A DNA stretch of 64,000 nt. It comes from Anolis carolinensis (taxonomy: Eukaryota). Positions 1 to 64,000 of this stretch are shown one piece after another. The stretch's first letter is position 1. Each line of letters starts with the position of its first letter. The DNA is taken from NCBI RefSeq assembly GCF_035594765.1, contig NC_085842.1, positions 19,506,782 to 19,570,781 of the forward strand. Direction: 5' to 3'. A model generated the notes under the pieces. That model searched no databases, had not been told where the DNA came from, and worked only from the letters and a program-made list of their open reading frames with translations. Both the position numbers and the translations under genes were made by a program.

Positions 1-120
1 CAGTTAACCTGCACACGTAACTCTCCAAACAAAGACATGCTTGAGCTCATAAAGTTTTATACCCAGCCGGTCAATCCCGGCTACCCGTTGCAATCTGGAA
101 GCTGCTCAAGGCGGAGACAT
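1..120 (+). CDS. possible 3' part of exon 1 of the cystatin-like gene (uncertain; may carry a frameshift)
   Basis: Frame 1 is open to a weak GT at 121. Frame 3 reads IWKLLKAET, resembling the cystatin 'IIKAQSQ' that precedes the phase-0 intron. The 5' end is outside the window. Confidence 0.3.
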
Positions 121-240
121 GTATTTATTTTTATCTTTTTATTAGGCATTATGATGGTGTCTATCAAGGAGGGCAAACACGCCATCGTCTGCGGGTCTAC
201 AAATCCCAATTCTGTTCATGCTAACGTGGCCAAGTGGATA

Positions 241-420
241 GCCCCCGGTGGCGCAATGGGTTAAAGCCTTGTGCGGGCAGGACTGATGACTTGAAGGTTG
301 GGTTGCTGACCTGAAGGTTGCTGGTTCAAATCCAACCTGGGGAAAGCATGGATGAGCTCCCTTTGCCAGCTTCAGCTCCATGCAGGGAGAGAAGCCTCCC
401 AACAAGGATGGTAAAACATC
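241..420 (+). mobile_element. Sauria-type SINE, 5' part (its 3' part resumes at ~1299-1405)
   Basis: tRNA-like head GCCCCCGGTGGCGCAATGGGTTAA...GGTTCAAATCC; same family as 20512-20792 and 25505-25763. Confidence 0.75.
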
Positions 421-436
421 AAAAAAATATTCAGTA

Positions 437-1223
437 TCATTAAACATTGTATTATGTACAATAAATCAATATAAATGTCAGGTAAGCTGGTACAAATCAT
501 GAACTGTTGCATTCACAGTATGATGAATGGTAGTTGCATTCACAATGTAGCAAACTTCCTTGTTTATTCTCTTATTCTACTGCAAGAATAAAACCTGAAT
601 GCAAGTACAGTGGAGTCTCACTTATCCAACATTCTGGATTATCCAACGCTTTTTTGTAGTCAATGTTCTCAAAACATCGTGATATTTTGGTGCTAAATTC
701 GTAAATACAGTAATTACTACATAGCATTACTGAATATTGAACTACTTTTTCTGTCAAATTTGTTGTATAACATGATGTTTTGGTGCTTAATTTGTAAAAT
801 CATAACCTAATTTGATGTTTAATAGGCTTTTCCTTAATCCCTCCTTATTATCCAACATATTCGCTTATGTTCTGCCGGCCCGTTTATGTTGGATAAGTGA
901 GACTCTACTGTATCATTGATTGAAAACAGAACACTTTGTTCCATGATATCTATGAAAGATTTTACAGTTCATTGATTACGTTCTTGAATTGTTTGAACTA
1001 AATAACAACAACCCTACCACCAGACGAAGACTATAAGTAGTCGAAACCAGTTGTGGATCAGGGGTCTACTCATCCTTTACAAAAAAATCCAAAAAATAAA
1101 CAAAGTTTGCTACATTGTGAATGCAACTACCATTCATCAGAATGTGAATGCAACAGTTTGTGATTTGTAATCGCTTATCTGACATTTATATTCATTTATT
1201 GTACATAATACAATGTTTAATGA
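437..1223. mobile_element. Penelope-like inverted-repeat fragment containing a degenerate hammerhead motif
   Basis: ~120-bp inverted arms 437-557 / 1103-1223; hammerhead-like core at 1017-1056. Confidence 0.5.
608..910. mobile_element. Tc1/mariner-pogo superfamily MITE (~320-bp family, 11 copies in window)
   Basis: TIR CAGT(A/G)GAGTCTCACTTATCCAA...TTGGATAAGTGAGACTCTACTG with flanking TA. Confidence 0.85.
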
Positions 1224-1653
1224 CATTTAATACATTGTTATTATTCTATAAGTGGGTACTTGTCAGATCAAACCCTTGGAAACCCATTTTTTCTTATAAA
1301 ACATCAAAACATCCAGGCATCCCCTGGGCAATGTCCTTGCAGATGGCCTATTCTTTTACACCAGAAGCGACTTGCAGTTTCTCAAGTCACTCCTGACACG
1401 AACAAAAAAAAATGTGGATAGCTGGATCCATTCTGACCCAATCTGCTTTGGTTGGATGACTTTGGGGATCCCTTCCAACCTTGTGATTCTGTTTCTTCTT
1501 GCCTTATTTGCAGGGTGCAAAGAGACCCTGTTAATGAATTAGGATGATGCACACAGTCCCCCAAAGGGTTCCGACAATATGAATTAACAATCCGGTTTCC
1601 AAACTATTCCATACGAAGCCAAGATTGAATTTTATTTTATTCTCCTTCTCCAG

Positions 1654-1782
1654 GCAGTGGAGGGCATCAAATACTTCCTGACCATCGTTCTGGCGCAAAC
1701 GAATTGCAAAAAGAGGAAGGCGTATGACTTGAAAGAAGCGGAATTCAAAAAGTGTGAAGTTTCCGAGGAGGCTGAAAAGCAG
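1654..1782 (+). CDS. cystatin-family (type 2, cystatin E/M-like) exon 2
   Basis: Acceptor TCTCCTTCTCCAG|, donor |GTGAGT, 129 nt, phase 0-0. Translates to AVEGIKYFLTIVLAQTNCKKRKAYDLKEAEFKKCEVSEEAEKQ, matching the cystatin (Q)xVxGIKYFLT...T.C.K...C pattern. Confidence 0.8.
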
Positions 1783-3062
1783 GTGAGTGGAATTAAGACG
1801 CATCTACACTGTAGAATTAATGCAGTTTGACATCACTGCATGGCGTAATGCTATAGAATCCTGGGAGCTGTAGTTTGGTAAGGCACCTCTGCTCTTTGCC
1901 TGAGAAGGATAAGGACTTTATAAAACCACAACTCCCAGGAGCTCCATAGTCATGGCAGCTTAAGAGGCATCAAACCACATTGATTCTACAGTGTAAATGA
2001 TGATGATGATAATATCTTTAGTTATATCCCACTTTTCTCCCTCACGGCACCGAAGGACAAGAATCAATTAGAAATTACTGATTTAATAGTAACAATAAAT
2101 ATATTTATGGATAAATCCTTCCATGAGCCATGTTTAAGCTGTCATTGGAAGTTGTAGTTTCACAAGACCTTTGGGCCTCACTGACAAAGGGTGCTCCTTC
2201 TGGACCGTAGACTGAATGCAGTTTGGCACCACTTGAAATGGCATAGCTTAATGTGTCTGAACCCTGGGAGTTGGCAAGGCACCACCCCTTTAGAAGAGAA
2301 AGCTGAGGACCTTGTAAACCAATGGTTCTTAACCTTCCTAATGCTGCGACTCCTTAATACAGTTCCTCATGTTGTGGTGACCCCCAACCATAGAATTATT
2401 TTTGTTGCTATTTCACCCAAATTTGAATACTGGTGGGGTTGGGGGGGATTGATTTTGTCATTTGGGAGTTGTAGTTGTTGGGATTTGTAGTTCACTTACA
2501 ATCAAAGAGCATTTTGAACTTCACCAATGATGGAATTGAGCCAAACTTGACACACAGAACTCCCATGACCAGAAAACAGAAAATACTGGAAGGGTTTGGT
2601 ATGCATTGACCTTGAGTTTTGGAGTTGTAGTTCACCTACATCCAGAGAGCACTGTGGATTCCAACAATGAGTAGTCCTGATCCCCAGGTTGAGAAACGCT
2701 ATTGTAAACCTACAAGTCCTAGGATTCCATAGTATGGACCCATGACAGCTAAACTGACGTCAAACTGCTATAATTCTGCTATGAGTGCATCTACATCTTA
2801 GAATTAGTGCAGTTTGATACCACTTTTAATTGCCATGGCTCAGTGCTATGGAATCATGAGAGCTCAGTTTGGTAAGACATTCAAATTGAGTTCAAATTGT
2901 TGTTTTATATACTAGTGGTTTTATTTGTATTGTACTGTGTTTATTTTATGCATTGTTTGAGGCACTTTGTGCCATATGTAGGCTGCCCCGAGTCTCTTTG
3001 GGGAGATGGAGGCGGAGTACAAAAATAAAGTATTATTATTATTATTATTATTGTTATTATTA

Positions 3063-3378
3063 TATTGTATGACACAGTAAACAAGATAGATATGCTGGAT
3101 TTCGTATCACAAAATCACAAGTCGAACACTTCCCAAGTGTCTAGGACTGTGTGATGTATTTTCGGATGATGCGTGCAGATCCCAGTAAGGTGGCCTTTTG
3201 CAGTTGGCAGATCGTAATTTTGTCAATGTCTATTGTTTCCAAATGCCGCTGAGATCTTTTGGCATGGCACCCATCACCACCGGGACCACCTGCACTGCTT
3301 TCTGCCAGAGTCTTTGAAGTTCAATTTTGAGGTCCTGATAGCGGCTGAGTTTTTCCTGTTGTTTTTCGTCAATGCGAC
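3063..3378 (-). mobile_element. R4/Dong-clade LINE, 3' end, in a (TAA)n microsatellite
   Basis: Minus strand ends ...DKITICQLQKATLLGSARIIRKYITQS*; TAA/ATT repeats on both sides. Confidence 0.7.
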
Positions 3379-3705
3379 TAATAATAATAATAATAATTGT
3401 TATTATTATGGCGCCAGTTAGATTTTCTAATAGATTTTTTAAAAACTCTACATGAAAGGATTTCTAGTTCAGGAAGCTGTTGTGTCCTCCCAAACAACAA
3501 ATTCCAGAGCTTTTAGGAAGATAAGGCCCTAAAGTGCTACCATAATCTATAGTTTTGGAGTGTGAATGGTCGTCTTTCCTCTCCTTGGGGGAAAGGAGAA
3601 ATCTCAGGGCGAGAGTGCAGCCTTGAAAGAGGTGCATGTGTGTGTATTCTTTATTTGTTAGACTTGACTTAAAATTATTTCCAATATTTCTCCTTTCGCC
3701 TTCAG

Positions 3706-3825
3706 AAACATACCTGCGAATTTGAGGTCTGGATGAACGAGAAGAAGACCAGCGCAGGGATTCAAACCTGGAAGCGCCTGAGTTGGCGGTGCACCTGGAA
3801 TATTCCTTATTCCGATTCCCAATAA
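3706..3825 (+). CDS. cystatin-family terminal exon 3
   Basis: Acceptor TTCGCCTTCAG|; KHTCEFEVWMNEKKTSAGIQTWKRLSWRCTWNIPYSDSQ* matches cystatin 'K..C.FEV...C'; in frame with exon 2; AATAAA at 4424-4429. Confidence 0.78.
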   Translation, partial: KHTCEFEVWMNEKKTSAGIQTWKRLSWRCTWNIPYSDSQ

Positions 3826-3991
3826 CGCTCAGCCGTTTTTCTGAGCTTTCCTTCTTTTGCTAGATATATCCCTCTGAATTCAATCTGTTGGAGGATACCC
3901 CAAGTTCACAACCTCACAAATCATGGCCTTGGAGGGCCAAGGGTTTTTGGTTTCTCTGGTGGGATCCAAGGGGTACATCTACACCATAGAA

Positions 3992-4185
3992 CAGGCATGT
4001 GCAAACTTAGTCCGTCCAGGTGTTTTGGACTGCAACTCCCATCATTCCTAACAGCCTCAGGCCCCTTCCTTTTCCCCCTCAGCCGCTTAAGCAGCTGAGG
4101 GGGAAAAGGAAAAGGCCTGAGGCTGTTAGGAATGATGGGAGTCGAAGTCCAAAACACCTGGACGGACCAAGTTTGCACATGCCTG
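3992..4185. mobile_element. palindromic hAT-type MITE
   Basis: CAGGCATG...CATGCCTG termini and near-palindromic body; many related copies across the window. Confidence 0.8.
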
Positions 4186-4942
4186 TTGTAGAATTATTGT
4201 AGTTTGACACCACTTTAACTGCCATGGGAACCATCTGACTTGTAGTTTTACAAGGTTTTTAGCCTTCTCTGCTCAAGAGTCAACATACTACAACTCCCAG
4301 GGTTCCACGGCATTGAATGATGACACTTCAAGCCATGTCAAATTGCATTAACTCTGCTGTGTGGATGCACCTAGTTTGCCGATCCAATATTGCTGATTCT
4401 TGCGTGATTTATTACTAAATCTCAATAAAAAAATATTATTCACCTCTTAATGGTTTGATTCCTCTGTTTGCAAATATTGGGCTGGAAATCAGTATGGAAT
4501 TGATCAATTTAAGTGTCTGTCTGTGGACCTGGGTTTGAATCCCTACTCAGCTATGCAAACCCACTGGAAGATCTTGGGCGAGTTACGGTCTCTCATTCCT
4601 GGAAACCCTCAAACATCAGCTAAAGCTTGCTGGTGTGCCTCAATAGATTCCAACCTGTATTTGGACATTCATAGAATCATAGAATTGAAAGAGACCTCAC
4701 AGGCCATCCAGTCCAACCCCCTGCAAGAAGCAAGAAAATCTCATTCAAAGCACCCCCAACAAATGGCCATCCAATCTCTGCTTAAGGGTATCCTTGCAGA
4801 TATCCTGATAGGCATCCATGCAATTTACCAGGATGGCTCTCTAGTGCATTCGCTCAGTACAGTTGACCCTCCACATCAGCGGGTTTAGCTATTGCAACTC
4901 ACCTATTCAATTAATATGAAGTTGGCCATAAAGGTGTATTAG

Positions 4943-5245
4943 GTAAAAGTTTCCCCCTGACATTAAGTCTAGTCGCGTCTGACTCTGGAGGTTGGTGCTC
5001 ATCTCCATTCCTAAGCTGAAGAGCCGGCGTTGTCCATAGACACCTCCAAGGTCATGTGGCAGGCATGACTGCATGTAGCGCTGTTACCTTACCTATTTAT
5101 CTACTCACATTTGCATGTTTTCAAACTGCTAGGTTGGCAGAAACTGGGGCTAACAACGGGAGCTCACTCAGCTCCCCAGATTTGAACTGCCAACCTTTCG
5201 GTCAGCAAGTTCAGCAGCCAACCCATTCCACCACCGGAGGCTCCT
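4943..5245 (-). mobile_element. Sauria SINE
   Basis: ACCTTT-type tail and body shared with 28968-29287, 32508-32801 and 44512-44843. Confidence 0.8.
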
Positions 5246-6079
5246 TAGAGGTGCATTAGAGATTCCTATGTTTTTCTACTTTCTTGGGGCCCTTAAGCTC
5301 CTAATCCTGGCGAATATAAAGAGCTAACTATAAAAGTGAAAATAAATATGTGTGTATGGTTAACCGTTTTCTGAATAATCCCATTAGAAAATGGATTTGT
5401 GGCCAACTCTGGTTACATAAGCTAGTGTTTTATAACACTAGGCTTCTATGCACAGTTTAATTCTGCTTTATTTTCTCCATGCATAAGAAATGTAGTGCTC
5501 TGAATATAGGATTCTGTTAAGAATTGAAATATTACCCAAGTTTTGTCATCTTGAGGAGTCCTTTCTCTATCTCACTTGTCTTCCTGCCCCTCTGAGGCCC
5601 CTCTCACTCCAGGTTTTATCTTTGTGTTCACGTGGCCTGCCCTTGTTTTACTGTTTTTTGATTTCTTGATGTAATGCCTATTATCATTTATTGTATTTTT
5701 AATGGTGCTATGTTATGTTGTTTTATATTTTGTTATATTGTATTGCTCTGGGCATGGCCCCATGTTAGCCGCCCCGAGTCCCCGTTGGGGAGATGGTGGC
5801 GGGGTATAAATAAAGTTTTATTATTTATTATTATTATCTACCCTGACATATAATCCAGTATCTGATCCCAGATTATGTGCTTTGAACTGGATTATATGAG
5901 TCTACACTGCCATATAATCCAGTTCAAAGGAGATAAGCTGGGATCAGAAACTAGATTATATGACAGTGTAGATGGGGCCTGAGATGGACTCCCTTAAAAT
6001 ATTGCTATTTTCTCTAAGAACCTCTCAAATCCGATCAGGAGGGCTTTAAACTGAATTACCTGGTGGAGGGAGTCAGCAT

Positions 6080-6628
6080 TTGGATAGGCAAGGGTATATC
6101 AGAAGAGAAAGCCACCCACTGCATGGATATCAGCCTCCTCCTACGTAGTACTCAAATCAAGGAAAAGCTTCATGAGAACCACCACTCCTGTTCATCAACA
6201 GCAAGAGTATCCCTCTGGGCAGCTAAACCAGGCAATCCCAACTGGACCCCCCCCCCCCCCCGAACTCTTTCTCTCATGAGAAAACTATTCATTAGAGTGC
6301 TTCAAAAGGAGCCGTTTACTTTTCCGTAAATATTCTTGTTCCCTCCTTCAGTGAGTTATCGCCTCCCTCCTGTCAAACACATTATCCTCCTTTAAACTAG
6401 AATGTCCATCTGACACCTGGTGAACTGGCCTTGACTGCGAAGAATGTGGTTCAAAATGCCTGCTTGCAACCATTCTGTCTCTGGTCCCAGAATCCACTGG
6501 AACAGACTCTGGCTGCATCTCAGGCCCAAACCCAGAGTCCTCTGGCAAAGCTGTTTCCATGTCAGGCCCAAACCCTGAGTCCTCTGGCAAAGCAGAGGGC
6601 CCAATCTCAGGCTCAGGATGGGCTACAT
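6080..6628 (-). mobile_element. possible LTR-like insertion with a 42-bp internal tandem duplication, interrupting CR1
   Basis: Starts TGTAGCCC at 6628 (-); repeated CCAGAGGACTC.GGGTTTGGGCCTGA; CR1-like sequence on both sides. Confidence 0.3.
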
Positions 6629-6629
6629 G

Positions 6630-7890
6630 TAGTAAGAAAAGGGTATAACCTATTTCGGCAAAATAGACCAAACAGGAAATGTGAAGGAGTAGCATTGTCT
6701 ATCAAGGATGTTTACACCTGTGAGGAGGTCCATGGCATAAAGGAATGCCATAACCATAAAAAGTTAACATGGGTTTCTCAGAAGCAAAGTCATGCCAGAT
6801 GAACAGTATCTCTTTTTTAATAGTGTCGCAAGGTTGTCTAGCTAAAGGTAATGCTGTGGGTGTAGCATATATTTATTTTAGGAAGGGCTTTGACAAGGTT
6901 CCCCATAAACTTATCACAAATAAGCTAATAAAGTGTAAATAAATAATAAAGTGTGGGCTAGGCAATGCTACTGTTAGATGGATCTCTAATTGGTTAAGCA
7001 ACCGAACCCAAAGGGTGCTCACCAATGGTTCTTCTTCCTCCTGGAAAGAAGTGATGAGTGGAATGCCACAGGGTTCGGTCCTGGGCCCAGTTCTGTTCAA
7101 TATTGTTATTAATGACTTGGATGAAGCTTTAGAGGGTGTGCTTATTAAGTTTGCAGATGACACCAAATTATAGTAAGGGTGACAACTGGCCTGAAAAGAA
7201 TCCGTATGAAAGGTAACAAAGAGCCTTAGTAGATTACAAGCTGAACATGAGCCAACAGTGTAATGTGGTAGCAAAAAAAGCTATGAAATCATAACATCAA
7301 GAGTCCCTTTTCACTGTGTTTATGTAGCTTTATGTACATAGTGTGATGTGGCAGTGAAAAGGGCCAATGCTATTCTAGACTGCATCAATAGGGGCCTAGT
7401 GTTGAGATGGAGGGAAGTCATAATCCAGCTCTCTTCTGCTTTGATCAGACCTCACCTGGAATAAACCTGTGTTCCTTTCTGGGCGACACAATTCAAGAAG
7501 GATGTTGACAAGCTGGAAGATGTCCAGATAAGGGTGACCAAAATGATCAAAGGTTTGGAAATCAAACCTAGTGACGAACAGCTGAGGGAGCCGAGTATGT
7601 TTAGCTTGCAGAAGAGGATATGAGAGAGAGAATATGAGAGCCATGTTTAAATTTCTGAAAGAATATCACATTGAGGAGGGGGAAAGATATTTTTCCTGGG
7701 GGAGAGAACTTCCTGACAGTAAGAACTGTTCAGCAGTGAAATATCCTGCTACTTGGGTGTGTGGTGGAATCTCCTTCTCTGGAGTTTTATTAAAGAGATG
7801 TTGAACAGCCATATGTCAGGGGTGTTTTGATTGTGCTTCTGAATGGCAAAAGCGGGTTGGACTGGATGTCCCTTGGGGTCTCTTCCAACT
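6630..7890 (+). mobile_element. CR1 LINE, degraded ORF2 fragments and 3' end
   Basis: GYNLFRQNRPNRK.EGVAL (endonuclease), [15 protein letters not shown] and KFADDTKL (RT), with stops and deletions. Confidence 0.85.
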
Positions 7891-9974
7891 CTGATTCTGT
7901 TGTCAAAAATCAACCCCCTCCTAAAAGATTAACTTAAAATAACCCATATATAATTTGTATTAAACAATTATGATGCGCTGAAGTGAAGCTGACAAGATAT
8001 GATCCAGCTCATATTGAAAATCTTAAATAAAATGTACTGTGAAAACTCATAGAGCTTTTGCAGTGTCCAGCTGTGAGGGTGAGCTATAATTCTATCTTGG
8101 ACTATTTACATGTTGCCTCAAACTATTTACCAAGTACAGCTATTTTTTCTTGGGTGGACTCTCCAAATGGCTCCAGCTTCTAATGGACAAATGATACTTA
8201 TTCATTTTTCCTGCCATAAAGAAGATGCTGTCCATTTCTGAATTCAGCAGGATTCCCTAGCCAACAAGAACCTGGATCCAAACTTGTCTGCTTTTAAGCC
8301 AGTCAGGAGGGTACAGGAACTTTGAATGGCTGTCAGTGGATAAAATGTATTGTATTCCATAGAGATGTCTGATTCCTTTTGAGTAGAGACTCTATGTCAG
8401 ACATCCTTTCAGGCCTGAAAGTAATAAACCTCTGCTTGTTGCTTTCAAACACAGTCTGCATGTTTCCAGCTGGCTGCGCAAATAGCAAGGCACATCAGGC
8501 ATTGGATCCTCATCTGCTCCTTGGTGGATACATAAATTTCAACTTCAGTTCTATGATTCTATAAGAACATCTTCATGGCAACGCTCTGAAGTGACCCTTT
8601 CACCCTTTCTACCCATATACTGCCCTGCGATGGTTGAATCTGAGCATTGCATACATACATACATACATATATTTATTTGCTTTGGGGGTCCTAGCCCTTA
8701 AAGAGATGGATTTATTTGTTGACACCCCACTAATATTTTCAGTTGGATAATAATAATGATAATGATAACAACCATATTCTTGTATCCCGCCCATCTCCCT
8801 GAAGGGACTCGGGGTGGCTCACATGGGGGACTAAGCCCAGCAATATACAAAAATACAACAATATAAAATACAATACAATCACAACAAGTTAATATATAAT
8901 TGTTAAAACACATCATCACACAATAAAAACATAGCCAGAGGCTGAGAATGATGTAATGGCACTTCAATCTTGGGGAGAAGGGTAAAATTATAATTGTGCA
9001 AATGTGTAATTGTGCCATATCTTGGGAGTACTGGTAACATGGGGCAGAGACAAAAAGAGTATGTGTACCACGTTTAGTCCAGATCCATCAAGCCATGTAG
9101 GAGCCTTTGCAGAACATGCATATATTCTACATACATATTCTAGAATACATATTCTAGCTTTATATCAATAGGAGGAAATATTTAAATACACATATTTTCC
9201 ACTTTGACCCAAAAGAAATAACATCTCACAAGACCAGTATTTCTTGATCCCAATCATTTCTCACCTTTCCTTATAAAGAAAGAAAACAAGCCTGTAAAAC
9301 TGGACTAGAGAGGGCACAGGGCACAAGTGCGAAAGTACACGATAATTTCCTGTACATGTTACTTTTTCTTTTCCTCGTTAAAAAACAAGAGATAAGAGTG
9401 ATCTACAAAAGTTGGAGCAGGAGTACAGAACGGATCCTGAATCCATCTGTGGATCTATATGCCACAACTCCATGCAACTGAATCCAGAGATTTGTAGTTT
9501 GTCATGGTCCCAGAGCTCTCTGACAGAGAAAGATAAATAGTTCACATAATTACAACTCTCAGAATTCCACTGCATCAAGCCATGGCAGTTAAGGTGGTGT
9601 CAAGCTGCTATACTTTTGGAGTTCAATAGAGAGACCGAAGGTCTGGCATCTAAAGATGCTTCTACACCGCTAAATTAAGGCACTTTGACACCACTTTAAT
9701 AGCCATGGATCCATGCTAGAGAATCCTGGGTGTTTAGTTTTGCAAGATCTTCTGCCTTCTCTGCCAAACTTTGCCATATTAGTTCCAAAATCTGTGGATG
9801 CTCAAATCCCATTATATATAATGGGGTAAGTAATATTTTTACAACAATGACAATCTTAAAACTACTATTTATTATTATCCCACAGCCTTAAGAATGCTCA
9901 GAACATTACTAAGGATCCATCTCACCCAGCATATTGTATTTTTTTAAAAATTATTACCATCTGGCAGTGAAGTC

Positions 9975-10172
9975 CCCGGTCAGCAGTTTGAATCTGGGGA
10001 ACGGGGTGAGCCCCCGTCTGTCAGCTCTAGCTCCCCATGTGGGGACATGAGAGAAGCCTCCCACAGAATGGTGAAACATCAAATATCTGGGCATCCTCTG
10101 GGCAACGTCCTTGCAGATGGCCAGTTCTCTCATACCAGAAGCGACTTGCAGTTTCTCTCAAGTCACGAAAAA
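9975..10172 (+). mobile_element. Sauria-type SINE fragment
   Basis: Body and tail match 20512-20792. Confidence 0.7.
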
Positions 10173-10447
10173 AAAACTATATGGCAGACACAACTGGGTG
10201 ACAAAGACAAGGACAAACAAACTGAGATATGGCTTTTACCTTAGAGCTGTAACGGAGGCCCCTTCTGCACTGCTATATAATCCAGATTATCAAAGCAGAT
10301 AATCCAGATTATCTGATTTGAACTGGATTATCTGAGAAATATTAATCCCTCCCTTTCCTGTTCAGTTTCTCCACCTAGGTAGATGATAGAACTGTGCCTG
10401 GTGGTTGACTGATACTATCAACTGTTTTATCCTTGTTTTACATTGTA

Positions 10448-10767
10448 CAGTAGAGTCTCACTTATCCAAGCTAAACGGGCCGGCAGAAGCTTGGATAAGC
10501 AAATATCTTGGATAATGAGGGATTACGGAAAAGCCTATTAAACATCAAATTAGGTTATGATTTTACAAATTAAGCACCAAAACATCATGTTATACAACAA
10601 ATTTGACAGAAAAAGTAGTTCAATACGCAGTAATGTTATGTTGTAATTACTGTATTTACAAATTTAGCAACAAAATATCACGATATAGTGAAAACATTGA
10701 CTACAAAAATGCATTGGATAATCCAGAAGCTTGGATAAGTGAGGCTTGGATAAGTGAGACTCTACTG
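10448..10767. mobile_element. Tc1/mariner-pogo MITE
   Basis: Family TIRs and flanking TA. Confidence 0.85.
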
Positions 10768-10914
10768 TATTACTGTTTTTGTCTTTTATACTGTGAATTG
10801 TATTTATATTGTAGTATATTTCATCAATGTTGTTCGGGCCTTTGCCCCATGTAAGCCACCCCAAGTCCCCACGGGGAGATGGTGGCAGGGTATAAATAAA
10901 GTTTTATATTATTA

Positions 10915-11417
10915 CTAGCTGTGCCCAGCCACGCGTTGCTGTGGCAAAGTGGTGGTGGTATTGGTTAAAAGTTGTTGTGGAATTTTTATTTGACGTTATT
11001 TGTATTTTTTAAATTAATTTTATTGTAACTTATATTTTTATTTATTATATTTTATTATTTTGTTGTATTATTTTTAGTTATTTTGTTATAGTATTTTATT
11101 GTATTAATTTTTAGTGTTTTTAATTATTTTTATTGTATTATTTGTATTTATTTTATTTTTTTATTCTTTTATTAACACTGGGCTGAGTGGGTTGCTAGGA
11201 GACCAAGTGGGCGAAGCTTAGCCTTCTAAGTGGCAGCAATTGGATAAAAACAATTATTGCTCTCCCTCTAAGTAGGACTTTATTTTTCTTTTCTTTTTGT
11301 TGTATCAACCTAGAGGCATGGATGATGCGTTGTGTTGTCAAATTTCGAGGTTGGGCGGCCTGTAGTTTTGTTGTTTTGTGGGTCGCCGTGATGCCATTAC
11401 TCATTTATATATATAGA
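10915..11417 (-). mobile_element. non-autonomous Helitron
   Basis: Minus strand 5'-TCTATATATA..., 3' hairpin GCCACAGCAACGCGTGGC then CTAG; inserted between A and T with no TSD. Confidence 0.75.
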
Positions 11418-11779
11418 TTATTATTATTATTATTTCCCCTTCCTTCCACATCTTTACCACTGCCACAGGGCCTAGAACACACAATAATAATAAATAATAG
11501 TAATGACCTACCCGGCCTTTCTCCTGAGACTCTGCTGGGCCTTCCTTCCATATTCTTCTCCCTTTGAATCCAGCTCAAAGCAGATAATTTGGCTTTTATA
11601 TGGCAGGTTTTTTGGACTGCAACTCCCACCATTCCTCACAGCCTCAGGCCCTTTCCTTTTGCCCCTCAGCCGCTTAAGCGGGAAAAGGAAAGGGCCTGAG
11701 GCTGTGAGGAATGGTGGGAGTTGCAGTCCAAAACTCCTGGAGGGCAGGCCCAAGTTGCCCCAGGCCTGGACTGGAGCCT

Positions 11780-11988
11780 TTATTTATTTCAGGCCATAAG
11801 CATTGCATAAATAACACGAGTATAAAACTGATAAAATAGAGGAAGCACAAGCGGTTAAATAATTTTAAACCCAAAACGGGCAACAATGACTGCATTGTCT
11901 GTAGCTTTAAACAGTGCTTCCTCTGTGCATGAGGTAGGGCATTGTGGGCAAGCATACAGATGCGGAGTTGTTTGTTCTCCACACAGCC
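11780..11988 (-). mobile_element. 5'-truncated Vingi/Ingi-like LINE with 11-bp TSD
   Basis: CGEQTTPHLYACP zinc knuckle, (TAAA)n tail, TSD GACTGGAGCCT at 11769-11779 and 11989-11999. Confidence 0.7.
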
Positions 11989-11999
11989 GACTGGAGCCT

Positions 12000-12269
12000 G
12001 AAAGGGCTGCTTCAGTCACAGGGAGTGAGGGAGAGAAAGGGGAGGGACCCGAAGCCCTGCCGAAGGAGCCGAGCAGCGCCATCTTCACACTCTCCTCCCC
12101 AAAAACATTCCCTCTTTGGGCTGTCAAAAGGAGCAGAGGCCGAGGATGGCGGCGGATAGGAGCTAGGCCCGTTGCCATGGCGACCAGAGCAGTGCTGCAG
12201 GGCCCGAACGAGGCCTTCTCTGCCTTCAAAGGGAAGGAAGGCCCAGCAGGAGCTCAGGAGGAAGCCTGG
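12000..12269 (+). promoter_or_regulatory. promoter / non-coding first exon of ZNF gene A
   Basis: CpG-rich patch, YY1-type motifs GCCATCTT (~12077) and GATGGCGGC (~12145), donor |GTGGGT at 12270; paralogous to 55958-56217. Confidence 0.6.
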
Positions 12270-12741
12270 GTGGGTCGTTATTATTATTTATTATTATTGT
12301 GTGTTCTAGGCCTTGTGGCAGTGGTAAAGATGTGGAAGGAAGGGAAACGAACAGGAAAGGGAGGGATTTATATTTCTAAAAATCCTCCCCACACTTGGCA
12401 CTACAGGCAGCTTTGATTTACAGCCGAAATGAGAAACTCCAACGCTTCTTGGACATGACATTGATTTTTTTAAAATTCCAGAGCAGAATATCTTTGTATT
12501 GTCGAAGGCTTTCATGGACGGAATCACTGAGTTGCGGTGAGTTTTTCGGGCATTATGGCCATGTATGGCAGAGCTATAGATGTGGGCAAAACATCAGGAG
12601 AGAATGCTTCTGGAACATACAGCCCGAAAAACTCACTGCAATCCTATAATATCTTTGTCTGAATGGCTTTTAACTGTGAATTTTTAAATACTGCTTATAT
12701 GGATGTTTGTGTGTATTTGTGTATATATGTGTGTGTGTATA

Positions 12742-13424
12742 CAGTAGAGTCTCACTTATCCAACATAAACGGGCCAGCAGCACATTGGATAAGCAAAAAT
12801 GTTGGATAATAATGAGAGATTAAGGAAAGGCCTATTAAACATCAAATTAGATTATGATTTTACAAATTAAGCACCGAAACAACAAATTTGACAGAAAAAG
12901 TAGTTCAATACACAGTAATGTTATGTAGTAATTACTGTATTTACAAATTTAGCACCAAAATATCATGATGTATTGAAAACATTGACTACAAAAATGTGTT
13001 GGATAATCCAGAACGTTGGATAAGCGAGTCTTGGATAAGTGAGACTCTTCTGTATTTGTGTATATGTGTATGTATGTGTGTGTGTGTGTGTATACAGTAG
13101 AGTCTCACTTATCCAGGATAAAAGGGCCGGCAGAACATTGGATAAGCGAAAATGTTGGATAATAAGGAGGGATTAAGAAAAAAGCCTATTAAACATAAAA
13201 TTACATTATGATTTTACAAATTAAGCAACAAAACACCATGTTTTACAACAAATTGACAGAAAAAGCAGTTCAATACACAGCAATGTTATGTAGTAATTAC
13301 TGTATTTACGAATTTAGCACCAAAACATTGCAACATTGACTACAAAACATTGACTATAAAAAGCAGACTGGGTTAGATAATACAGAATATCGAATAAGTG
13401 AAGCTTGGATAAGTGAGACTACTG
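12742..13424. mobile_element. two adjacent Tc1/mariner-pogo MITEs (12742-13052, 13095-13424) in a (TG)n/(TA)n tract
   Basis: Family TIRs. Confidence 0.8.
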
Positions 13425-14124
13425 TATGTATATATATATATATCACATTTTTAAAATTTTATTTTCTCACTTTTATACCATAAGAGTGGGCGAAAGACCA
13501 AGGAAAGTATAATAGCTTTGTCAGTAAATTAAGTCTATTCCTAAGTCATAATGTAAAACCAAGAGTGAGTAAGAGGAGGATATTGTTATACATATTTCTG
13601 TTTTATAAAGCAGTTCCATTCACAATGCCTTTTGCTTAGGAAACACAAAAAGAATTGGTTACATGGCATCATATGTTGTTTTTATAGGGTTCCTTAGTCT
13701 TTTAAAATGGTTCGTCTATTTATACTCATATTATTCTGTTATTTTGTTTTTATTAATTAAAATGTGATTATTTTTGTATTTTATTTATTGTATTTGCTCA
13801 TTTTACTGTAAGCCACCTCGAGAGGAGAGGGGGAAGGGTATAAATAAAGCTTATTATTATTATTATTACTATTCTTTTTTGTCTTTTTTATTATTCCATT
13901 TGTTTTTTTCGCCGATCACCTTTCTTCTTATGTTGTCCCATTTTTTCTTGTCTTCTCCTCTGGGCCTATAGCCAGAAATGTTACATGCTTTAAACATTTT
14001 TACTGCTTTTCTTCCAGCAAGAGCAGCTATTTTTGATGTTGATGTAATGTTCTCGCATGTTTTCAATAATTGCAATTGTTCTATTTTAGGTTACTGTATG
14101 TTAATTTCACCTATGTACCTTTTT

Positions 14125-14470
14125 TGGATTGCAGTGAGTTATCCCAGCTGTATGGCCATGTTCCAGAAGCATTCTCTCCTGACATTTTGCCCACCTCTAT
14201 GGCAGGCATCCTCAGAGCTTGTGAGGTCTGTTGGAAACTATGCAGGTGGGGCTTTTATATATGTGGAAAGTCCAGGGTGGGAGAAAGAACTCTTGTCTGA
14301 GGCAAGCGTGAATATTGCAACTGGCCAGCTTAATTAGCATTTGAATGACCTTGCAGCTTCAAAGCCTGCCTGCTTCCTGCCTGGGGGATTCTTTGTTGGG
14401 GAGGTGTTAGCTGGCCCTGATTGTTTGCTGTCTGGAATTCCCCTGTTTTCAGAGTGTTGTTCTTTATTTA
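14125..14470 (-). mobile_element. Penelope-like element fragment
   Basis: Matches the terminal repeat of 45538-47130. Confidence 0.75.
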
Positions 14471-15123
14471 TGATTTATGGTTCATCATATCTTTAAACAT
14501 GAGTCCATGTGTTTATGTGTTCTAGATAGTACTTGGTTTTGAAAAAGAGCCCGTGTGGTATCTTTTTGGTTGTTTGCTTGTCAAACAATGGCTAACGACA
14601 AAAATGAACTTCATGAAAGGTTCATCTTGACGTGACAATAGGATGGAAACGACTTAAAACCATACAAGCAAAGTTGTTTAGTGTTAAGTGGTTTTAGCAA
14701 AAAGAATGCAACTCCAGAATGATTCATGAGGTAGCAGTGTGGATGGCACTGAGGTCAATACGAAGTCCTATAGGGTGAAACAGAGGTGGGAGGTCAGTGG
14801 AAGGCCAAGAGAAAGAAGGTGAAGCTGGGGAAATGAGAGAGATAAGTGGAAATGATGGGCCAGTCTGCTTTGATTCTCAAGTAACTTCATAGGTCTCAGG
14901 TGAAAATGATTTCCTGATCATCATGTACCTTTCCTTCAAGGAAGAGAGACAGTTGTCAGTTGTAACAGTCCCTATTTGTTCTTCCCTACAGAGTGCAACA
15001 ATTGTTAATGCAATCTCTTGGCTTTACAGAAAAATTAGGCACAAAGACTGATGAGGGATCCTTGGCCCTGAGAGGGGAGGAGCAGCTATAACTAAGAGGT
15101 TCGCATTGGACATCGGTTGAAAG

Positions 15124-15537
15124 ATGGACAGACCGGACTCAGCTGGGCCTGAAGCAGGAAACGTCCTTGAGGGCTTAAGTGCTGGGAACAAAGGAAGATT
15201 CTGGGCAAGACCAATGCTCAAATTCCTGGGTGATAACTTTGCCAACTCAGACACACAGCCTCATCATTTTGGGCAGTTCTCCTGTGAGGAGGTGGAGTGG
15301 CCCCGGGAGATCTGCAGCCAACTCCACCATCTCTGCCGCCAGTGGCTGAAGCCAGAAAAACACACAAAAAACCAGATGCTGGACCTGGTGGTGCTGGAGC
15401 AGTTCCTGACCCTCCTGCCACCAAAGATGTCAAGCTGGGTCAGGGAATGTGGAGCAGAGACATGTTCCCAGGCCGTGGCCCTGGCAGAAGGATTCCTCCT
15501 GAGTAAGGAAGCAGAGGAGCAGGATGAAGAGCAGCAG
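15124..15537 (+). CDS. ZNF gene A (SCAN-KRAB-C2H2, ZKSCAN-like), SCAN exon
   Basis: [40 protein letters not shown]...WVRE SCAN motif; donor CAG|GTGAGT. Model join(15124-15537,16150-16252,16562-16620,17939-18065,19068-20188) = 607 aa with consistent phases. Confidence 0.92.
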
Positions 15538-16149
15538 GTGAGTGCATTTCATCTGCAAAGTTCAGGACATCTTCCCCTGTTCACTTGTTCTTCAATCTCT
15601 TCTGTTCATACTGTTGCTACTCCAAGCGCCACTGGGATATTTGTTGCATCTCTGTCGTAATACTCTTAATTTGCAGTGGATTCACAATCTCAGAAGCTTC
15701 AAGTAAGATGTGTCCTCCTTATTTGTTTTGTTTGTTATTGGCTGTTAGGAACTGTGGGGTTTGAAGTCCAAAACACCTGGAGGGCCAAAATTTGCCCATG
15801 CCTGCTACACTGTCAATAATAATAACAACAACAACAACAACTTTATTATTGTACCCTCCCTCCATCTCCCCGAAGGGACTCGGGGCGGCTTACATAAGAA
15901 AAACAGTCCATAGATTTAAAACACAATATAATAACATAGTTATAAAACAACATAACTTGACAATTATTAAAACCAAGACATTAATTGCTATGTACAGAGG
16001 GTGATTAATGCAAAACTCTGAGTAAAGTCCATGAGTAAAATAGAGACGGGCGGGGGAAGACAAGGAACTGATACACTTAATACACACACCCCGCCATTTG
16101 GAAGTAAATCACTTTCTAATCCTGTCTTGAATCCTGACAATTGTTTCAG

Positions 16150-16252
16150 GCGAAGAAGCTCTCTACTGACATTCAGCCTGATTTCTCTGCTGTAAGAGAG
16201 GCTCCATCAGATGCCAGGCAGAACTCCCAGCAAAGGGACATCACTTTGCAAG
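16150..16252 (+). CDS. ZNF gene A linker exon (103 nt)
   Basis: TTTCAG| ... |GTAAGG, open frame, conserved in genes B and C. Confidence 0.85.
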
Positions 16253-16561
16253 GTAAGGATACTCCCTGATAAAGTGGGTTTTTATGTAGAATTATGTTTA
16301 ACTCCCTCATCTTTACTATTATGAAAAAAATAATGTTGTGACACATGCCAGTATGACTGGGCCAAGTTTCCTGGTTAGTGGGGATTAAAATGTGATATTC
16401 AAAATTTCCACATAGCCACCTTAATTGTTATCACATTGCTGTATGTCCTTTAGAACTAACTTTTCTTCCATTCAAGGGGTTTTGCTCTTAGAAGGGTTTG
16501 GGGGATTGCAGTCTTAGTCTCTGAGGCCAACGTACATTCTTGCTGCATTGATCTCTCACAG

Positions 16562-16620
16562 GGGCTGAAGCAATACAGGGAACAATGGCTCTTGGTTACA
16601 ATGGAGTGGGACTATTTCAG
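16562..16620 (+). CDS. ZNF gene A linker exon (59 nt)
   Basis: CACAG| ... CAG|GTAAGG; restores phase 0; conserved in gene C. Confidence 0.8.
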
Positions 16621-16709
16621 GTAAGGAGAAAGATAACTGGAAACATGAGTTAGAGATCCTCTATCTCCAATTTTTAATCCTCAGTAATGAAAGGAATAAT
16701 AAAAGCTGT

Positions 16710-17165
16710 GCCGGGCTGTGGCGCAGGCTGTTGAGCAGCTGCAATAAATCACTCTGACCATGAGGTCATGAGTTTGAGGCCAACCCGTGGCGGGGTGAGC
16801 ACCCGTCAATTAAAAATAAAAAATAGCCACTGCTCGTTGCTGACTTGGCAACCCGAAAGATAGTTGCATCTATCAAGTAGGAAATAAGGTACCACTTATA
16901 AAAGTGGGGAGGCAAGTTTAACTAATTTACGACCTGGAATGAGGAAGTGCTGTCAGAGTGGATGATGAAGCAGCTGCTCCCCCCTGTGGCCAGAATCAAA
17001 CATCCCCTCAGAAGAAGGTTAATTTGCCTCTGCGTCTGTCTGTCTCGGTCTCTGTTTGATGTGTTTATGGGCATTGAATGTTTGCCCTATGTGTGTATAA
17101 TGTGATCTGCCCTGAGTCCCCTTCGGGGTGAGAAGGGCGGAATATAAATACTGTAAATAAATAAT
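16710..17165 (+). mobile_element. tRNA-derived SINE with L2-type tail
   Basis: GCCGGGCTGTGGCGCAGG head, (TAAA) tail, flanking ATAAAAGCTG repeat; absent from the paralogous intron of gene C. Confidence 0.75.
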
Positions 17166-17938
17166 ATAAAAGCTGGGAGTTTCCTAAATATTTTTGGTGT
17201 AAAGATGTAGAGATTTAAACAATTTACTCCTGTAGTTTGCAAGCAGTACCCAGACTGAGAGGCAAAGAATCAAGGAGATTCCAAAGCAAGTCATAGGCAA
17301 TTGGCACTTAGTTGATACAGGTCTGGTGTTGAATCTCGTACCTGGACAAGAGGAACCCCATCCTGTTGTTGCTTGTAGCAAAGCTGAAAGTGTAAGAAAG
17401 TACCTGCTGGGTCAGACCAAAGATCCACCTGGCTCACTATCCTGATTCCCAAAGTGTGCAAACAGACTAGGCCAGTGGTTCTCAACCTGTGGGTCCACAA
17501 ATGCTTTGGCCTTCAACTCCCTGAAATCCTAACAGCTGGTAAACTGGCTGGGATTTTTGGGAGTTGTGGGCCAAAACACCTGGGGACCCACAGGTTGAGA
17601 ACCACTTATCTAGGCAGTCCATATGCCAAGTCATGATGGCCATAGTAATTTTTGAGTGTTGTGATATTCAAAGCAATATCTCTTCTCCTCTTGGAAATGG
17701 TTAGCAGCAAATGGGCCTAACAGGCAAATAATTTGTCCGGCTAGGAAGGCTGTGAATGCTACTTGAAGTTTTAAGCCTGCAATATAAGACCCAGTTGCCC
17801 CACATTAACTTAGATTTGTGTTTTGTTTGACCCCATCTACACTGCCATATAATGTAGCTTCATAATGCAGTTTATTAATGTTGTCTATTGCTTTGATGCT
17901 GGATTTGAGCAGGAAATGTTATTTCTTTTTTAATTGAG

Positions 17939-18065
17939 GTTCCAGTGACTTTTGAAGAAGTGGCTGTGTCTTTCCTCCCAGAGGAATGGAGTTTCCTAAA
18001 TGCAGATCAGAGAGCCCTGTACAACGAAGTCATGGAGGAAACCTGTAGCATCATGTCTGCTCTTG
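17939..18065 (+). CDS. ZNF gene A KRAB-A exon
   Basis: 127-nt exon, [43 protein letters not shown]. Confidence 0.9.
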
Positions 18066-18439
18066 GTATGGCCTTTTCTTTCTTTTGCTTGTAATCTCTA
18101 TTTTAAAATGCCAGAACAAATACTCAGAAAAAGAGCAGCAACCAAGCACTGGACGTTTTCTTAAGGCACGGCTGGAACTTCTCTCCTTCCAGGCCAGGCC
18201 CTTCCTTGCAGCTGTTTCCAGTGTTGATTGTTTGCCCTTCAGCTTGGCCAGTAATGATGCATGATGTCCACCTGTCTTTTTTGGTTTCTGGGCTGCCATT
18301 CTTTTCTCATCTTTGATCCTCTCTGAGCTTCAGGGATTTGAACAGTTTCCAGTTTTGGAGATACCACACAGTTTGGAATATAACTACCCTGAGCCTATGT
18401 TCAAGCTCATGTTTCCATTCCACCTGCAGAATGGAACTA

Positions 18440-18762
18440 CAGTAGAGTCTCACTTATCCAAGCTAAACGGGCCAGCAGAAGCTTGGATAAGCAAATATCT
18501 TGGATAATAAGGAGGGATTAAGGAAAAGCCTATTAAACATCAAATTAGGTTATGATTTTACAAATTAAGCACCAAAACATCATGTTATACAACAAATTTG
18601 ACAGAAAAAGAAGTTCAATACGCAGTAATGTTATGTTGTAATTACTGTATTTACGAATTTAGCACCAAAAAATCACAATATAATGCAAACATTGACTACA
18701 AAAATGGCTTGGATAATCCAGAAGCTTGGATAAGCGAGGCTTGGATAAGTGAGGCTCTACTG
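18440..18762. mobile_element. Tc1/mariner-pogo MITE
   Basis: TIRs, TA duplication; empty site in gene C at ~50055. Confidence 0.88.
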
Positions 18763-19067
18763 TATCTCAAAGCTTATTTTAAGCTCCAGACCTAATAGAA
18801 GCAAACAAAGCTCAAAAAACCTCAGAGCTTCTGACATAAAAATAACCCAGTTCTGGACTCCATCCCTCAATCCACCTTCCAACCATCATGGCCACTCTTA
18901 ATGAAAATAGAAAACATTTTAGCTGGACCTTTTAGCAATGCGGACATCTTGCTTCCCCTTAGGATCCTTTCCTGTTAAGATCTCATTTACCCATGTCTTT
19001 GATCTCTGACATTTCTTTTTACTGAAACTTGGGAATGTATTTTCATATACTGATTTTCTTTTATCAG

Positions 19068-20188
19068 GTAACTGGAAGGGAAAAAATGCCTTTGCCAACC
19101 ACAGGAATCCTCATACTCAAATCTTTCCCAAACACGAAGAAGCCTGCATAGAAGAAAAATGTCCTGAAGAGATGGCCTGCATATGCACCAACTGTGGAAG
19201 ATGTTTTACCCCAAACACAATACATGTGTGTGATGAGAGAATGCAGCAGGAAGAGAACCACTTTGGATATGAAGTTTTGGTGAAAGGTGTTGATTGCAAA
19301 TTGCAGCATGAGAGATACCATATAGCAGAGAAAGCACACAAATGCCAGGAGTGTGGGAAATGTTTTGCTTCCAAGTCGCATCTTCGGCAACACCAGGCAA
19401 TCCACACAGGAGACAAACCATACAGCTGCCAAGAATGTGGGAAATGTTTTATTTCTACATCAGGACTCCTCAGACACCTGAGAACTCACACGGGAGAGAA
19501 ACCCTACAGATGCCAAATGTGTGGAAAATGTTTTGTTTCTAATTCAGTACTTCTGATCCACCAGAGAATCCACACAGGGGAAAAGCCATACAAATGCCAG
19601 GAATGTGGGAAATGTTATGCCCATCATTCAGGGCTTGTTGTCCACCAAGGAATGCACACAGGAGAGAAACCGCACAACTGCCAAGAATGTGGGAAGTGTT
19701 TTCATTCCCGATCAGGACTTCTCAAACACCAGAGAATCCACACAGGAGAGAAGCCATACAAATGCCAAGAGTGTGAGAAATGTTTTCTTTCCAAGTCATC
19801 TTTTGTGGATCACAAACGGGTTCACACAGGAGAGAAACCATTCAAATGCCAGGAGTGTGGGAAATGTTATGCCCGAAATTCAGTGCTTATTATCCACCTG
19901 AGAACCCACACAGGAGAAAAACCATACGGGTGCCAGGAGTGTGGGAAGTGTTTTAATTCCAAGCCAGAACTTTTGAATCACCAGAGAATCCACACCGGAG
20001 AGAAACCATATAAGTGCCAGGAGTGTGGGAAATGTTATGCCCGGAAACCAGATCTTGTCATTCACCAGAGAACCCACACAGGAGAGAAACCATACTCATG
20101 CGAGGAATGTGGAAAACGCTTTTCTTCCAAGTCATGTCTTGTCATCCATCAGAAAATCCATCAGAAATATAGTACATATAGTACATAA
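19068..20188 (+). CDS. ZNF gene A C2H2 zinc-finger exon (10 fingers in frame)
   Basis: Tandem CxxC...HxxxH with TGEKP linkers; acceptor TTATCAG|; 11th finger shifted out of frame by an insertion at 20161-20194. Confidence 0.93.
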
Positions 20189-20511
20189 AATCCACAAAGG
20201 AGAGGAAGAATACAAATGTGAAGATTGTGAAAAATCCTATGTTTCCAGGTCAGGACTTGTGAAACACAAGACAATGCATAAAGGAAAGGAACCATAGAAA
20301 AGCCTAGAGTTCTGCCCACAGTTGAGACCTTGTCACCCACCAGAGTCCACACAGGCAAAAAATGCTACAATTGCTTGGAGTGTGGGAAATGTTTTACTCA
20401 GAATTCAGCTCACAGGCAGCATAAAACAGTTCACACTGAAGAGAGCACTTTTTTGCCTTGAAAGCAGAGTAATTACTATATGAGAATTCACAGAGAAATC
20501 ACTGAATCCTA

Positions 20512-20792
20512 TGAGCCCCTGGTGGCGCAATGGGTTGAACCCTTGTGCCTGCAGGACTGCTGACTTGAAAATTGAGTTGCTGACGTAAAGGTTGCCGGTT
20601 TGAATTTGGGGAGAGTGTCGATGATCTCCCTCTGTTAGCTCCAGCTCCCCATGCAGGGACATGAGGGAAGCCTCCCACAAGGATGGTGAAAACATCCAGG
20701 CATCCCCAGGGCAACGTCCTTGCAGACAGCCCATTCTTTTCACATCAGATGCGACTTGCACTTTCTCAAATCTCTCCTGACACGAAACAAAA
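20512..20792 (+). mobile_element. Sauria-type SINE with 11-bp TSD downstream of the gene A stop
   Basis: TSD ACTGAATCCTA at 20501-20511 and 20793-20803; empty site in gene C (~48250). Confidence 0.85.
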
Positions 20793-22859
20793 ACTGAATC
20801 CTACATTGATTTAAACTCCAAGTGCCAGCAAAGTTATGTCTTTCTCAATCCATAAATCCATCACTAAGACATTCCTAAGGGGATGCTATTTAAAGCATCA
20901 ACTTCCACTCTCAACAGTACAAAGTTCTTCCTCACATTTTTTCAGAATTTGCTTTCCTTTGAGTTGAATCCAGTGGTTCAGATCCCAGAGAGGCAGCAAA
21001 CAAGCTTGTTCCACTTTCTATCTGATTACAGTAGTAGTTCCCAACCTTTGAGCCTCCAGATGTTTTTGACTTCAACTCACAGAAATCCCAGCCAGTTTAC
21101 CAGCTCTTAGGAACTGTGGGAGCTGAAATCCAAAACATATGGAGGCCCAAAGATTGGGAGCCACTGCGCTACAGAGATTTGAGTTCATCGAAAGCAGCTG
21201 AATTGCTAATTCTTTACCTCCTTTGATACATTTTTACTATTATGGTTTTTTTTAACATTTTATTATTATTGTTTTTAGGGGGAAGATGAGTGAAGTTAGT
21301 TTGAATTGGTGTACTGCTGATATAAGAGACATATTGGGAAATTACCGTCTTTACAAATTGTATAACAAAACTAATTTTGCTGATTTTTGTTTAAAATGGG
21401 ACTGAAGGTGCCATTTTGGGGGCTCCATCCCTTATTTAGTCTGTCAACTCCTTCGTTCTTCCTCCCCTTTGATCCTATTGGTTTCTCCTCTCCCTTCGTC
21501 TGCTTAGCTGGCACAGTGGGTCCCACACTTTGAAGGGTTTAGTGAGGTTTGAGCTGTCAGTTTGGCGCCAAAAGATCATCTAGTAAAATCTAGGCACCCT
21601 TCTTCTGTCTGCTCAGAAGTTTATCTCATTGTACACATTTGTAATCCTTTAGTATTACGCTTATCATGGCTCACACATTTCTGGATCTTCTGATAATCAC
21701 TAATCATTTCCTACTTTCTTGACTTTTCTCTCCCTCTATTTCCTCCATCTCTCCTATACGCTTTTCCACCCATCACATTTGTCAATTGGTTAGAAATTTA
21801 AGCAGTTTGGTAAGCTGAAGGACAAGATTGATTCACTGTTTTCATCCTCACCATTAAAAAATTACTGAGAAAGAAGTCTCATTGAATTTAACAAGCAACA
21901 TTCCTTCCTGCTTCATGATATGGATTAATGAGACAACGTCTGCAGTATATTGGTAGAGGCAAAAACTGTCCAGCATGTGCCCAAAGGCACTCTAGAAACA
22001 CTTCTGATCAAGAACCCCCTTCCCTGGATTCATTGACAGATCTTTGTAGCCAGCCCCTTGTTGCACTTGCCTTAGATGTGCATCCACTAGCTAAAATTAA
22101 TGCATCGTTGCTTACTTTTAGGAGTTGCGAGTCCTGCCATGTTTATTTTGCTCTCGCCATATTCATTCTTCCTTTGTTGTATGCAGTGTGCTTGTAATAG
22201 CTATTACCATGCTGGTTTGTCTTGCTTTGAAGGGGCCTGATGGAGAAAACTTATTAGTTGTTTTCTAAACCTGCCAGATTTATTGTGCAGCTGTATAATA
22301 GGAAGTAATAATTGAAGAATGCCATTCTCATGAGTGGAATGATGGCGTGTTTGGAGGGTTTGGATTTAAAAATGGGAGGGGAGAAACTCCGAACCAACTG
22401 AAAATAGAAGATATTTAAAAATAATGTCCATGGAAAAAGGAATACAGACATACCTTGTGTTTCTAATAGGGTGCACCTATACTGTTGAATGCATGCAGTT
22501 AGACACATTTGAATTGGCATAGAATCCTGGGAATTATAGTTTGGGCCTCATGGGCCAGAAAAGCAAAAGCTCTTGCAAAACTACTACTCACAGAATTCAA
22601 TTGCATTCAGCCATAGAAGTTAAAGCTGTATCAAACTGTATTTATTTAACAATTAATACAATTAGAGAAAGCTACAGACTTTGCAAAACTACAGCTCCCA
22701 GGCTCTCATTGCATTGAGCCAGAGCAGTTCAAAGTAGTTTCAAACTACATTCTTCAACAGTGTAGACACATCCATGGCGGACTCAAACTCTGTAGCCATC
22801 CCATCCTGTTCATGATATCAAGTCCTTTTACCTTCAGAGCTGTATTAACCTCTGTGCCT

Positions 22860-23400
22860 CAATAGAGATCAAAATGGGATAGAAATACTATACATATGTA
22901 AATCCTGCAGGAGAGATGGTTGAGAGGAGACATAAGAGCCATGTATAAATATTTGAACAGATGCCATAAGGAAGAGAGAGTAGGCTTGTTTTCTGTGGCC
23001 CTGGAAACTAGGACTAGGAGCAGTGGGTTCAAATGACAGGAAAGGAGATTCCACCTGAACATTAGAAAGAACTTCCTGAAGAGCTGTTCAATATATGCTT
23101 TTATGGTTTTAATCTGAATTGTTTTTAATGCTAATGATGTTTAATGCTGTTTTAATTTTTGTATATTTTAAATTGTATACTGATGTTTTTATGCCAAGCC
23201 GCTTTGAGTCTCCTGTGGGAGAGATAAAGCGGGATGATGATGATGATAATAATAACAACAACAACAACAGCCTTGAAGTCTGGTGAAAACTCCTTCCTTG
23301 GAGGCTTTAAACAGAGGCTGGATGGCCATCTGTCAGGGGTGCTTTGATTATGCTTTTCCTTCATGACCCTTGGACTCTTCCAACCCTATGATTCTATTGC
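22860..23400 (+). mobile_element. CR1 3' fragments, interrupted
   Basis: GGAGATTCCACCTGAACATTAGAAAGAACTTCCTGA and GATTCTAT-type tail. Confidence 0.7.
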
Positions 23401-23407
23401 ACGCATG

Positions 23408-23456
<49 letters not shown>

Positions 23457-23612
23457 TTGTTTTTATACCCCACCTCCATCTCCCTGAAGGGACTCGGGGC
23501 AGCTTACATGGGACCAAGCCTGGGTAAAACAGCAAACCAAAATAAAATAACATTAGAAAATACAGATACAAAGATCAAATTAACATTCTAAACATAATAA
23601 AATATAAAATGA

Positions 23613-24146
23613 CTAGCTGTGCCCGGCCACGCGTTGCTGTGGCGAAGTATGGTGGTATGGGAAATAAAGTATTGAGGAATTGGTGGTATTGTAGTTAAGG
23701 TAAAGGGTAAAGGTTTTCCCCTGACATTAAGTCCAGTCATGACTCTGGGGGTTGGTGCTCATCTCCATTTCTAAGCTGAAGAGCTGGCATTGTCCGTAGA
23801 CTCCTACAAGGTCATGTGGCATGACTGCATGGAGTGTCGTTACTTCCCCGCCGGAGCAGTGCCTATTCATCTACTCTCATTTGTGAGGCCTAACTCTGCC
23901 TGTCCCCTGGGCTGAGTGGGTTGCTAGGAGACCAAGTCGGTGGAGCTTAGCCTTCTAACTGGCAGCAATTGGATAAAAACAATTATTCATCTCCCTCTAA
24001 TTAGGACTTTATTTTTCTTTTCTTTTTGTCGTATGAATGTAGAGGCATGGATGAGGGATTGTGCTGCCAAGTTTAGTGTTTCTGGGATGTGTAGTTTTGT
24101 TGTTTTGTCCTAGGCCAAAATTTCATTACCCTTTTATATATATAGA
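23613..24146 (-). mobile_element. non-autonomous Helitron carrying a Sauria SINE fragment
   Basis: Same TC...hairpin-CTAG termini as 10915-11417; SINE piece at ~23695-23885. Confidence 0.75.
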
Positions 24147-24933
24147 TAATCATAATAAAAACATGGATTTGGCACCCAAGTAAAAGGAATAAAACAGACT
24201 GGGTAAAGTGCAAGAAGTGGATATTGTAAATAAGATAGTTAATTAAATACTGTCAATAGGAGAGCAACTTGGGGTGGACCCTGTGACTATAATATACTGA
24301 TAGGGCAAGATAAAGTGCAACAGATGCAGAAATATTATATGTATTTGTCAAAGTATACGTGTATGTTTACGTATGTGTTTGAACCACAAAAGTATCCTAC
24401 ATGGCTGGCTGCCTGGACATACCCTTCATGGTCCAATTTAAAAATATTGGTGGGATTGAGTTGGGTGATAGAAGATGATAGGAGTTAAAGCCCAGCCACT
24501 TCCAGAGAACCCAAAACCGAAGGCATGGCTGACCTCCCAACTGGACAGACTGCTCAGCCTACTTGCCAAGTAAGGCATCTCCCAACATCCTTACCCTTTC
24601 ACTAGGCAGGCTGGGGGTTATGGAAGTTGCAGCTTAACACAAACTGTGGATGTTGGCATTAGAAGACCTAAACAGCTTTTTTGCGAAGAGGGCCAGATCT
24701 GGTGAGGTGAAAATATGTGGGGGCCAACCCTTCAGCCTGACATTATTTGAACCATTGACATTAAATGCAAAGGAACTATTTTATGAAATTCTGAAAATTT
24801 TCATTTCTTCGCACAGGACACAAATAAATCCAAAAATTACAAAAATCACTCTGCTTTTCATATTTGAAGACCACATAAAATGACGTCTGTATAGAAGATA
24901 AAACATATCTAGGTTCATTTGAAACATGATATA

Positions 24934-25482
24934 CCATGTTTCCCTGAAAATAAGATAGGGTCTTATACAGTAGAGTCTCACTTATCCAACATAAATGGGC
25001 CGGCAGAACGTTGGATAAGCGAATATGTTGGATAATCAGGAGGGATTAAGGAAAAGCCGATTAAACATCAAATTAGGTTATGATTTTACAAATTAAGCAC
25101 CAAAACATCATGTTATACAACAAATTTGACAGAAAAAGTAGTTCAATACGCAGTAATGTTATGTTGTAATTACTGTATTTACAAAATTAGCACCAAAATA
25201 TCACGTTATATTGAAAACATTGACTACAAAAATGTGTTGGATAATCCAGAACATTGGATAAGCGAGTGTTGGATAAGTGAGACTCTACTGTATTAACTTT
25301 TGTTCCAAAAGATTTGTCAGGGCTTATGTATAGCTGCCAAGACACTATTTAAATTGACTTTTATGAACTGTAACTAGGGCTTATTTTTTTGAAATAGGGC
25401 TTATATTTTGTGCATCCTCAAAAATCCTGAAAAACCATGCAAGGGCTTATTTTCAGGGTAGGTCTTATTTTCGGGGAAACGG
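24934..25482. mobile_element. pogo/mariner-like MITE with a second MITE nested at 24968-25290
   Basis: Outer TIRs CCATGTTTCCCTGAAAATAAGA / TCTTATTTTCGGGGAAACGG flanked by TA. Confidence 0.75.
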
Positions 25483-25504
25483 TATTATTCACTATTAAGT
25501 GTGG

Positions 25505-25763
25505 GAGCCCCCATTGGCACAATGGGTTAAACCCTTGTGCTGGTAGGACTGCTGACCAAAAGGTTGGCAGTTCGACTCCAGGGAGCAAGGGGGAGCTCCC
25601 ATCTGTCAGCTCTAGCTCTCCATGTGGGGACATGAGAGAAGGCTTCCAGAGGATGGTAAAATATCAAAAACATCTGGGGACGGGCAACGTCCTTGCAGAC
25701 GGCCAATTCTCTCACACTAGAGGTGACTTGCAGTTTCTCAGGTCGCTCCTGACCTAAAAAAAA
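25505..25763 (+). mobile_element. Sauria-type SINE
   Basis: Matches 20512-20792. Confidence 0.8.
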
Positions 25764-27329
25764 ACTATTAAGTGCTCACCTTCTAAAATTAAAATATGTG
25801 AACAGGAAAATAACAGTGCTGGTGGGCTGCATATTATTGATTGTTTTAATAAGAGATGCTGCAGGTCAGTGGAAATTTGAACATGGGCCGCAATCGGCCC
25901 CTAGACTGGACTTTGAACATACCTGCTCTACCTGAAAATAATAATGATAATAATAATACTTTATTTTTCTATCCTGCCACCATCTCCCCGAAGGGACTTG
26001 GGGCGGCTAACATGGGGCCAAGCCCAAAACAGAGACAAAACATCACAAGTTAAAACACGAATCAATAACTAAAAACAGTGTCAACACAACAATCAAATAA
26101 AATAAATAATTCAATTACAATTAAAACACAGTTTTAATTAAATCTCTGTGCTTTTCAAAGATTCCAAGTAATCTTCAAGGGTAGCCCCATATAGTGTGAA
26201 TTGCAGTAGTCTAACTGGGATTTAACTAAGGTAAGGACTACAGGCCAGACATGGTTTCTCTGTCTTGGTTCAACCCACAAGTCTTTGCCAATGCTTCTGG
26301 CTTAAAAGGAGCCATAGCCAGAAAATGACCCACAGACCTGCGAAATTTGCACTTTCTCCTCTGCAGTAATAGGTGAGAAATCCTTTATTTCAGTGGTTCT
26401 CAACCTATGGGTCCCCCCGGTGTTTTGGCCTACAATTCCCAGAAATCTCAGCCAGTTTACCAGCTGTTAGGATTTCTGGGAAATGAAGGCCAAAACATCT
26501 GGGGACCCACAGGCTGAGAACCACTGCTTTATTCCAACTCCTTTTGGCTGAAGATGTTATTTGTGGTGAATTGCTCTACTCACAGTTCCTGCCTTGGCAC
26601 AACTCCCCATCCTCTTCTGGTCCATGAGGAAATAAATACCCATGGAACTATTGAAAGATCTCAAGGAGCAGGCTGGTGGGATGTGTTTGTGCCAGCTTTC
26701 ATCGGGTCAGAAACTTTTGGCTATATTGTACTTAATGTGTGTTGGAGCTCAACAATGCTCTGTACAATGCTCTGTCTGGCTTTCGAATAAGAATCAGCAG
26801 CGTTAATTACTATTATGTATACTGGAACTCAATTGACAGACCCAGTCTTTTAAACTTGTACACGCCTATCTATATTTTATAAATGCATTTTATGAATGTT
26901 ATATGTAAGTTAATTTTTTAACTAATTTATAGTGTATTGTACTGTTTTTATATGTCTGTTTTATTGTAAGCCGCCCTGAGTCCCCTGTTGGGTGAGAAGG
27001 GCGGGATATAAATATTGTAATAAATAAATAATAAATACAAGCAATAGTGTCTCCTTTGTGCATGCACAGCTGCCAGCTCATGCACGTTGGCCTTCAAATC
27101 CATGGAACCTTTGGGATCGCTCTGTTCTGTGCCCTTAACAGCCAGTAAACTGTGGAATTGTGGGAGTTGAAGTCCAAAACACCTGGAGGACCCAAGTTTG
27201 CCCATGCCTGGGGTATAGTATTAGACTTATTTTAATAGTAACTCTCAAGCAACCAGAAACTACATTTATCCAGTATCTACCAATCTCCATGTGTGCTGGT
27301 TAATGGAGAGTGTAGCATACTAAGCAGGG

Positions 27330-27463
27330 CTGGCCTGGGCAAACTTGGGCCCTCCAGGTGTTTTGGACTTCAACTCCCACAATTCCTAATAGCCGGTAGG
27401 CTGTTAGGAATTGTGGGAGTTGAAGTCCAAAACACCTGGAGGGCCCAAGTTTGCCCAGGCCTG
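27330..27463. mobile_element. palindromic hAT-type MITE
   Basis: Near-perfect hairpin of the same family as 56218-56359. Confidence 0.8.
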
Positions 27464-28049
27464 CTTTAGGTTATTGTGATATTTAAAAGTTAATTAAAAG
27501 TTGCTGAACTGCTGACACTGATGACCAAAGACAAAGAATTAACTCTTGGTGGGAAACAACATGTTTACATGACCAGAGACCATGACTCTTTTTAAGGAAG
27601 CAAACACAATGCTCCTTAAGAAGAAAAACCAACATCACTTGGAGGAGGGAAGCCAACATCTGTCCAGGAACTGATGGAGTCAGCAAGTTTTTTCCTGCAG
27701 AAAACACTTTTTGGCACAACATTGCAGAAATATTGTGACTTTCCAAAAATTGTGGCAGACTGCAGAGTCTGGTTCACTCGCTATTTCCAAGGGACGGAGA
27801 GAGATGGTGTATTCGCAGAATGGCAGATTTTCAGGGAATTCGATCTGGCCTATGTGCAGCTCTCTCTTTTCGAGAAGGAAGAAAGGATGGTAATGTATGC
27901 ATGACGAATGAATTAATGTTTTTATTTGTATGAATGCTGAGTAAAATGTAATATCCCCTTTGTTTGTAGTTATATAATCTGTATGTGTCTGCCTTCTTTC
28001 TCTGTATAAAGTGCCGAATACTCTGTCTCAATGTGAACAATATAAAATA

Positions 28050-28372
28050 CAGTAGAGTCTCACTTATCCAACATAAACGGGCCAGCAGAATGTTGGATAA
28101 GCGAATATGTTGGATAATAAGGAGAGATTAAGGAGAAGCCTATTAAACATCAAATTAGGTTATGATTTTACAAATTAAGCACCAAAACATCATGTTATAC
28201 AACTAATTTGACAGAAAAAGTAGTTCAATACGCAGTAATGCTATGTAGTAATTACTGTATTTACGAATTTAGCACCAAAATATCACAATATATTGAAAAC
28301 ATTGACTACAAAAATGCGTTGGATAATCCAGAACGTTGGATAAGCGAGTGTTGGATAAGTGAGACTCTACTG
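28050..28372. mobile_element. Tc1/mariner-pogo MITE
   Basis: Family TIRs, TA flanks. Confidence 0.88.
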
Positions 28373-28544
28373 TAAGTCTTTTTAATGCTTTTTGAAGTTT
28401 AAAAAAGTATTAATGAAAGCCTCAAAGAATTATCGAATTGGAAGAGACCCCAAGGACAGGAAGACACAATCAAAGCCCTCCCGAAAGATGGCCATTCATA
28501 CATATATATTTTTTTGGAGGATGGTCCAGAGAGCACTGCAATTC

Positions 28545-28697
28545 ACTGTGTCGAAAGCCTTCCACCTGGAAACCGATGTCATCACTGTGGAAGAATATGT
28601 GGGTCAAGAATAGGGCTCTAGTCACTTATGTCTCCACTACCAAGACACTATACTTGGAAGGCCATCATATTCAGACGACAAGGGATTGCCTAAGTAA
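28545..28697 (+). mobile_element. RTE-clade LINE 3' end
   Basis: CHHCGRICGSRIGL remnant of the RTE C-terminal finger; GATTGCCTAAGTAAG tail. Confidence 0.65.
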
Positions 28698-28967
28698 GGA
28701 AGACCACATGCTCTCTCTCTCTCTCCTTTTGACTATGTGACCTACTGATAGCTGTTTTATTACAAGAGAGATGCCCTGGCCAGCTGACACAGAGAATCAT
28801 CTCAAAGATATTTGAAACTGGACTAATAGGTTTTGTACCTATGTATGCTGAACACATTAAAATTGTGAGTATACCAAATATGTTATTTCCATCAAAGTCT
28901 ACTTCATTCTTGTCTCTTGAGTGCATGATATGAAACAAGTTGTTTTACGGGAGAGTACCTTTTTTTG

Positions 28968-29287
28968 GGAGTCCCAGTGGTGCAGCGAGTCAAACAGCTG
29001 AGCTGCTGAACTTGCTGACCGAAAGGTTGGCAGTTCGAATCCAGGGAGTGGGGTGATCTCCCACTGTTAGCCCCAGTTTCTGCCAACCTAGCAGTTCAAA
29101 AACATGCAAGTGTGAGTAGATCAATAGGTACCACTTTGGCAGGAAGGTAACGATGCTCTATACAGTCATGCCAGCCACATGACCTTGGAGGTGTCTATGG
29201 ACGCCGGCTCTTTGGCTTAGAAATTGAGATGAGCACCAACCTTCAGAGTCAGACACGACTGGACTTAATGTCAGGGGAAAACCTTTA
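28968..29287 (+). mobile_element. Sauria SINE
   Basis: Full head-to-ACCTTT-tail copy. Confidence 0.85.
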
Positions 29288-30049
29288 TCTCATCTATTTT
29301 TGGGCACTGAAAATAACACTTCTAAAGCTCTGCTTGTTGAATACACTGGCAAATGTTTTTCCTAACAGATTGGAAAATGCAGGTTATTCACTGAAACCAT
29401 TGCCTATAAGATTCTCCTCTAAAGGTTTTTTTTTTTGGCTTTTGTCTAAAAGGCTACATTCTCTAATACAAACAGCTCTCGCCATCAAGATTTAATGTTT
29501 AGACGGAATCTCTTTTCCTGCAATAATTTCTGGTTCTGTGTTCCTTTATTATGTTTATATATGCCATGCTTTTTCTTTCCAATAAGGAGACTAAAAGGGG
29601 CTTGCATTTAAAGCATGAGACTCAAAGTGGCTTACGTTTAAAGGCTTTCGGTACAATTTAAAATATAAACATGACAAGGGGATGGGCCCAAGGGGCTCTG
29701 GGTCCCCCTCCAGCTTCATGACCCTCTGCCTTTTACTTATTGGGCTTCAAAGGGGAGACATTATCCTCTTGGAGCAAGCCAAGCAGAAGTATAATCTCTT
29801 TGTAGCAGGTATGGGCCAGCTTGGGCCCTCCCTCCAGATGTTTTGGACTTCAACTCCCACAATTCCTAACAGCCAGTAGCTGGCCCATGCCTTCCAGGCT
29901 TCCTTCCCTGCTATAAGCCTCCTGGCAAATCAATGCATAGTTAAACAGCAATAAATAAATAATAATATTCGGAGACACAATACTTTAATAAAAGTCTGCT
30001 TTTATAATACAGTACAACTGTGTTACATTAGGTTTATCATCGTTTGCTT

Positions 30050-30475
30050 TTGACAAGCTGGACACAAATCGACAGTGTGACGCAGCAGCGAAAAAGGCCA
30101 ACGCACTTCTAGGCTGCATCCATACGATTGAGGAAAGTCACAGTTCTGTTCTCTTCCGCTGTGGCCCGACCTCCCCTGGAGTAACCCAGTTCTGGATATC
30201 AACATTCAAGAGAGATGTATTGTTGAAGGATATTGACAAGAGATTAGGACACAGAACAACGGCTTCAAACTACAGGAAAGGAGATTACACCTGAAGATAA
30301 GGAAGAACTTTCTCACTGTGAGAGCAGTTCAACAGTGGAACTCTCTGCCGCAGAGTGTAATGGAAGCTCCTTATTTGGAGGCTTTTAAGCAGAGGCTGGA
30401 TGGACATCTGTCAGGGGTGCTTTGAATGTGATTTTCCTACCTGACAAGAATAGGGTCCAACTCCATGATTCTATA
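30050..30475 (+). mobile_element. CR1 3' fragments
   Basis: AACAACGGCTTCAAACTACAGGAAAGGAGATT...GGAGGCTTTTAAGCAGAGGCTGGATGG. Confidence 0.7.
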
Positions 30476-30782
30476 ACCTCCAATTCGTTAAGAGTGTTTA
30501 TGGCATAGTATGGGGTATAGCAGCCATGGGCTATTAGGAATTGTGGGAGTTGAAGTCCAAAACACCTGAAGGGCCCAATAATAACTTTATTTTTATATCC
30601 CGTCTCCATCCCCCTGCGGGGACTGAGGGTGGCTAACATGGGGCCAAGCCCAAATATCAAGTTAGCACATGCCTGGGGTATAGCTTTAGACCTATTTTAA
30701 CAGTAATTCTCACGCAACCAGAAACTACATTTATCCAGTAACTACCAATTTCCATGTGTGCCAGTTAACTGAGACTCTAGTA

Positions 30783-31514
30783 CAGGGGTCCTCATACTTT
30801 TTAAGTGGAGGGCCGATTCACATTCCCTCAAACTGCTGGGGGCCCAGACTACGATGAAATAGTAAAAAATTAGGATTGGTTTTGTGTGCCTTCAAGTCAT
30901 TTCAGACTTAAATCAACTCTAAGTCTAAAGTTTAGGACAGAGGCTAGGTAAATGACCTTGGAGGGCCTTAGTTTAGAGACCACAGACCTAGACAATCTCA
31001 TAAGACCATAGGTAAGCAGAGAGATCTCCAAAGACCATCTAGATGGTCTCATAAGACCATCAGAAGACCATAGATAAGGAAAGGGACCCTCAAAGACCAT
31101 CTAGATGGTTTCATAAGACCATAGGTAAGGAAAGAGGTCCCCAAAGGCCATCTAGATGATCTCATCAGGCCATCAGAAGACCATAGATAAGGAAAGAGAC
31201 CCTCAAAGACCATCTAGATGGTCTCATAGGACCATAGGTAAGGAAAGGGGTCCCCCAACACCATTTAGACAGTCTCATAGGACCATAGGTAAGTGACCTT
31301 CAAAAGCTATCTAGACAGTCTCATAAGGCCGTAGCTAAACAAAGAGACCTTCAAAAACCATCTAGATGGTCTCATAAGACCATAGGTAAACAAAGAAACC
31401 TCCAAAGACCAGGTAGACTTAGATCAACTCTAAGTCTAAAGTTTAGGACAGGGGGCATGTAAATGACCTTGGAGGGCTGCATCCGGCCCATGGGCCTTAG
31501 TTTGGGGACCCCAG
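30783..31514. mobile_element. non-autonomous hAT element with internal minisatellite
   Basis: CAGGGGTCC...GGACCCCAG termini, exact 8-bp TSD CTCTAGTA. Confidence 0.8.
30975..31412. repeat. minisatellite, alternating ~51/62-bp units with palindromic core AGACCATCTAGATGGTCT
   Basis: Cores at ~31032, 31094, 31145, 31207, 31258, 31304, 31355. Confidence 0.85.
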
Positions 31515-32507
31515 CTCTAGTATACTAAGCACAGCTGATTAGTGCATTTAGGGGCTTTCTTCCTATATTATATTGTGTTATATCCTTCTTTGGAGGCTTT
31601 TCAGCAGAGGCTGGGTGGCCAACTGTCGGGGATGCTTTGAATGAGATTTCCTGCTTCTTGGCAGGGGGTTGGACTGGATGGCCCATGAGGTCTCTTCCAA
31701 CTCTTTCTATAAGACCCTATATTCAAAGAAAGGAAGGAAAACAATAAAATAAATAATAAATATAAGAGCTTTCAAATGTTGAACTACAACTCCAGAGACA
31801 GGCATTCAAATCCCTGCTCAGCCATGGGGACTGATTGAATAGCATACTCCCAGCCTGGAGAACAAAAGATTAAGCGGTGACATGATTTAAATATTTGAAA
31901 GGATGCCATATTGAAGATAGAGAAGGGAGCCCAGCTAAACATGAGGAAGAACAGCCTTATGGAAAGAGCTGTCTGACACTAAACAGGCCTCCTAATGTAG
32001 TGGAGCCTTCTTCAAAGGGTAGGTTTCTGCAGAGTTAACTTATAATTACAAAGGGTCACATTGCAATTGAGAGGACATTGTTTGGGAATTTGTATGTACA
32101 GTAGTCTCGCTTATCCAACGTAACATTAGATAAGCGAAAATAATGGATAATAAGGAGGGATTAAGGAAAAGCCTATTAAACGTCAAATTACGTTATGATT
32201 TTACAAATTAAGCACCAAAACATCATGTTTTACAACAAGTCTGCCACTTGTTTGGGAGCATGGCTGCACTTGTGTTGTTGTTGAGTGTGTTGGCCCACTG
32301 CACGTTGCTGCCTAGAGAGACAGCTGTGGGTCCGGGCAAGAGCCAGACTGTGTTGGATAATACAGAACACTGGATGAGCAAAAGTTGGATAAGCGAGACT
32401 CTACTGTATTTGTATTCGATCTTCAATTTCTATGTGGCCATTCCTTTGCTAAGTTCTGGTGCATTGCTACAAAGTCATGGGATGCATTACCTTCAGGGGG
32501 AAATAAG

Positions 32508-32801
32508 TAAAGGTAAAGGGTTTCCACTGACATTAAGTCTAGTCATGCCCGACTCTGGGAGTTGCTGCTCATCTCCATTTCTAAGCCGAAGAGCCGGCGT
32601 TGTGACCAGCATGACTGCATGGAGCGTTGTTACCTTCCCGCTGGAGCGGTACCTATTGATCTACTCACATGTGCATGTTTTTGAAGTGCTAGGTTGGCAG
32701 AAGCTGGGGCTAACAGCGGAAGCTCACCCCGCTCCCTGGATTTTAACCAGTCAGCAAATTCAGCAGCTCAGCATTTAAACCCGCTGCGTCACTGGGGGCT
32801 C
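32508..32801 (-). mobile_element. Sauria SINE
   Basis: GTAAAGGTAAAG tail and family body. Confidence 0.8.
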
Positions 32802-34290
32802 CAGGGGAAAATAGACACTCAAAATAATTACAGCATGGATATTTAGGAAATAAGGCATAACAATGAATAACCTGAAGCTTCCCAAAGCAGGTTTCTAGGG
32901 TGCTTACTCTCCAACCTTGTTCCTCAAGGCAGAGACAGGTGTGTTAACAACCAACATTGGGGGTCCAAAAGTAGGCACTGACCACTAAGACATAGCCAGT
33001 GTGGTGTAGTGGTTTGAAATTCAGAGACCAAGGTTCAAATCCTTACTCAGCCATGGAAACGCACTGGGAGACCCTGGGCAAGTCACACTTCCTCAATCTC
33101 AGAGAGCAGCAAGGCAAGGCCAGATCAGGGTTGTTGTATGTTTTCCAGGTTGTATCCTCTGATGATGCCTGCCATAGATGTTGGCAAAACGTCAGGAGAG
33201 AATACTTCTGGGACATGGCCATACAACCCGGAAAACATACAACAACGCTGCGATCCAGGCCATGAAAGCCTTCGACAACACAAGGCCAGATCCCCTCCCA
33301 ACATCAGCATTCAGGATTTAGGGACTCAACTTCACAAACTATAACCTCAAACAGAACTTAGTTTGCAAGAGTACAAAATGAAAGGACACAGGGCCAGACA
33401 TTAGAAAGCACTGCTTTCAAGAAAATCAACAGAACTACTGTATTTGTTGACACGTCAAAGAATATTCATGCCGTCACTCTCAACGCTGTTGTTGTGTAGC
33501 CTGCCTTTTGCATCTATAATATTATTCAGCCAGTCGGTAGAGGAGGGAGATAATTATTATCATTAAACTATGAGCCATATTTGATGTTATAAATGATTCA
33601 AATGCTGTATTTTACCATTTTATCCTTATTTGACTTCAGCTGAAAATTGGTTGACCAAAATAAAGGCTACTGACTGATGAAATATCCTTGCAAAATGTTA
33701 TTTCCTTAAGTGACTTGTAACAGCTTTTAGTGAAATACAATGAAAGTTTGACCTAACAGGAGAAAGATGAATTGGTCATCCCATGCTTTGTATCTACATT
33801 TTTGAAGAGGGCTCAATTTGGAGGAAACAGTAAAATGATGCAGACCAAAAGCAGCAAAGAAGTAGTAATGGAATACGTAGCTACTTTCAGCAAACTTAGA
33901 TCTCAGGGGCCAGATGCAGTGCTTCCAAGGAGACAGAAAACAGAATGAGTTTCCTTGCTGCCTGTCTAGAAAATGGGATCTAACCAGTTGATTCAACTCA
34001 CAGGGAAGGGAGTTCATAAGAAAGAACTTTACAGTGTTCAGAGAAAATCCACAGTGGGCTATTTTGCCTTGCATACCATCCTTTCAAGGATGTTTGAGTG
34101 GAAGGTTTATGAAATGTCAATGGTATGACTAACTGGCCCTCGTGGGCCTAATTAAAGGTATCAGTCAGAGGTTTTCTTGTAGACTCTGATACATTAAAAG
34201 CTCTGTTGTAAAAACAGATACTTTCCTCATGATGCATTTGTAATGTTTTCTCTTCTGTGTGAACTGTATGGTGCTACTTAACAACTGGAT

Positions 34291-36035
34291 TCAAAATAAG
34301 ACATTGTCCATACTCATGTCATGTGTATGGTTTATCTCCTCTGTGGATTCTCGGGTGGATTCCAAGTCCTGGCTTGGAAGGAAAACATCTTCCACACTCA
34401 TGGCGTTTCTGTGGTACTCCTCTTGTGTGGACTCTCCAGCGGCGGAGGTTAAGCTGCGGATTTTCAGTATAATGTTTTCCACGCTATTCGTATCCGGTTG
34501 CTTTCCCCTGTGGATTCTCTGGTGTTTGATGAGCCCTGACATGGAACCAAAACACTTAACACACTCCTGGCACTGGTATGGCTTCTCTCCGGTGTGGATC
34601 CTCTGGTGGACCACAAGGTCAGACCTGCGAATCCAGCCTTTCCCACACACCTGGCATTCATATGGTTTCTCCCCTGTGTGGGTTCTGTGGTGGATCACAA
34701 GTCCCGCCTTGGAAGTGAAACATTTTCCGCACTCTTGGCATATATACAGTTTATCTCTTGTGTGGACTTTCCGGTGGACGTGAAGGTGTGAAGTTTGGGT
34801 ATAACATTTGCCACATTCCTCACATTTGTATGGCTTCTCTCCTGTGTGGATTCTCTGGTGGATGACAAGGTCTGATTTGGAAGCAAAACATTTTGCGCAT
34901 ACCTGGCATTTATATGGCTTCTCTCCTGTGTGTACTCTATGGTGTTTCACAAGTTCTGATTTTGAAGCAAAGCATTTTTGACACACCTGGCATTCATACG
35001 GTTTCTCCCCTGTGTGGGTTCTCTGGTGGATCTCCAGGTATGATTTAGAAACAAAACATTTTTCACAATCTTGACATTTATATGGTTTCTCCCCTGTGTG
35101 AATTCTCTGGTGGATCACGAGTCCCGATGTGGAAGCAAAACATTTCCCACATTCCTGACACTTGTATAATTCCTCACTTGTGTGGACTCTCCGGTGGATG
35201 TGAAGGTGAGAAGACTGGGGATAACATTTTCCACAGTCCTGACATTTGTATGGTTTCTCCCCTGTGTGGATTCTCTGGTGGATCACAAGTTTTGACTTCG
35301 AAACAAAACATTTTACACAATATGGGCATTTGTACGGTTTCTCTCCTGTGTGGATTCTCTGGTGGATCACAAGGTCTGACTTGGATGCAAAACACTTCTC
35401 ACACTCTTGGCATTGGAACGGTTTCTCTCCGGTGTGGATCCTCTGGTGTTTCAGAAGTCCTGATTTGGAAGCAAAACACTTCACACACTCTTCACATTTG
35501 TAGGGTTTCTCCCCTGTGTGGATTCTCTGGTGGACAGACAGTTTTGACTTGGAAACAAAAGATTTTCCACACTCCTGGCATTTGTATGGTTTCTCCCCTG
35601 TTTGGATTCCTTGCGGGATCACAAAGTTTGACCCACAAGTACAATTTTCCCCACACACTGGGCACATGTATGGTATTCCTTCTGGGTCAATTCTTTGGTG
35701 GAAGAGAAAGTTTGGATCTGCAATAGAAAATGTTCCACCCTCCTGGTAATTGAATGATGCCTCTGCGGTATGGACTCCCTCGTGGCTATTGGGGAGAAAT
35801 TTGAGATCAACATCTTTCACCAAAAGTTCTCCATCACGGTTCTCTTCCAGCTGCATTCTCTCGTCACACACATGTATCATGTTTGGTGCAAAACATCTCC
35901 CACAGCTGGTGCATATGCAGGACATGTCTTCAGGGCATTTTTCTTCTGTGTGGACTGGTTCATCTTTGGGGAACACTGCATTCTGAGTAGGAGAATTCCC
36001 ATGGTTGGCAAAGGCATTATTCTCCTCCCAGTCAC
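34291..36035 (-). CDS. ZNF gene B C2H2 zinc-finger exon (13 intact fingers plus degenerate ones)
   Basis: Long open C2H2 array with TGEKPY linkers; acceptor TCTAGCAG|GT; model join(38065-38032,36035-34291) = 592 aa. Confidence 0.92.
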
Positions 36036-36317
36036 CTGCTAGAAAGAAGAATAAGGGTAAATGCTCATTCCCAAGTATGAGCAAAAATGAATGCCAGGAA
36101 ACAAGAAAGGATCCAGAAGACCTTTAAAAAGCCCAACCTCAGGAAAACCAGCCTCTCCTCATTGTTTCTTTCAGGATCCAGGCACATGGCTTTACATTCT
36201 TCATATTTAAAACAAAACAAGCTCCCAATATTCAGTTTAGTTTCACATACAATAGGGGTTTAATTTGAGACCCCTTCATCACCAATATCTGACAGATGAC
36301 AGAAAGATTTCTGAATA

Positions 36318-36650
36318 CAATAGTGTCTCACTTATCCAACCTTCACTTATCCAATGTTCTATATTATGCAACGCAGTCTGCCTTTTAGTAGACAATGTTT
36401 TTGTAGTCAATGTTTTCAATACATTGCGATGTTTTGGTGCTAAATTCATAAATACAGTAATTAGTACATAACGTTCTCATATATTGAATTGAATCAATTT
36501 CTTGTAAAACATGATGTTTTGGTGCTTAATTTGTAAAATCATAATGTAATTTGACGTTTAATAGGCTTCTCCTTATTCCCTCTTATTATCCAACATTTTC
36601 GCTTATTCAGCATTCTGTCATCCCATTTATGTTGGATAAGTGAGACTCTA
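36318..36650. mobile_element. Tc1/mariner-pogo MITE
   Basis: Family body with degenerate TIRs. Confidence 0.75.
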
Positions 36651-38031
36651 ATGTTCTTTCTGTGTCTTCCTTGGAATCCTGAGGCATATCCAAGACTCAG
36701 GGAAGGACTACAGGTATATTAAGTTTCAGGAGGAAAATGTGAAGTTTTGGGATTTCCCCAAGCTGTGTCACTGAGCTGGGACCGGGCCATAGACTACATG
36801 CAGCATAGTGCTAAATAAAGAGGAAAATTCTTTATTTTCCTGCTTGAAGCCTTTTAGACAGAGGGGTGGCAGCATGGGATGTGTGTGCAACATAGAATCA
36901 TAGAATAGTAGAGTTGGAAGAGACCTCATGGGCCATCCAGTCCAAACCCCTGCCAAGAAGCAGGAAATCGCATTCAAAGCACCCCGACAGAAAAGCCTGC
37001 TCTCCTAGAATCATAGAATAGTAGAGCTAGAAGAGTGCTTCCATATGCAAATGCTTGCCCTTTTTGTGGCGAAGGATTTGCTTTAATTCAAACTATGCCG
37101 GGATATTTGTGTCTCTTGCATTTCCCTCCCCTTTGAGGTCTGATTTTTGCACTTGGACATGACAAGATTTAGGCATAGTCACAACAGCTTTCTGCTGTTA
37201 GAATCATAGAATCGGAAGAGAACCTCATGGGCCATCCAGTCCAACCCCATTCTGCCAAGAAGCAGGAATATTGCATTCAAAGCACCCACGACAGATGGTC
37301 ATCCAGCCTTTGCTTAAAAGCCTCCAAAGATGCCTGCCATAGATGTGGGCAAAACGTCAGGAGAGAATACTCCTGGAACATGGCCATACAGCCTGGAAAA
37401 CATACAACAACTCTATGATCCTGGCCATGAAAGCCTTCAACAACACATGGAGCAAAGATCACCTCTCTGTACTTATGCCCAGCCTCATGTTTCCATTCTA
37501 TGTGCAGAACTGAATTATCAAGACTTATTATAAGACTGCCAGAGATAATGCAGGTGAAGGGCTTTCTGAGCTCAGAAAAGCCCAGAATAGCAACTTGGCT
37601 TAAACTAAGAAAACCTGTTCTGGACTACACCCCTCCCCAGAACTAGCCAATCTCAACAAAGCCCTGAAACTTAAAAACGTGTTTTGAATCACAGGGTGCA
37701 TCTCCACTGTAGATAGAATGAATGCATTTTGTCATCCGTTTCACTGCCATGATACTGAACTCTTTTATTTTTGTAAATTATCAGCACAGGTTGGTCAGGA
37801 AGAACAAAATTATTTAGCATGGTCATGTATTCCAAATTGTGTTGGGACTCCCACCATAATCACTGGCCAAGCTGAAAGGTGTGCTAGCCAGTTGATGGAG
37901 AAGGTCTGGCCTGGAGGGAGAGTAGTTCCCAGCCCTCCTTTAAGAAACATCTAATGCTCGGCTAAGTTGCGGTTCTTGTTCTTGGGATTATTGCATTTTT
38001 AAAATGAAATGAACAACAGAAAGAGACCTAC

Positions 38032-38159
38032 CAGGAGCAGGCACAGCCTCAACCGTTTCATCCATGACCTCCTTGTGTAGTTCTGTCTGTTCTGGATTCA
38101 AAATGCCCTCTTCTCGAGGAGGAAAGATGTGGCCACCTGTTGAAAGGTCAGTGGAATCT
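38032..38159 (-). CDS. ZNF gene B frameshifted KRAB-A exon; probable start ATG at 38065
   Basis: IPLTFQQVATSF and LNPEQTELHKEVMDET lie in different frames; splice sites TGTAG| and |GTAGGT intact; GTCATGG Kozak context in frame with the finger exon. Confidence 0.7.
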
Positions 38160-38374
38160 CTACAGAAAGAAAGAAGAAGAAAAAACATTTCCCCCTCAAA
38201 ACTAGTCTTAATGCAATGACAAACAAACAAAAAAGGGATGTTAATGTGGGGTGATGGGTCTTATATTACAGCACTAAAACTGCAAGTGGAATCCACAGCT
38301 TTCCTAACAAGAGACAAATTGTTTGCTTTTTAGTCTTCTTATGTGTTACTGTTGATGTACAATACAGTAAGAAT

Positions 38375-38580
38375 AACAGGGTTTTTGTGTGTTTTCTGGG
38401 CTGTATGGCCATGTTCCAGAAGTATTCTCTCCTGACGTTTCGCCCACATCTATGGCAGGCATCTGCCTGCCATAGAAGTGGGCGAAACGTCAGGAGAGAA
38501 TACTTCTGGAACATGGCCATACAGCCTGGAAAACATACAACTCCTCTGTGATCCCGGCCATGAAAGACTTCGACAACACA
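38375..38580. mobile_element. Penelope-like inverted fragment (hairpin)
   Basis: Two inverted copies of the terminal repeat joined at ~38460. Confidence 0.75.
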
Positions 38581-39275
38581 TAACAAATTCAGTTTGTTGA
38601 AATTAGCCTAATTAACTCCATTTTAACAATCTCACCCATTGGCTGTATTGTTTTGCTGAACTCTGCCATCTGACATATGCTAGAAATGATGTAGATGCAA
38701 TATCAGATGTCCAGGATCAACCTATGTAATTTGATGGTGATAGTGACACACTCTGAGAACATCCTTGTAAACAACAAGCAGTAAGTATCTCCATTCTGTG
38801 CAAGTCATATAGATCTTAGATAAGAATTGCCAAATACACATTAGATATTGCTTATGCACACTCCATCTTTTTTTTTTGAGGTCTGAAATCCTATAAAATA
38901 TTGATACTGAAATAAATTCCAGCTCAACCAGTGCTGTTAGTATATTGGACTGAAAGCATTACTGTGCATTCCTTTGGCCAAATATTTTATTTGCTGCACG
39001 GAGCCAAGTCAGGGCTGTACGATGGGGAAGCATTCAAAGCAGCCTCAAACGAGCCACATAGCACTCAGTTCATGAAATTGTAAACATTCAGGCAGAGGTA
39101 ATGAGGACTCTGAACAAGATATCAAGTGTTTGATTACAAGGAGTCTATTTTGAAAGGGATAAACTGTAATTAAATGTGTGCTCAATATAAAAAAAATCAA
39201 ACCCTTCTCATTCCTTTTGTGACAAGACACATATAATTCTGTGACAAAGCACATCCTTTTGAAGCCTGTCTTTAC

Positions 39276-39378
39276 CTTGCAATATGGTGTCCCTTCACTG
39301 TGGACTCTGCCTGTTATCCAAAGAAGTCTCTCCCGCAGCAGGGAAATCAGGCTGGATTTTCACAAATAACTTTTTCAC
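39276..39378 (-). other. ZNF gene B former coding linker exon, now probably 5'UTR
   Basis: 103-nt paralog of 16150-16252 with intact AG/GT, an in-frame TGA and no ATG. Confidence 0.7.
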
Positions 39379-40254
39379 CTGAAACAAGGATTTAGCATGC
39401 AACCATAAGGCTGAAGTGGCCCTTAATGAAAATGAATTAGCACCTCGGGCATAATAGAAAAATTTTAATAACGCAATCGGGGGTTCCCAACCTTTGGTCC
39501 TCCAGGTGTTTTGAACTTCAACTCCCATAAATCCCAGCCAGTTTAGCACCTGTTATGAATTGTCCAAGCTGAAGTCCAAAACACCTGGAGGACTAAAGGT
39601 TGAGAACCAGTGGTATAAACAGATAAACAAATAAATGAATCAGTCACCTGGCTATGTAGTTCCACAGAACCTAAACATTCTAATAGGAAAATGCCAACTT
39701 TGTGTTTTCAAAAATCTTCTCTCTCAGATCTTCTGAGTCACACTGTCTACATAAAATGAAGAGTTTTCTTGCCTCTCTCTCCCACGCAAAAGCTGCCCTG
39801 CTGTGAATGGCTGAAGTGTGCTGGACAGAGCATTCGCTTCTTTCAAGACTTATTTTGTGCCCAAGAACACCTGGATCGTCTCAGTTCTTTTCTAGAAAAG
39901 CTATCTTTAATCTGGATCATGTTTGTGAGGGGTATTTAAAGGGGGGGGGGGGAATCCCTTGTTCCTCTTCTGCAAATTTAATCTTCTTTCCAAATCATTC
40001 ATTTCAACTCTTCCAAGGCCTATGACAGCTATCCTCCCTTTCTTTGTGAAGGTGGCACTGTATTTCCCCCCAAATAAGCCTGAGTCTTCTATCTTTTGGA
40101 GCAAAAATGAAAATATTAGGGCAGGCATGGGCCAACTCGGGCCCTCCAGATGTTTTGGACTTCAACTTGGCTGTTAAGAATGGTGGAAGTTAAAGTCCAA
40201 AACATCTAGAGGGCCCAAGTTGGCCAATACCTGCATAAAGGCTTCTTTTCATGT

Positions 40255-42400
40255 AGAATCATAGAATCCTAGAGTTGGAAGAGACCTCATGGACCATCCA
40301 GTCCAACCCCCTGCCAAGAAGCCGGAAAATCGCATTCAAAGCCAACTCGACAGATGGCCATCCAACCTCTGTTTAAATGCCTCCAAAGGAGGAGCCTCCA
40401 CCACACTCTGGGGAAGAGCGTTCCACTGCTGAACAGCTCTCACAGTTAGGAAGTTCTTCCTAATGTTCAGGTGGAATCTCCTTTCCTGTAGTTTGAAGCC
40501 GTTGTTTGGTGTCCTAAGGCTTGTCCAGACAGTACTTTTATCCCAGGAGCTCCCGTAGCAATCAGGAAGGTGGCCAGACACCGTTCCCTGTAAACTCGGA
40601 AGCAATACTACAAAAGGCAAAAAACGTGAGATTTCCAAGGTGGAGAATATCACGTTTTTTAGCCAAATATCGCATGTCTGTATGTTGCTGCAATCTGAAA
40701 TCACTGAATTTTTTTTATCTGGGTTTGTTCCCGGGTTTTAGATGTTTGTTCTTGATTGGTTGGTTCCTAAAAAGGAGGTGACACTTGAGTAGAAGGCAAA
40801 AACTTTGTCCTGGAAAGAGGAACTTTGTCCTTCACCTGTTTAGTGAAATTTGTGGCAGAAAAATGAAGTTGCTGGGGTGGAACAAGTACTTTCACATTAA
40901 GTAGTACACAATGAAACAGGAACAAACACTTTCAAACCAGGAACAGAATGTCATCATTACTGTAATTAGTCAAACTTTGTTGTATTGACATCTGTGCAGA
41001 CAGGTTTCATGGTGTACTTGTGCCAGGAAACAACATGACGATGTTGCCAGGTTATACATGATGGTTCCTAACTGGGTGTATGCTAGCAACTTGGGTACAG
41101 TTTAGTAAATGGCAAAAATTTACTACTGGCAGTTGGAACATGAACGTGCTGGAGATGAATGTAAATACTGAGAGCCCAGGTCATGCAGGTGGCTAATAGG
41201 AACAGCCATGTATGACCCAGGAATGGCACCCTATTGTTCCATACCACAAGTACACAACTAAATCTGTCTGAACAGATGGACAGGCAGCCAGGCTCTAGAA
41301 AGTGTCAATAATGACAAAGTTCTGTTTCTGGCTTGAAAGTGTGTTCCTGTTTCATTGTGCAGTGTTGATTTGGGCAGAAGTGGTCCTATCTCACGAGATT
41401 TGTTTGTGTGGCAGATACTTCATGAAATATCTGGAGGGCACAGTTTTTCTGGCCAGGACAAAGAAAGGAACATTTGCAGAGATCTGCATATCTGCATCTC
41501 AAGAAAAAAGCTGCCAAGGTTTCGGATGGAAGTCCCGCGGTGGCCATCTTGGGAGCCTCTAGATCTTGGAACAAAACAGCATGTCTGGACAACAGAAGCA
41601 GAAATCTCAGGACTAACAGGTCTGTATGTGTATCTGAAGTCCTGAGATTTTTTGCCTGTTTAAAACCCATGATTTAGTGCTGTCTGGAAGCGCACAATCA
41701 CCAGGGCAGCAGAAAATAAGTCTGCTCCTTCCTCCCTATGACTTCCCCTCTCATATTTATACATAACCATCATGTCTCCTCTCAGCCTTCTCTTCTGCGG
41801 GCTGAACATGCCCAGCTCTTTAAGCCACTCCTCATAGGGCTTGTTCTCCAGACCCTTGATCATTTTAATTGCCCACCTCTGGACGCTTTCCAGTTTGTCA
41901 ACATCTCCCTTCAATTGCGGTGCCCAGAATTGAACACAGTATTCCAGGTGTGGTCTGACCAAGGCAGAATAGAGGGGGAGCATGACTTTCCTGGATCTAG
42001 ACGCTATACTCCTATTTATGTAGCCCAAAACCCCATTGGCTTTTAAAGCTGCCACATGACATTGTTGGCTCGTGTTTAACTTGTTGCCCATGAGGCATCC
42101 AAGGTCTTTTTCACATGTACTGCTGTCAAACCAGGCATCCCCCATTCTGTATCTTTGTATTTCATTTTGTCTGCCTAAGTGGAATATCTTGCATTGTCCC
42201 TGCTGAACTTCATTTTGTTAGCTTCGACCAATCATCTCTCTAATCTGTTAAAATCATTTTGAATTCTGCACCTATCTTCTGGAGTATTGGTTATCTCTCT
42301 CAATTTGGTGTCATCTGCGAACCTGATCATGCCTTTTAACCCTTCATCTAAGTCATTAATAAAGATGTTGAACAGAATCGGGCCAGGAGGGAGGAACCCT
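40255..42400 (-). mobile_element. CR1 LINE 3' portion interrupted at 40518-41694
   Basis: PLYSALVRPHLEYCVQFWAP (CR1 ORF2) and (GATTCTAT) tail. Confidence 0.85.
40518..41694. mobile_element. probable non-autonomous DNA transposon (PIF/Harbinger-like TIRs)
   Basis: Inverted termini TCCAGACAGTACT / AGTGCTGTCTGGA; splits a contiguous CR1. Confidence 0.45.
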
Positions 42401-42669
42401 GCTTATGGCACTTCTCACTTCATTCCAGGATGATTTCCCCCCAAATAAGCCTGAGTCTTGTTTATTTTGGAGCAACAGTGAATATATTAGGGCGGGAAGG
42501 CATGGGCCAACTTGGGCCCTCCGGGTGTTTTGGAATTCAACTCCCACCATTCCCAACAGCTGGTAGAAGTTGAAGTCCAAAACACCCGGAGGGCCCAAGT
42601 TGGCCCGTGCCTGCATAAAGGCTTCTTTTCATGTACAAGAATTCATTCATTCATTTATTCATGTACAAC

Positions 42670-43672
42670 AATCTGCACTTATTCAGAAACAGTCACGTCA
42701 TCTTCTGAAATGTCATCATAACAATGAATTACGTATAAATATAAATTTGATTATTTTAGGGGCCCCTGGTGGCACAGTGTGTTAAAACACTGAACTGCTG
42801 AACTTGCGGACAAAAAGGTCCCAGGTTCAAATCCCGGGAGCAGAGTGAGCATCTGCTGTTAGCCCCAGCTCCTGCCAACCTAACAGTTCGAAAACATGCA
42901 AATGCACCAACCCCCAGAGTCAGACATGACTGGACTTAACGTCAGGGGAAACCTTTACCTTTACTTATTTTATAATCTGCACTTATTCACAGTTATGTCA
43001 CCTTCTGGAACGCCATCATAACATAATGCCAACAATATTATTCATTTACATTGAATTATGTATAAGTAAAGGTAAAGGTTTCCCCTGACGTTAAGTCCAG
43101 TCATGTCTGACTCTGGGGGTTGATGCTCATCTCCATTTCTAAGCCGAAGAGCCGGCATTGTCCGTAGACACCTCCAAGGTCATGTGGCCGGCATGACTGC
43201 ATGGAGCGCCGTTACCTTCTCGCCGGAGCGGTACCTATTGATCTACTCACATTTGCATGTTTTTGAATTGCTAGGTTGACAGGAGCTGGCATTAACAGCG
43301 GGTGCTCAAGCCGCTCCCATATGTATAAATATTATTATTTTATAATCTGCACTTATTCAGACACAATTATGTCACCTTCTGGAACGCCGTCATAACATAA
43401 TGCCAACAATATTATTCCTTTACATTGAATTACGTATAAATATTATTATTTTACAATCTGCACTTATTCAGACAAAATTATGTCACCTTCTGGAACACCA
43501 TCATAACATAATGCCAACAATATTATCCATTTACATTGAATTACATATCATTATTATTATTTCACAATCTGCACTTATTCAGACACAATTATGTCACCTT
43601 CTGGAACGCCATCATAACATAATGCCAACAATATTATTCATCGATATTGATTTATGTATAAATATTATTTTA
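42670..43672. repeat. 111-bp tandem repeat interrupted by two Sauria SINEs (~42759-42963 +, ~43066-43318 -)
   Basis: ATCTGCACTTATTCA recurs at ~42671, 42975, 43345, 43456, 43567. Confidence 0.85.
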
Positions 43673-44136
43673 TAACTCAATATGTCTGTCGTGTGACTAC
43701 ATATTAATGTTCTTATTTTATAATTTAATGTCTATCGTGGTTCTAGCATACAAGCTTAATGGGTTTATTTTTGGGAGGGGTGGGGACTTAGATTAGGACC
43801 ATCCTTAAAAATTATGGTAGGGCTTATTTTTTTCCTGGTGAGGTCTGATTTTTCAGAGAGAGGGTTCTTTGGGAGGCAATGGAGGCTGCCTACTCCCTTT
43901 CATTGGGAGGCAGGGCCTGGTTTAGACGACAGATGGTCTCCCCTCCTCCCTTCTTGGCTCCCCTAGAGGCCCTTCAAGGCAGAGCCTTCTGTTGGGAGGA
44001 CAATATGAGGGCCCTCCAGATGGCTGGGGAAGAGGAGGCCTCTCTGCACAAAAGGAAGGAATTAAAACAGGAATTAAGAGAGGAAGGGCCTGCTCCCGGC
44101 CCTAAAAAGCCCCCTGTCCTCCCCTCCCAAGCTCAC

Positions 44137-44280
44137 CTCAGGCCTCCTTCTCCTCCGCACACAAAAGAGCGACTGACGGCTTCTGAAGCTCCCCTTCCAA
44201 GGCTTGGGTTCCTCCCTTCCGCTTCCGGCATCACGTGACCGAAGCCCTGCCAGGCTCTGGGCAGGAGCTGTCCAATCACA
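44137..44280 (-). promoter_or_regulatory. promoter / first exon of ZNF gene B
   Basis: CpG patch; CCAAT 44272, E-box TCACGTGAC 44231-44239, tandem ETS-type CGGAAG; donor GAG|GTGAGC at 44136. Confidence 0.65.
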
Positions 44281-44511
44281 TCCCTGAGAACAGCAGAAAG
44301 GGGGAGGAGCCGTTGCCTGTATGTCTTCTTCTTCTCTAACAAAGCCAGCACAGAATGGCAGTCAGCCTAACCCCAGGGAAGCATCCCATCAAGCCTTTGA
44401 CAGGGGAATATGCTCCTGCCTGGGAGTCTCCTCTGCTTTTCAACAGGGGCTGGGTGGCCATCTGCTAGGAGTGCTTCGATTGTGTTTTCCTCTAGGGTAG
44501 AATGGGGTTGG

Positions 44512-44843
44512 GGGCCCCTGGTGGCACAGTGCGTTAAAGCGCTGAGCTGCTGAACTTGCGGACCAAAAGGTCCCAGGTTCAAATCCCGGGAGCGGAATGA
44601 GCGTCCGCTGTTAGCCCCAGCACCTGCCAACCTAGCAGTTCAAAAACATGCAAATGTAAGTAGATCAATAGGTACCGCTCCGGCGAGAAGGTAACGGCGC
44701 TCCATGCAGTCATGCCAGTGACCACATGACCTTTGAGGTGTCTATGGACAACGCCGGCTCTTCGGCTTAGAAATAGAGATGAGCACCAACCCCCATAGTC
44801 GGTCATGACTGGACTTAACATCAAGGGAAAACCTTTACCTTTA
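44512..44843 (+). mobile_element. Sauria SINE (near full length)
   Basis: tRNA-like head and ACCTTTACCTTTAC tail. Confidence 0.88.
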
Positions 44844-45537
44844 CTTAGAATGGGGTTGGACTGGATGGCCCCTTATGGTCTCTTCCCACTCCAGCTCTTC
44901 TCCATTCTAGCATATAAGCAACCTACTGGCTGTTAGGAATTGTGGGAGTTGAAGTCCAAAACACCTGGAAGGAGGGCCCAAGTTTGCCCTTGCCTAGCAC
45001 TTTACAGAAATATATTTATTTATTAGCAACATTTCTATCTTGCCCTACTCACCCCGAAGGGGACTCAGGGTGGCTTACAAGTTATGTGTACATACAATAT
45101 AATATATTAGCATAGCACAATATAAGCATTATAAATTACTATATTGTACTTTAACACTATCTTGTAATATTATTAGTGGCTCAAGTATTTTATAATGTAT
45201 GGTTTTAAATCTATTTATTGTATTTTGTTAAATTATCTAATTGTTTTAATGGCTTATGTGTTATCTTTTCGTATTGTATATTGCCATTGAATTTTGCCAG
45301 ATTGTGAGCTGCCCTGAGTCCCTTCGGGTGAGAAGGGCGGGATAGAAATGATGGAAATAAATAAATAAATAAGTAATATTACATGTAATATAAATATACA
45401 AGTATAATCGTGTATTATTATATTGTATTACATTATAATATTATCAATATTATATGTATATACAATATATTCTATTATTAGTATATCATAATATATGAAT
45501 ATTACATATTATTACATTGTTAGAAATATATTCCTGC

Positions 45538-47130
45538 ATGGGTGTTGCTGTGAGTTTTCCGGGCTGTCTGGCCATGTTCCAGAAGCATTCTCTCCTGACG
45601 TTTTGTCCACATCTATGGCAGGCATCCTCAGAGGTTGTGAGGCATATTGGAAACTAGGCAAGTGGGGTTTATATATCTGTGGAAGGTGTAGGGTGGGAGA
45701 AAGTACTCTTGTCTGTTGGAGGCAAGTGTGAATGTATTAATTAATCACTTCGATTAGCACTGAAAAGCCTTGCAGCTTAAAGGCCTGGCTGATTCCTGCC
45801 TGTGGAAATCCTTTGTTGGGAGGTGTTAGCTGGTCCTGGTTGCTTGCTTATTTATTTATGTATATTTATTACCGACATTTATATCCTGCCCTTCTCAGCC
45901 TGAAGGGGACTCAGGGCGGCTCACAAGTCATATGTACATACAATATATTATATTTTTCGTATAGCACAATATAAGCATTATTTATTACTATATTGTACTA
46001 TAACACTATATTGTAATATTATTAGTAATATTACATGTAATATAAATATATAAATTGTTTCATGTCTGGAATTCCCTATTTTCAGAGTGTTGTTCTTTAT
46101 TTACTGTCCTGATTATACAGGGTTTTTTTTTTATACTGGTAGTCAGATTTTGCTCATTTTCATGGTTTTTGTTGAAATTGTCCACATGCTTGTGGATTTC
46201 AATAGCTTCTCTGTGTCTTCTGACATAGTGGTTGGTCCAGCATTTCCGTGTTTTGAAATAATATGCTGTGTCATCTAGTCCACTGCTATAACTGACTTCT
46301 CTGGTTGAGTTAGTCTGCAGTCGTTTCATGTTCCTAGATTCGTGTTTGAATGCTAACAGACCCACTAAGAAAATCTACAGACCCACCCAGAAAATCTAAC
46401 AAATGCTACGTTCAGCAAAGAACAAGAGGGATCCTCTCACCTCTGCAGGAGTCTACCGTATACCATGCAGCTGTGGACAAGTCTACAGAGGGACCACCAA
46501 ATGCAGCACCCAAACTCAAATCAAGGAACATGAAAGGCACTGCAGACTAACTCAACCAGAGAAGTCAGCCATAGCAGGGCACTTGATAAACCAATCTAGA
46601 AATGCTGGACCACTCTAACAACCGCCATGTCAGACTACACAGAGAAACCACTGAAATCCGCAAGCATGTGAACAATTTCAACAGAAAGGAGAAAACCATG
46701 AAAATGAACAAAATCTGGCTACCAGTATTAAACTCCAAAACTAGGACAGTAAATAAAAAACAGCACTAAATAAACAGAGGGATTCCTGACATGAAACAAT
46801 CAGGGCCAGGTAACACCTCCCAACAAAGGATTCCCCCCCATGCAGGAATTAGCAAAGCCTTGAAACTCCAAGGCCTTTGAATGATAATTAAGGTAATTAA
46901 TTATAATATTCACACTTGCCTCCAACAGACAAGAGTTCTTTTTCCCACCCTGGACCTTCCACAGATATATAAACCTCTCCCATGCCTAGTTTCCAATATA
47001 TCTCACAACCTCTGAGGATGCCTGCCATAGATGTGGGCGAAACGTCAGGAAAGAATGCTTCTGAACATGGCCATACAGCCTGGAAAACATAGCATCCCAA
47101 TGATTCCGGCCATGAAAGCTTTCGACAACA
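45538..47130. mobile_element. Penelope-like retroelement, inverted arrangement, with GIY-YIG endonuclease remnant
   Basis: SAGVYRIPCSCGQVYRGTT...IKEHERHCR (46403-46618 +); inverted partial copy at 45538-46335. Confidence 0.88.
47009..47049 (+). ncRNA. minimal type I hammerhead ribozyme (Penelope-associated)
   Basis: CCT-CTGAGGA-T-GCCTGC-catagat-GTGGGC-GAAA-CGTC-AGG: catalytic boxes, stem II, stem I and GUC cleavage triplet. Confidence 0.7.
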
Positions 47131-48473
47131 TTTTCTTTAGGTTTCCAACTGGACTTTTAAAATTACAATTATAAAGAAAGGGGCTGGAAGTAAAGGGTCA
47201 AAAAAGGAGGGGGGGGAAAACAAGGTGATTTTCTTTCCAAAAACAGAGTAAGTTTGTTATTGTACTATTGCACAACAAAATTAAATGCTTTTCCCAGCGC
47301 ACACCCAAACACACAATCCGCCACCACACAGCCCCCAATGTCACATCAGTGCAAAGCCACGGAGTTCAATATAGCCATAGCTCTAGGATAAAAGCTATCT
47401 CACAGTCTGTTTGTCCTTGCCTTTGTCACTCTGTACTGTCTCCCAGAGGGTAATAATTCAAAAAAAGATAATAGGTCCTTAAGAATCTTCCGAGCTTTCT
47501 TAAGACAGCTAAGCAGAGTAAGGGAGAGGAGAAACCAACAGGATCAAATGGGAGGAATAATGAAGAAAAACATCCCATTTAATTTTTCTTTAGAGTTGAC
47601 AGACTAAATAAGGGATGGAGCTCCCCAAAACAAAGAACACCTTCAGTCTCATTTTAAAAAATCAGCAATATTAGTTTCGTTATACAATTTTTAAAGATTG
47701 TAATTTCCCAACATGTCTCTTATATCAGCAGTACACCAAATCAAACTAACTTCACTTATCTTCGCCCTAAAACAATAATCACAAAATGTAAAAAACCACA
47801 ATAGTAAAAAATGTCTCAAAAGAGGTAAAGAATGGGCTATTCAGCTGCTTCCAGTGAACCCAAATCTCTGTAACCCAGTGGTCCCCAACCTTTGGGCCTC
47901 CAGGTGTTTTGGACTTCAGCTCCCACAGTTCCTCAGCTGACTGGGATCTGGGAGTTGAAGTCAAAAATACCTGGAAGCCCAAAGGTTGGGAAACACTGCT
48001 GTAATCAGATGCAGTGCCTCCAAGGAGGTAGAAAATGGAGCAAACTTGTTTGCTGCCCCTCTGGGATCTTAACCAGTGGATTCAACTCAAAGGAAGGCAA
48101 AATTCTGAAAATAAATGCAAGGAAAAACTTCCTACTGTTGAGAATGGAAGTTGATGCTTTAAATAGCATCCTCTTAGGAATGTCTTAGTGACGGATTTAT
48201 GGATTGAGAAAGATATGACTCGCTGGCACTTGGGGTCTAAATCAATGTAGGATTCAGTGATTTCTCTGTGGATTCTGATATAATAACTGCTCTGCTTTCA
48301 AGGGGAAAAAATCCTCAGTGCTCTTCTCAGTGTGAACTGTCTTATGCTGCCCGAGAGCTGAATTCTGGGTAAAACATGTCCCACACTCCTAGCAATTGTA
48401 GCATTTCTTGCCTGTGTGGACTCTGGTGGATGACCACTTTTCTATGGTTTCTATGGCAGAACTCTAGGCTTTT

Positions 48474-49741
48474 CTATGGTTCCTTTCCTTTATGCATTCT
48501 CTTGTGTTTCACAAGTCCTGACTTGGAAACATAGCATTTTTCACAATCCTCACATTTGTATTCTTCCTCTCCTTTGTGGATTTTCTGATGAATGACAAGA
48601 CATGACTTGGAAGAAAAGCGTTTTCCACATTCCTCGCATGAGTATGGTTTCTCTCCTGTGTGGGTTCTCTGGTGGATGACAAGATCTGGTTTCCGGGCAT
48701 AGCATTTCCCACACTCCTGGCACTTATATGGTTTTTCTCCTGTGTGGATTCTCTGGTGATTCCATAGTTCTGGCTTGGAATTAAAACATTTCCCACACTC
48801 CTGGCACCCGTACGGTTTTTCTCCTGTGTGGGTTCTCTGGTGGATGATAAGCACTGAATTTCGGGCATAACATTTCCCACACTCCTGGCATCTGAATGGT
48901 TTCTCTCCTGTGTGGACCCTTTTGTGGATCACAAATGATGACTTGGAAACAAAACATTTCTCACACTCCTGGCATTTGTATGGCTTCTCTCCTGTGTGGA
49001 TTCTCTGGTGTTTAAGTAGTCCTGACCTGGAATTAAAACACTTCCCACATTCTTGACAGTTGTACAGTTTCTTTCCTGTGTGGATTCCTTGGTGGACAAC
49101 AAGCACTGAATGTTGGGCATAACATTTCCCACATTCCTGGCATTTGTATGGCTTTTCCCCTGTGTGGATTCTCTGGTGGATCAGAAGTACTGAATTGGAA
49201 ACAAAACATTTCCCACACTTTTGGCATCTGTAAGGTTTCTCTCCCGTGTGGGTTCTCTGGTGTCTGAGGAGTCCAGATGTAGAATTAAAACACTTCCCAC
49301 ATTCTTGGCAGCTGTATGGTTTCTCTCCTGTGTGGATCACCTGGTGTTGCCGAAGATGTGACTTGGAAGCAAAGCATTTTCCACACTCCTGGCATCTGTA
49401 TGGTTTCTCTCCTGTGTGAATTATCTGGTGGATCACAAGGCGTGATTTGAAAGTAAAACATTTTCCACACTCCTGGCATTTGTGTGCTTTCTCTGCTATA
49501 TGGTATTCCTCGTGCTGCAATTTGAGATCAACACCTTTCATCGAAAGTTCATATCCAAAGTGGTTCTCTTCCTGCTGCATTCTCTCATCACACACATGCG
49601 TAATGTTTGGGGCAAAATATCTTCCACAGCTGGTGCATATGCAGGACATCTCTTCAGGACATTTTTCTTCCATGCAGGCTTCTTCGTGTTTGGGAATGTT
49701 TTGACAATGGTTGGCAAAGGCATTTTTTCCCTTCCAGTTAC
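48474..49741 (-). CDS. ZNF gene C C2H2 zinc-finger exon (12 fingers)
   Basis: Open C2H2 array; acceptor TTTTAGCAG|GT. Model join(52775-52362,51753-51651,51311-51253,50562-50436,49741-48474) = 656 aa. Confidence 0.93.
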
Positions 49742-50435
49742 CTGCTAAAAGAAAATCAGTATATGAAAATACATTCCCAAGTTTCAGCAAAAAGAAATAT
49801 CAGGGATCAAAGACATAGGTAAATAAGAACTTAATAGGAAAGGATCCTCAGAAGAAGCAACACATCTGCATTGGTCCTTCCTGGGTCCAGCTGAAATGTT
49901 TTCTATTTTTCATTAAGAGTGGCCATGCTAGTTGGAAGGTGGATCTTGAGGCATGTAGTCCAGAATAATATTATTTTAATCTCACAATCTCTGAGTTTTT
50001 TTTGAGTTTCATTTACTTACATTAGGTCTGGAGCTCTTAAAATAAGCTTTGATTAGTTCCATTCTACAGGTGGAATGGAAACATGAGCCTGAACATATGC
50101 TCAGGGTAGTTATATTCCAAACTGTGGTATCTCCAAACTGGAAGCTGCTCAAGTCCCTGAAGCTCAGAGAGGATCAAAGATGAGAAGAGTGGCAACCAGA
50201 AACCCATAAAGACAGGTGGAGATGTACAACTGCTCTGATCATGCAGCACCAATGTCCAAACTGAAGGCATACAATCGACACTGGAAACAGCTGCAAGGAA
50301 GGGCCTGGCCTGGAAGGAGAGCAGTCCCAGTCCTGCCTTAAGAAAACTCCCAGTGCTTGGTTGCTGTCCTTGTTCTGAGTAGTCTGGCATTTTAAAATAG
50401 ATATGATTACAAGCAAAAGAAAGAAAAGGCCATAC

Positions 50436-50562
50436 CAAGAGGACACATGATGCTACAGGTTTCCTCCATGACCTCGTTGTACAGGGCTCTCTGATCCGCA
50501 TTTAGGAAGACCCACTCTTCTGGGAGGAAAGATACGGCCACCTCTTCAAAGGTCACTGGAAC
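50436..50562 (-). CDS. ZNF gene C KRAB-A exon
   Basis: 127 nt, [43 protein letters not shown]. Confidence 0.9.
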
Positions 50563-51252
50563 CTCAATTAAAAAAGAGAAAACATTTCCTGCTCAAACCC
50601 TGCATCAAAGCAATAGACAGTATATGCATTATATGGCAATGGGGATAGGGCCAAACATAACACAAATCTGAGTTAATGCGGGGCAATTGGGTCTTATATT
50701 GCAGGCTTAAAACTTCAAGTGGCATTCACAGACTTCTTAGCATAACAACTTATTTGCCTGTTCATCCATGTGCTGCTAGCCATTATCCAGGAGTAGAGAT
50801 ATTGCTTTGAATATCAAAACACTCAAAAATTACTATGGCCATCATGACTTGGCATACAGGACTACCTAGATGCATCTGTTTGCACAATTTGGGAATCAGG
50901 ACAGTGGGACAGGTGGACCTTTTGTCTGACCCAGCAGGTACTTTCTTACACTTCCAGCTTTGCTACAAGCAACAAGGGGATGGGGTTCCTCTTGTCCAGG
51001 TAGGAGACTCAACACCAGACCTGCATCAACTGAGTGCCAATTGCCTACATTTTGCTTTGGAATCTCCCCAATTCTTTGTCTTTCAGTCTGGGTACTACTT
51101 GCAAACCATAGGAGCAAATTGTTTAAATCTCTACAACTTTACACCCAAAGTATTTAGGAAGCTCCCAGGTTTTGTTATTATTTTCATTACTGAGGACTAA
51201 AATTGGAGATAGAGGATCTCTAACAAATGTTTCCGGTGAACCTTTTCCTTAC

Positions 51253-51311
51253 CTGAAATATTCCTCCTCCATTGTAACCAAGAGCCATTGTTCCCTGTGT
51301 TACTTCAGCCC
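51253..51311 (-). CDS. ZNF gene C linker exon (59 nt)
   Basis: Paralog of 16562-16620, AG/GT intact. Confidence 0.8.
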
Positions 51312-51650
51312 CTGTGTGAGAGATCAAAGCAGTGGGAAGTAAGTTGCCCATGTTGGCCTCAGAGACAAAAGAACACAATCCCTCAAACCCTTATCAGAGC
51401 AAAACCCCTCGAACATAAGAAAAATTAGTTCTAATGGACATAAGTAGCAACGTGATAATGGTTAAGGTGATTATCTGGAAATTTTGAACACCACATTCTA
51501 ATCCCCACTAACCAGGAAACTTAGTCAAGTCATACTGGCATGTATCACAATATTTTTTTTCGTAATAGTAAAGGCTCAGTATATGGAACAAAATGAGGGA
51601 TTTAAATGTAATTCTGCATAAAAACTTGCTTTATTGGGGAGTATCCGTAC

Positions 51651-51753
51651 CTTGCAAAGTGATGTCCCTTTGCTGGGAGCTCTGCCTGGCACCTGATGGA
51701 GCCTCCCTTACAGCAGAGAAATCAGGTTGAATGTCCACAGGGAGCTTCTTCAC
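51651..51753 (-). CDS. ZNF gene C linker exon (103 nt)
   Basis: Paralog of 16150-16252, open frame, AG/GT intact. Confidence 0.85.
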
Positions 51754-52361
51754 CTGAAACAATTGTCAGGATTCAAGACAGGATTAGAAAGTGATGTACT
51801 TCCAAATGGCGGGATGTGTGTATGAAATTGACAGTGTAGCAGGCAGGGGCAAACTTTGATCCTCCAGGAGTTTTGGACTTCAACTCTCACAATTCCTAAC
51901 AGCCAGTAGTCTGTTAAGAATTGTGGGAGTTGAAGTCCAAAACACCCAGAGGGCCAAAGTTTGTCCATGCCTTGAGTAGAGTGAATCCATCCATCATTTC
52001 ACCCTCGCTCACCTCTAGAAAAAAAGGGTATCATGCTTTAGAGGGGGAAGGGCAGACTTGGATGTGTCAAGGAACTACAACCACACTAGCAAATCCACCT
52101 CTGCTTCCATGGCAACCAAAAGATGTGGCATTCCCTTTAGAAACAAAACAAATAAGGAGTACGCATCTTACTTGAAGATTCTGAGATTGTGAATCCACTT
52201 CAAATTAAGAGGAGCCTTGTTTTCTTAAGATTATACATTACAACAGAGATGCAACAAATATCCCAGTGGCTCTTGAGAGTGGCAGTAGTAGGAACAGAAG
52301 AGATTGAAGAACAAGTGAACAGGGGAAGATGTCCTGAACCTTGCAGATGAAATGCACTTAC

Positions 52362-52775
52362 CTGCTCTTTTTCATCCTGCTCCTCTGCTTCCTTACTCAG
52401 GAGGAATCCTTCTGCCAGGGCCATGGCCTGGGAACATGTCTCTGCTCCACACTCCCTGACCCAGCTTGACATCTTTGGTGGGAGGAGGGTCAGGAACTGC
52501 TCCAGCACCACCAGGTCCAGCATCTGTTTTTTTGTGTGTTTTTCTGGCTTCAGCCACTGGCGACAGAGATGGTGGAGTTGGCTGCAGATCTCCCGGGGCC
52601 ACTCCACCTCCTCACAGGAGAACTGACTAAAATGCTGAGGCTGTATGTCTGAGTTGCCAAGGTTATCACCCAGGAATTTGAGCATCGTTCTTGCCCAGAA
52701 TCTTCTATTACTTTCAACACATGAGCCCTGAACGACTTGTCCTGCTTCAGATCCAGCTGAGTCCGATCTGTCCAT
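52362..52775 (-). CDS. ZNF gene C (SCAN-KRAB-C2H2, ZKSCAN-like), SCAN exon
   Basis: SCAN motif [26 protein letters not shown]; donor CAG|GTAAGT. Confidence 0.92.
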
Positions 52776-53729
52776 CTTTCAATCGATGTCCAATGGAGGT
52801 ACCAATGCAAACCTCCTGGTTATGGCTCCTCCTTCCCTCTCAGGGTCAAGAATCCCTCATCAGTCATTGTGCCAAAACTCTGTAAAGCCAAGAGATTGCA
52901 TTAACAATTGTTGCACTCTGTAAGCAAGAACAAATAGGGACTTTTACAACTGAGAACAGTCTCTCTTCCTTGAAGGAAAGGTCCTTGGTGATCAGGAAAT
53001 CATTTTCACCTGAGACCCATGAAGGAAGGCCTTGAGTTATTTGAGAATCAAAGCATTGTGGCCCATCATTCCCACTCATCTCTCTAATTTCCCCCAGCCT
53101 CGCCTTCCTTCTCTTGGCCTTCCACTGACCTCCCATCTCTGTCTCACCCTTCGTATTGACCTCAGCCCCATCCACACTGCTGCCTCATGAATAATTCTGG
53201 AGTTTCATTCTTTTTGCTAAAACTACTTAACACTTAAAAAAACACCTTTGCTTGTATGGTTTTAAGTTGTTTCCACCCTATTGTGACCTCAAGATGAATC
53301 TTTCATGAAGTTCATTTTTGTCACTAGCCATTGTTTGACATGTAAACAACAAAAATGATACCACACGGGGTCTTTTTCAAATCACAAACACATGGACTCA
53401 CATTTTAAAATAGGCTTTCTGAAATACAATTTAACAGTCATTCTAACTTTAAAATGACATTACTCCATCCAAAAAGACTGCTGTTGGTTGTTGTGAGCTG
53501 TAAAGTCATTTCTGACCTTTGGTAATCCTAAATTTATGCTTCCACAGGGTTTTCTTAGCAAGATTTTTGCAGTGGGGTAGACTGCCTTCCAATGAGAGAA
53601 TGTGATGGCCCAGCACACCCAGTAGGTTTCAAGTGAAAGCGGATTTGAACCCAGATGTTCAAGCCTTTATATCAAATTGGTTCTTTTTGTGGCATGACCT
53701 GCCAGAATAGATCCAACAGCTATAGATAG

Positions 53730-53763
<34 letters not shown>

Positions 53764-53943
53764 AGGGATAAAGGCTAGACTATGGACCAAGCTAATGAGT
53801 ATTTATATAAGCATTACTGACACACCAACAAATGAAATTGTCTCTAAGAAATGTAAATTAAATGTTATTATTAAAAGTAAGGGAAAATAGAGAATGTAAT
53901 GTATAAGTAATGTGACAAAGTGATTAGAAGAAATCCTAACGGT

Positions 53944-53949
<6 letters not shown>

Positions 53950-53990
<41 letters not shown>

Positions 53991-54890
53991 TTATTCTTGT
54001 ACCCCGCCCCATCTCCCCGAAGGGACTCGGGGCGGCTCACATGGGGCCTTGCCCAACATCACAATATAAAATCAAAACAAAAACACAAATTTACAACAAT
54101 AAATCAACAATATCGGTAAAACAATCGAAAAGGACAATCTTACAAGATAAAATGTTAAAACAGGTATATCAAACACAAGTCTGGGCCGAAAGGTGAATGT
54201 GTCAAATCGGGAGGAGATACAGTAGAGTCTCACTTATCCAACATTCACTTATCCAACGTTCTGGATTATCCAACGCATTTTTGTAGTCAATGTTTTCAAT
54301 ACATCGTGATATTTTGGTGCTAAATTCATAAATACAGTAATTGCTACATAGTATTACTGCATATTGAGCTACTTTTTCTGCCAAGTTTGTTGTATAACAT
54401 GATGTTTTGGTGCTTAATTTGTAAAATCATAACCTAATTTGATCTTTAATAGGCTTCTCCTTAATCTCTCCTTATTATCCAACATATTCGCTTATCCAAC
54501 GTTCTGCCGGCCCGTTTATGTTGGATAGGTGAGACTCTACTGTAGTTACATAATTGACATAGTCAATGAAGTACTATAAATGACAATAGTGACAATAAAA
54601 GGGCAGATCAGTGGGTCTATTATTACATAGGCAGGCATCTTAAACCAACAAAAGTCACTCATCAAAGGCTTTCCGGAAAAGCCAGGTTTTCAGATTCTTC
54701 CGGAAGGAGAGGAGGGTGGGGGCCAGCCTAATCTCCCTAGGGAGCAGGTTCCAAAGCTGGGGGGCTATGACAGAGAAGGCCCTCTCTCTCGTCCCCACCA
54801 ACCGCGCCTGCGAGGGTGGTGGGAGCGAGAGGAGGGCCTCCCCCGACAAGCGAAGAGATCGTGCAGGTTCATAGGGGGAAATGCGGTCTC
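53950..54890 (-). mobile_element. L2 LINE 3' end with a MITE nested at 54220-54542
   Basis: RERAFSVIAPQLWNLLPREIR...FRKNLKTWLF and (TTA)n tail. Confidence 0.85.
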
Positions 54891-55957
54891 TAATAATAAT
54901 AATAATAATACATTTTTATGTGTTGTCGAAAGCTTTCATGGCTGGAATCTCTGTGTTGCTGTGAGTTTTCCAGGCTGTATGTCCATGTTCCAGAAGCATT
55001 CTCTCCCTGGACATTCCACAGATATATAACCCTCACTTGCCTAGTTTCCTACAGACCTCACAACCTCTGAGGATGCCTGGCGTAGATGCAGGTGAAACGT
55101 TAGGAGATAATGCTTCGGGAACATGGTCACACAGGCCGAAAATTCATAGCAACCCAACAACGTGTTATTTATATCCCACTCCCTCTTCCGGAAGGGACTC
55201 GGGGCGGCTTACAGCAAGTAACAGTTAAAACAATACAAAAAAGAGTACATAGGTCAAATTAACATACAAATAGAACCATTGCAATTACTGGAAACATGTA
55301 AGAACATAACATATCATCAACATCAAAAATAGCTGCTCTTGCTGGAAGAAAAGCATTAAAATGTTAAAAACCATTTAATATTTCTGGGTATAGCCCCAGA
55401 GGAGAAGATAAGAAAAAGGTGGGACAATATAAGAAGAAAGGAGATCAACAAGAAAGTCCAATGTTTTCCTAAACAAGACATTGTGAATGGAACTGTTTTA
55501 AAAATAGAAATACTGTATGTGTAACAATACCCTCCCCTTCCTCATTCTTGCTGTACATTCAGACTTATGGATAGACTTACCTTACTAACAAAACTCCATA
55601 ATTAACTTATTATACTTTCCTTGGTCTCTCCCCCCACTCTTATGGTATAAAAGTGTAAAAATGAATACACACATATACACACAAACATACATAGATATAA
55701 AAACAGTTTAAAAATTCAGTTAGAAATCATTCAAACATATTCTGCTCTGGAATTCTTTTAAAATCAATTTCATGTCTAAGAAGAACTGGAGTTTCTAATT
55801 TCTACTGTAAATCAAAGCTGTCTGTACCAAGCGTGGGGAGGATTTTTTAAAAATCTAAATCCCTCCCTTTCCTGTTCATTTCCCCCTCCTTCCACATCTT
55901 TACCACTGCCACAAGGCCTGGACCACACAATAAAAATAAATAATAGTAATGACCCAC

Positions 55958-56217
55958 CCAGTCTTCCTCCCTTTGAAGGCTGAGAAGGCCTCGTCTGGGC
56001 CCTACAACACTGCTCTGGTCTCCATGGCAACGGGCCTAGCTCCCATGCGCCGCCATCCTCGGCCTCTGCGCCTTTCAACACCCCCAAGAGGGAATGTTTT
56101 TAGGGAGGAGAGTGTGACGATGACGCCGCTGGGTCCCTCCCCTCAACTCCCTTCCTCCCTTCCTTTCTTTCTTTCTCTCCTTCCCTGTGACTGAAGCAGC
56201 CCTTTCAGGCTCCAGTC
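55958..56217 (-). promoter_or_regulatory. promoter / non-coding first exon of ZNF gene C
   Basis: CpG patch paralogous to 11990-12269; donor |GTGGGT at 55957. Confidence 0.6.
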
Positions 56218-56359
56218 CAGGCCTGGGCCCACTTGGGCCCGCCCTCCAGGAGTTTTGGACTTCAACTCCCACAATTCCTAACAGCCGGTAGGCTGTTAGG
56301 AATTGTGGGAGTTGAAGTCCAAAACTCCTGGAGGGCGGGCCCAAGTGGGCCCAGGCCTG
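56218..56359. mobile_element. palindromic hAT-type MITE
   Basis: 142-bp hairpin with 4-nt centre; imperfect 8-bp TSD CTCCAGTC/CTTTAGTC. Confidence 0.85.
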
Positions 56360-56702
56360 CTTTAGTCTACAGATCTTCAGGAGAGATAAAGCTGAGTATA
56401 ATAATCTGCTTTAAATTGATCTGAGTCCACACTGCCAGATAACCCAATTCAAAGCAGATAATCTGGATTTTATATGGGAGTGTCAAAGGGGCCTCAAGTC
56501 CACAGAGCAGCAGAAAACAGGTGTGCTCCCTCCTCAGTGTGACTTCCATGACATGCAAATATAACAAGAATACTAGGGGCCCTTCTGCACTGCCGTATAA
56601 TTCAGAATATCAAGGCAGAAAATCCCTCAATATCTGCTTTGATCTGAATTATATGAGTCCACACTGCCATGTATTCCAGTTCAAAGCAGATAATACCCGG
56701 CT

Positions 56703-57012
56703 GCTGAGTGGGATGGAGCCATCCTACCAAGGAAGCACTCTCCAACAGCCACTGGGGGACCCTCCCAGCATCTTTAACTGCCATTCCACCGGTCGCTGAG
56801 TGGGAGGAAGCCATCCTACCAACCAGGCTTTCTCCAACAGCCACTGAGAGACCTTCCCGCCATCTTTAACTGTCATTCCACCGACCACTGAGAAGCCCTT
56901 CCGTCGTCTTTCACTGCCATTTCACCAGCCGCTGAGTGGGAGAGAGTCAGCCTACCAACCAGGCTTTCTCCAACTGCCACTGAGAGACCTTCCCGCCATC
57001 TTTAACTGCCAT
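56703..57012. repeat. ~91-bp tandem repeat with ~45-bp subunits
   Basis: GCTGAGTGGG...CCTACCAA...CTCCAAC.GCCACTG...CATCTTTAACTG recurs three times plus a half unit. Confidence 0.8.
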
Positions 57013-57294
57013 CTTTTTATTATTTTTTGTGGAGACGTCTTAATTTTCTCACTGGCTAATGTTTATCACCAGTGACAAAGCTTAGCGAAATATACTATTG
57101 AACTGATGAGTCTCCACAATAATTGTAATTGGTTTTCTTTTTTTTACTGTTTATGTCTTATTTCTGGACATCGTTGTGCCTTGTGTGATTTTTGTCTTGT
57201 ATTTTATGTTAAATGTGTTTTGACATGTGTTGTATTATGTTGTGAGCCACGTTGGTTCCCATTAGGGAGAAAAGTGTTATTACTATTACTAATA

Positions 57295-57981
57295 CAGTAG
57301 AGTCTCACTTATCCAAGACTTGCTTATCCAAGGTTCTGGATTATCCAATGCATTTTTGTATTTATTTACTTATTTACAGTATTTATATTCCGCCCTTCTC
57401 ACCTTGAAGGGGACTCAGGGCGGATCACATTACACATATAAGGCAAACATTCAATGCCTTAACATAGAACAAAGACAAAGACAAACACGGGGCTCCGAGC
57501 TGGCCTCGAACTTATGACCTCTTGGTCAGAGTGATTTGTTGCAGCTGGCTGCAACTGGCTGCTCAACAGCCTGCGCCACAGCCCGGGCACATTGTAGTCA
57601 ATATTTTCAATATATCATGATATTTGGTGCTGGCCTCGAACTCATGACCTCTTGGTCAGAGTGATTTGTTGCAGCTGGCTGCAGCTGGCTGCTCAACAGC
57701 CTGCGCCACAGCCCGGGCACATTGTAGTCAATGTTTTCAATATATCATGATATTTGGTGCTAAATTAGTAAATACCGTAATTACAACATAACATTACTGC
57801 ATATTGAACTACTTTTCTGTCAAATTGGTTGTATAACATGATGTTTTGGTGCTTAATTTGTAAAATCATAACCTAATTTGATGTTTAATAGACTTTTCCT
57901 TAATCCCTCCTTATTATCCAAGATATTCGTTTATCCAAGGTTCTGCCGGCCCGTTTAGCTTGGATAAGTGAGACTCTGCTG
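57295..57981. mobile_element. Tc1/mariner-pogo MITE with nested SINE and 130-bp tandem duplication
   Basis: Family TIRs; SINE (-) at ~57358-57590; duplicated units start at 57499 and 57629. Confidence 0.8.
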
Positions 57982-58090
57982 TATTAGAAAAGGAGAAGTT
58001 GATGGACAAGAACCACTGCTCACAACAGCAACCACTTCATCGGGTTGTATGTCTTTCGGGCTGTATGGCCATGTTCCAGAAGTATTCTCT

Positions 58091-58131
58091 CCTGACGTTT
58101 CGCCCACATCTATGGCAGGCATCCTCAGAGG
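58091..58131 (-). ncRNA. minimal type I hammerhead ribozyme (Penelope-associated)
   Basis: Reverse complement identical to the 47009-47049 core. Confidence 0.7.
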
Positions 58132-58357
58132 ATCACAACAACCCTGTGATCCCGGCCATGAAAGCCTCCGACAACCACTTCATCATTCAAAAGTATTTTG
58201 AGAAAGATGACTACAGATTCTAACTCAGGCCTGGGCAAACTTGGGCCCTCCAAGTGTTTTAGACTCCGGCGCCCACAATTCCTAACAGCCTACCTGTTGA
58301 AGTCCAAAACACCTGAGGCCAAGCTCAAGTTGGTCCAAGCCTGCTACAAAGAGATCC

Positions 58358-58559
58358 TACTTCCGGTCCCCCCTTCAAACATGCCCTCCGGCATCCTATT
58401 CTTGCTCAGAGCCTGGCAGAGTGGCAGTCACGTGACGCCAAGCGGGAGGCGTGGCCAAGCATCCTGCTGAGGAAAGCCAGCCGAGTGCCCCCTTCAAAGG
58501 AGTCCCCCGGAAACGCCTCTTCTTTTGTGTGCGAGGAAGAGGCCGGTAGGAAAGTACAG
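58358..58559 (+). promoter_or_regulatory. promoter / first exon of a probable fourth gene, paralogous to the gene B promoter
   Basis: ACTTCCGG ETS site, GTCACGTGAC at 58427-58436, shared CAGAGCCTGGCAG and TCTTTTGTGTGCG blocks, donor CAG|GTGAGG. Confidence 0.6.
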
Positions 58560-58980
58560 GTGAGGCTGGCGGGGGCCGGAGGGGGAAGGGGGTGGGTGGG
58601 TGGGCTCCCAAGCTTTAAAGCCTTATCCTCATCTTATCCTCGTCTCAGTCTTCCAACCCTCTTGCTTAACCTTTTCTGTTTATTTATTATATTACTTTCC
58701 CCTCACAAAACAGGACTCACAGCCTCTATTGCAGGCATGGGCAAACTTCGGCCCTCCAGGTGTTCTGGACTTCAACTCCCACCATTTGGCTGTTAGGAAT
58801 TGTGGGATTTGAAGTCCAAAACACCTAGAGGGCCGAAGTTTGCCCATGCCTGCTCTATTGCCACTGCTGTCACACACAGATATAAACACAAGGTTGTTTT
58901 GTTGCTACAGTCTCACTTGTAATTCAAGATAGAATAATATACATAATCTGACTATTATTTATTAATAATTAATAATAATA

Positions 58981-59220
58981 GCCCGGGCTGTGGCGCAGGC
59001 AGGAGAGCAAGCCAGCTGCAACCAGCTGCAATGAATCACTCTGACCAGGAGGTCATGAGTTCGAGGCCCGCTTGGAGCCTATGTTTGTCTTGTCTTTGTT
59101 CTATGTTAAAAGGCATTGAATGTTTGCCTATATGTGTAATGTGATCCACCCTGAGTCCCCTTCGGGGTGAGAAGGGCGGAATATAAATGCTGTAAATAAA
59201 TAAATAAATAAATAAATAAT
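58981..59220 (+). mobile_element. tRNA-derived SINE with L2-type tail
   Basis: Same family as 16710-17165; (TAAA)n tail. Confidence 0.8.
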
Positions 59221-59308
59221 GAATATGGGAAACAAACAATCATATTTAGGAATGTTTTACAAAGATATAATAAACATTATGTTCATGTTTGAATATTTTT
59301 CAAAATAC

Positions 59309-59626
59309 GTGTTGTTGAAGGCTTTCATGGCCAGGATCACAGGGTTGTTGTATGTCTTTCGGGCTGTGTGGCCATGTTCCAGAAGTATTCTCTCCTGACG
59401 TTTCGCCCACATCTATGGCAGGCATCCTCAGAGGTTGTGAGGTATGGAAAAACTAAGCAAGGTATGTTTATATTCCTGGACTTCCCACAGATATATATAA
59501 ACATTCCTTGCTTAGTTTTTCCATACCTCACAACCTCTGAGGATGCCTGCCATAGATGTGGGCGAAACATCAGGAGAGAATACTTCTGGAACATGGCCAC
59601 ACAGCCCGAAAGACATACAACAACCC
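59309..59626. mobile_element. Penelope-like palindromic fragment
   Basis: ~130-bp near-identical inverted arms. Confidence 0.85.
59394..59434 (-). ncRNA. minimal type I hammerhead ribozyme (Penelope-associated)
   Basis: Intact core on the minus strand within the palindrome arm. Confidence 0.65.
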
Positions 59627-60270
59627 CCTTTTTCAAAATAACTCATAGGTTCCTCCAAAGCTACGTAGTCATATTTCTCTTGCCCATCTTTCCAATTGTA
59701 GAACTTTATACTACCCAATACTTCCTTCTGACAGTTGATTCCTTATCTCCCCTAGATTTTTCGTTTTTGATTCCCAATCTTTTAATTTCATAATTTCTTT
59801 TTCTTTAAATTCTCTTTCTAACTCCCTTTTGAGATTCATTGGGAATTTTTTTGTAATTAACACCGGTGTTAATGGGGAGATCGGTGGTAATAGTTTTTCT
59901 TCATACTTGGTCCAGATTTCTAATATATTTTTTAAAAAGGAGTTCCCTATTTTATTATACAATTTCTTCTCTGAATTCCTGGTTTTCCCTATGAAGAAAA
60001 TATTCTCTAATTTCATATCTATATCTTTACTCTCTTCTTCTAACCATTCTAAATCCTCTTGTCCTATAATCCCTTCAATAATATACCTTAATTGATTTGC
60101 CATATAGTATGGGTTTAAGTCTGGTATTCCCAGACCTCCCTTCTTTTGTATTTTATACCATTTTTCTTTATTTATTCTAGCCCTTTTATTCCCATTACAA
60201 AAGGTATTTATCATATTCTGCCAATTTGTAATTTCACCAGTTGAAATGTTAATAGGTAGCATTCTAAACA
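59627..60270 (-). mobile_element. L1-clade LINE ORF2 fragment (post-RT region)
   Basis: FRMLPI...KGGLGIPDLNPYYMA motif; A-rich sense strand. Confidence 0.8.
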
Positions 60271-61067
60271 AAAAAAAAAAAAAGCTATGTAGTCATAACT
60301 TTAAATTAATCCGCTATAGTCCCATGTGAGTTGAAACTGTAGTGAAAAGTCTTTGGAAGTACGTGATGATCAGGAATGTGATCCGGAAAACAACAAGGGT
60401 TCCTGGGTGCTTTTATCCTTGTTTCAGGAAAAGTATCCCTTCTTCAGGTTGCTTGCTTCATGTATTTGAACTAGTGTCTTCAGAAGATTTTATAGGCTAT
60501 ATTTAAAGAGACAACATAATAGATATGTTATACTAGCGCCCAGTAGCAATAAACAATTGATAATCTTTTAACAACAATTAAAAAAAGAGAAAACACTTCC
60601 TCTGGAAAGGCCTACAACAAGGACAGAAAACTGGTAGCTGTTGATCCTCAGGTGTGTTAGCAGTGTCGGTCAAAATATGTAGCAAGTGGTTCTTATTTTC
60701 CCACCCAAATGAAGACATGTTTGTGTATGTACAAACTCGTGATGAAAATGAGCATGCACATACACAAGCAAAACTCCTGGCTGGGAAGAGAGAGATGAGT
60801 TATGCCCATAACTGTACAGCTCTCTTTTTGAAGCCAACCAGAGAAGGAAAGCTTACCACTGAACCTCTATTACTGTCAAGAAGTTCTGTTTAATGTTCAA
60901 TTTAAAACCATTAGATTTGGTCCTGCTACCCTCTGAGACAGCAGAGAATGAGCTCCTCTGTAGCAATCCTTGAGGTGTTTAAAAAGAGCAGCCATGTCAC
61001 TCTGCAATGTTCTCTTCACCAGCTGAACAGACCCAGCTCCCATAATCTGTCTTTGTATGTTTAATTG

Positions 61068-62828
61068 TCAGGCTCCTGCTAGTTCCGGAGTTATAATGTT
61101 CCTAGAACAACCACAATCCACGAATGCCTTGCAGGTGGCCCGATTCTCTAGCCCCGAGATGCAGATTGGCACTACTATCATGCGTTTGTCCCGACTCACC
61201 AGTTTTTCCGAAGATTCTGGGGCTTGCACCTCCTCCTCCGCACGCCTTCCGGTTGCTGGCTTGGGTTTTGAGGGTTTTGGCGGCTCCCCCTTCCGTGCCC
61301 AACATTCTGCTGCTCGATGGCCCGTTTTCCCACACACAAAGCATCCCGGTTTAGGTTTGTTGTCGTCTCCTCTGGGGGGAATCCCCGGCCTCCCTCCGTA
61401 CCTTTCCTGCTTCCTCGTTTCTCCTCGGCCTCTCGCCACCGGTCTCTGCTGGCCGCTGCTGCCCCTGAAGCGCTTCACTTGGGCCAGGGTGGACTCAACG
61501 CGCCCCGCTAGTTGAATCCATCCCTGGAGCGTTTCGGGGTCATCTCTGTGCGCTGCCCAGCTGAAAACTTCGGGGCGTAGTCCCTCTTTAAATATTTCCA
61601 CTTTGGTCACTTCAGACCACTCTGGTACCCTTTCCGCGAGGTGGAGGAATTCCTCTGCGTACTCGGGCACCGTTTTGTCCCTCTGCTTTATTCCTTTAAA
61701 CTGGTCTCGAGCCCTCAATTGCTCTAGCCGGTCTCTGAACCGGTTTTCCAGGGCGGCGAGGAAGCGGGGCACCGACCTCAGGCATGGGTCGCGTCTGGCA
61801 TGTAGTTGCACATACCAGCTTGCAGCTCCTCTCTTTAGTGTGTTGCCGATGGCTCGAACCCTGCTTGCTTCGGAGGGGAATGTGTGTGCATTGTCTTCCA
61901 TGTATCCTCTGATGCTAATTAGAAAAAAGTTCAGTTCAGCTGATTCCCCTCCGTATTCTAGTTTGAGATCTTCCCTTCTTGGCATCCATTCTGCGGCCCG
62001 TTGATGCTGTCTGGGAGGCATGGGGAAGGGTTGCATCGGGTTTCCTCGGACGGCCCCTTGGAACACGCCGCGCCCCACTCCGGTGGTCATTCTGCGCGGC
62101 TCCCGAAATCCTGCCGCCGCTGTCGGCCCTTCCACCCATCCGCATACGGGCCTCGCTGTAGCCCCCGCATCTCGCCTTTCCTCGTCGTACGGCACATCCT
62201 CCTCCTCCTCCTGGATCTCCTGCTCCTCTCCGCCTTCGTCTGCAAATCCACTGGACCCGATCCCTGGCCCCAGTGGTCTTTCCACCCCGACGCCCATTCG
62301 GGGGGTTGGGAGCTCTGTTGGAGATGGCGGCCTCAGAGTTCCCAGAGCTCGCTGGCGCTCCACTTCGCGTGCCATTCTGTCTCGGAACTCCAGCTCCTGC
62401 CAGTATTCCTCATCTCCCTCGTCCCTCGCTGCCACGGGACTCTGCGTTGATGCTCGCTGGCCCCTCTGGCTCCAATCTCCTTCTTTACTTGGCTCTCTCT
62501 CGGCGCCATATCGGATGGGCTCCTTTTGGAGATTCTCTTCCAATAGTGGCACCAACCTCCCCACGGTTTCCGACAGCCTGGATAAATTAGTTTCCAGGAT
62601 GGATAACCGCAGGGCCACGGTCTCCGGCATGCTTCCTCCAGATCCCCAACTGGTTTCTGCAGCCGCAGAGACGCCTCTTCCTCCCCTGGGAATCCTCTGG
62701 GTCACGCCGTTCGGCCTGGGGTACCCCGTAGAGGAAGCTATGGCTTGCAGCGTCTCTCCTCCCTTCGGCCGGGCCCCTTGCAAAGGCCTCCCTGCTCCAT
62801 TTGGGCTTTGATCTCCTTCTTCACTCAT
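61068..62828 (-). CDS. gag: retrotransposon Gag (capsid + CCHC nucleocapsid) fused to a truncated aspartic protease, 586 aa
   Basis: ATG at 62828 (MSEEGDQ); PEG10/RTL-like capsid (YGGESAELNFF...GAASW...QRDKTVPEYAEEF...FKEGL); CFVCGKTGHRAAEC knuckle; AFVDCGCSRNII protease motif. Confidence 0.88.
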   Translation of the reverse strand: MSEEGDQSPNGAGRPLQGARPKGGETLQAIASSTGYPRPNGVTQRIPRGGRGVSAAAETSWGSGGSMPETVALRLSILETNLSRLSETVGRLVPLLEENLQKEPIRYGAEREPSKEGDWSQRGQRASTQSPVAARDEGDEEYWQELEFRDRMAREVERQRALGTLRPPSPTELPTPRMGVGVERPLGPGIGSSGFADEGGEEQEIQEEEEDVPYDEERRDAGATARPVCGWVEGPTAAAGFREPRRMTTGVGRGVFQGAVRGNPMQPFPMPPRQHQRAAEWMPRREDLKLEYGGESAELNFFLISIRGYMEDNAHTFPSEASRVRAIGNTLKRGAASWYVQLHARRDPCLRSVPRFLAALENRFRDRLEQLRARDQFKGIKQRDKTVPEYAEEFLHLAERVPEWSEVTKVEIFKEGLRPEVFSWAAHRDDPETLQGWIQLAGRVESTLAQVKRFRGSSGQQRPVARGRGETRKQERYGGRPGIPPRGDDNKPKPGCFVCGKTGHRAAECWARKGEPPKPSKPKPATGRRAEEEVQAPESSEKLVSRDKRMIVVPICISGLENRATCKAFVDCGCSRNIITPELAGA

Positions 62829-62882
62829 TATCACTTCACTGCGAATTCCGCAGGAGGGTGAGAACAGGATTCTCGACTTAAA

Positions 62883-63244
62883 TGTCAGGCTCACTTCAAA
62901 GGACCAGTCTGAACGCAGATCAAAGATAGCTGCTCTCAAATCCAATCTTTATTGAAGAATACATGACTTTGGAAAAGTCGAGAATGACCTAATGTTTACA
63001 TACACTCAATTTTATCACTTCTGATTCAACGTAATACCACACGCAAATATCATCATCAAATCCCACCCCCTGGATCACATTACTACCATTCCCACACACT
63101 ATATCAATTATAATTGTTTATACTTTCGAGCCTGAGTTCCCAGGCTCATTTTATCTTCTCCCGCCAGGTGCTTGCAGGATTATTTATGTTATGAAGTCAG
63201 ATTCAGGGCTTGGAAATTCAGCCCTGGGATCTGGCTCCATGACA
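62883..63244 (-). repeat. 5' LTR (362 bp)
   Basis: TGTCA...TGACA termini; GATAAAA at 63016-63010, Inr-like TCATTCT with A at 62985, AATAAA at 62953-62948. Confidence 0.85.
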
Positions 63245-63544
63245 TTTAATGATAATAATTTTATTATTATGACCATAGACCAAGAGTGTAAAACATTAAA
63301 AACATTTTTTTTAAAAAAATGTTAACATTAAGACCAGAAATTTATAACATAAAATCAAAAAGTTCATACGCTTATAAAATCTGTGGGTATGAATAATAAA
63401 ATGATTATGTCTAAACTTTATCCACTGAAATCGTCCACAAACTCCACTAAATTTAGCTACTCTATAAGTAATTGATGGATCCCTATTATCTATAAGATGT
63501 TTTAGATAATATTCTTCATTCTTGCCAGAGATCTTTTGTACATT

Positions 63545-63970
63545 GTGGGGGACAAGAGACAGGGCTTTTTCGGTGGTGGCTGCATGGCTGTTGAACTCCT
63601 TGGCAAGGGAGATTAGGGAAGCCCCCTCACTGATGTCTTTTAGGAAGCAGCTGAAGACCTGGATGTGGGACCAAGCTTTTGGCCCATTCTAGGATATGAG
63701 TTGATATGACCTGATGGATTCTGTGGATTCATATGAAGTTGAATATGGACTGGCTCTGACTTTGGCTCAGTTCTACTGCCCCTGTTGTAATAGTCACAAG
63801 GGTTTTATTGTTTTAATTTGATCTGGATACCGGCTTTTAATTGTGTTTTATGTTTAGTTTTACTACATTTGTATTATATGTGGCATCTAATTCTGCCATT
63901 GTGTAAGACCACTCTGGGTCCCCCTGGGGGGAGAAGAGCAGTATATAAAATAAATAAATAAATAAATAAT
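63545..63970 (+). mobile_element. L2 LINE 3' end
   Basis: RDRAFSVVA..L.NSL.REIR...FRKQLKTW and (TAAA)n tail. Confidence 0.8.
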
Positions 63971-64000
63971 AAAAACAGATAAAATATCCTTATAGAAGTG

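Follow-up and report, generated by a model that had tools for sequence, protein, structure and literature searches.

A probable Gag-only splice donor in a young Ty3/gypsy family of Anolis carolinensis, orphaned in a deleted copy that faces ZNF883

The Drosophila retrotransposon copia produces a 2-kb spliced gag RNA (Yoshioka et al. 1990, as cited in PMC5580714), and this Gag-only splice is copia's answer to the problem of making more Gag than Pol. Plant Ty1/copia elements, including EVD and BARE1, make shGAG mRNAs (PMC5580714, PMC3735527); in the plant shGAG study, no conserved splicing was seen in the Ty3/gypsy elements of Arabidopsis. The SCAN domain is a captured Gmr1-like capsid in a KRAB-ZNF gene (Emerson and Thomas, as cited in bioRxiv 10.1101/2025.03.03.638093), and the first-pass annotation of the DNA studied here, which had given this origin, agrees with the literature. 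Host-transposase fusion genes have been described as products of exon capture (Cosby et al., bioRxiv 10.1101/2020.05.07.082677).

We analysed a window of 64,000 nucleotides on Anolis carolinensis chromosome CM069368.1; the features described below lie on its minus strand unless stated otherwise. At the Gag/protease boundary of a Ty3/gypsy element the strand reads GAA AAA CTG/GTGAGT, with the last G at 61200 and the GT at 61199-61198. The putative splice donor GTGAGT (61194..61199) is in phase 0, since the 1629 nt from the ATG at 62828 to 61200 make 543 codons, and it codes for the Val-Ser of the read-through frame. The first-pass annotation had described a strong phase-0 donor after 543 Gag codons, placed at the Gag/protease boundary, and both the site and its position are borne out: CTG/GTGAGT at 61200/61199 is the top-scoring donor-like site of the LTR-gag piece with a crude matrix (the splice-site scores given here come from approximate matrices set up on general knowledge rather than from a trained model). 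The gag ORF does not end there; the donor sits within one continuous gag-pol frame that runs past it. The motif G/GTRAGT was counted 10 times in 128 kb of strand, which gives 0.13 expected in gag, a probability of about 0.04 for at least one in gag in phase 0 and of about 0.005 for one lying no more than 180 nt from that boundary between gag and protease.

Whether the donor is conserved, a point raised by the first-pass annotation, can be answered for every related copy examined, all of which retain it. The sequence G/GTGAGTCG is the same in 7/7 copies of the family. In other Gag families the site reads GTAAGT at 61% protein identity and GTGAGT in the second species, A. sagrei; relatives with a protein identity of about 50-55% keep it as well. 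The change from GTG to GTA in family 2 is synonymous and preserves both the valine and the GTRAGT consensus. Judged by this conservation and by the gene models described below, GTGAGT at 61199 is a conserved splice donor and not a chance hexamer.

The family is best seen in a full-length copy, L001, which has LTRs that are 100% identical and a 6-bp target duplication (CAGAAG), and which encodes PR (562-652), RT (777-936), RH (1011-1142), IN (1245-1417) and SH3_Tf2-1 (1536-1597), in that order. TG...CA LTRs with a target duplication, a Gag capsid with a CCHC knuckle and the order PR-RT-RH-IN (pol order from L001) assign it to Ty3/gypsy (Metaviridae). A Gmr1-like element was considered and rejected: RT precedes IN in L001, whereas Gmr1-like elements have integrase before RT, and Gag lacks PF02023 (no SCAN match in the window Gag at E <= 0.01, against 8.7e-34 for the SCAN exon of the nearby gene C). 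A Sushi-ichi/PEG10-like layout with a -1 frameshift was also rejected, as in the Anolis families one ORF of 1583-1606 codons spans both gag and pol; the label 'sushi-type' given in the first pass is loosely right only, in view of this single ORF without a frameshift. NCBI names Anolis relatives 'retrotransposon-derived protein PEG10', and PF16297 (RTL1-8/LDOC) matches distant relatives. A sequence search of the PDB gave no match.

In NCBI gene models the donor is the end of exon 1 (L/VS; GTGAGT or GTAAGT) at 8/8 loci, which represent three related Gag families in two Anolis species. The modelled acceptor is a CAG with a pyrimidine tract downstream of pol (19-24 nt past the pol stop in 7/8 loci), and the modelled intron of ~3.2 kb takes out all of pol; the gag-pol ORF is intact at 6/8 loci. 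The spliced models equal the read-through models over Gag 1-543, to ...SSEKL, and then have a tail encoded after pol, which in the 578-aa models comprises 35 aa from post-pol and LTR sequence. Dozens of 'uncharacterized protein LOC1342...' records at NCBI have lengths of 566-578 aa.

We consider it likely that the donor is the 5' splice site of a subgenomic Gag-only mRNA in a young, apparently active Ty3/gypsy family of Anolis carolinensis. That such splicing occurs as real RNA we infer from the computational gene models, which match, at many loci, the parental Gag-only spliced mRNA suggested in the first pass. Intact copies carry gag and pol as one frame of about 1600 codons, and a ~3.2-kb intron from the Gag/protease boundary to an acceptor, in intact copies 19-24 nt beyond the pol stop, would excise pol entirely. 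The spliced RNA would end at the LTR poly(A) site and encode Gag with an acidic tail of 13-35 aa, whose codons come from the polypurine tract and the opening bases of the 3' LTR. A gecko relative (L011) has a stop and a frame change at the gag/pol boundary and no such splice, which fits splicing replacing frameshifting in single-ORF elements.

Like copia, the Anolis family has, according to the gene models, a single gag-pol ORF, an intron of ~3 kb spanning pol and a Gag-only RNA that would yield an excess of Gag; a single ORF, a conserved boundary donor and an acceptor beyond pol were found together at 8/8 loci. However, copia is an insect element of the Ty1/copia group (Pseudoviridae), whereas the Anolis family is of Ty3/gypsy order (PR-RT-RH-IN) and lives in a lizard. 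Also unlike copia, it is known from gene models, in which the acceptor lies past the pol stop and the tail is translated from the polypurine tract and U3. The plant shGAG mRNAs resemble the Anolis family in their conserved splice sites near the protease, a dedicated Gag mRNA and a single-ORF element, but their introns are short and protease-centred, with a frameshift and premature polyadenylation, whereas in Anolis the intron would take out all of pol and the RNA would end at the usual LTR poly(A) site. The gene models suggest that a copia-like Gag-only mRNA design is present here in a vertebrate Ty3/gypsy element.

The window copy itself begins with a target-site duplication ATTAAA (63245..63250), directly upstream of the LTR start TGTCATGG. 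Its 5' LTR (62883..63244; 362 nt, TG...CA, AATAAA ~65 nt before the LTR end) is 97.8% identical to the L001 LTRs and is followed by a leader up to the gag ATG, the presumed primer-binding region (62829..62882; colinear with L001 9945-10000). The open gag of 543 codons (61200..62828) encodes a capsid and a CCHC knuckle (Pfam Retrotrans_gag, Ty3_capsid and zf-CCHC; PF03732, PF19259 and PF00098) and is 96% identical to the 578-aa Gag proteins of A. carolinensis. Past the donor, the gag frame runs for 43 codons into the start of protease and meets a TGA at 61070-61068. This pol remnant (61072..61199), a protease N-terminus reading ...FVDCGCSRNIITPELAG in the gag frame, aligns to the read-through models P0019, P0020, P0022 and P0024 and is colinear with L001 up to about 11757-11762; all of pol is deleted except these 128 nt.

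The deletion junction (61066..61075) consists of a GAGC microhomology and CTGACA, the final 6 nt of the 3' LTR. It reads GCAGGAGC CTGACA ATTAAA, compared with GCAGGAGCGCTGAAATG at the internal equivalent of L001 and GTGAGCCTGACA at the L001 LTR end, and the TGA stop arises at this junction. The loss amounts to about 3.5 kb and took pol with its downstream acceptor, the polypurine tract and the 3' LTR down to those 6 nt. No further element pieces or 3' LTR were found by blastn in the whole window, and together with the comparison to L001 this upholds the first-pass statement that the element lacks a 3' LTR poly(A) signal. The second ATTAAA copy (61060..61065) directly follows the last bases of the element; it is also the first poly(A)-like hexamer past the donor. 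Private substitutions number 1 in LTR and leader and 16 in gag (12 synonymous and 4 non-synonymous; 1/16 of the CpG-decay type), counts that rest on six comparison copies and may include changes predating the insertion in an active lineage. CpG observed/expected is 0.65-0.81, with little decay. On its sequence, the window copy is a young element shortened by a deletion and bracketed by ATTAAA target-site duplications. It arose by a normal insertion with ATTAAA duplication and a later loss of ~3.5 kb between two short GAGC homologies; what is left is an LTR that looks intact, an open gag and a donor, now orphaned, that faces gene C.

Gene C, on the same strand as the element, is annotated by NCBI as ZNF883 (656/657 aa, with isoforms X1 and X2). 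Each of its exons, translated singly, is an exact match to isoform X2 (P0038, 656 aa), and the domain order SCAN, KRAB and tandem C2H2 is that of a SCAN-KRAB zinc-finger gene. The SCAN exon (52362..52879; PF02023, P0038 residues 1-138) has its ATG at 52775 and a coding part (52775-52362) of 138 codons, and ends in phase 0, as the first-pass annotation had it, at a CAG/GTAAGT donor at 52361; the candidate acceptors of this exon, 52879 and 52917, are both conserved in the paralogue gene A. It is followed by a linker exon of 103 nt (51651..51753; phase-0 start, P0038 residues 139-172), whose acceptor caattgtttcag/G at 51753 scores only 3.6 bits with the crude matrix, a 59-nt exon that matches P0038 (51253..51311) and a KRAB-A exon of 127 nt (50436..50562; phase-0 start, PF01352 listed for P0038 and P0158). 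The zinc-finger exon (48474..49744) encodes 12 C2H2 fingers (Pfam zf-C2H2, 12 stretches), is 100% identical to P0038 and uses the acceptor 49741 in isoform X2 (49741-48477) and 49744 in isoform X1.

Between the element and gene C lie 8.2 kb of old repeats (52880..61059), with SINE-like hairpins and other repeats. On the sense strand of this interval AATAAA or ATTAAA occurs 16 times, and 18 acceptor-like sites reach 8 bits or more (crude matrix). The strongest of these acceptors, at 60780 (12.3 bits), leads into 36 codons and then a stop, and three AATAAA follow it at 60190-60172. By blastn, the region upstream of gene A (11989-14131, plus strand) matches 56217-55729, 55665-55465 and 55480-55231 at 77-81%, and these shared blocks (55231..56217) probably mark the site of the gene C promoter and first exon.

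What the orphaned donor might do at this locus is a separate question. The LTR could be an alternative promoter of gene C, with gag as a long 5' exon spliced to the regular exon-2 acceptor (52879/52917) and ZNF883 modulated without a fusion protein, a reading that we regard as unlikely. Of the acceptors that the paralogues share, those two come first and both are of good strength, and LTR-driven chimeric transcripts via element donors are well known (PMC4056533, PMC4098794). Isoform X1 has four transcript variants that differ outside the CDS, so alternative 5' ends exist, and one of these variants could start in the LTR. Entry in phase 0 at 52879, which the first-pass annotation had named among the junctions to look for, or at 52917 meets a stop after 19 or 17 codons; this fits a transcript of that kind and speaks against a fusion protein through these acceptors. 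However, the RNA would have to cross 8.3 kb rich in decoy acceptors and poly(A) signals, and a 1.7-kb upstream ORF would strongly lower ZNF883 translation. With the Gag frame stopping after 17-19 codons, such an isoform would be bicistronic or decay-prone.

The first-pass annotation had proposed a Gag-for-SCAN exon swap, in which an LTR-initiated RNA is spliced from the orphan donor to 51753 or 50562, so that Gag reads in frame, with or without the linker, into KRAB and the 12 C2H2 fingers and the SCAN capture begins anew. We think it very improbable that the donor is used in this way in any tissue. The arithmetic of the proposal is sound: the phase-0 donor faces the phase-0 acceptors 51753 and 50562, all exons are open in the needed frame when checked exon by exon, and the products would be 543 + 518 = 1061 aa and 543 + 464 = 1007 aa, respectively. 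This frame match is real, yet expected for one site in three. The donor is genuine and strong and has neither cognate acceptor nor poly(A) site, the element is co-oriented with gene C, and its LTR is nearly unchanged relative to active copies. To make the fusion, however, the RNA would have to skip the SCAN exon, whose acceptor reaches 8.7 bits, and use one of 3.6 or 3.4 bits instead, escape the 18 decoy acceptors and 16 poly(A) hexamers and, probably, pass through the promoter region of gene C itself. The private gag substitutions can be explained without selection in situ.

No annotation supports the swap. Every annotated gene C product begins with the SCAN exon. Among entries of 344-1094 aa, a length range that covers the fusion, in a collection of 5.8 billion proteins, none unites this Gag with KRAB or C2H2 domains. 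The annotated assembly has no CDS over the window gag, and the 586-aa window Gag ORF is not on record. A locus without a gene model is weak evidence of silence, because reads of a multi-copy family are hard to place; the junction GAGCCTGACAATTAAA or the private variants would anchor reads to the window locus. If the LTR fires, likelier outcomes would be an unspliced RNA encoding Gag and 43 protease residues up to the junction-made TGA, a splice to some closer cryptic acceptor that gives Gag a short junk tail, or a splice into exon 2 of gene C with a stop after 17-19 codons.

A predicted precedent for the fusion comes from the snake Ahaetulla prasina, where an NCBI computational model (Gag-PTK6 isoform X1, XP_058033410.1; P0166, L010) joins a phase-0 donor CTG/GTAAGT (LL/GTAAGT, read-through VS...) to PTK6 kinase exons 11.9 kb downstream. 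This Gag is 37% identical to the window Gag, the donor is homologous and Gag displaces host N-terminal exons, but species and host gene are different and the element lies inside an intron. By analogy, orphan donors may well reach distant host exons, and the prediction makes the fusion mechanism plausible. That host genes can acquire transposon exons through splicing is established (bioRxiv 10.1101/2020.05.07.082677). There, as in the proposed fusion, an exon that a transposon brings along with its splice site is spliced to exons of a host gene, frequently those for KRAB; the published examples concern DNA transposases in fixed, expressed and selected genes, whereas the window offers sequence potential only. 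The SCAN capture and the window likewise share a gag upstream of, and co-oriented with, a KRAB zinc-finger gene in splice-compatible frames. That capture was ancient, took place once and involved the capsid C-terminal domain only, in contrast to the whole 543-aa Gag (N-terminal region, capsid and zinc knuckle) of another lineage here. Were the fusion real, it would be a present-day replay, of polymorphic age, of the origin of the SCAN-ZNF family, enabled by a donor from the element's own Gag-only splicing strategy.

Finally, that GTGAGT is a chance hexamer without a splicing role and the 578-aa proteins are annotation artefacts is hardly credible even though those gene models are computational, given a site that is invariant in 7/7 copies and kept across Gag families and a second species, is always paired with the pyrimidine-tract CAG acceptor beyond pol and is rare in window DNA (about 0.005 at the boundary in phase 0), and given that nothing would lead an ab initio predictor to pass over 1060 open pol codons, rich in homology, and choose a tail of 35 codons instead.

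At the end of gag in the minus-strand Ty3/gypsy element of the window (63244-61066), the minus strand reads GAA AAA CTG/GTGAGT. The donor GT lies at 61199, 543 codons past the ATG at 62828 and in phase 0, as stated in the first-pass annotation, which had described a strong phase-0 donor here. The gag ORF (62828-61200) matches Retrotrans_gag, Ty3_capsid and zf-CCHC, and a sequence search of the capsid against PDB gave no match. Past the donor the frame stays open for 43 further codons of the protease start (…FVDCGCSRNIITPELAGA), ending in a TGA at 61070-61068. The donor hexamer is scarce in the window DNA (0.13 expected in gag), and its chance of falling in phase 0 at the Gag/protease boundary is about 0.005. 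The donor of the window copy is genuine, and the original observation as a whole is confirmed.

A search with the Gag ORF identified dozens of Anolis carolinensis records named 'uncharacterized protein LOC1342…' (566-578 aa) that follow the window Gag to …SSEKL (residue 543) and then switch to the tail NYDERRTEEEDEENEGAMSWSQIPGLNFQALNLTS. Genomic read-through past residue 543 instead gives VSRDKRM…, as in protein models P0019, P0020, P0022 and P0024. In the NCBI gene model of a full-length family copy (L001, in its own numbering), exon 1 (10001-11629) ends AAATTG/GTGAGTCGG and is separated by a 3215-nt intron from exon 2. The latter begins at 14845, preceded by ttgtttgatttgtttcag, 23 nt beyond the stop of the 1606-codon gag-pol ORF, and its stop codon falls within the 3' LTR. 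The translated polypurine tract makes up the acidic tail, the end of which is the first 55 nt of U3; one example of the predicted tail peptide of the spliced product is ...EEEDEENEGAMSWSQIPGLNFQALNLTS. The spliced RNA is predicted at about 2.2 kb, against about 5.4 kb for the genomic RNA, with the junction ...AAATTG/AACTAT. L001 has LTRs that are 100% identical, a 6-bp target duplication and the domain order PR-RT-RH-IN, and looks like a very recent insertion.

The same donor/acceptor splice design is found in the gene models at 8/8 loci, comprising six of the window's own family, one of a 61%-identical family and one from Anolis sagrei. The window-family donors read G/GTGAGTCG at all six loci, and that of the 61%-identical family reads TTG/GTAAGT, a synonymous change that alters neither the valine nor the match to the donor consensus. 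In 7/8 loci the distance from the pol stop to the acceptor is 19-24 nt; in the A. sagrei copy an early stop shortens the read-through ORF and the acceptor is 743 nt past that stop. The gag-pol ORF is intact in six of the eight. According to these models, the donor is conserved and predicted to be used in family copies, which was one of the checks proposed in the first-pass annotation, and the suggestion that the parental element produces a spliced Gag-only mRNA is the best-supported part of the earlier reading. The donor is apparently functional in the family, and its conservation extends over several Anolis families that seem to be active.

Two further Gag proteins have unusual structures. 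P0026 is a frameshifted copy. P0037 (Anolis carolinensis LOC134299561, 702 aa) has about 200 foreign N-terminal residues, coiled-coil-like and without a Pfam match, followed by a Gag capsid 48% identical to that of the window; it has no relation to the donor and may be another chimeric gene model. P0019 (UniProt R4GAB6, 713 aa), which comes from a different gene-model source, continues from Gag into protease and then jumps to a tail similar to the post-pol exon (…TEEEVGERGGAMSWGQFPELSLQALE…), suggesting either an alternative splice form or a copy with an internal deletion.

A gecko relative (L011:6001-9327, Paroedura picta CM110982.1) has a related Gag (30% identity) that ends …EDGLL and then TAA at the same boundary. 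Unlike in the Anolis splice, its protease (VDSGCT) runs on in another frame, the classical stop/frameshift layout. Thus, from the sequence comparison, splicing looks as if it replaces frameshifting in the Anolis lineages with a single ORF, and the two layouts offer a clean comparison of single-ORF solutions to the Gag:Pol ratio. Like the Anolis models, which excise pol to give a predicted Gag-only mRNA, Drosophila copia removes a pol-spanning intron to make a Gag-only RNA (Yoshioka et al. 1990, as cited in PMC5580714). The introns of plant Ty1/copia elements are shorter and protease-centred (PMC5580714, PMC3735527). An Arabidopsis study did not see conserved splicing in Ty3/gypsy elements, and spliced Ty3/gypsy RNAs are known for other products, e.g. 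Cer1 CERV. In the open literature searched, coverage of which is incomplete, no vertebrate Ty3/gypsy element was described as making a Gag-only spliced RNA; as far as this search shows, a known strategy is here new for such elements.

The window copy is homologous to L001 from the start of the LTR until 128-133 nt beyond the donor. No other part of the window shows this homology, and no 3' LTR or other pieces of the element were found there. The copy ends GCAGGAGC·CTGACA·ATTAAA, with a deletion junction (GAGCCTGACAATTAAA) that is unique to it. CTGACA is the final 6 nt of the LTR, the 3' ATTAAA is the same hexamer as immediately 5' of the 5' LTR, and GAGC occurs at the junction both in the internal sequence and at the end of the LTR. 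These three features therefore indicate a complete insertion that then lost about 3.5 kb. It removed pol along with the acceptor, the polypurine tract and nearly the whole 3' LTR including its AATAAA. The absence of a 3' LTR poly(A) signal noted earlier is thus borne out, all but 6 nt of the AATAAA-bearing LTR being deleted, and the junction also created the TGA that closes the ORF. Private substitutions number one in the 419 nt of LTR and leader and 16 in gag (12 synonymous, 4 non-synonymous), with only one of the CpG-decay type; TAC at codon 477 is an example of a private variant. The CpG observed/expected ratio is 0.65-0.81. By these measures the copy is little decayed. The synonymous excess in gag most simply reflects pre-insertion evolution on an unsampled active sublineage and is no evidence of selection at the locus.

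Downstream on the same strand lies gene C (ZNF883), a SCAN-KRAB zinc-finger gene. Its zinc-finger exon (49741-48477, minus strand; 12 C2H2) shows 100% identity to that of NCBI 'zinc finger protein 883 isoform X2' (P0038, 656 aa); isoform X1 (P0158, 657 aa, four transcript accessions) uses the alternative acceptor of a NAGNAG site. The other exons, also minus strand, are the SCAN exon (52775-52362; 138 codons, phase-0 end), a linker exon (51753-51651; phase-0 start), a small exon of 59 nt (51311-51253) and the KRAB-A exon (50562-50436; 127 nt, phase-0 start). All exons, translated singly, agree with P0038. This comparison rules out a KRAB acceptor at 50555 without the 59-nt exon; 50562 is correct. 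Because each exon matches singly, the length arithmetic of the proposed fusion is right: an open frame through 51753 would encode 543 + 518 = 1061 aa, as claimed, and one through 50562 would encode 1007 aa. We found no clear CpG-island promoter upstream of gene C, the sole CpG-rich stretch being gag itself. Gene C and its plus-strand paralogue gene A (SCAN exon 15124-15507) share inverted upstream blocks that are 77-86% identical (11989-15109, plus; 52802-56217, minus) and thus derive from an inverted segmental duplication that took in 5' flanking sequence of at least 3.4 kb.

The first-pass annotation proposed that an LTR-initiated transcript could join the orphan donor to the phase-0 exons of gene C, with Gag replacing SCAN. 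The first-pass interpretation as a whole is partly supported; the swap itself has a low probability. In its favour are a strong, orphaned donor, an apparently intact LTR, the shared orientation of element and gene C, and open frames in both Gag and gene C. However, every annotated gene C product begins at the SCAN exon, and no CDS is annotated over the window gag, the 586-aa ORF of which has no database record. Window 38474-62775 is base-for-base identical to GCA_035594765.1 CM069368.1 19545255-19569556. Proteins of 344-1094 aa include no combination of this Gag with KRAB or C2H2. The earliest paralogue-conserved acceptors, 52917 and 52879, lead to stops after 17 and 19 codons; an in-frame product would therefore require skipping of the SCAN exon. 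On our approximate matrices, which rank sites only roughly, the acceptors at 51753 and 50562 score 3.6 and 3.4 bits, against 8.7 bits for that of the SCAN exon at 52879. By the same crude scoring, the 8.2-kb interval holds 18 sites of at least 8 bits, the strongest of which (60780, 12.3 bits) is followed by three AATAAA hexamers, and the sense strand of the interval carries 16 poly(A) hexamers in all. In addition, gene C's own promoter probably lies upstream of the SCAN exon but downstream of the element, since 56217-55231 is paralogous to the region upstream of gene A. Two LINE-like stretches lie in the interval in the element's orientation, both with AATAAA hexamers: a 186-aa ORF without a Pfam match (59711-60271, minus), by eye like the C-terminal part of a LINE ORF2, and, directly downstream of the truncated element, a 3' fragment that is CR1-like by eye (60780-61059, minus).

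A predicted precedent for the swap is found in a snake. In Ahaetulla prasina (CM054096.1; L010:11660-13126 and 25023 onward), the computational gene model P0166, NCBI 'protein-tyrosine kinase 6 isoform X1' (771 aa), fuses a Ty3/gypsy Gag (capsid and CCHC) with the kinase domain of PTK6 and gives no match to SH3 or SH2 domains. Its Gag exon ends CTCCTG/GTAAGT in phase 0 with the read-through VS…, homologous to the window donor, and the kinase exons lie 11.9 kb downstream. The predicted architecture recalls retroviral gag-kinase fusions.

The derivation of SCAN from a Gmr1-like capsid, as stated in the first-pass annotation, agrees with the literature, in which a single origin is described through uptake by a KRAB-ZNF gene (according to bioRxiv 10.1101/2025.03.03.638093). 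Splicing-mediated exon capture is an established route for transposases (bioRxiv 10.1101/2020.05.07.082677). In contrast to Gmr1-like elements, the Anolis family has RT before IN and a Gag without a SCAN match, and is therefore not Gmr1-like. The capsid is thus different from the source of SCAN, as the 'sushi-type' label had implied, but the label itself fits only loosely, as the frameshift of sushi/PEG10 is absent from the family. A strong phase-0 donor sits exactly where a self-assembling domain ends, and a copy that loses its 3' part is a ready-made 5' exon. Such a donor could provide a concrete mechanism for host capture of capsid domains, as for SCAN, and perhaps also for the Gag-PTK6 predicted in the snake, and makes the window locus a natural experiment on capsid capture.

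Other repeats in the window include two near-perfect hairpins, one at 56218-56359 (69-nt arms, 100% complementary, 4-nt loop) and one at 59342-59626 (132-nt arms, 98% complementary, 21-nt loop), both made of repeat units (…GGGAGTTGAAGTCCAAAAC…) found many times in the window. Tandem duplications occur at 57499-57758 (two 130-nt units, 98% identity) and at 43324-43676 (three 111-nt units, 89-92% identity).

Follow-up and report, generated by a model that had tools for sequence, protein, structure and literature searches.

A polymorphic copy with an internal deletion from a very young, self-priming Ty3/Gypsy family in Anolis carolinensis, and a predicted spliced gag RNA in its full-length relatives

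The stretch of DNA analysed here (the window) comprises 64,000 nucleotides of the lizard Anolis carolinensis (contig NC_085842.1, positions 19,506,782 to 19,570,781), and carries on its minus strand a 2,179-bp element (63244-61066) with a single LTR and a 586-codon open reading frame (ORF). Very probably, this element is an ordinary dead end: a young, polymorphic and internally deleted copy from a very young Ty3/Gypsy family, with a frame that is open by youth. A preliminary description of the locus had seen in it a candidate nascent capsid gene or restriction factor, and had held a merely young and neutral copy to be equally possible. Of these readings, the neutral copy is the best one, with a polymorphic insertion, a young family and open frames that are common among its members, whereas the domestication of the deleted copy is not supported: an empty site exists, the private changes of the copy are not unlike neutral ones, and Gag-only frames occur in 6 of 50 sampled siblings. 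The locus itself matters little: by estimate, the family holds a few dozen Gag-only frames (6/50 scaled to 285 copies gives about 34), and this is one of them. A better lead is the prediction, at the level of the family, of a spliced gag RNA.

The anatomy previously proposed, with an LTR, an ORF without stops (62828-61068) and TTTAAT at both flanks, is borne out by the sequence and by Pfam. The upstream copy of the target site duplication (TSD) is TTTAAT on the plus strand (63245-63250), and is followed by a 5′ LTR of 362 bp (62883-63244, minus strand) with TG...CA ends and an AATAAA at 62953, about 96% identical to the LTRs of a full-length copy. The promoter of this LTR had been called intact, a term that would apply to the integrity of its letters. 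The primer binding site (PBS, 62869-62879, minus strand) is of the self-priming type and not of the TGG tRNA type, and pairs with a predicted 11-nt self-primer inside the LTR (62975-62985, minus strand). In a fold test that starts from a putative RNA 5′ end, this pairing reached a z of -3.47, with 0 of 200 shuffles as good. A short leader separates the LTR from the ORF (61068-62828, minus strand), in which Pfam recognizes Ty3_capsid (residues 296-445), Retrotrans_gag (334-419) and zf-CCHC (495-509), so that both the capsid and the single CCHC knuckle are whole. The frame had been presented as Gag in its entirety, which holds up to codon 543; residues 544-586 are the continuation of the pol frame into the start of the protease, Gag and protease sharing one frame in this copy as in its siblings. 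Because it joins Gag codons 1-543 to 43 pol-frame residues, the ORF is not a native Gag. The exact 586-residue product is absent from the protein collection searched. A PDB search with the single protein sequence gave 0 matches, and a profile search gave 13 weak ones in the region of the zinc knuckle, Ty3 Gag among them and PEG10 not.

At its other end, the element closes with 10 nt (61075-61066) identical to the LTR terminus (62892-62883), and this junction supplies the TGA stop, both as first reported. Alignment to full-length copies, a check suggested at the outset, mapped the deletion: relative to a natural copy that is 97% identical (L036), 3,495 bp are absent between two GAGC words, and with them the greater part of pol, including reverse transcriptase and integrase, as well as the polypurine tract and the 3′ LTR except its end. 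At the joint, the siblings read GAGC-GCTGAA in 29 of 29 loci and the deleted copy reads GAGC-CTGACA, so that the sequence surely derived from the 3′ LTR amounts to 6 nt only (CTGACA, 61071-61066), which is the source of the stop. The idea of a microhomology deletion leaving an immobile unit is thus supported, with a correction: the shared word is the 4-nt GAGC (61072-61075, minus strand), and GAGCC is rejected by the same 29 siblings. The downstream TSD (61060-61065), a single copy of which makes up the empty site, reads ATTAAA on the coding strand, a chance word resembling a poly(A) signal 2 nt past the new stop, and could possibly act as such by accident.

The element inserted normally, with its 6-bp TSD, and the 3,495 bp were lost between the two GAGC words, probably either through a template switch of the reverse transcriptase or, shortly after insertion, through microhomology-mediated repair. 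A retroelement donor without its polypurine tract and 3′ LTR cannot be copied, and the deletion would therefore have arisen in the very replication round that produced this copy, or after its insertion. With both of these parts gone, together with most of pol, further copying should be impossible, and the element would be unable to replicate alone, as any broken copy. Any product would be a Gag of abnormal form, outnumbered by hundreds of normal sources. Similar events can be found in the family: among 20 copies chosen by similarity, 6 are deleted or truncated, and three of the deletions (L033, L042 and L050) show 5-6 nt shared at the joint. In the last of them (G000:C1:250944712-250954711), an independent deletion reaches into the 3′ LTR, up to its final 47-52 nt, through a 5-nt shared word, keeps the TSD and leaves an ORF of 646 codons. 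Other origins were considered and rejected. The junction matches the genome once, at this locus, which discards a mobile Gag-only subfamily carrying it; the joint lies about 125 nt beyond the splice donor, which discards a retrocopy of a spliced gag RNA; and an aberrant integration, suspected from an odd TSD length, falls with the observation that 6 bp is usual in the family (37 of 50 copies on contig 1). A literature search on the deletion mechanism returned nothing relevant, and the portion of PMC9341512 that was accessible does not mention Gag.

Contigs from four public runs, belonging to four studies, were aligned to positions 60300-63600. In two of them (X3 and X8), contigs run from within the flank as far as 61101, show 0 differences, and reach 36 letters beyond the flank boundary and 30 letters beyond the deletion joint. 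In a third run (X1), a contig joins 61059 to 63245, with 6 letters that fit both sides, which is the empty site. Since the junction occurs in X3 and X8 and the empty site in X1, the insertion is polymorphic and not fixed at the orthologous site; this comparison of presence and absence had been proposed together with the original idea, for which polymorphism was named as an adverse outcome. The insertion is present in two of the three informative runs (X2 was uninformative), one of them possibly the source of the assembly, and is thus not rare in this small sample. Small indels at 60580 and 60642 in the flank of X1 are absent in X3 and X8, and the one at 60642, located on the empty-site contig, suggests a distinct haplotype.

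The family is a very young, self-priming and active Ty3/Gypsy LTR retrotransposon, with TG...CA ends and TSDs. A similarity search of the genome gave 2,273 candidates, and among the 40 that were scored, the 39 relatives other than the deleted copy showed 97-98% identity. An exact LTR/PBS pattern matched the genome 285 times (control, 0). Full-length copies are about 5.67 kb long and encode a single ORF of 1,606 codons, which in L036 follows the order Gag, protease, reverse transcriptase, RNase H, integrase and a Tf2-1-like SH3. Of 20 copies fetched, 17 have two LTRs (L046, L049 and L050 lack a pair) and one more was dropped (L040); in 15 of the 16 parsed pairs, the LTRs differ by 0-1 base. In a sample of 50 copies, which are all the contig-1 matches of the LTR/PBS pattern and were not chosen by similarity, 23 keep an ORF of at least 1,590 codons and 8 have an internal cover below 97%. 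In its single gag-pol ORF (PR-RT-RH-IN), its Tf2-1-like SH3 and its 11-nt self-priming PBS, a type of PBS described as typical of the Tf1/sushi group in the available text of PMC6317226 and shared by all 3 copies examined from a sister family, the element works like Tf1/sushi, a putative assignment made from layout and PBS. It differs from this group in its 6-bp TSD, its predicted spliced gag RNA and the lack of a chromodomain: L036, the sole copy scanned, gave no Pfam match at E 0.1, and would not be a chromovirus in the strict sense, which carries this domain at the integrase C-terminus. The sister family (that of protein P0030; copies L105-L107) is also very young: in all 3 copies examined, the two LTRs are 100% identical, 82 scored matches fall at 98-99%, the 11-nt self-primer is also there and the TSDs look 5 bp long instead of 6.

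Is the open Gag frame of this copy special? A complete Gag frame, with capsid motifs and knuckle, occurs in 35 of the 50 contig-1 copies, and in 6 of them the frame (528-759 codons) stops before the reverse transcriptase, as judged by comparing the length of the ORF with residue 777, where the Pfam RT domain starts. The CpG richness of the ORF, pointed out from the beginning, is true but a family norm, because gag holds 103 CpG within its first 1,650 nt, the same as the median of the 50 copies (103). In a panel of 69 copies, only 9 of 2,173 sites are private to the deleted copy (2 non-coding, 4 nonsynonymous and 3 synonymous; the seven within the ORF are 62758, 62208, 62110, 61773, 61700, 61399 and 61248), and with so few changes the frame is expected to be open under neutrality, the probability of no stop after 7 substitutions being 0.76. 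The ratio of 4:3 is not lower than neutrality would give (p 0.35) in a test of near-zero power with 7 coding changes, and does not differ from that of 29 other copies (44:35, p 1.0); a useful new allele would look alike in such a test. One observation counts against youth: the nearest copy in the panel is separated by 48 differences, against a panel median of 9, and 48 neutral substitutions keep the frame open 15% of the time. The identity of this nearest copy changes along the length of the deleted one, which would be a mosaic, or have an unsampled parent, or be somewhat older. Altogether, the open Gag frame likely reflects youth and not selection, and where a family is active, a gag that stays open and rich in CpG does not point to domestication.

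SCAN and C2H2 zinc-finger genes are clustered throughout the region of the element (window 15121-20188, 34291-36123 and 48474-52778; L097:1103-9221; L098:7205-8968), and an unlikely alternative would be a mildly deleterious or regulatory insertion, whose LTR and orphan splice donor disturb these neighbours. The element does lie between two divergent SCAN exons, one at 52203-52778 on the minus strand and another at about 64322 on the plus strand, the latter 1.1 kb from the LTR, and it is the sole CpG-island-like stretch of the window at the threshold used. However, no Gag-SCAN fusion is predicted, given that at three candidate acceptors ahead of the SCAN exon on the minus strand the frame closes in 5-19 codons; three nearer candidate acceptors close it after 4-36 codons. 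In the same region, a 132-nt inverted repeat (59342-59626), with arms 98% complementary and 21 nt apart, has more copies in the window and in L098, and likely corresponds to the ends of another repeat family, perhaps Penelope-like.

Still less probable, in our opinion, is a nascent restriction allele, still segregating, in which a Gag with a foreign C-terminus co-assembles with the particles of the family and poisons them. In such a scenario, the loss of the acceptor and of the native tail, a stop supplied by the LTR end and a poly(A) signal supplied by the TSD would together produce a dominant-negative Gag. The LTR, the capsid and the CCHC knuckle are indeed whole, the native tail of Gag is replaced, the ATTAAA past the stop could serve as the signal, and there is a precedent in yeast: DRT2 is a widespread and transcribed element that restricts, as stated in PMC10951436, and the p22 of Ty1 is a restriction factor, according to PMC4599808. 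In these yeast cases a Gag-derived frame likewise persists in a broken element, and DRT2 offers a closer model than PEG10/RTL, with the difference that the anole ORF keeps the whole Gag N-terminus. Against this scenario stand the empty site of X1, the lack of a selection signal in 7 coding changes (with almost no power), the 6 of 50 siblings that are also Gag-only, and a family that is still expanding. Were it true, a Gag-based restriction allele would have been caught segregating in a vertebrate, against an expanding family.

The likeness to domesticated genes can be traced to the metaviral Gag capsid domains (PF03732 and PF19259) shared with PEG10/SIRH/RTL; one relative from Anolis sagrei has in fact been automatically named PEG10. 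In the part of PMC11011659 consulted, PEG10/RTL genes are described as ancient and orthologous, with purifying selection acting on most of them and a -1 frameshift in PEG10. In contrast, the deleted copy is polymorphic, is one of hundreds, retains its LTR and has no PEG10-type -1 frameshift between Gag and protease. Finally, that the junction is an assembly artefact, a doubt raised early and conceivable for a joint unique in the assembly within a high-copy repeat, is excluded by the contigs of two runs, each from a different study, which cross it with 0 differences, and by the intact TSD, which matches the empty site.

Together with the reading of the locus as an ordinary young copy, the comparison with its siblings led to a prediction for the whole family. 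Eighteen of 35 protein matches are NCBI models of 566-578 residues, alike over about 550 residues and then diverging, which join codon 543 to a separate tail. In one of them (P0001), this tail maps to L036 at about 5261-5365, where it begins shortly after the pol stop, crosses the polypurine tract and enters the LTR (U3). The models break at CTG|GTGAGT, a donor present in 49 of the 50 contig-1 copies, and a pyrimidine-rich acceptor ending in AG occurs in 45 of them, so that a conserved donor and acceptor yield a Gag-only frame with an early stop. The predicted intron, of about 3.2 kb, takes out all of pol, and exon 2 encodes an acidic native tail of 35 residues. The same layout appears in 3 of 3 copies of the diverged sister family, whose protein P0030 (cluster of 89) matches 44% of the query at 61% identity. 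From these gene models and motifs, the full-length copies of both families are predicted to make Gag from a spliced mRNA, and the family likely produces Gag without Pol as a matter of course. The deleted copy keeps the predicted donor (61194-61199, minus strand; exon end at 61200) after codon 543, whereas the acceptor, the 35 residues of the native tail and the poly(A) signal of the 3′ end are gone. A genome search with an exact pattern for a copy without the intron gave 0 matches, which is not a proof of absence.

Among Ty1/Copia elements, EVD (with its shGAG) and BARE1 combine a single gag-pol ORF with a spliced Gag-only RNA that stops soon after the joint, as reported in the excerpts of PMC5580714. 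The anole family, and not the deleted copy, would be alike in its single ORF and its predicted Gag-only RNA, whereas it belongs to Ty3/Gypsy, its intron removes all of pol, and its exon 2 runs via the polypurine tract into U3. In the literature searched, most subscription papers and Repbase aside, we found no description of spliced gag RNA in vertebrate Gypsy elements. If RNA confirms the splicing, a single-ORF vertebrate Gypsy element would solve the Gag-to-Pol ratio as Copia does, and many anole genes named “uncharacterized” or “PEG10” by NCBI would be transposon copies. Many of the “uncharacterized” genes (proteins P0001-P0018) already appear to be copies of the family. A further protein that clusters with the Gag models (P0051, 565 residues) is annotated by NCBI as “replication protein A 32 kDa subunit isoform X2”, either a mislabel or a chimeric model of Gag and a host gene.

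Follow-up and report, generated by a model that had tools for sequence, protein, structure and literature searches.

In the fission-yeast retrotransposon Tf1, the first 11 nucleotides of the RNA pair with the primer-binding site, and RNase H cuts between nucleotides 11 and 12 to give the primer (PMC7175516). In Tf1 and Tf2 of Schizosaccharomyces pombe and in Tj1 of S. japonicus, this 11-nt site lies just past the 5' LTR and complements the predicted start of the RNA. The leader of Tf1 requires three duplexes, which together form a "pretzel" (bioRxiv 10.1101/2022.12.06.519325). Self-priming of the Tf1 kind has been extended by inference to the whole Tf1/sushi group, vertebrates included (PMC4600332, PMC6317226), and the V-clade vertebrate chromoviruses, such as sushi-ichi and the Amn-ichi element of the green anole, have its signature (PMC2774666). 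Further related work is found in PMC3601003 and PMC11011659. In the literature found, self-priming is shown in fission yeast and stands as an inference for vertebrate elements. Our search, which covered few subscription papers, found no report of how anole elements are primed, nor of 6-bp target duplications in the Tf1/sushi group.

The window, the whole stretch of 64,000 nucleotides of Anolis carolinensis DNA that was analysed, contains an element with the same arrangement. On the minus strand, ATTCTCGACTT is located at 62985-62975 inside the LTR, the LTR ends in ...TGACA at 62883, and a TTT spacer is followed by AAGTCGAGAAT at 62879-62869. The preliminary description had claimed an 11-nt site, 3 nt past the LTR, exactly complementary to a word of the LTR, and its coordinates were borne out; when the LTR was shuffled 3000 times with its dinucleotides preserved, a complement of at least 11 nt to the post-LTR bases arose once. 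The GATAAAA at 63016-63010 (-31 to -25) and the TCATTCT around 62985 were also present as described. Like Tf1, Tf2 and Tj1, the window family has no tRNA site, a predicted inner duplex adjoining the primer-binding site and the Ty3/gypsy domain order, and it shares a single ORF with Tf1 and Tf2. However, the Tf1 integrase carries a chromodomain that is missing in the window family, while the gag of the window family has a CCHC knuckle, which the fission-yeast elements lack (bioRxiv 10.1101/2022.12.06.519325). The third pretzel duplex is weak or absent in comparison with Tf1, and the window family is known from sequence alone. The features of the window copy are collected in Table 1.

Table 1. 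Features of the internally deleted element in the window (window coordinates)
Feature	Position	Strand	Evidence
5' target-site duplication, 6 bp, ATTAAA	63245..63250	(-)	Identical word beyond the other end
5' LTR, 362 nt, TGTC...GACA	62883..63244	(-)	96-98% identity to both LTRs of 20/20 relatives
Weak TATA-like box at -31	63009..63016	(-)	Perfect TATAAAAA at the equivalent place in sister subfamilies
Predicted self-primer, predicted RNA nt 1-11, from the A of the initiator-like TCATTCT	62975..62985	(-)	Complement and covariation
Predicted inner stem, 5' strand; partner is the LTR end, 62887-62884	62964..62967	(-)	Consensus fold, two-sided change
Predicted conserved R-U5 stem, 5' strand; partner 62899-62894; overlaps the poly(A) signal	62952..62957	(-)	Consensus fold, columns 71-76 with 133-138
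Poly(A) signal AATAAA at +33	62948..62953	(-)	Motif position
9-mer complementary to 62814-62806; pair not conserved	62917..62925	(-)	Folds of relatives
Primer-binding site, 3 nt past the LTR, exact complement of 62985-62975	62869..62879	(-)	Sequence
Candidate third duplex, 5 bp, with LTR 62938-62934; uncertain	62859..62863	(-)	10/14 clade rows
gag (capsid, CCHC knuckle) and start of protease, cut off at the deletion joint	61068..62828	(-)	Domain matches
3' LTR remnant, final 10 nt, fused to the protease region via a 4-nt microhomology	61066..61075	(-)	Joint unique in the genome
3' target-site duplication, 6 bp, ATTAAA	61060..61065	(-)	Equals the 5' flank

The window copy is an internally deleted Ty3/gypsy element (63244-61066, minus strand) with the 6-bp duplication on both sides, a deletion that the preliminary description does not mention. 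Its LTR limits (63244-62883) were set by comparison with the fetched two-LTR relatives (20/20), and the frame from 62828 gives Ty3/gypsy capsid and CCHC matches. Approximately 3.5 kb is absent, comprising most of pol, the polypurine tract and most of the 3' LTR. The deletion joint is unique in the genome, so the deleted form was rejected as a mobile non-autonomous family. The window copy is a one-off deletion that took place after insertion; it is dead and can neither move alone nor use self-priming, because most of pol, the polypurine tract and nearly all of the 3' LTR were lost once it was in place. As the mechanism is already known and expected for the Tf1/sushi group and the window copy is dead, the surprise for a specialist is small. 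The element is set within a cluster of C2H2 zinc-finger-like 84-nt arrays and a SCAN-domain exon (window 19300-20400, 34200-35800, 48400-49700 and 52200-52780), and two of the arrays form a 94% inverted duplicate. At window 59340-59640, a short interspersed repeat is present twice in opposite orientations, and the two copies form a long palindrome.

The window family itself is young and abundant. The search of the 1.85 Gb genome gave 1954 candidates, and the 40 that were scored were all 98-100% identical; the exact pattern of LTR end plus primer site had 602 genome matches. All 20 fetched relatives had two LTRs of 361-367 nt, with a difference of 0-1 base between the LTRs of a pair. Nineteen were 5.67-5.68 kb long and one was 5.02 kb, a single open frame of 1642-1646 codons was found in 18 of them, and an exact 5- or 6-bp target duplication in 17-18. 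Pfam matches in two full-length frames gave the domain order gag-PR-RT-RH-IN with no chromodomain, and the best solved relative was the Ty3 RT. With its paired TG...CA LTRs, target duplication and domain order, the window family is a Ty3/gypsy LTR retrotransposon. The polyprotein is 98-99% identical to the UniRef "Gypsy retrotransposon integrase-like protein 1" of Anolis carolinensis, a cluster of 160 member sequences; proteins of the family are already present in databases, under names that are silent on priming. Gmr1-like gypsy elements have an inverted pol order, with the integrase ahead of RT. A Gmr1-like identity was rejected because the integrase is not before RT in the window family. 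The polypurine tract just before the 3' LTR is pyrimidine-interrupted and has CCA at its end (L031-L050). In one case (L092), an element is directly followed by a second copy of its own LTR and 1 kb of gag, as a 1391-nt repeat with 99.9% identity.

The preliminary description placed the element in the Tf1/sushi lineage on the strength of its self-complementary site. The lineage was supported by our tree, but the site alone is insufficient evidence for it, because self-priming has also been predicted for the plant TAR copia elements (PMC6317226), and the placement of the window family therefore rests on the tree. The quick IQ-TREE tree contained 67 RT-RNase H pieces, of which 58 were hand-picked for taxon spread from 120 listed homologs and 9 were genome copies. 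Three nested groups hold the window family: a squamate clade (support 100), a vertebrate group around it (85-89) and, outermost, a branch of fungi and vertebrates (100). The RT phylogeny that the preliminary description had named as a check thus puts it in the vertebrate/fungal chromovirus cluster. The outermost branch was separate from the plant and algal rows with a support of 100, in a tree built from close relatives, with neither a Tf1 or sushi-ichi reference nor a non-chromovirus animal outgroup. A fungal and vertebrate branch of this kind is the Tf1/sushi group, or Fungi/Vertebrates cluster (PMC2774666, bioRxiv 10.1101/2022.12.06.519325). The V-clade chromoviruses lie on the same RT branch, judged by the taxa of the neighbours (fish, amphibian and squamate chromodomain elements).

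Within the anole genome, sister families C and D keep a chromodomain match, of E 1e-11 in D and below the cut-off in C (E 1.5e-4); they have two frames and 5-bp duplications. In contrast, the clade of families A, F, B and H is without a chromodomain (A, F and B scanned), has a fused frame and makes mostly 6-bp duplications. None of the three scanned families gave a chromodomain match, their frame ends 9 residues past an SH3-like module, and where it is intact it is one fused gag-pol frame. The window family was thus not filed with the chromodomain-bearing chromovirus type (sushi-ichi, Amn-ichi), which it does not resemble in this domain; the chromodomain is usual, not universal, in chromoviruses (bioRxiv 10.1101/2022.12.06.519325). 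Target duplications in the A, F, B and H clade are mostly of 6 bp and in some cases of 5 bp (L031-L050, L075-L108, L146-L185). The 6-bp form was counted in 12-13 of the 20 relatives and in 32 of the 40 copies of the variant set, where two had 5 bp, one had no duplication and five were not parsed.

Because the RT-RNase H tree puts the family with the vertebrate and fungal chromoviruses, self-priming of the Tf1/sushi type is very probably its mechanism, and we infer the start, the cut and the priming step. The LTR word would be the first 11 nt of the element RNA, and the 5' end of the RNA would fold back onto the primer-binding site after the LTR. The RNase H of the element would cut off the primer after nucleotide 11, as in fission-yeast Tf1, and the 11-nt fragment would prime minus-strand DNA without a tRNA.

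Covariation of the two 11-mers, which the preliminary description had named as a check, was found both between families and within the window family. Three divergent anole proteins served as queries, and the 40 fetched stretches were examined together with two family-A copies, 42 in all. Thirty were resolved automatically; the others were dropped for having no RT match (2), no LTR pair (6), a rearrangement (1) or an ambiguous LTR end (3), and two of the three ambiguous ends, read by hand, match too. Compared with the window family, the resolved elements have RT identities of 54-100%. In 29 of these 30 there is an exact complement of 11-13 nt that begins 1-3 nt past the LTR and pairs with a word lying 99-108 nt ahead of the end of the LTR; the 30th has one G-U pair. 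Control internal 30-mers reached equal length in 0-1 of 200 draws; for the G-U copy, whose exact run is shorter, 20 of 200 draws did so. Across the other families and the within-family variants there are nine different primer words, each matched at its own site. In a 12-row alignment, all 132 cells pair, a number that counts sequences and not evolutionary events, and 4 of the 11 pairs change on both sides, while slid controls pair at 18-48%.

The +1 position at 62985, the A of the word, is predicted from position and from the TATA and initiator spacing. In all 12 representatives the word starts at an A after a pyrimidine, if the family with a 13-nt complement is read from one base inside it. 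A perfect TATAWAWR was located at -30/-31 in six of the 12, and in two more the best match, with one mismatch, is there; the other four, the window among them, have no TATA at -30 that stands out as the best. The perfect TATA box of sister subfamilies, 30-31 nt ahead of the word, supports +1 at 62985. It may be that self-priming is right and the start is not at 62985, so that an internal piece serves as primer or the word comes in trans from the RNA of another copy. This would fit the weak TATA of the window, which has two mismatches to TATAWAWR against four better matches elsewhere in the LTR, one of them at -17, and the 13-nt complement that extends one base beyond the predicted A. We regard it as very unlikely, since the complement otherwise stops at that A in every representative and the TATA spacing of -30/-31 recurs in lineages with differing U3 sequences. 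With a start at 62985, the start sites of several hundred promoters would be predicted to the base, and ordinary 5'-end sequencing could put the vertebrate case to the test. Downstream, AATAAA or AGTAAA is present at +33 to +39 in 11 of the 12 representatives, with AGTAAA in families B and H. In assembled contigs of seven runs guessed to be RNA, depth falls near 62930, the expected poly(A) site, in one run and not in the others, and this pattern was given no weight.

Folding of the RNA from 62985 gave a single long hairpin with both words paired at its foot (z -2.5, reached by 6 of 200 shuffles), and the probability of the primer duplex was 0.91-0.98 in 14/14 folds. Two further stems come out of the 12-row consensus fold: an inner one at the end of the LTR, and one that overlaps the poly(A) signal. 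Two-sided changes occur in 8 of the 30 consensus pairs, four of them outside the primer duplex, some of which the alignment may account for. For the inner R-U5 fold, 13 of 15 leaders give z of -1.9 to -3.6, and in the other two it is weak. From folding and covariation, we predict that the 103 nt of R-U5 make up a single long hairpin, which the primer duplex closes and in which part of the poly(A) signal is paired. The covarying R-U5 stem that overlaps this signal (62957-62894) might mask it at the 5' LTR. For a third duplex between leader and LTR, the energy was nominally below shuffles in 2 of 15 leaders. The 5-bp candidate, picked post hoc, has three different words in 10 of the 14 clade rows and is absent in four. 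In these models, the central and inner duplexes of the pretzel are supported in the window family.

The same folds decided a further claim of the preliminary description, a 9-nt complementarity between U5 and the start of gag. It exists where it was placed, CTTTGATCT (62925-62917) being the complement of AGATCAAAG (62814-62806), but it is probably a chance match and is lost in most relatives. As a conserved element this duplex was rejected: the 9-mer is found in 3 of 14 folded leaders and an 8-mer in one, close subfamilies break it with no compensating change, its length is also reached by 13-15 of 300 shuffles, and in the folds the same bases pair within the R-U5 hairpin.

A real pairing could also have a different role, in packaging, dimerisation or translation or in poly(A) control, with priming by a host RNA or in some other way. 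The duplex does close a long hairpin covering the poly(A) signal, and on the sequence evidence covariation establishes pairing rather than priming. Nevertheless, the paired word lies exactly at the obligatory primer position, 1-3 nt past the LTR, in 29/30 elements, and it varies freely from one family to the next, as it could not with a host primer, so we give this reading very little weight, even less than a displaced start. Priming by a tRNA or tRNA fragment, with a coincidental LTR match, is scarcely credible: the host set is partial and internal matches of 8 nt exist, but there is neither a TGG start nor a 3'-end match, and it is contradicted by the nine different words, all of which have their match in their own LTR. 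In agreement with the preliminary description, which had reported no TGG-type tRNA site and suggested a comparison with host tRNA 3' ends, no match of at least 4 nt to a tRNA 3' end with CCA was found for eight post-LTR segments among 38 distinct tRNAs with 22 anticodons. The 30 loci behind this partial set were taken from an Rfam search for tRNAs (51 matches, 63 scored), and the best internal match to the segments was 8 nt.

Self-priming by the LTR word, which we prefer, gains from variation inside the window family. Four site variants were present among the first 100 matches listed, and the RT of two of the four is 99% identical. In 40 copies chosen by variant, and so not at random, the own site is exactly complemented in 38; one copy has an A-C mismatch and one a G-U pair, and in the latter both LTRs differ while the site has stayed as it was. 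Of the 30 closest copies, all 28 that could be parsed match, and two were not parsed. The anole genome therefore offers unusually clean comparative support, with hundreds of young copies and matched two-sided changes within one family.

We hypothesize that the primer site may be rewritten from the primer at each copying round, by analogy with tRNA-primed elements. In these elements, the plus-strand DNA ends in the site sequence copied from the primer. A plus-strand DNA step at the primer site has been described for them (PMC7175516). If the site is rewritten, a matched change of both words would be easy. On this basis we tentatively suggest, with rather less than even confidence, that the clade is a still living branch of the self-priming Tf1/sushi group, without a chromodomain and with 6-bp cuts, and that in it the primer leads and the site follows. 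If true, site rewriting would explain four perfectly matched primer/site variants in one family whose RT differs by only 1% between two of them, and the family would offer a natural test, at the scale of populations, of self-priming in an amniote. One copy has the pattern predicted by this order of events; a descendant of it with the matching new site was not found among the first 100 of 200 matches listed. The haplotypes of 70 copies do not separate models with and without site rewriting. Copies between states were observed in both forms: in L176 both LTR primer words are changed and the site is old, which is the predicted pattern, and in L159 and L106 the site alone is changed. Mosaic LTR/leader haplotypes in L100, L177 and L184 point to recombination between subfamilies.
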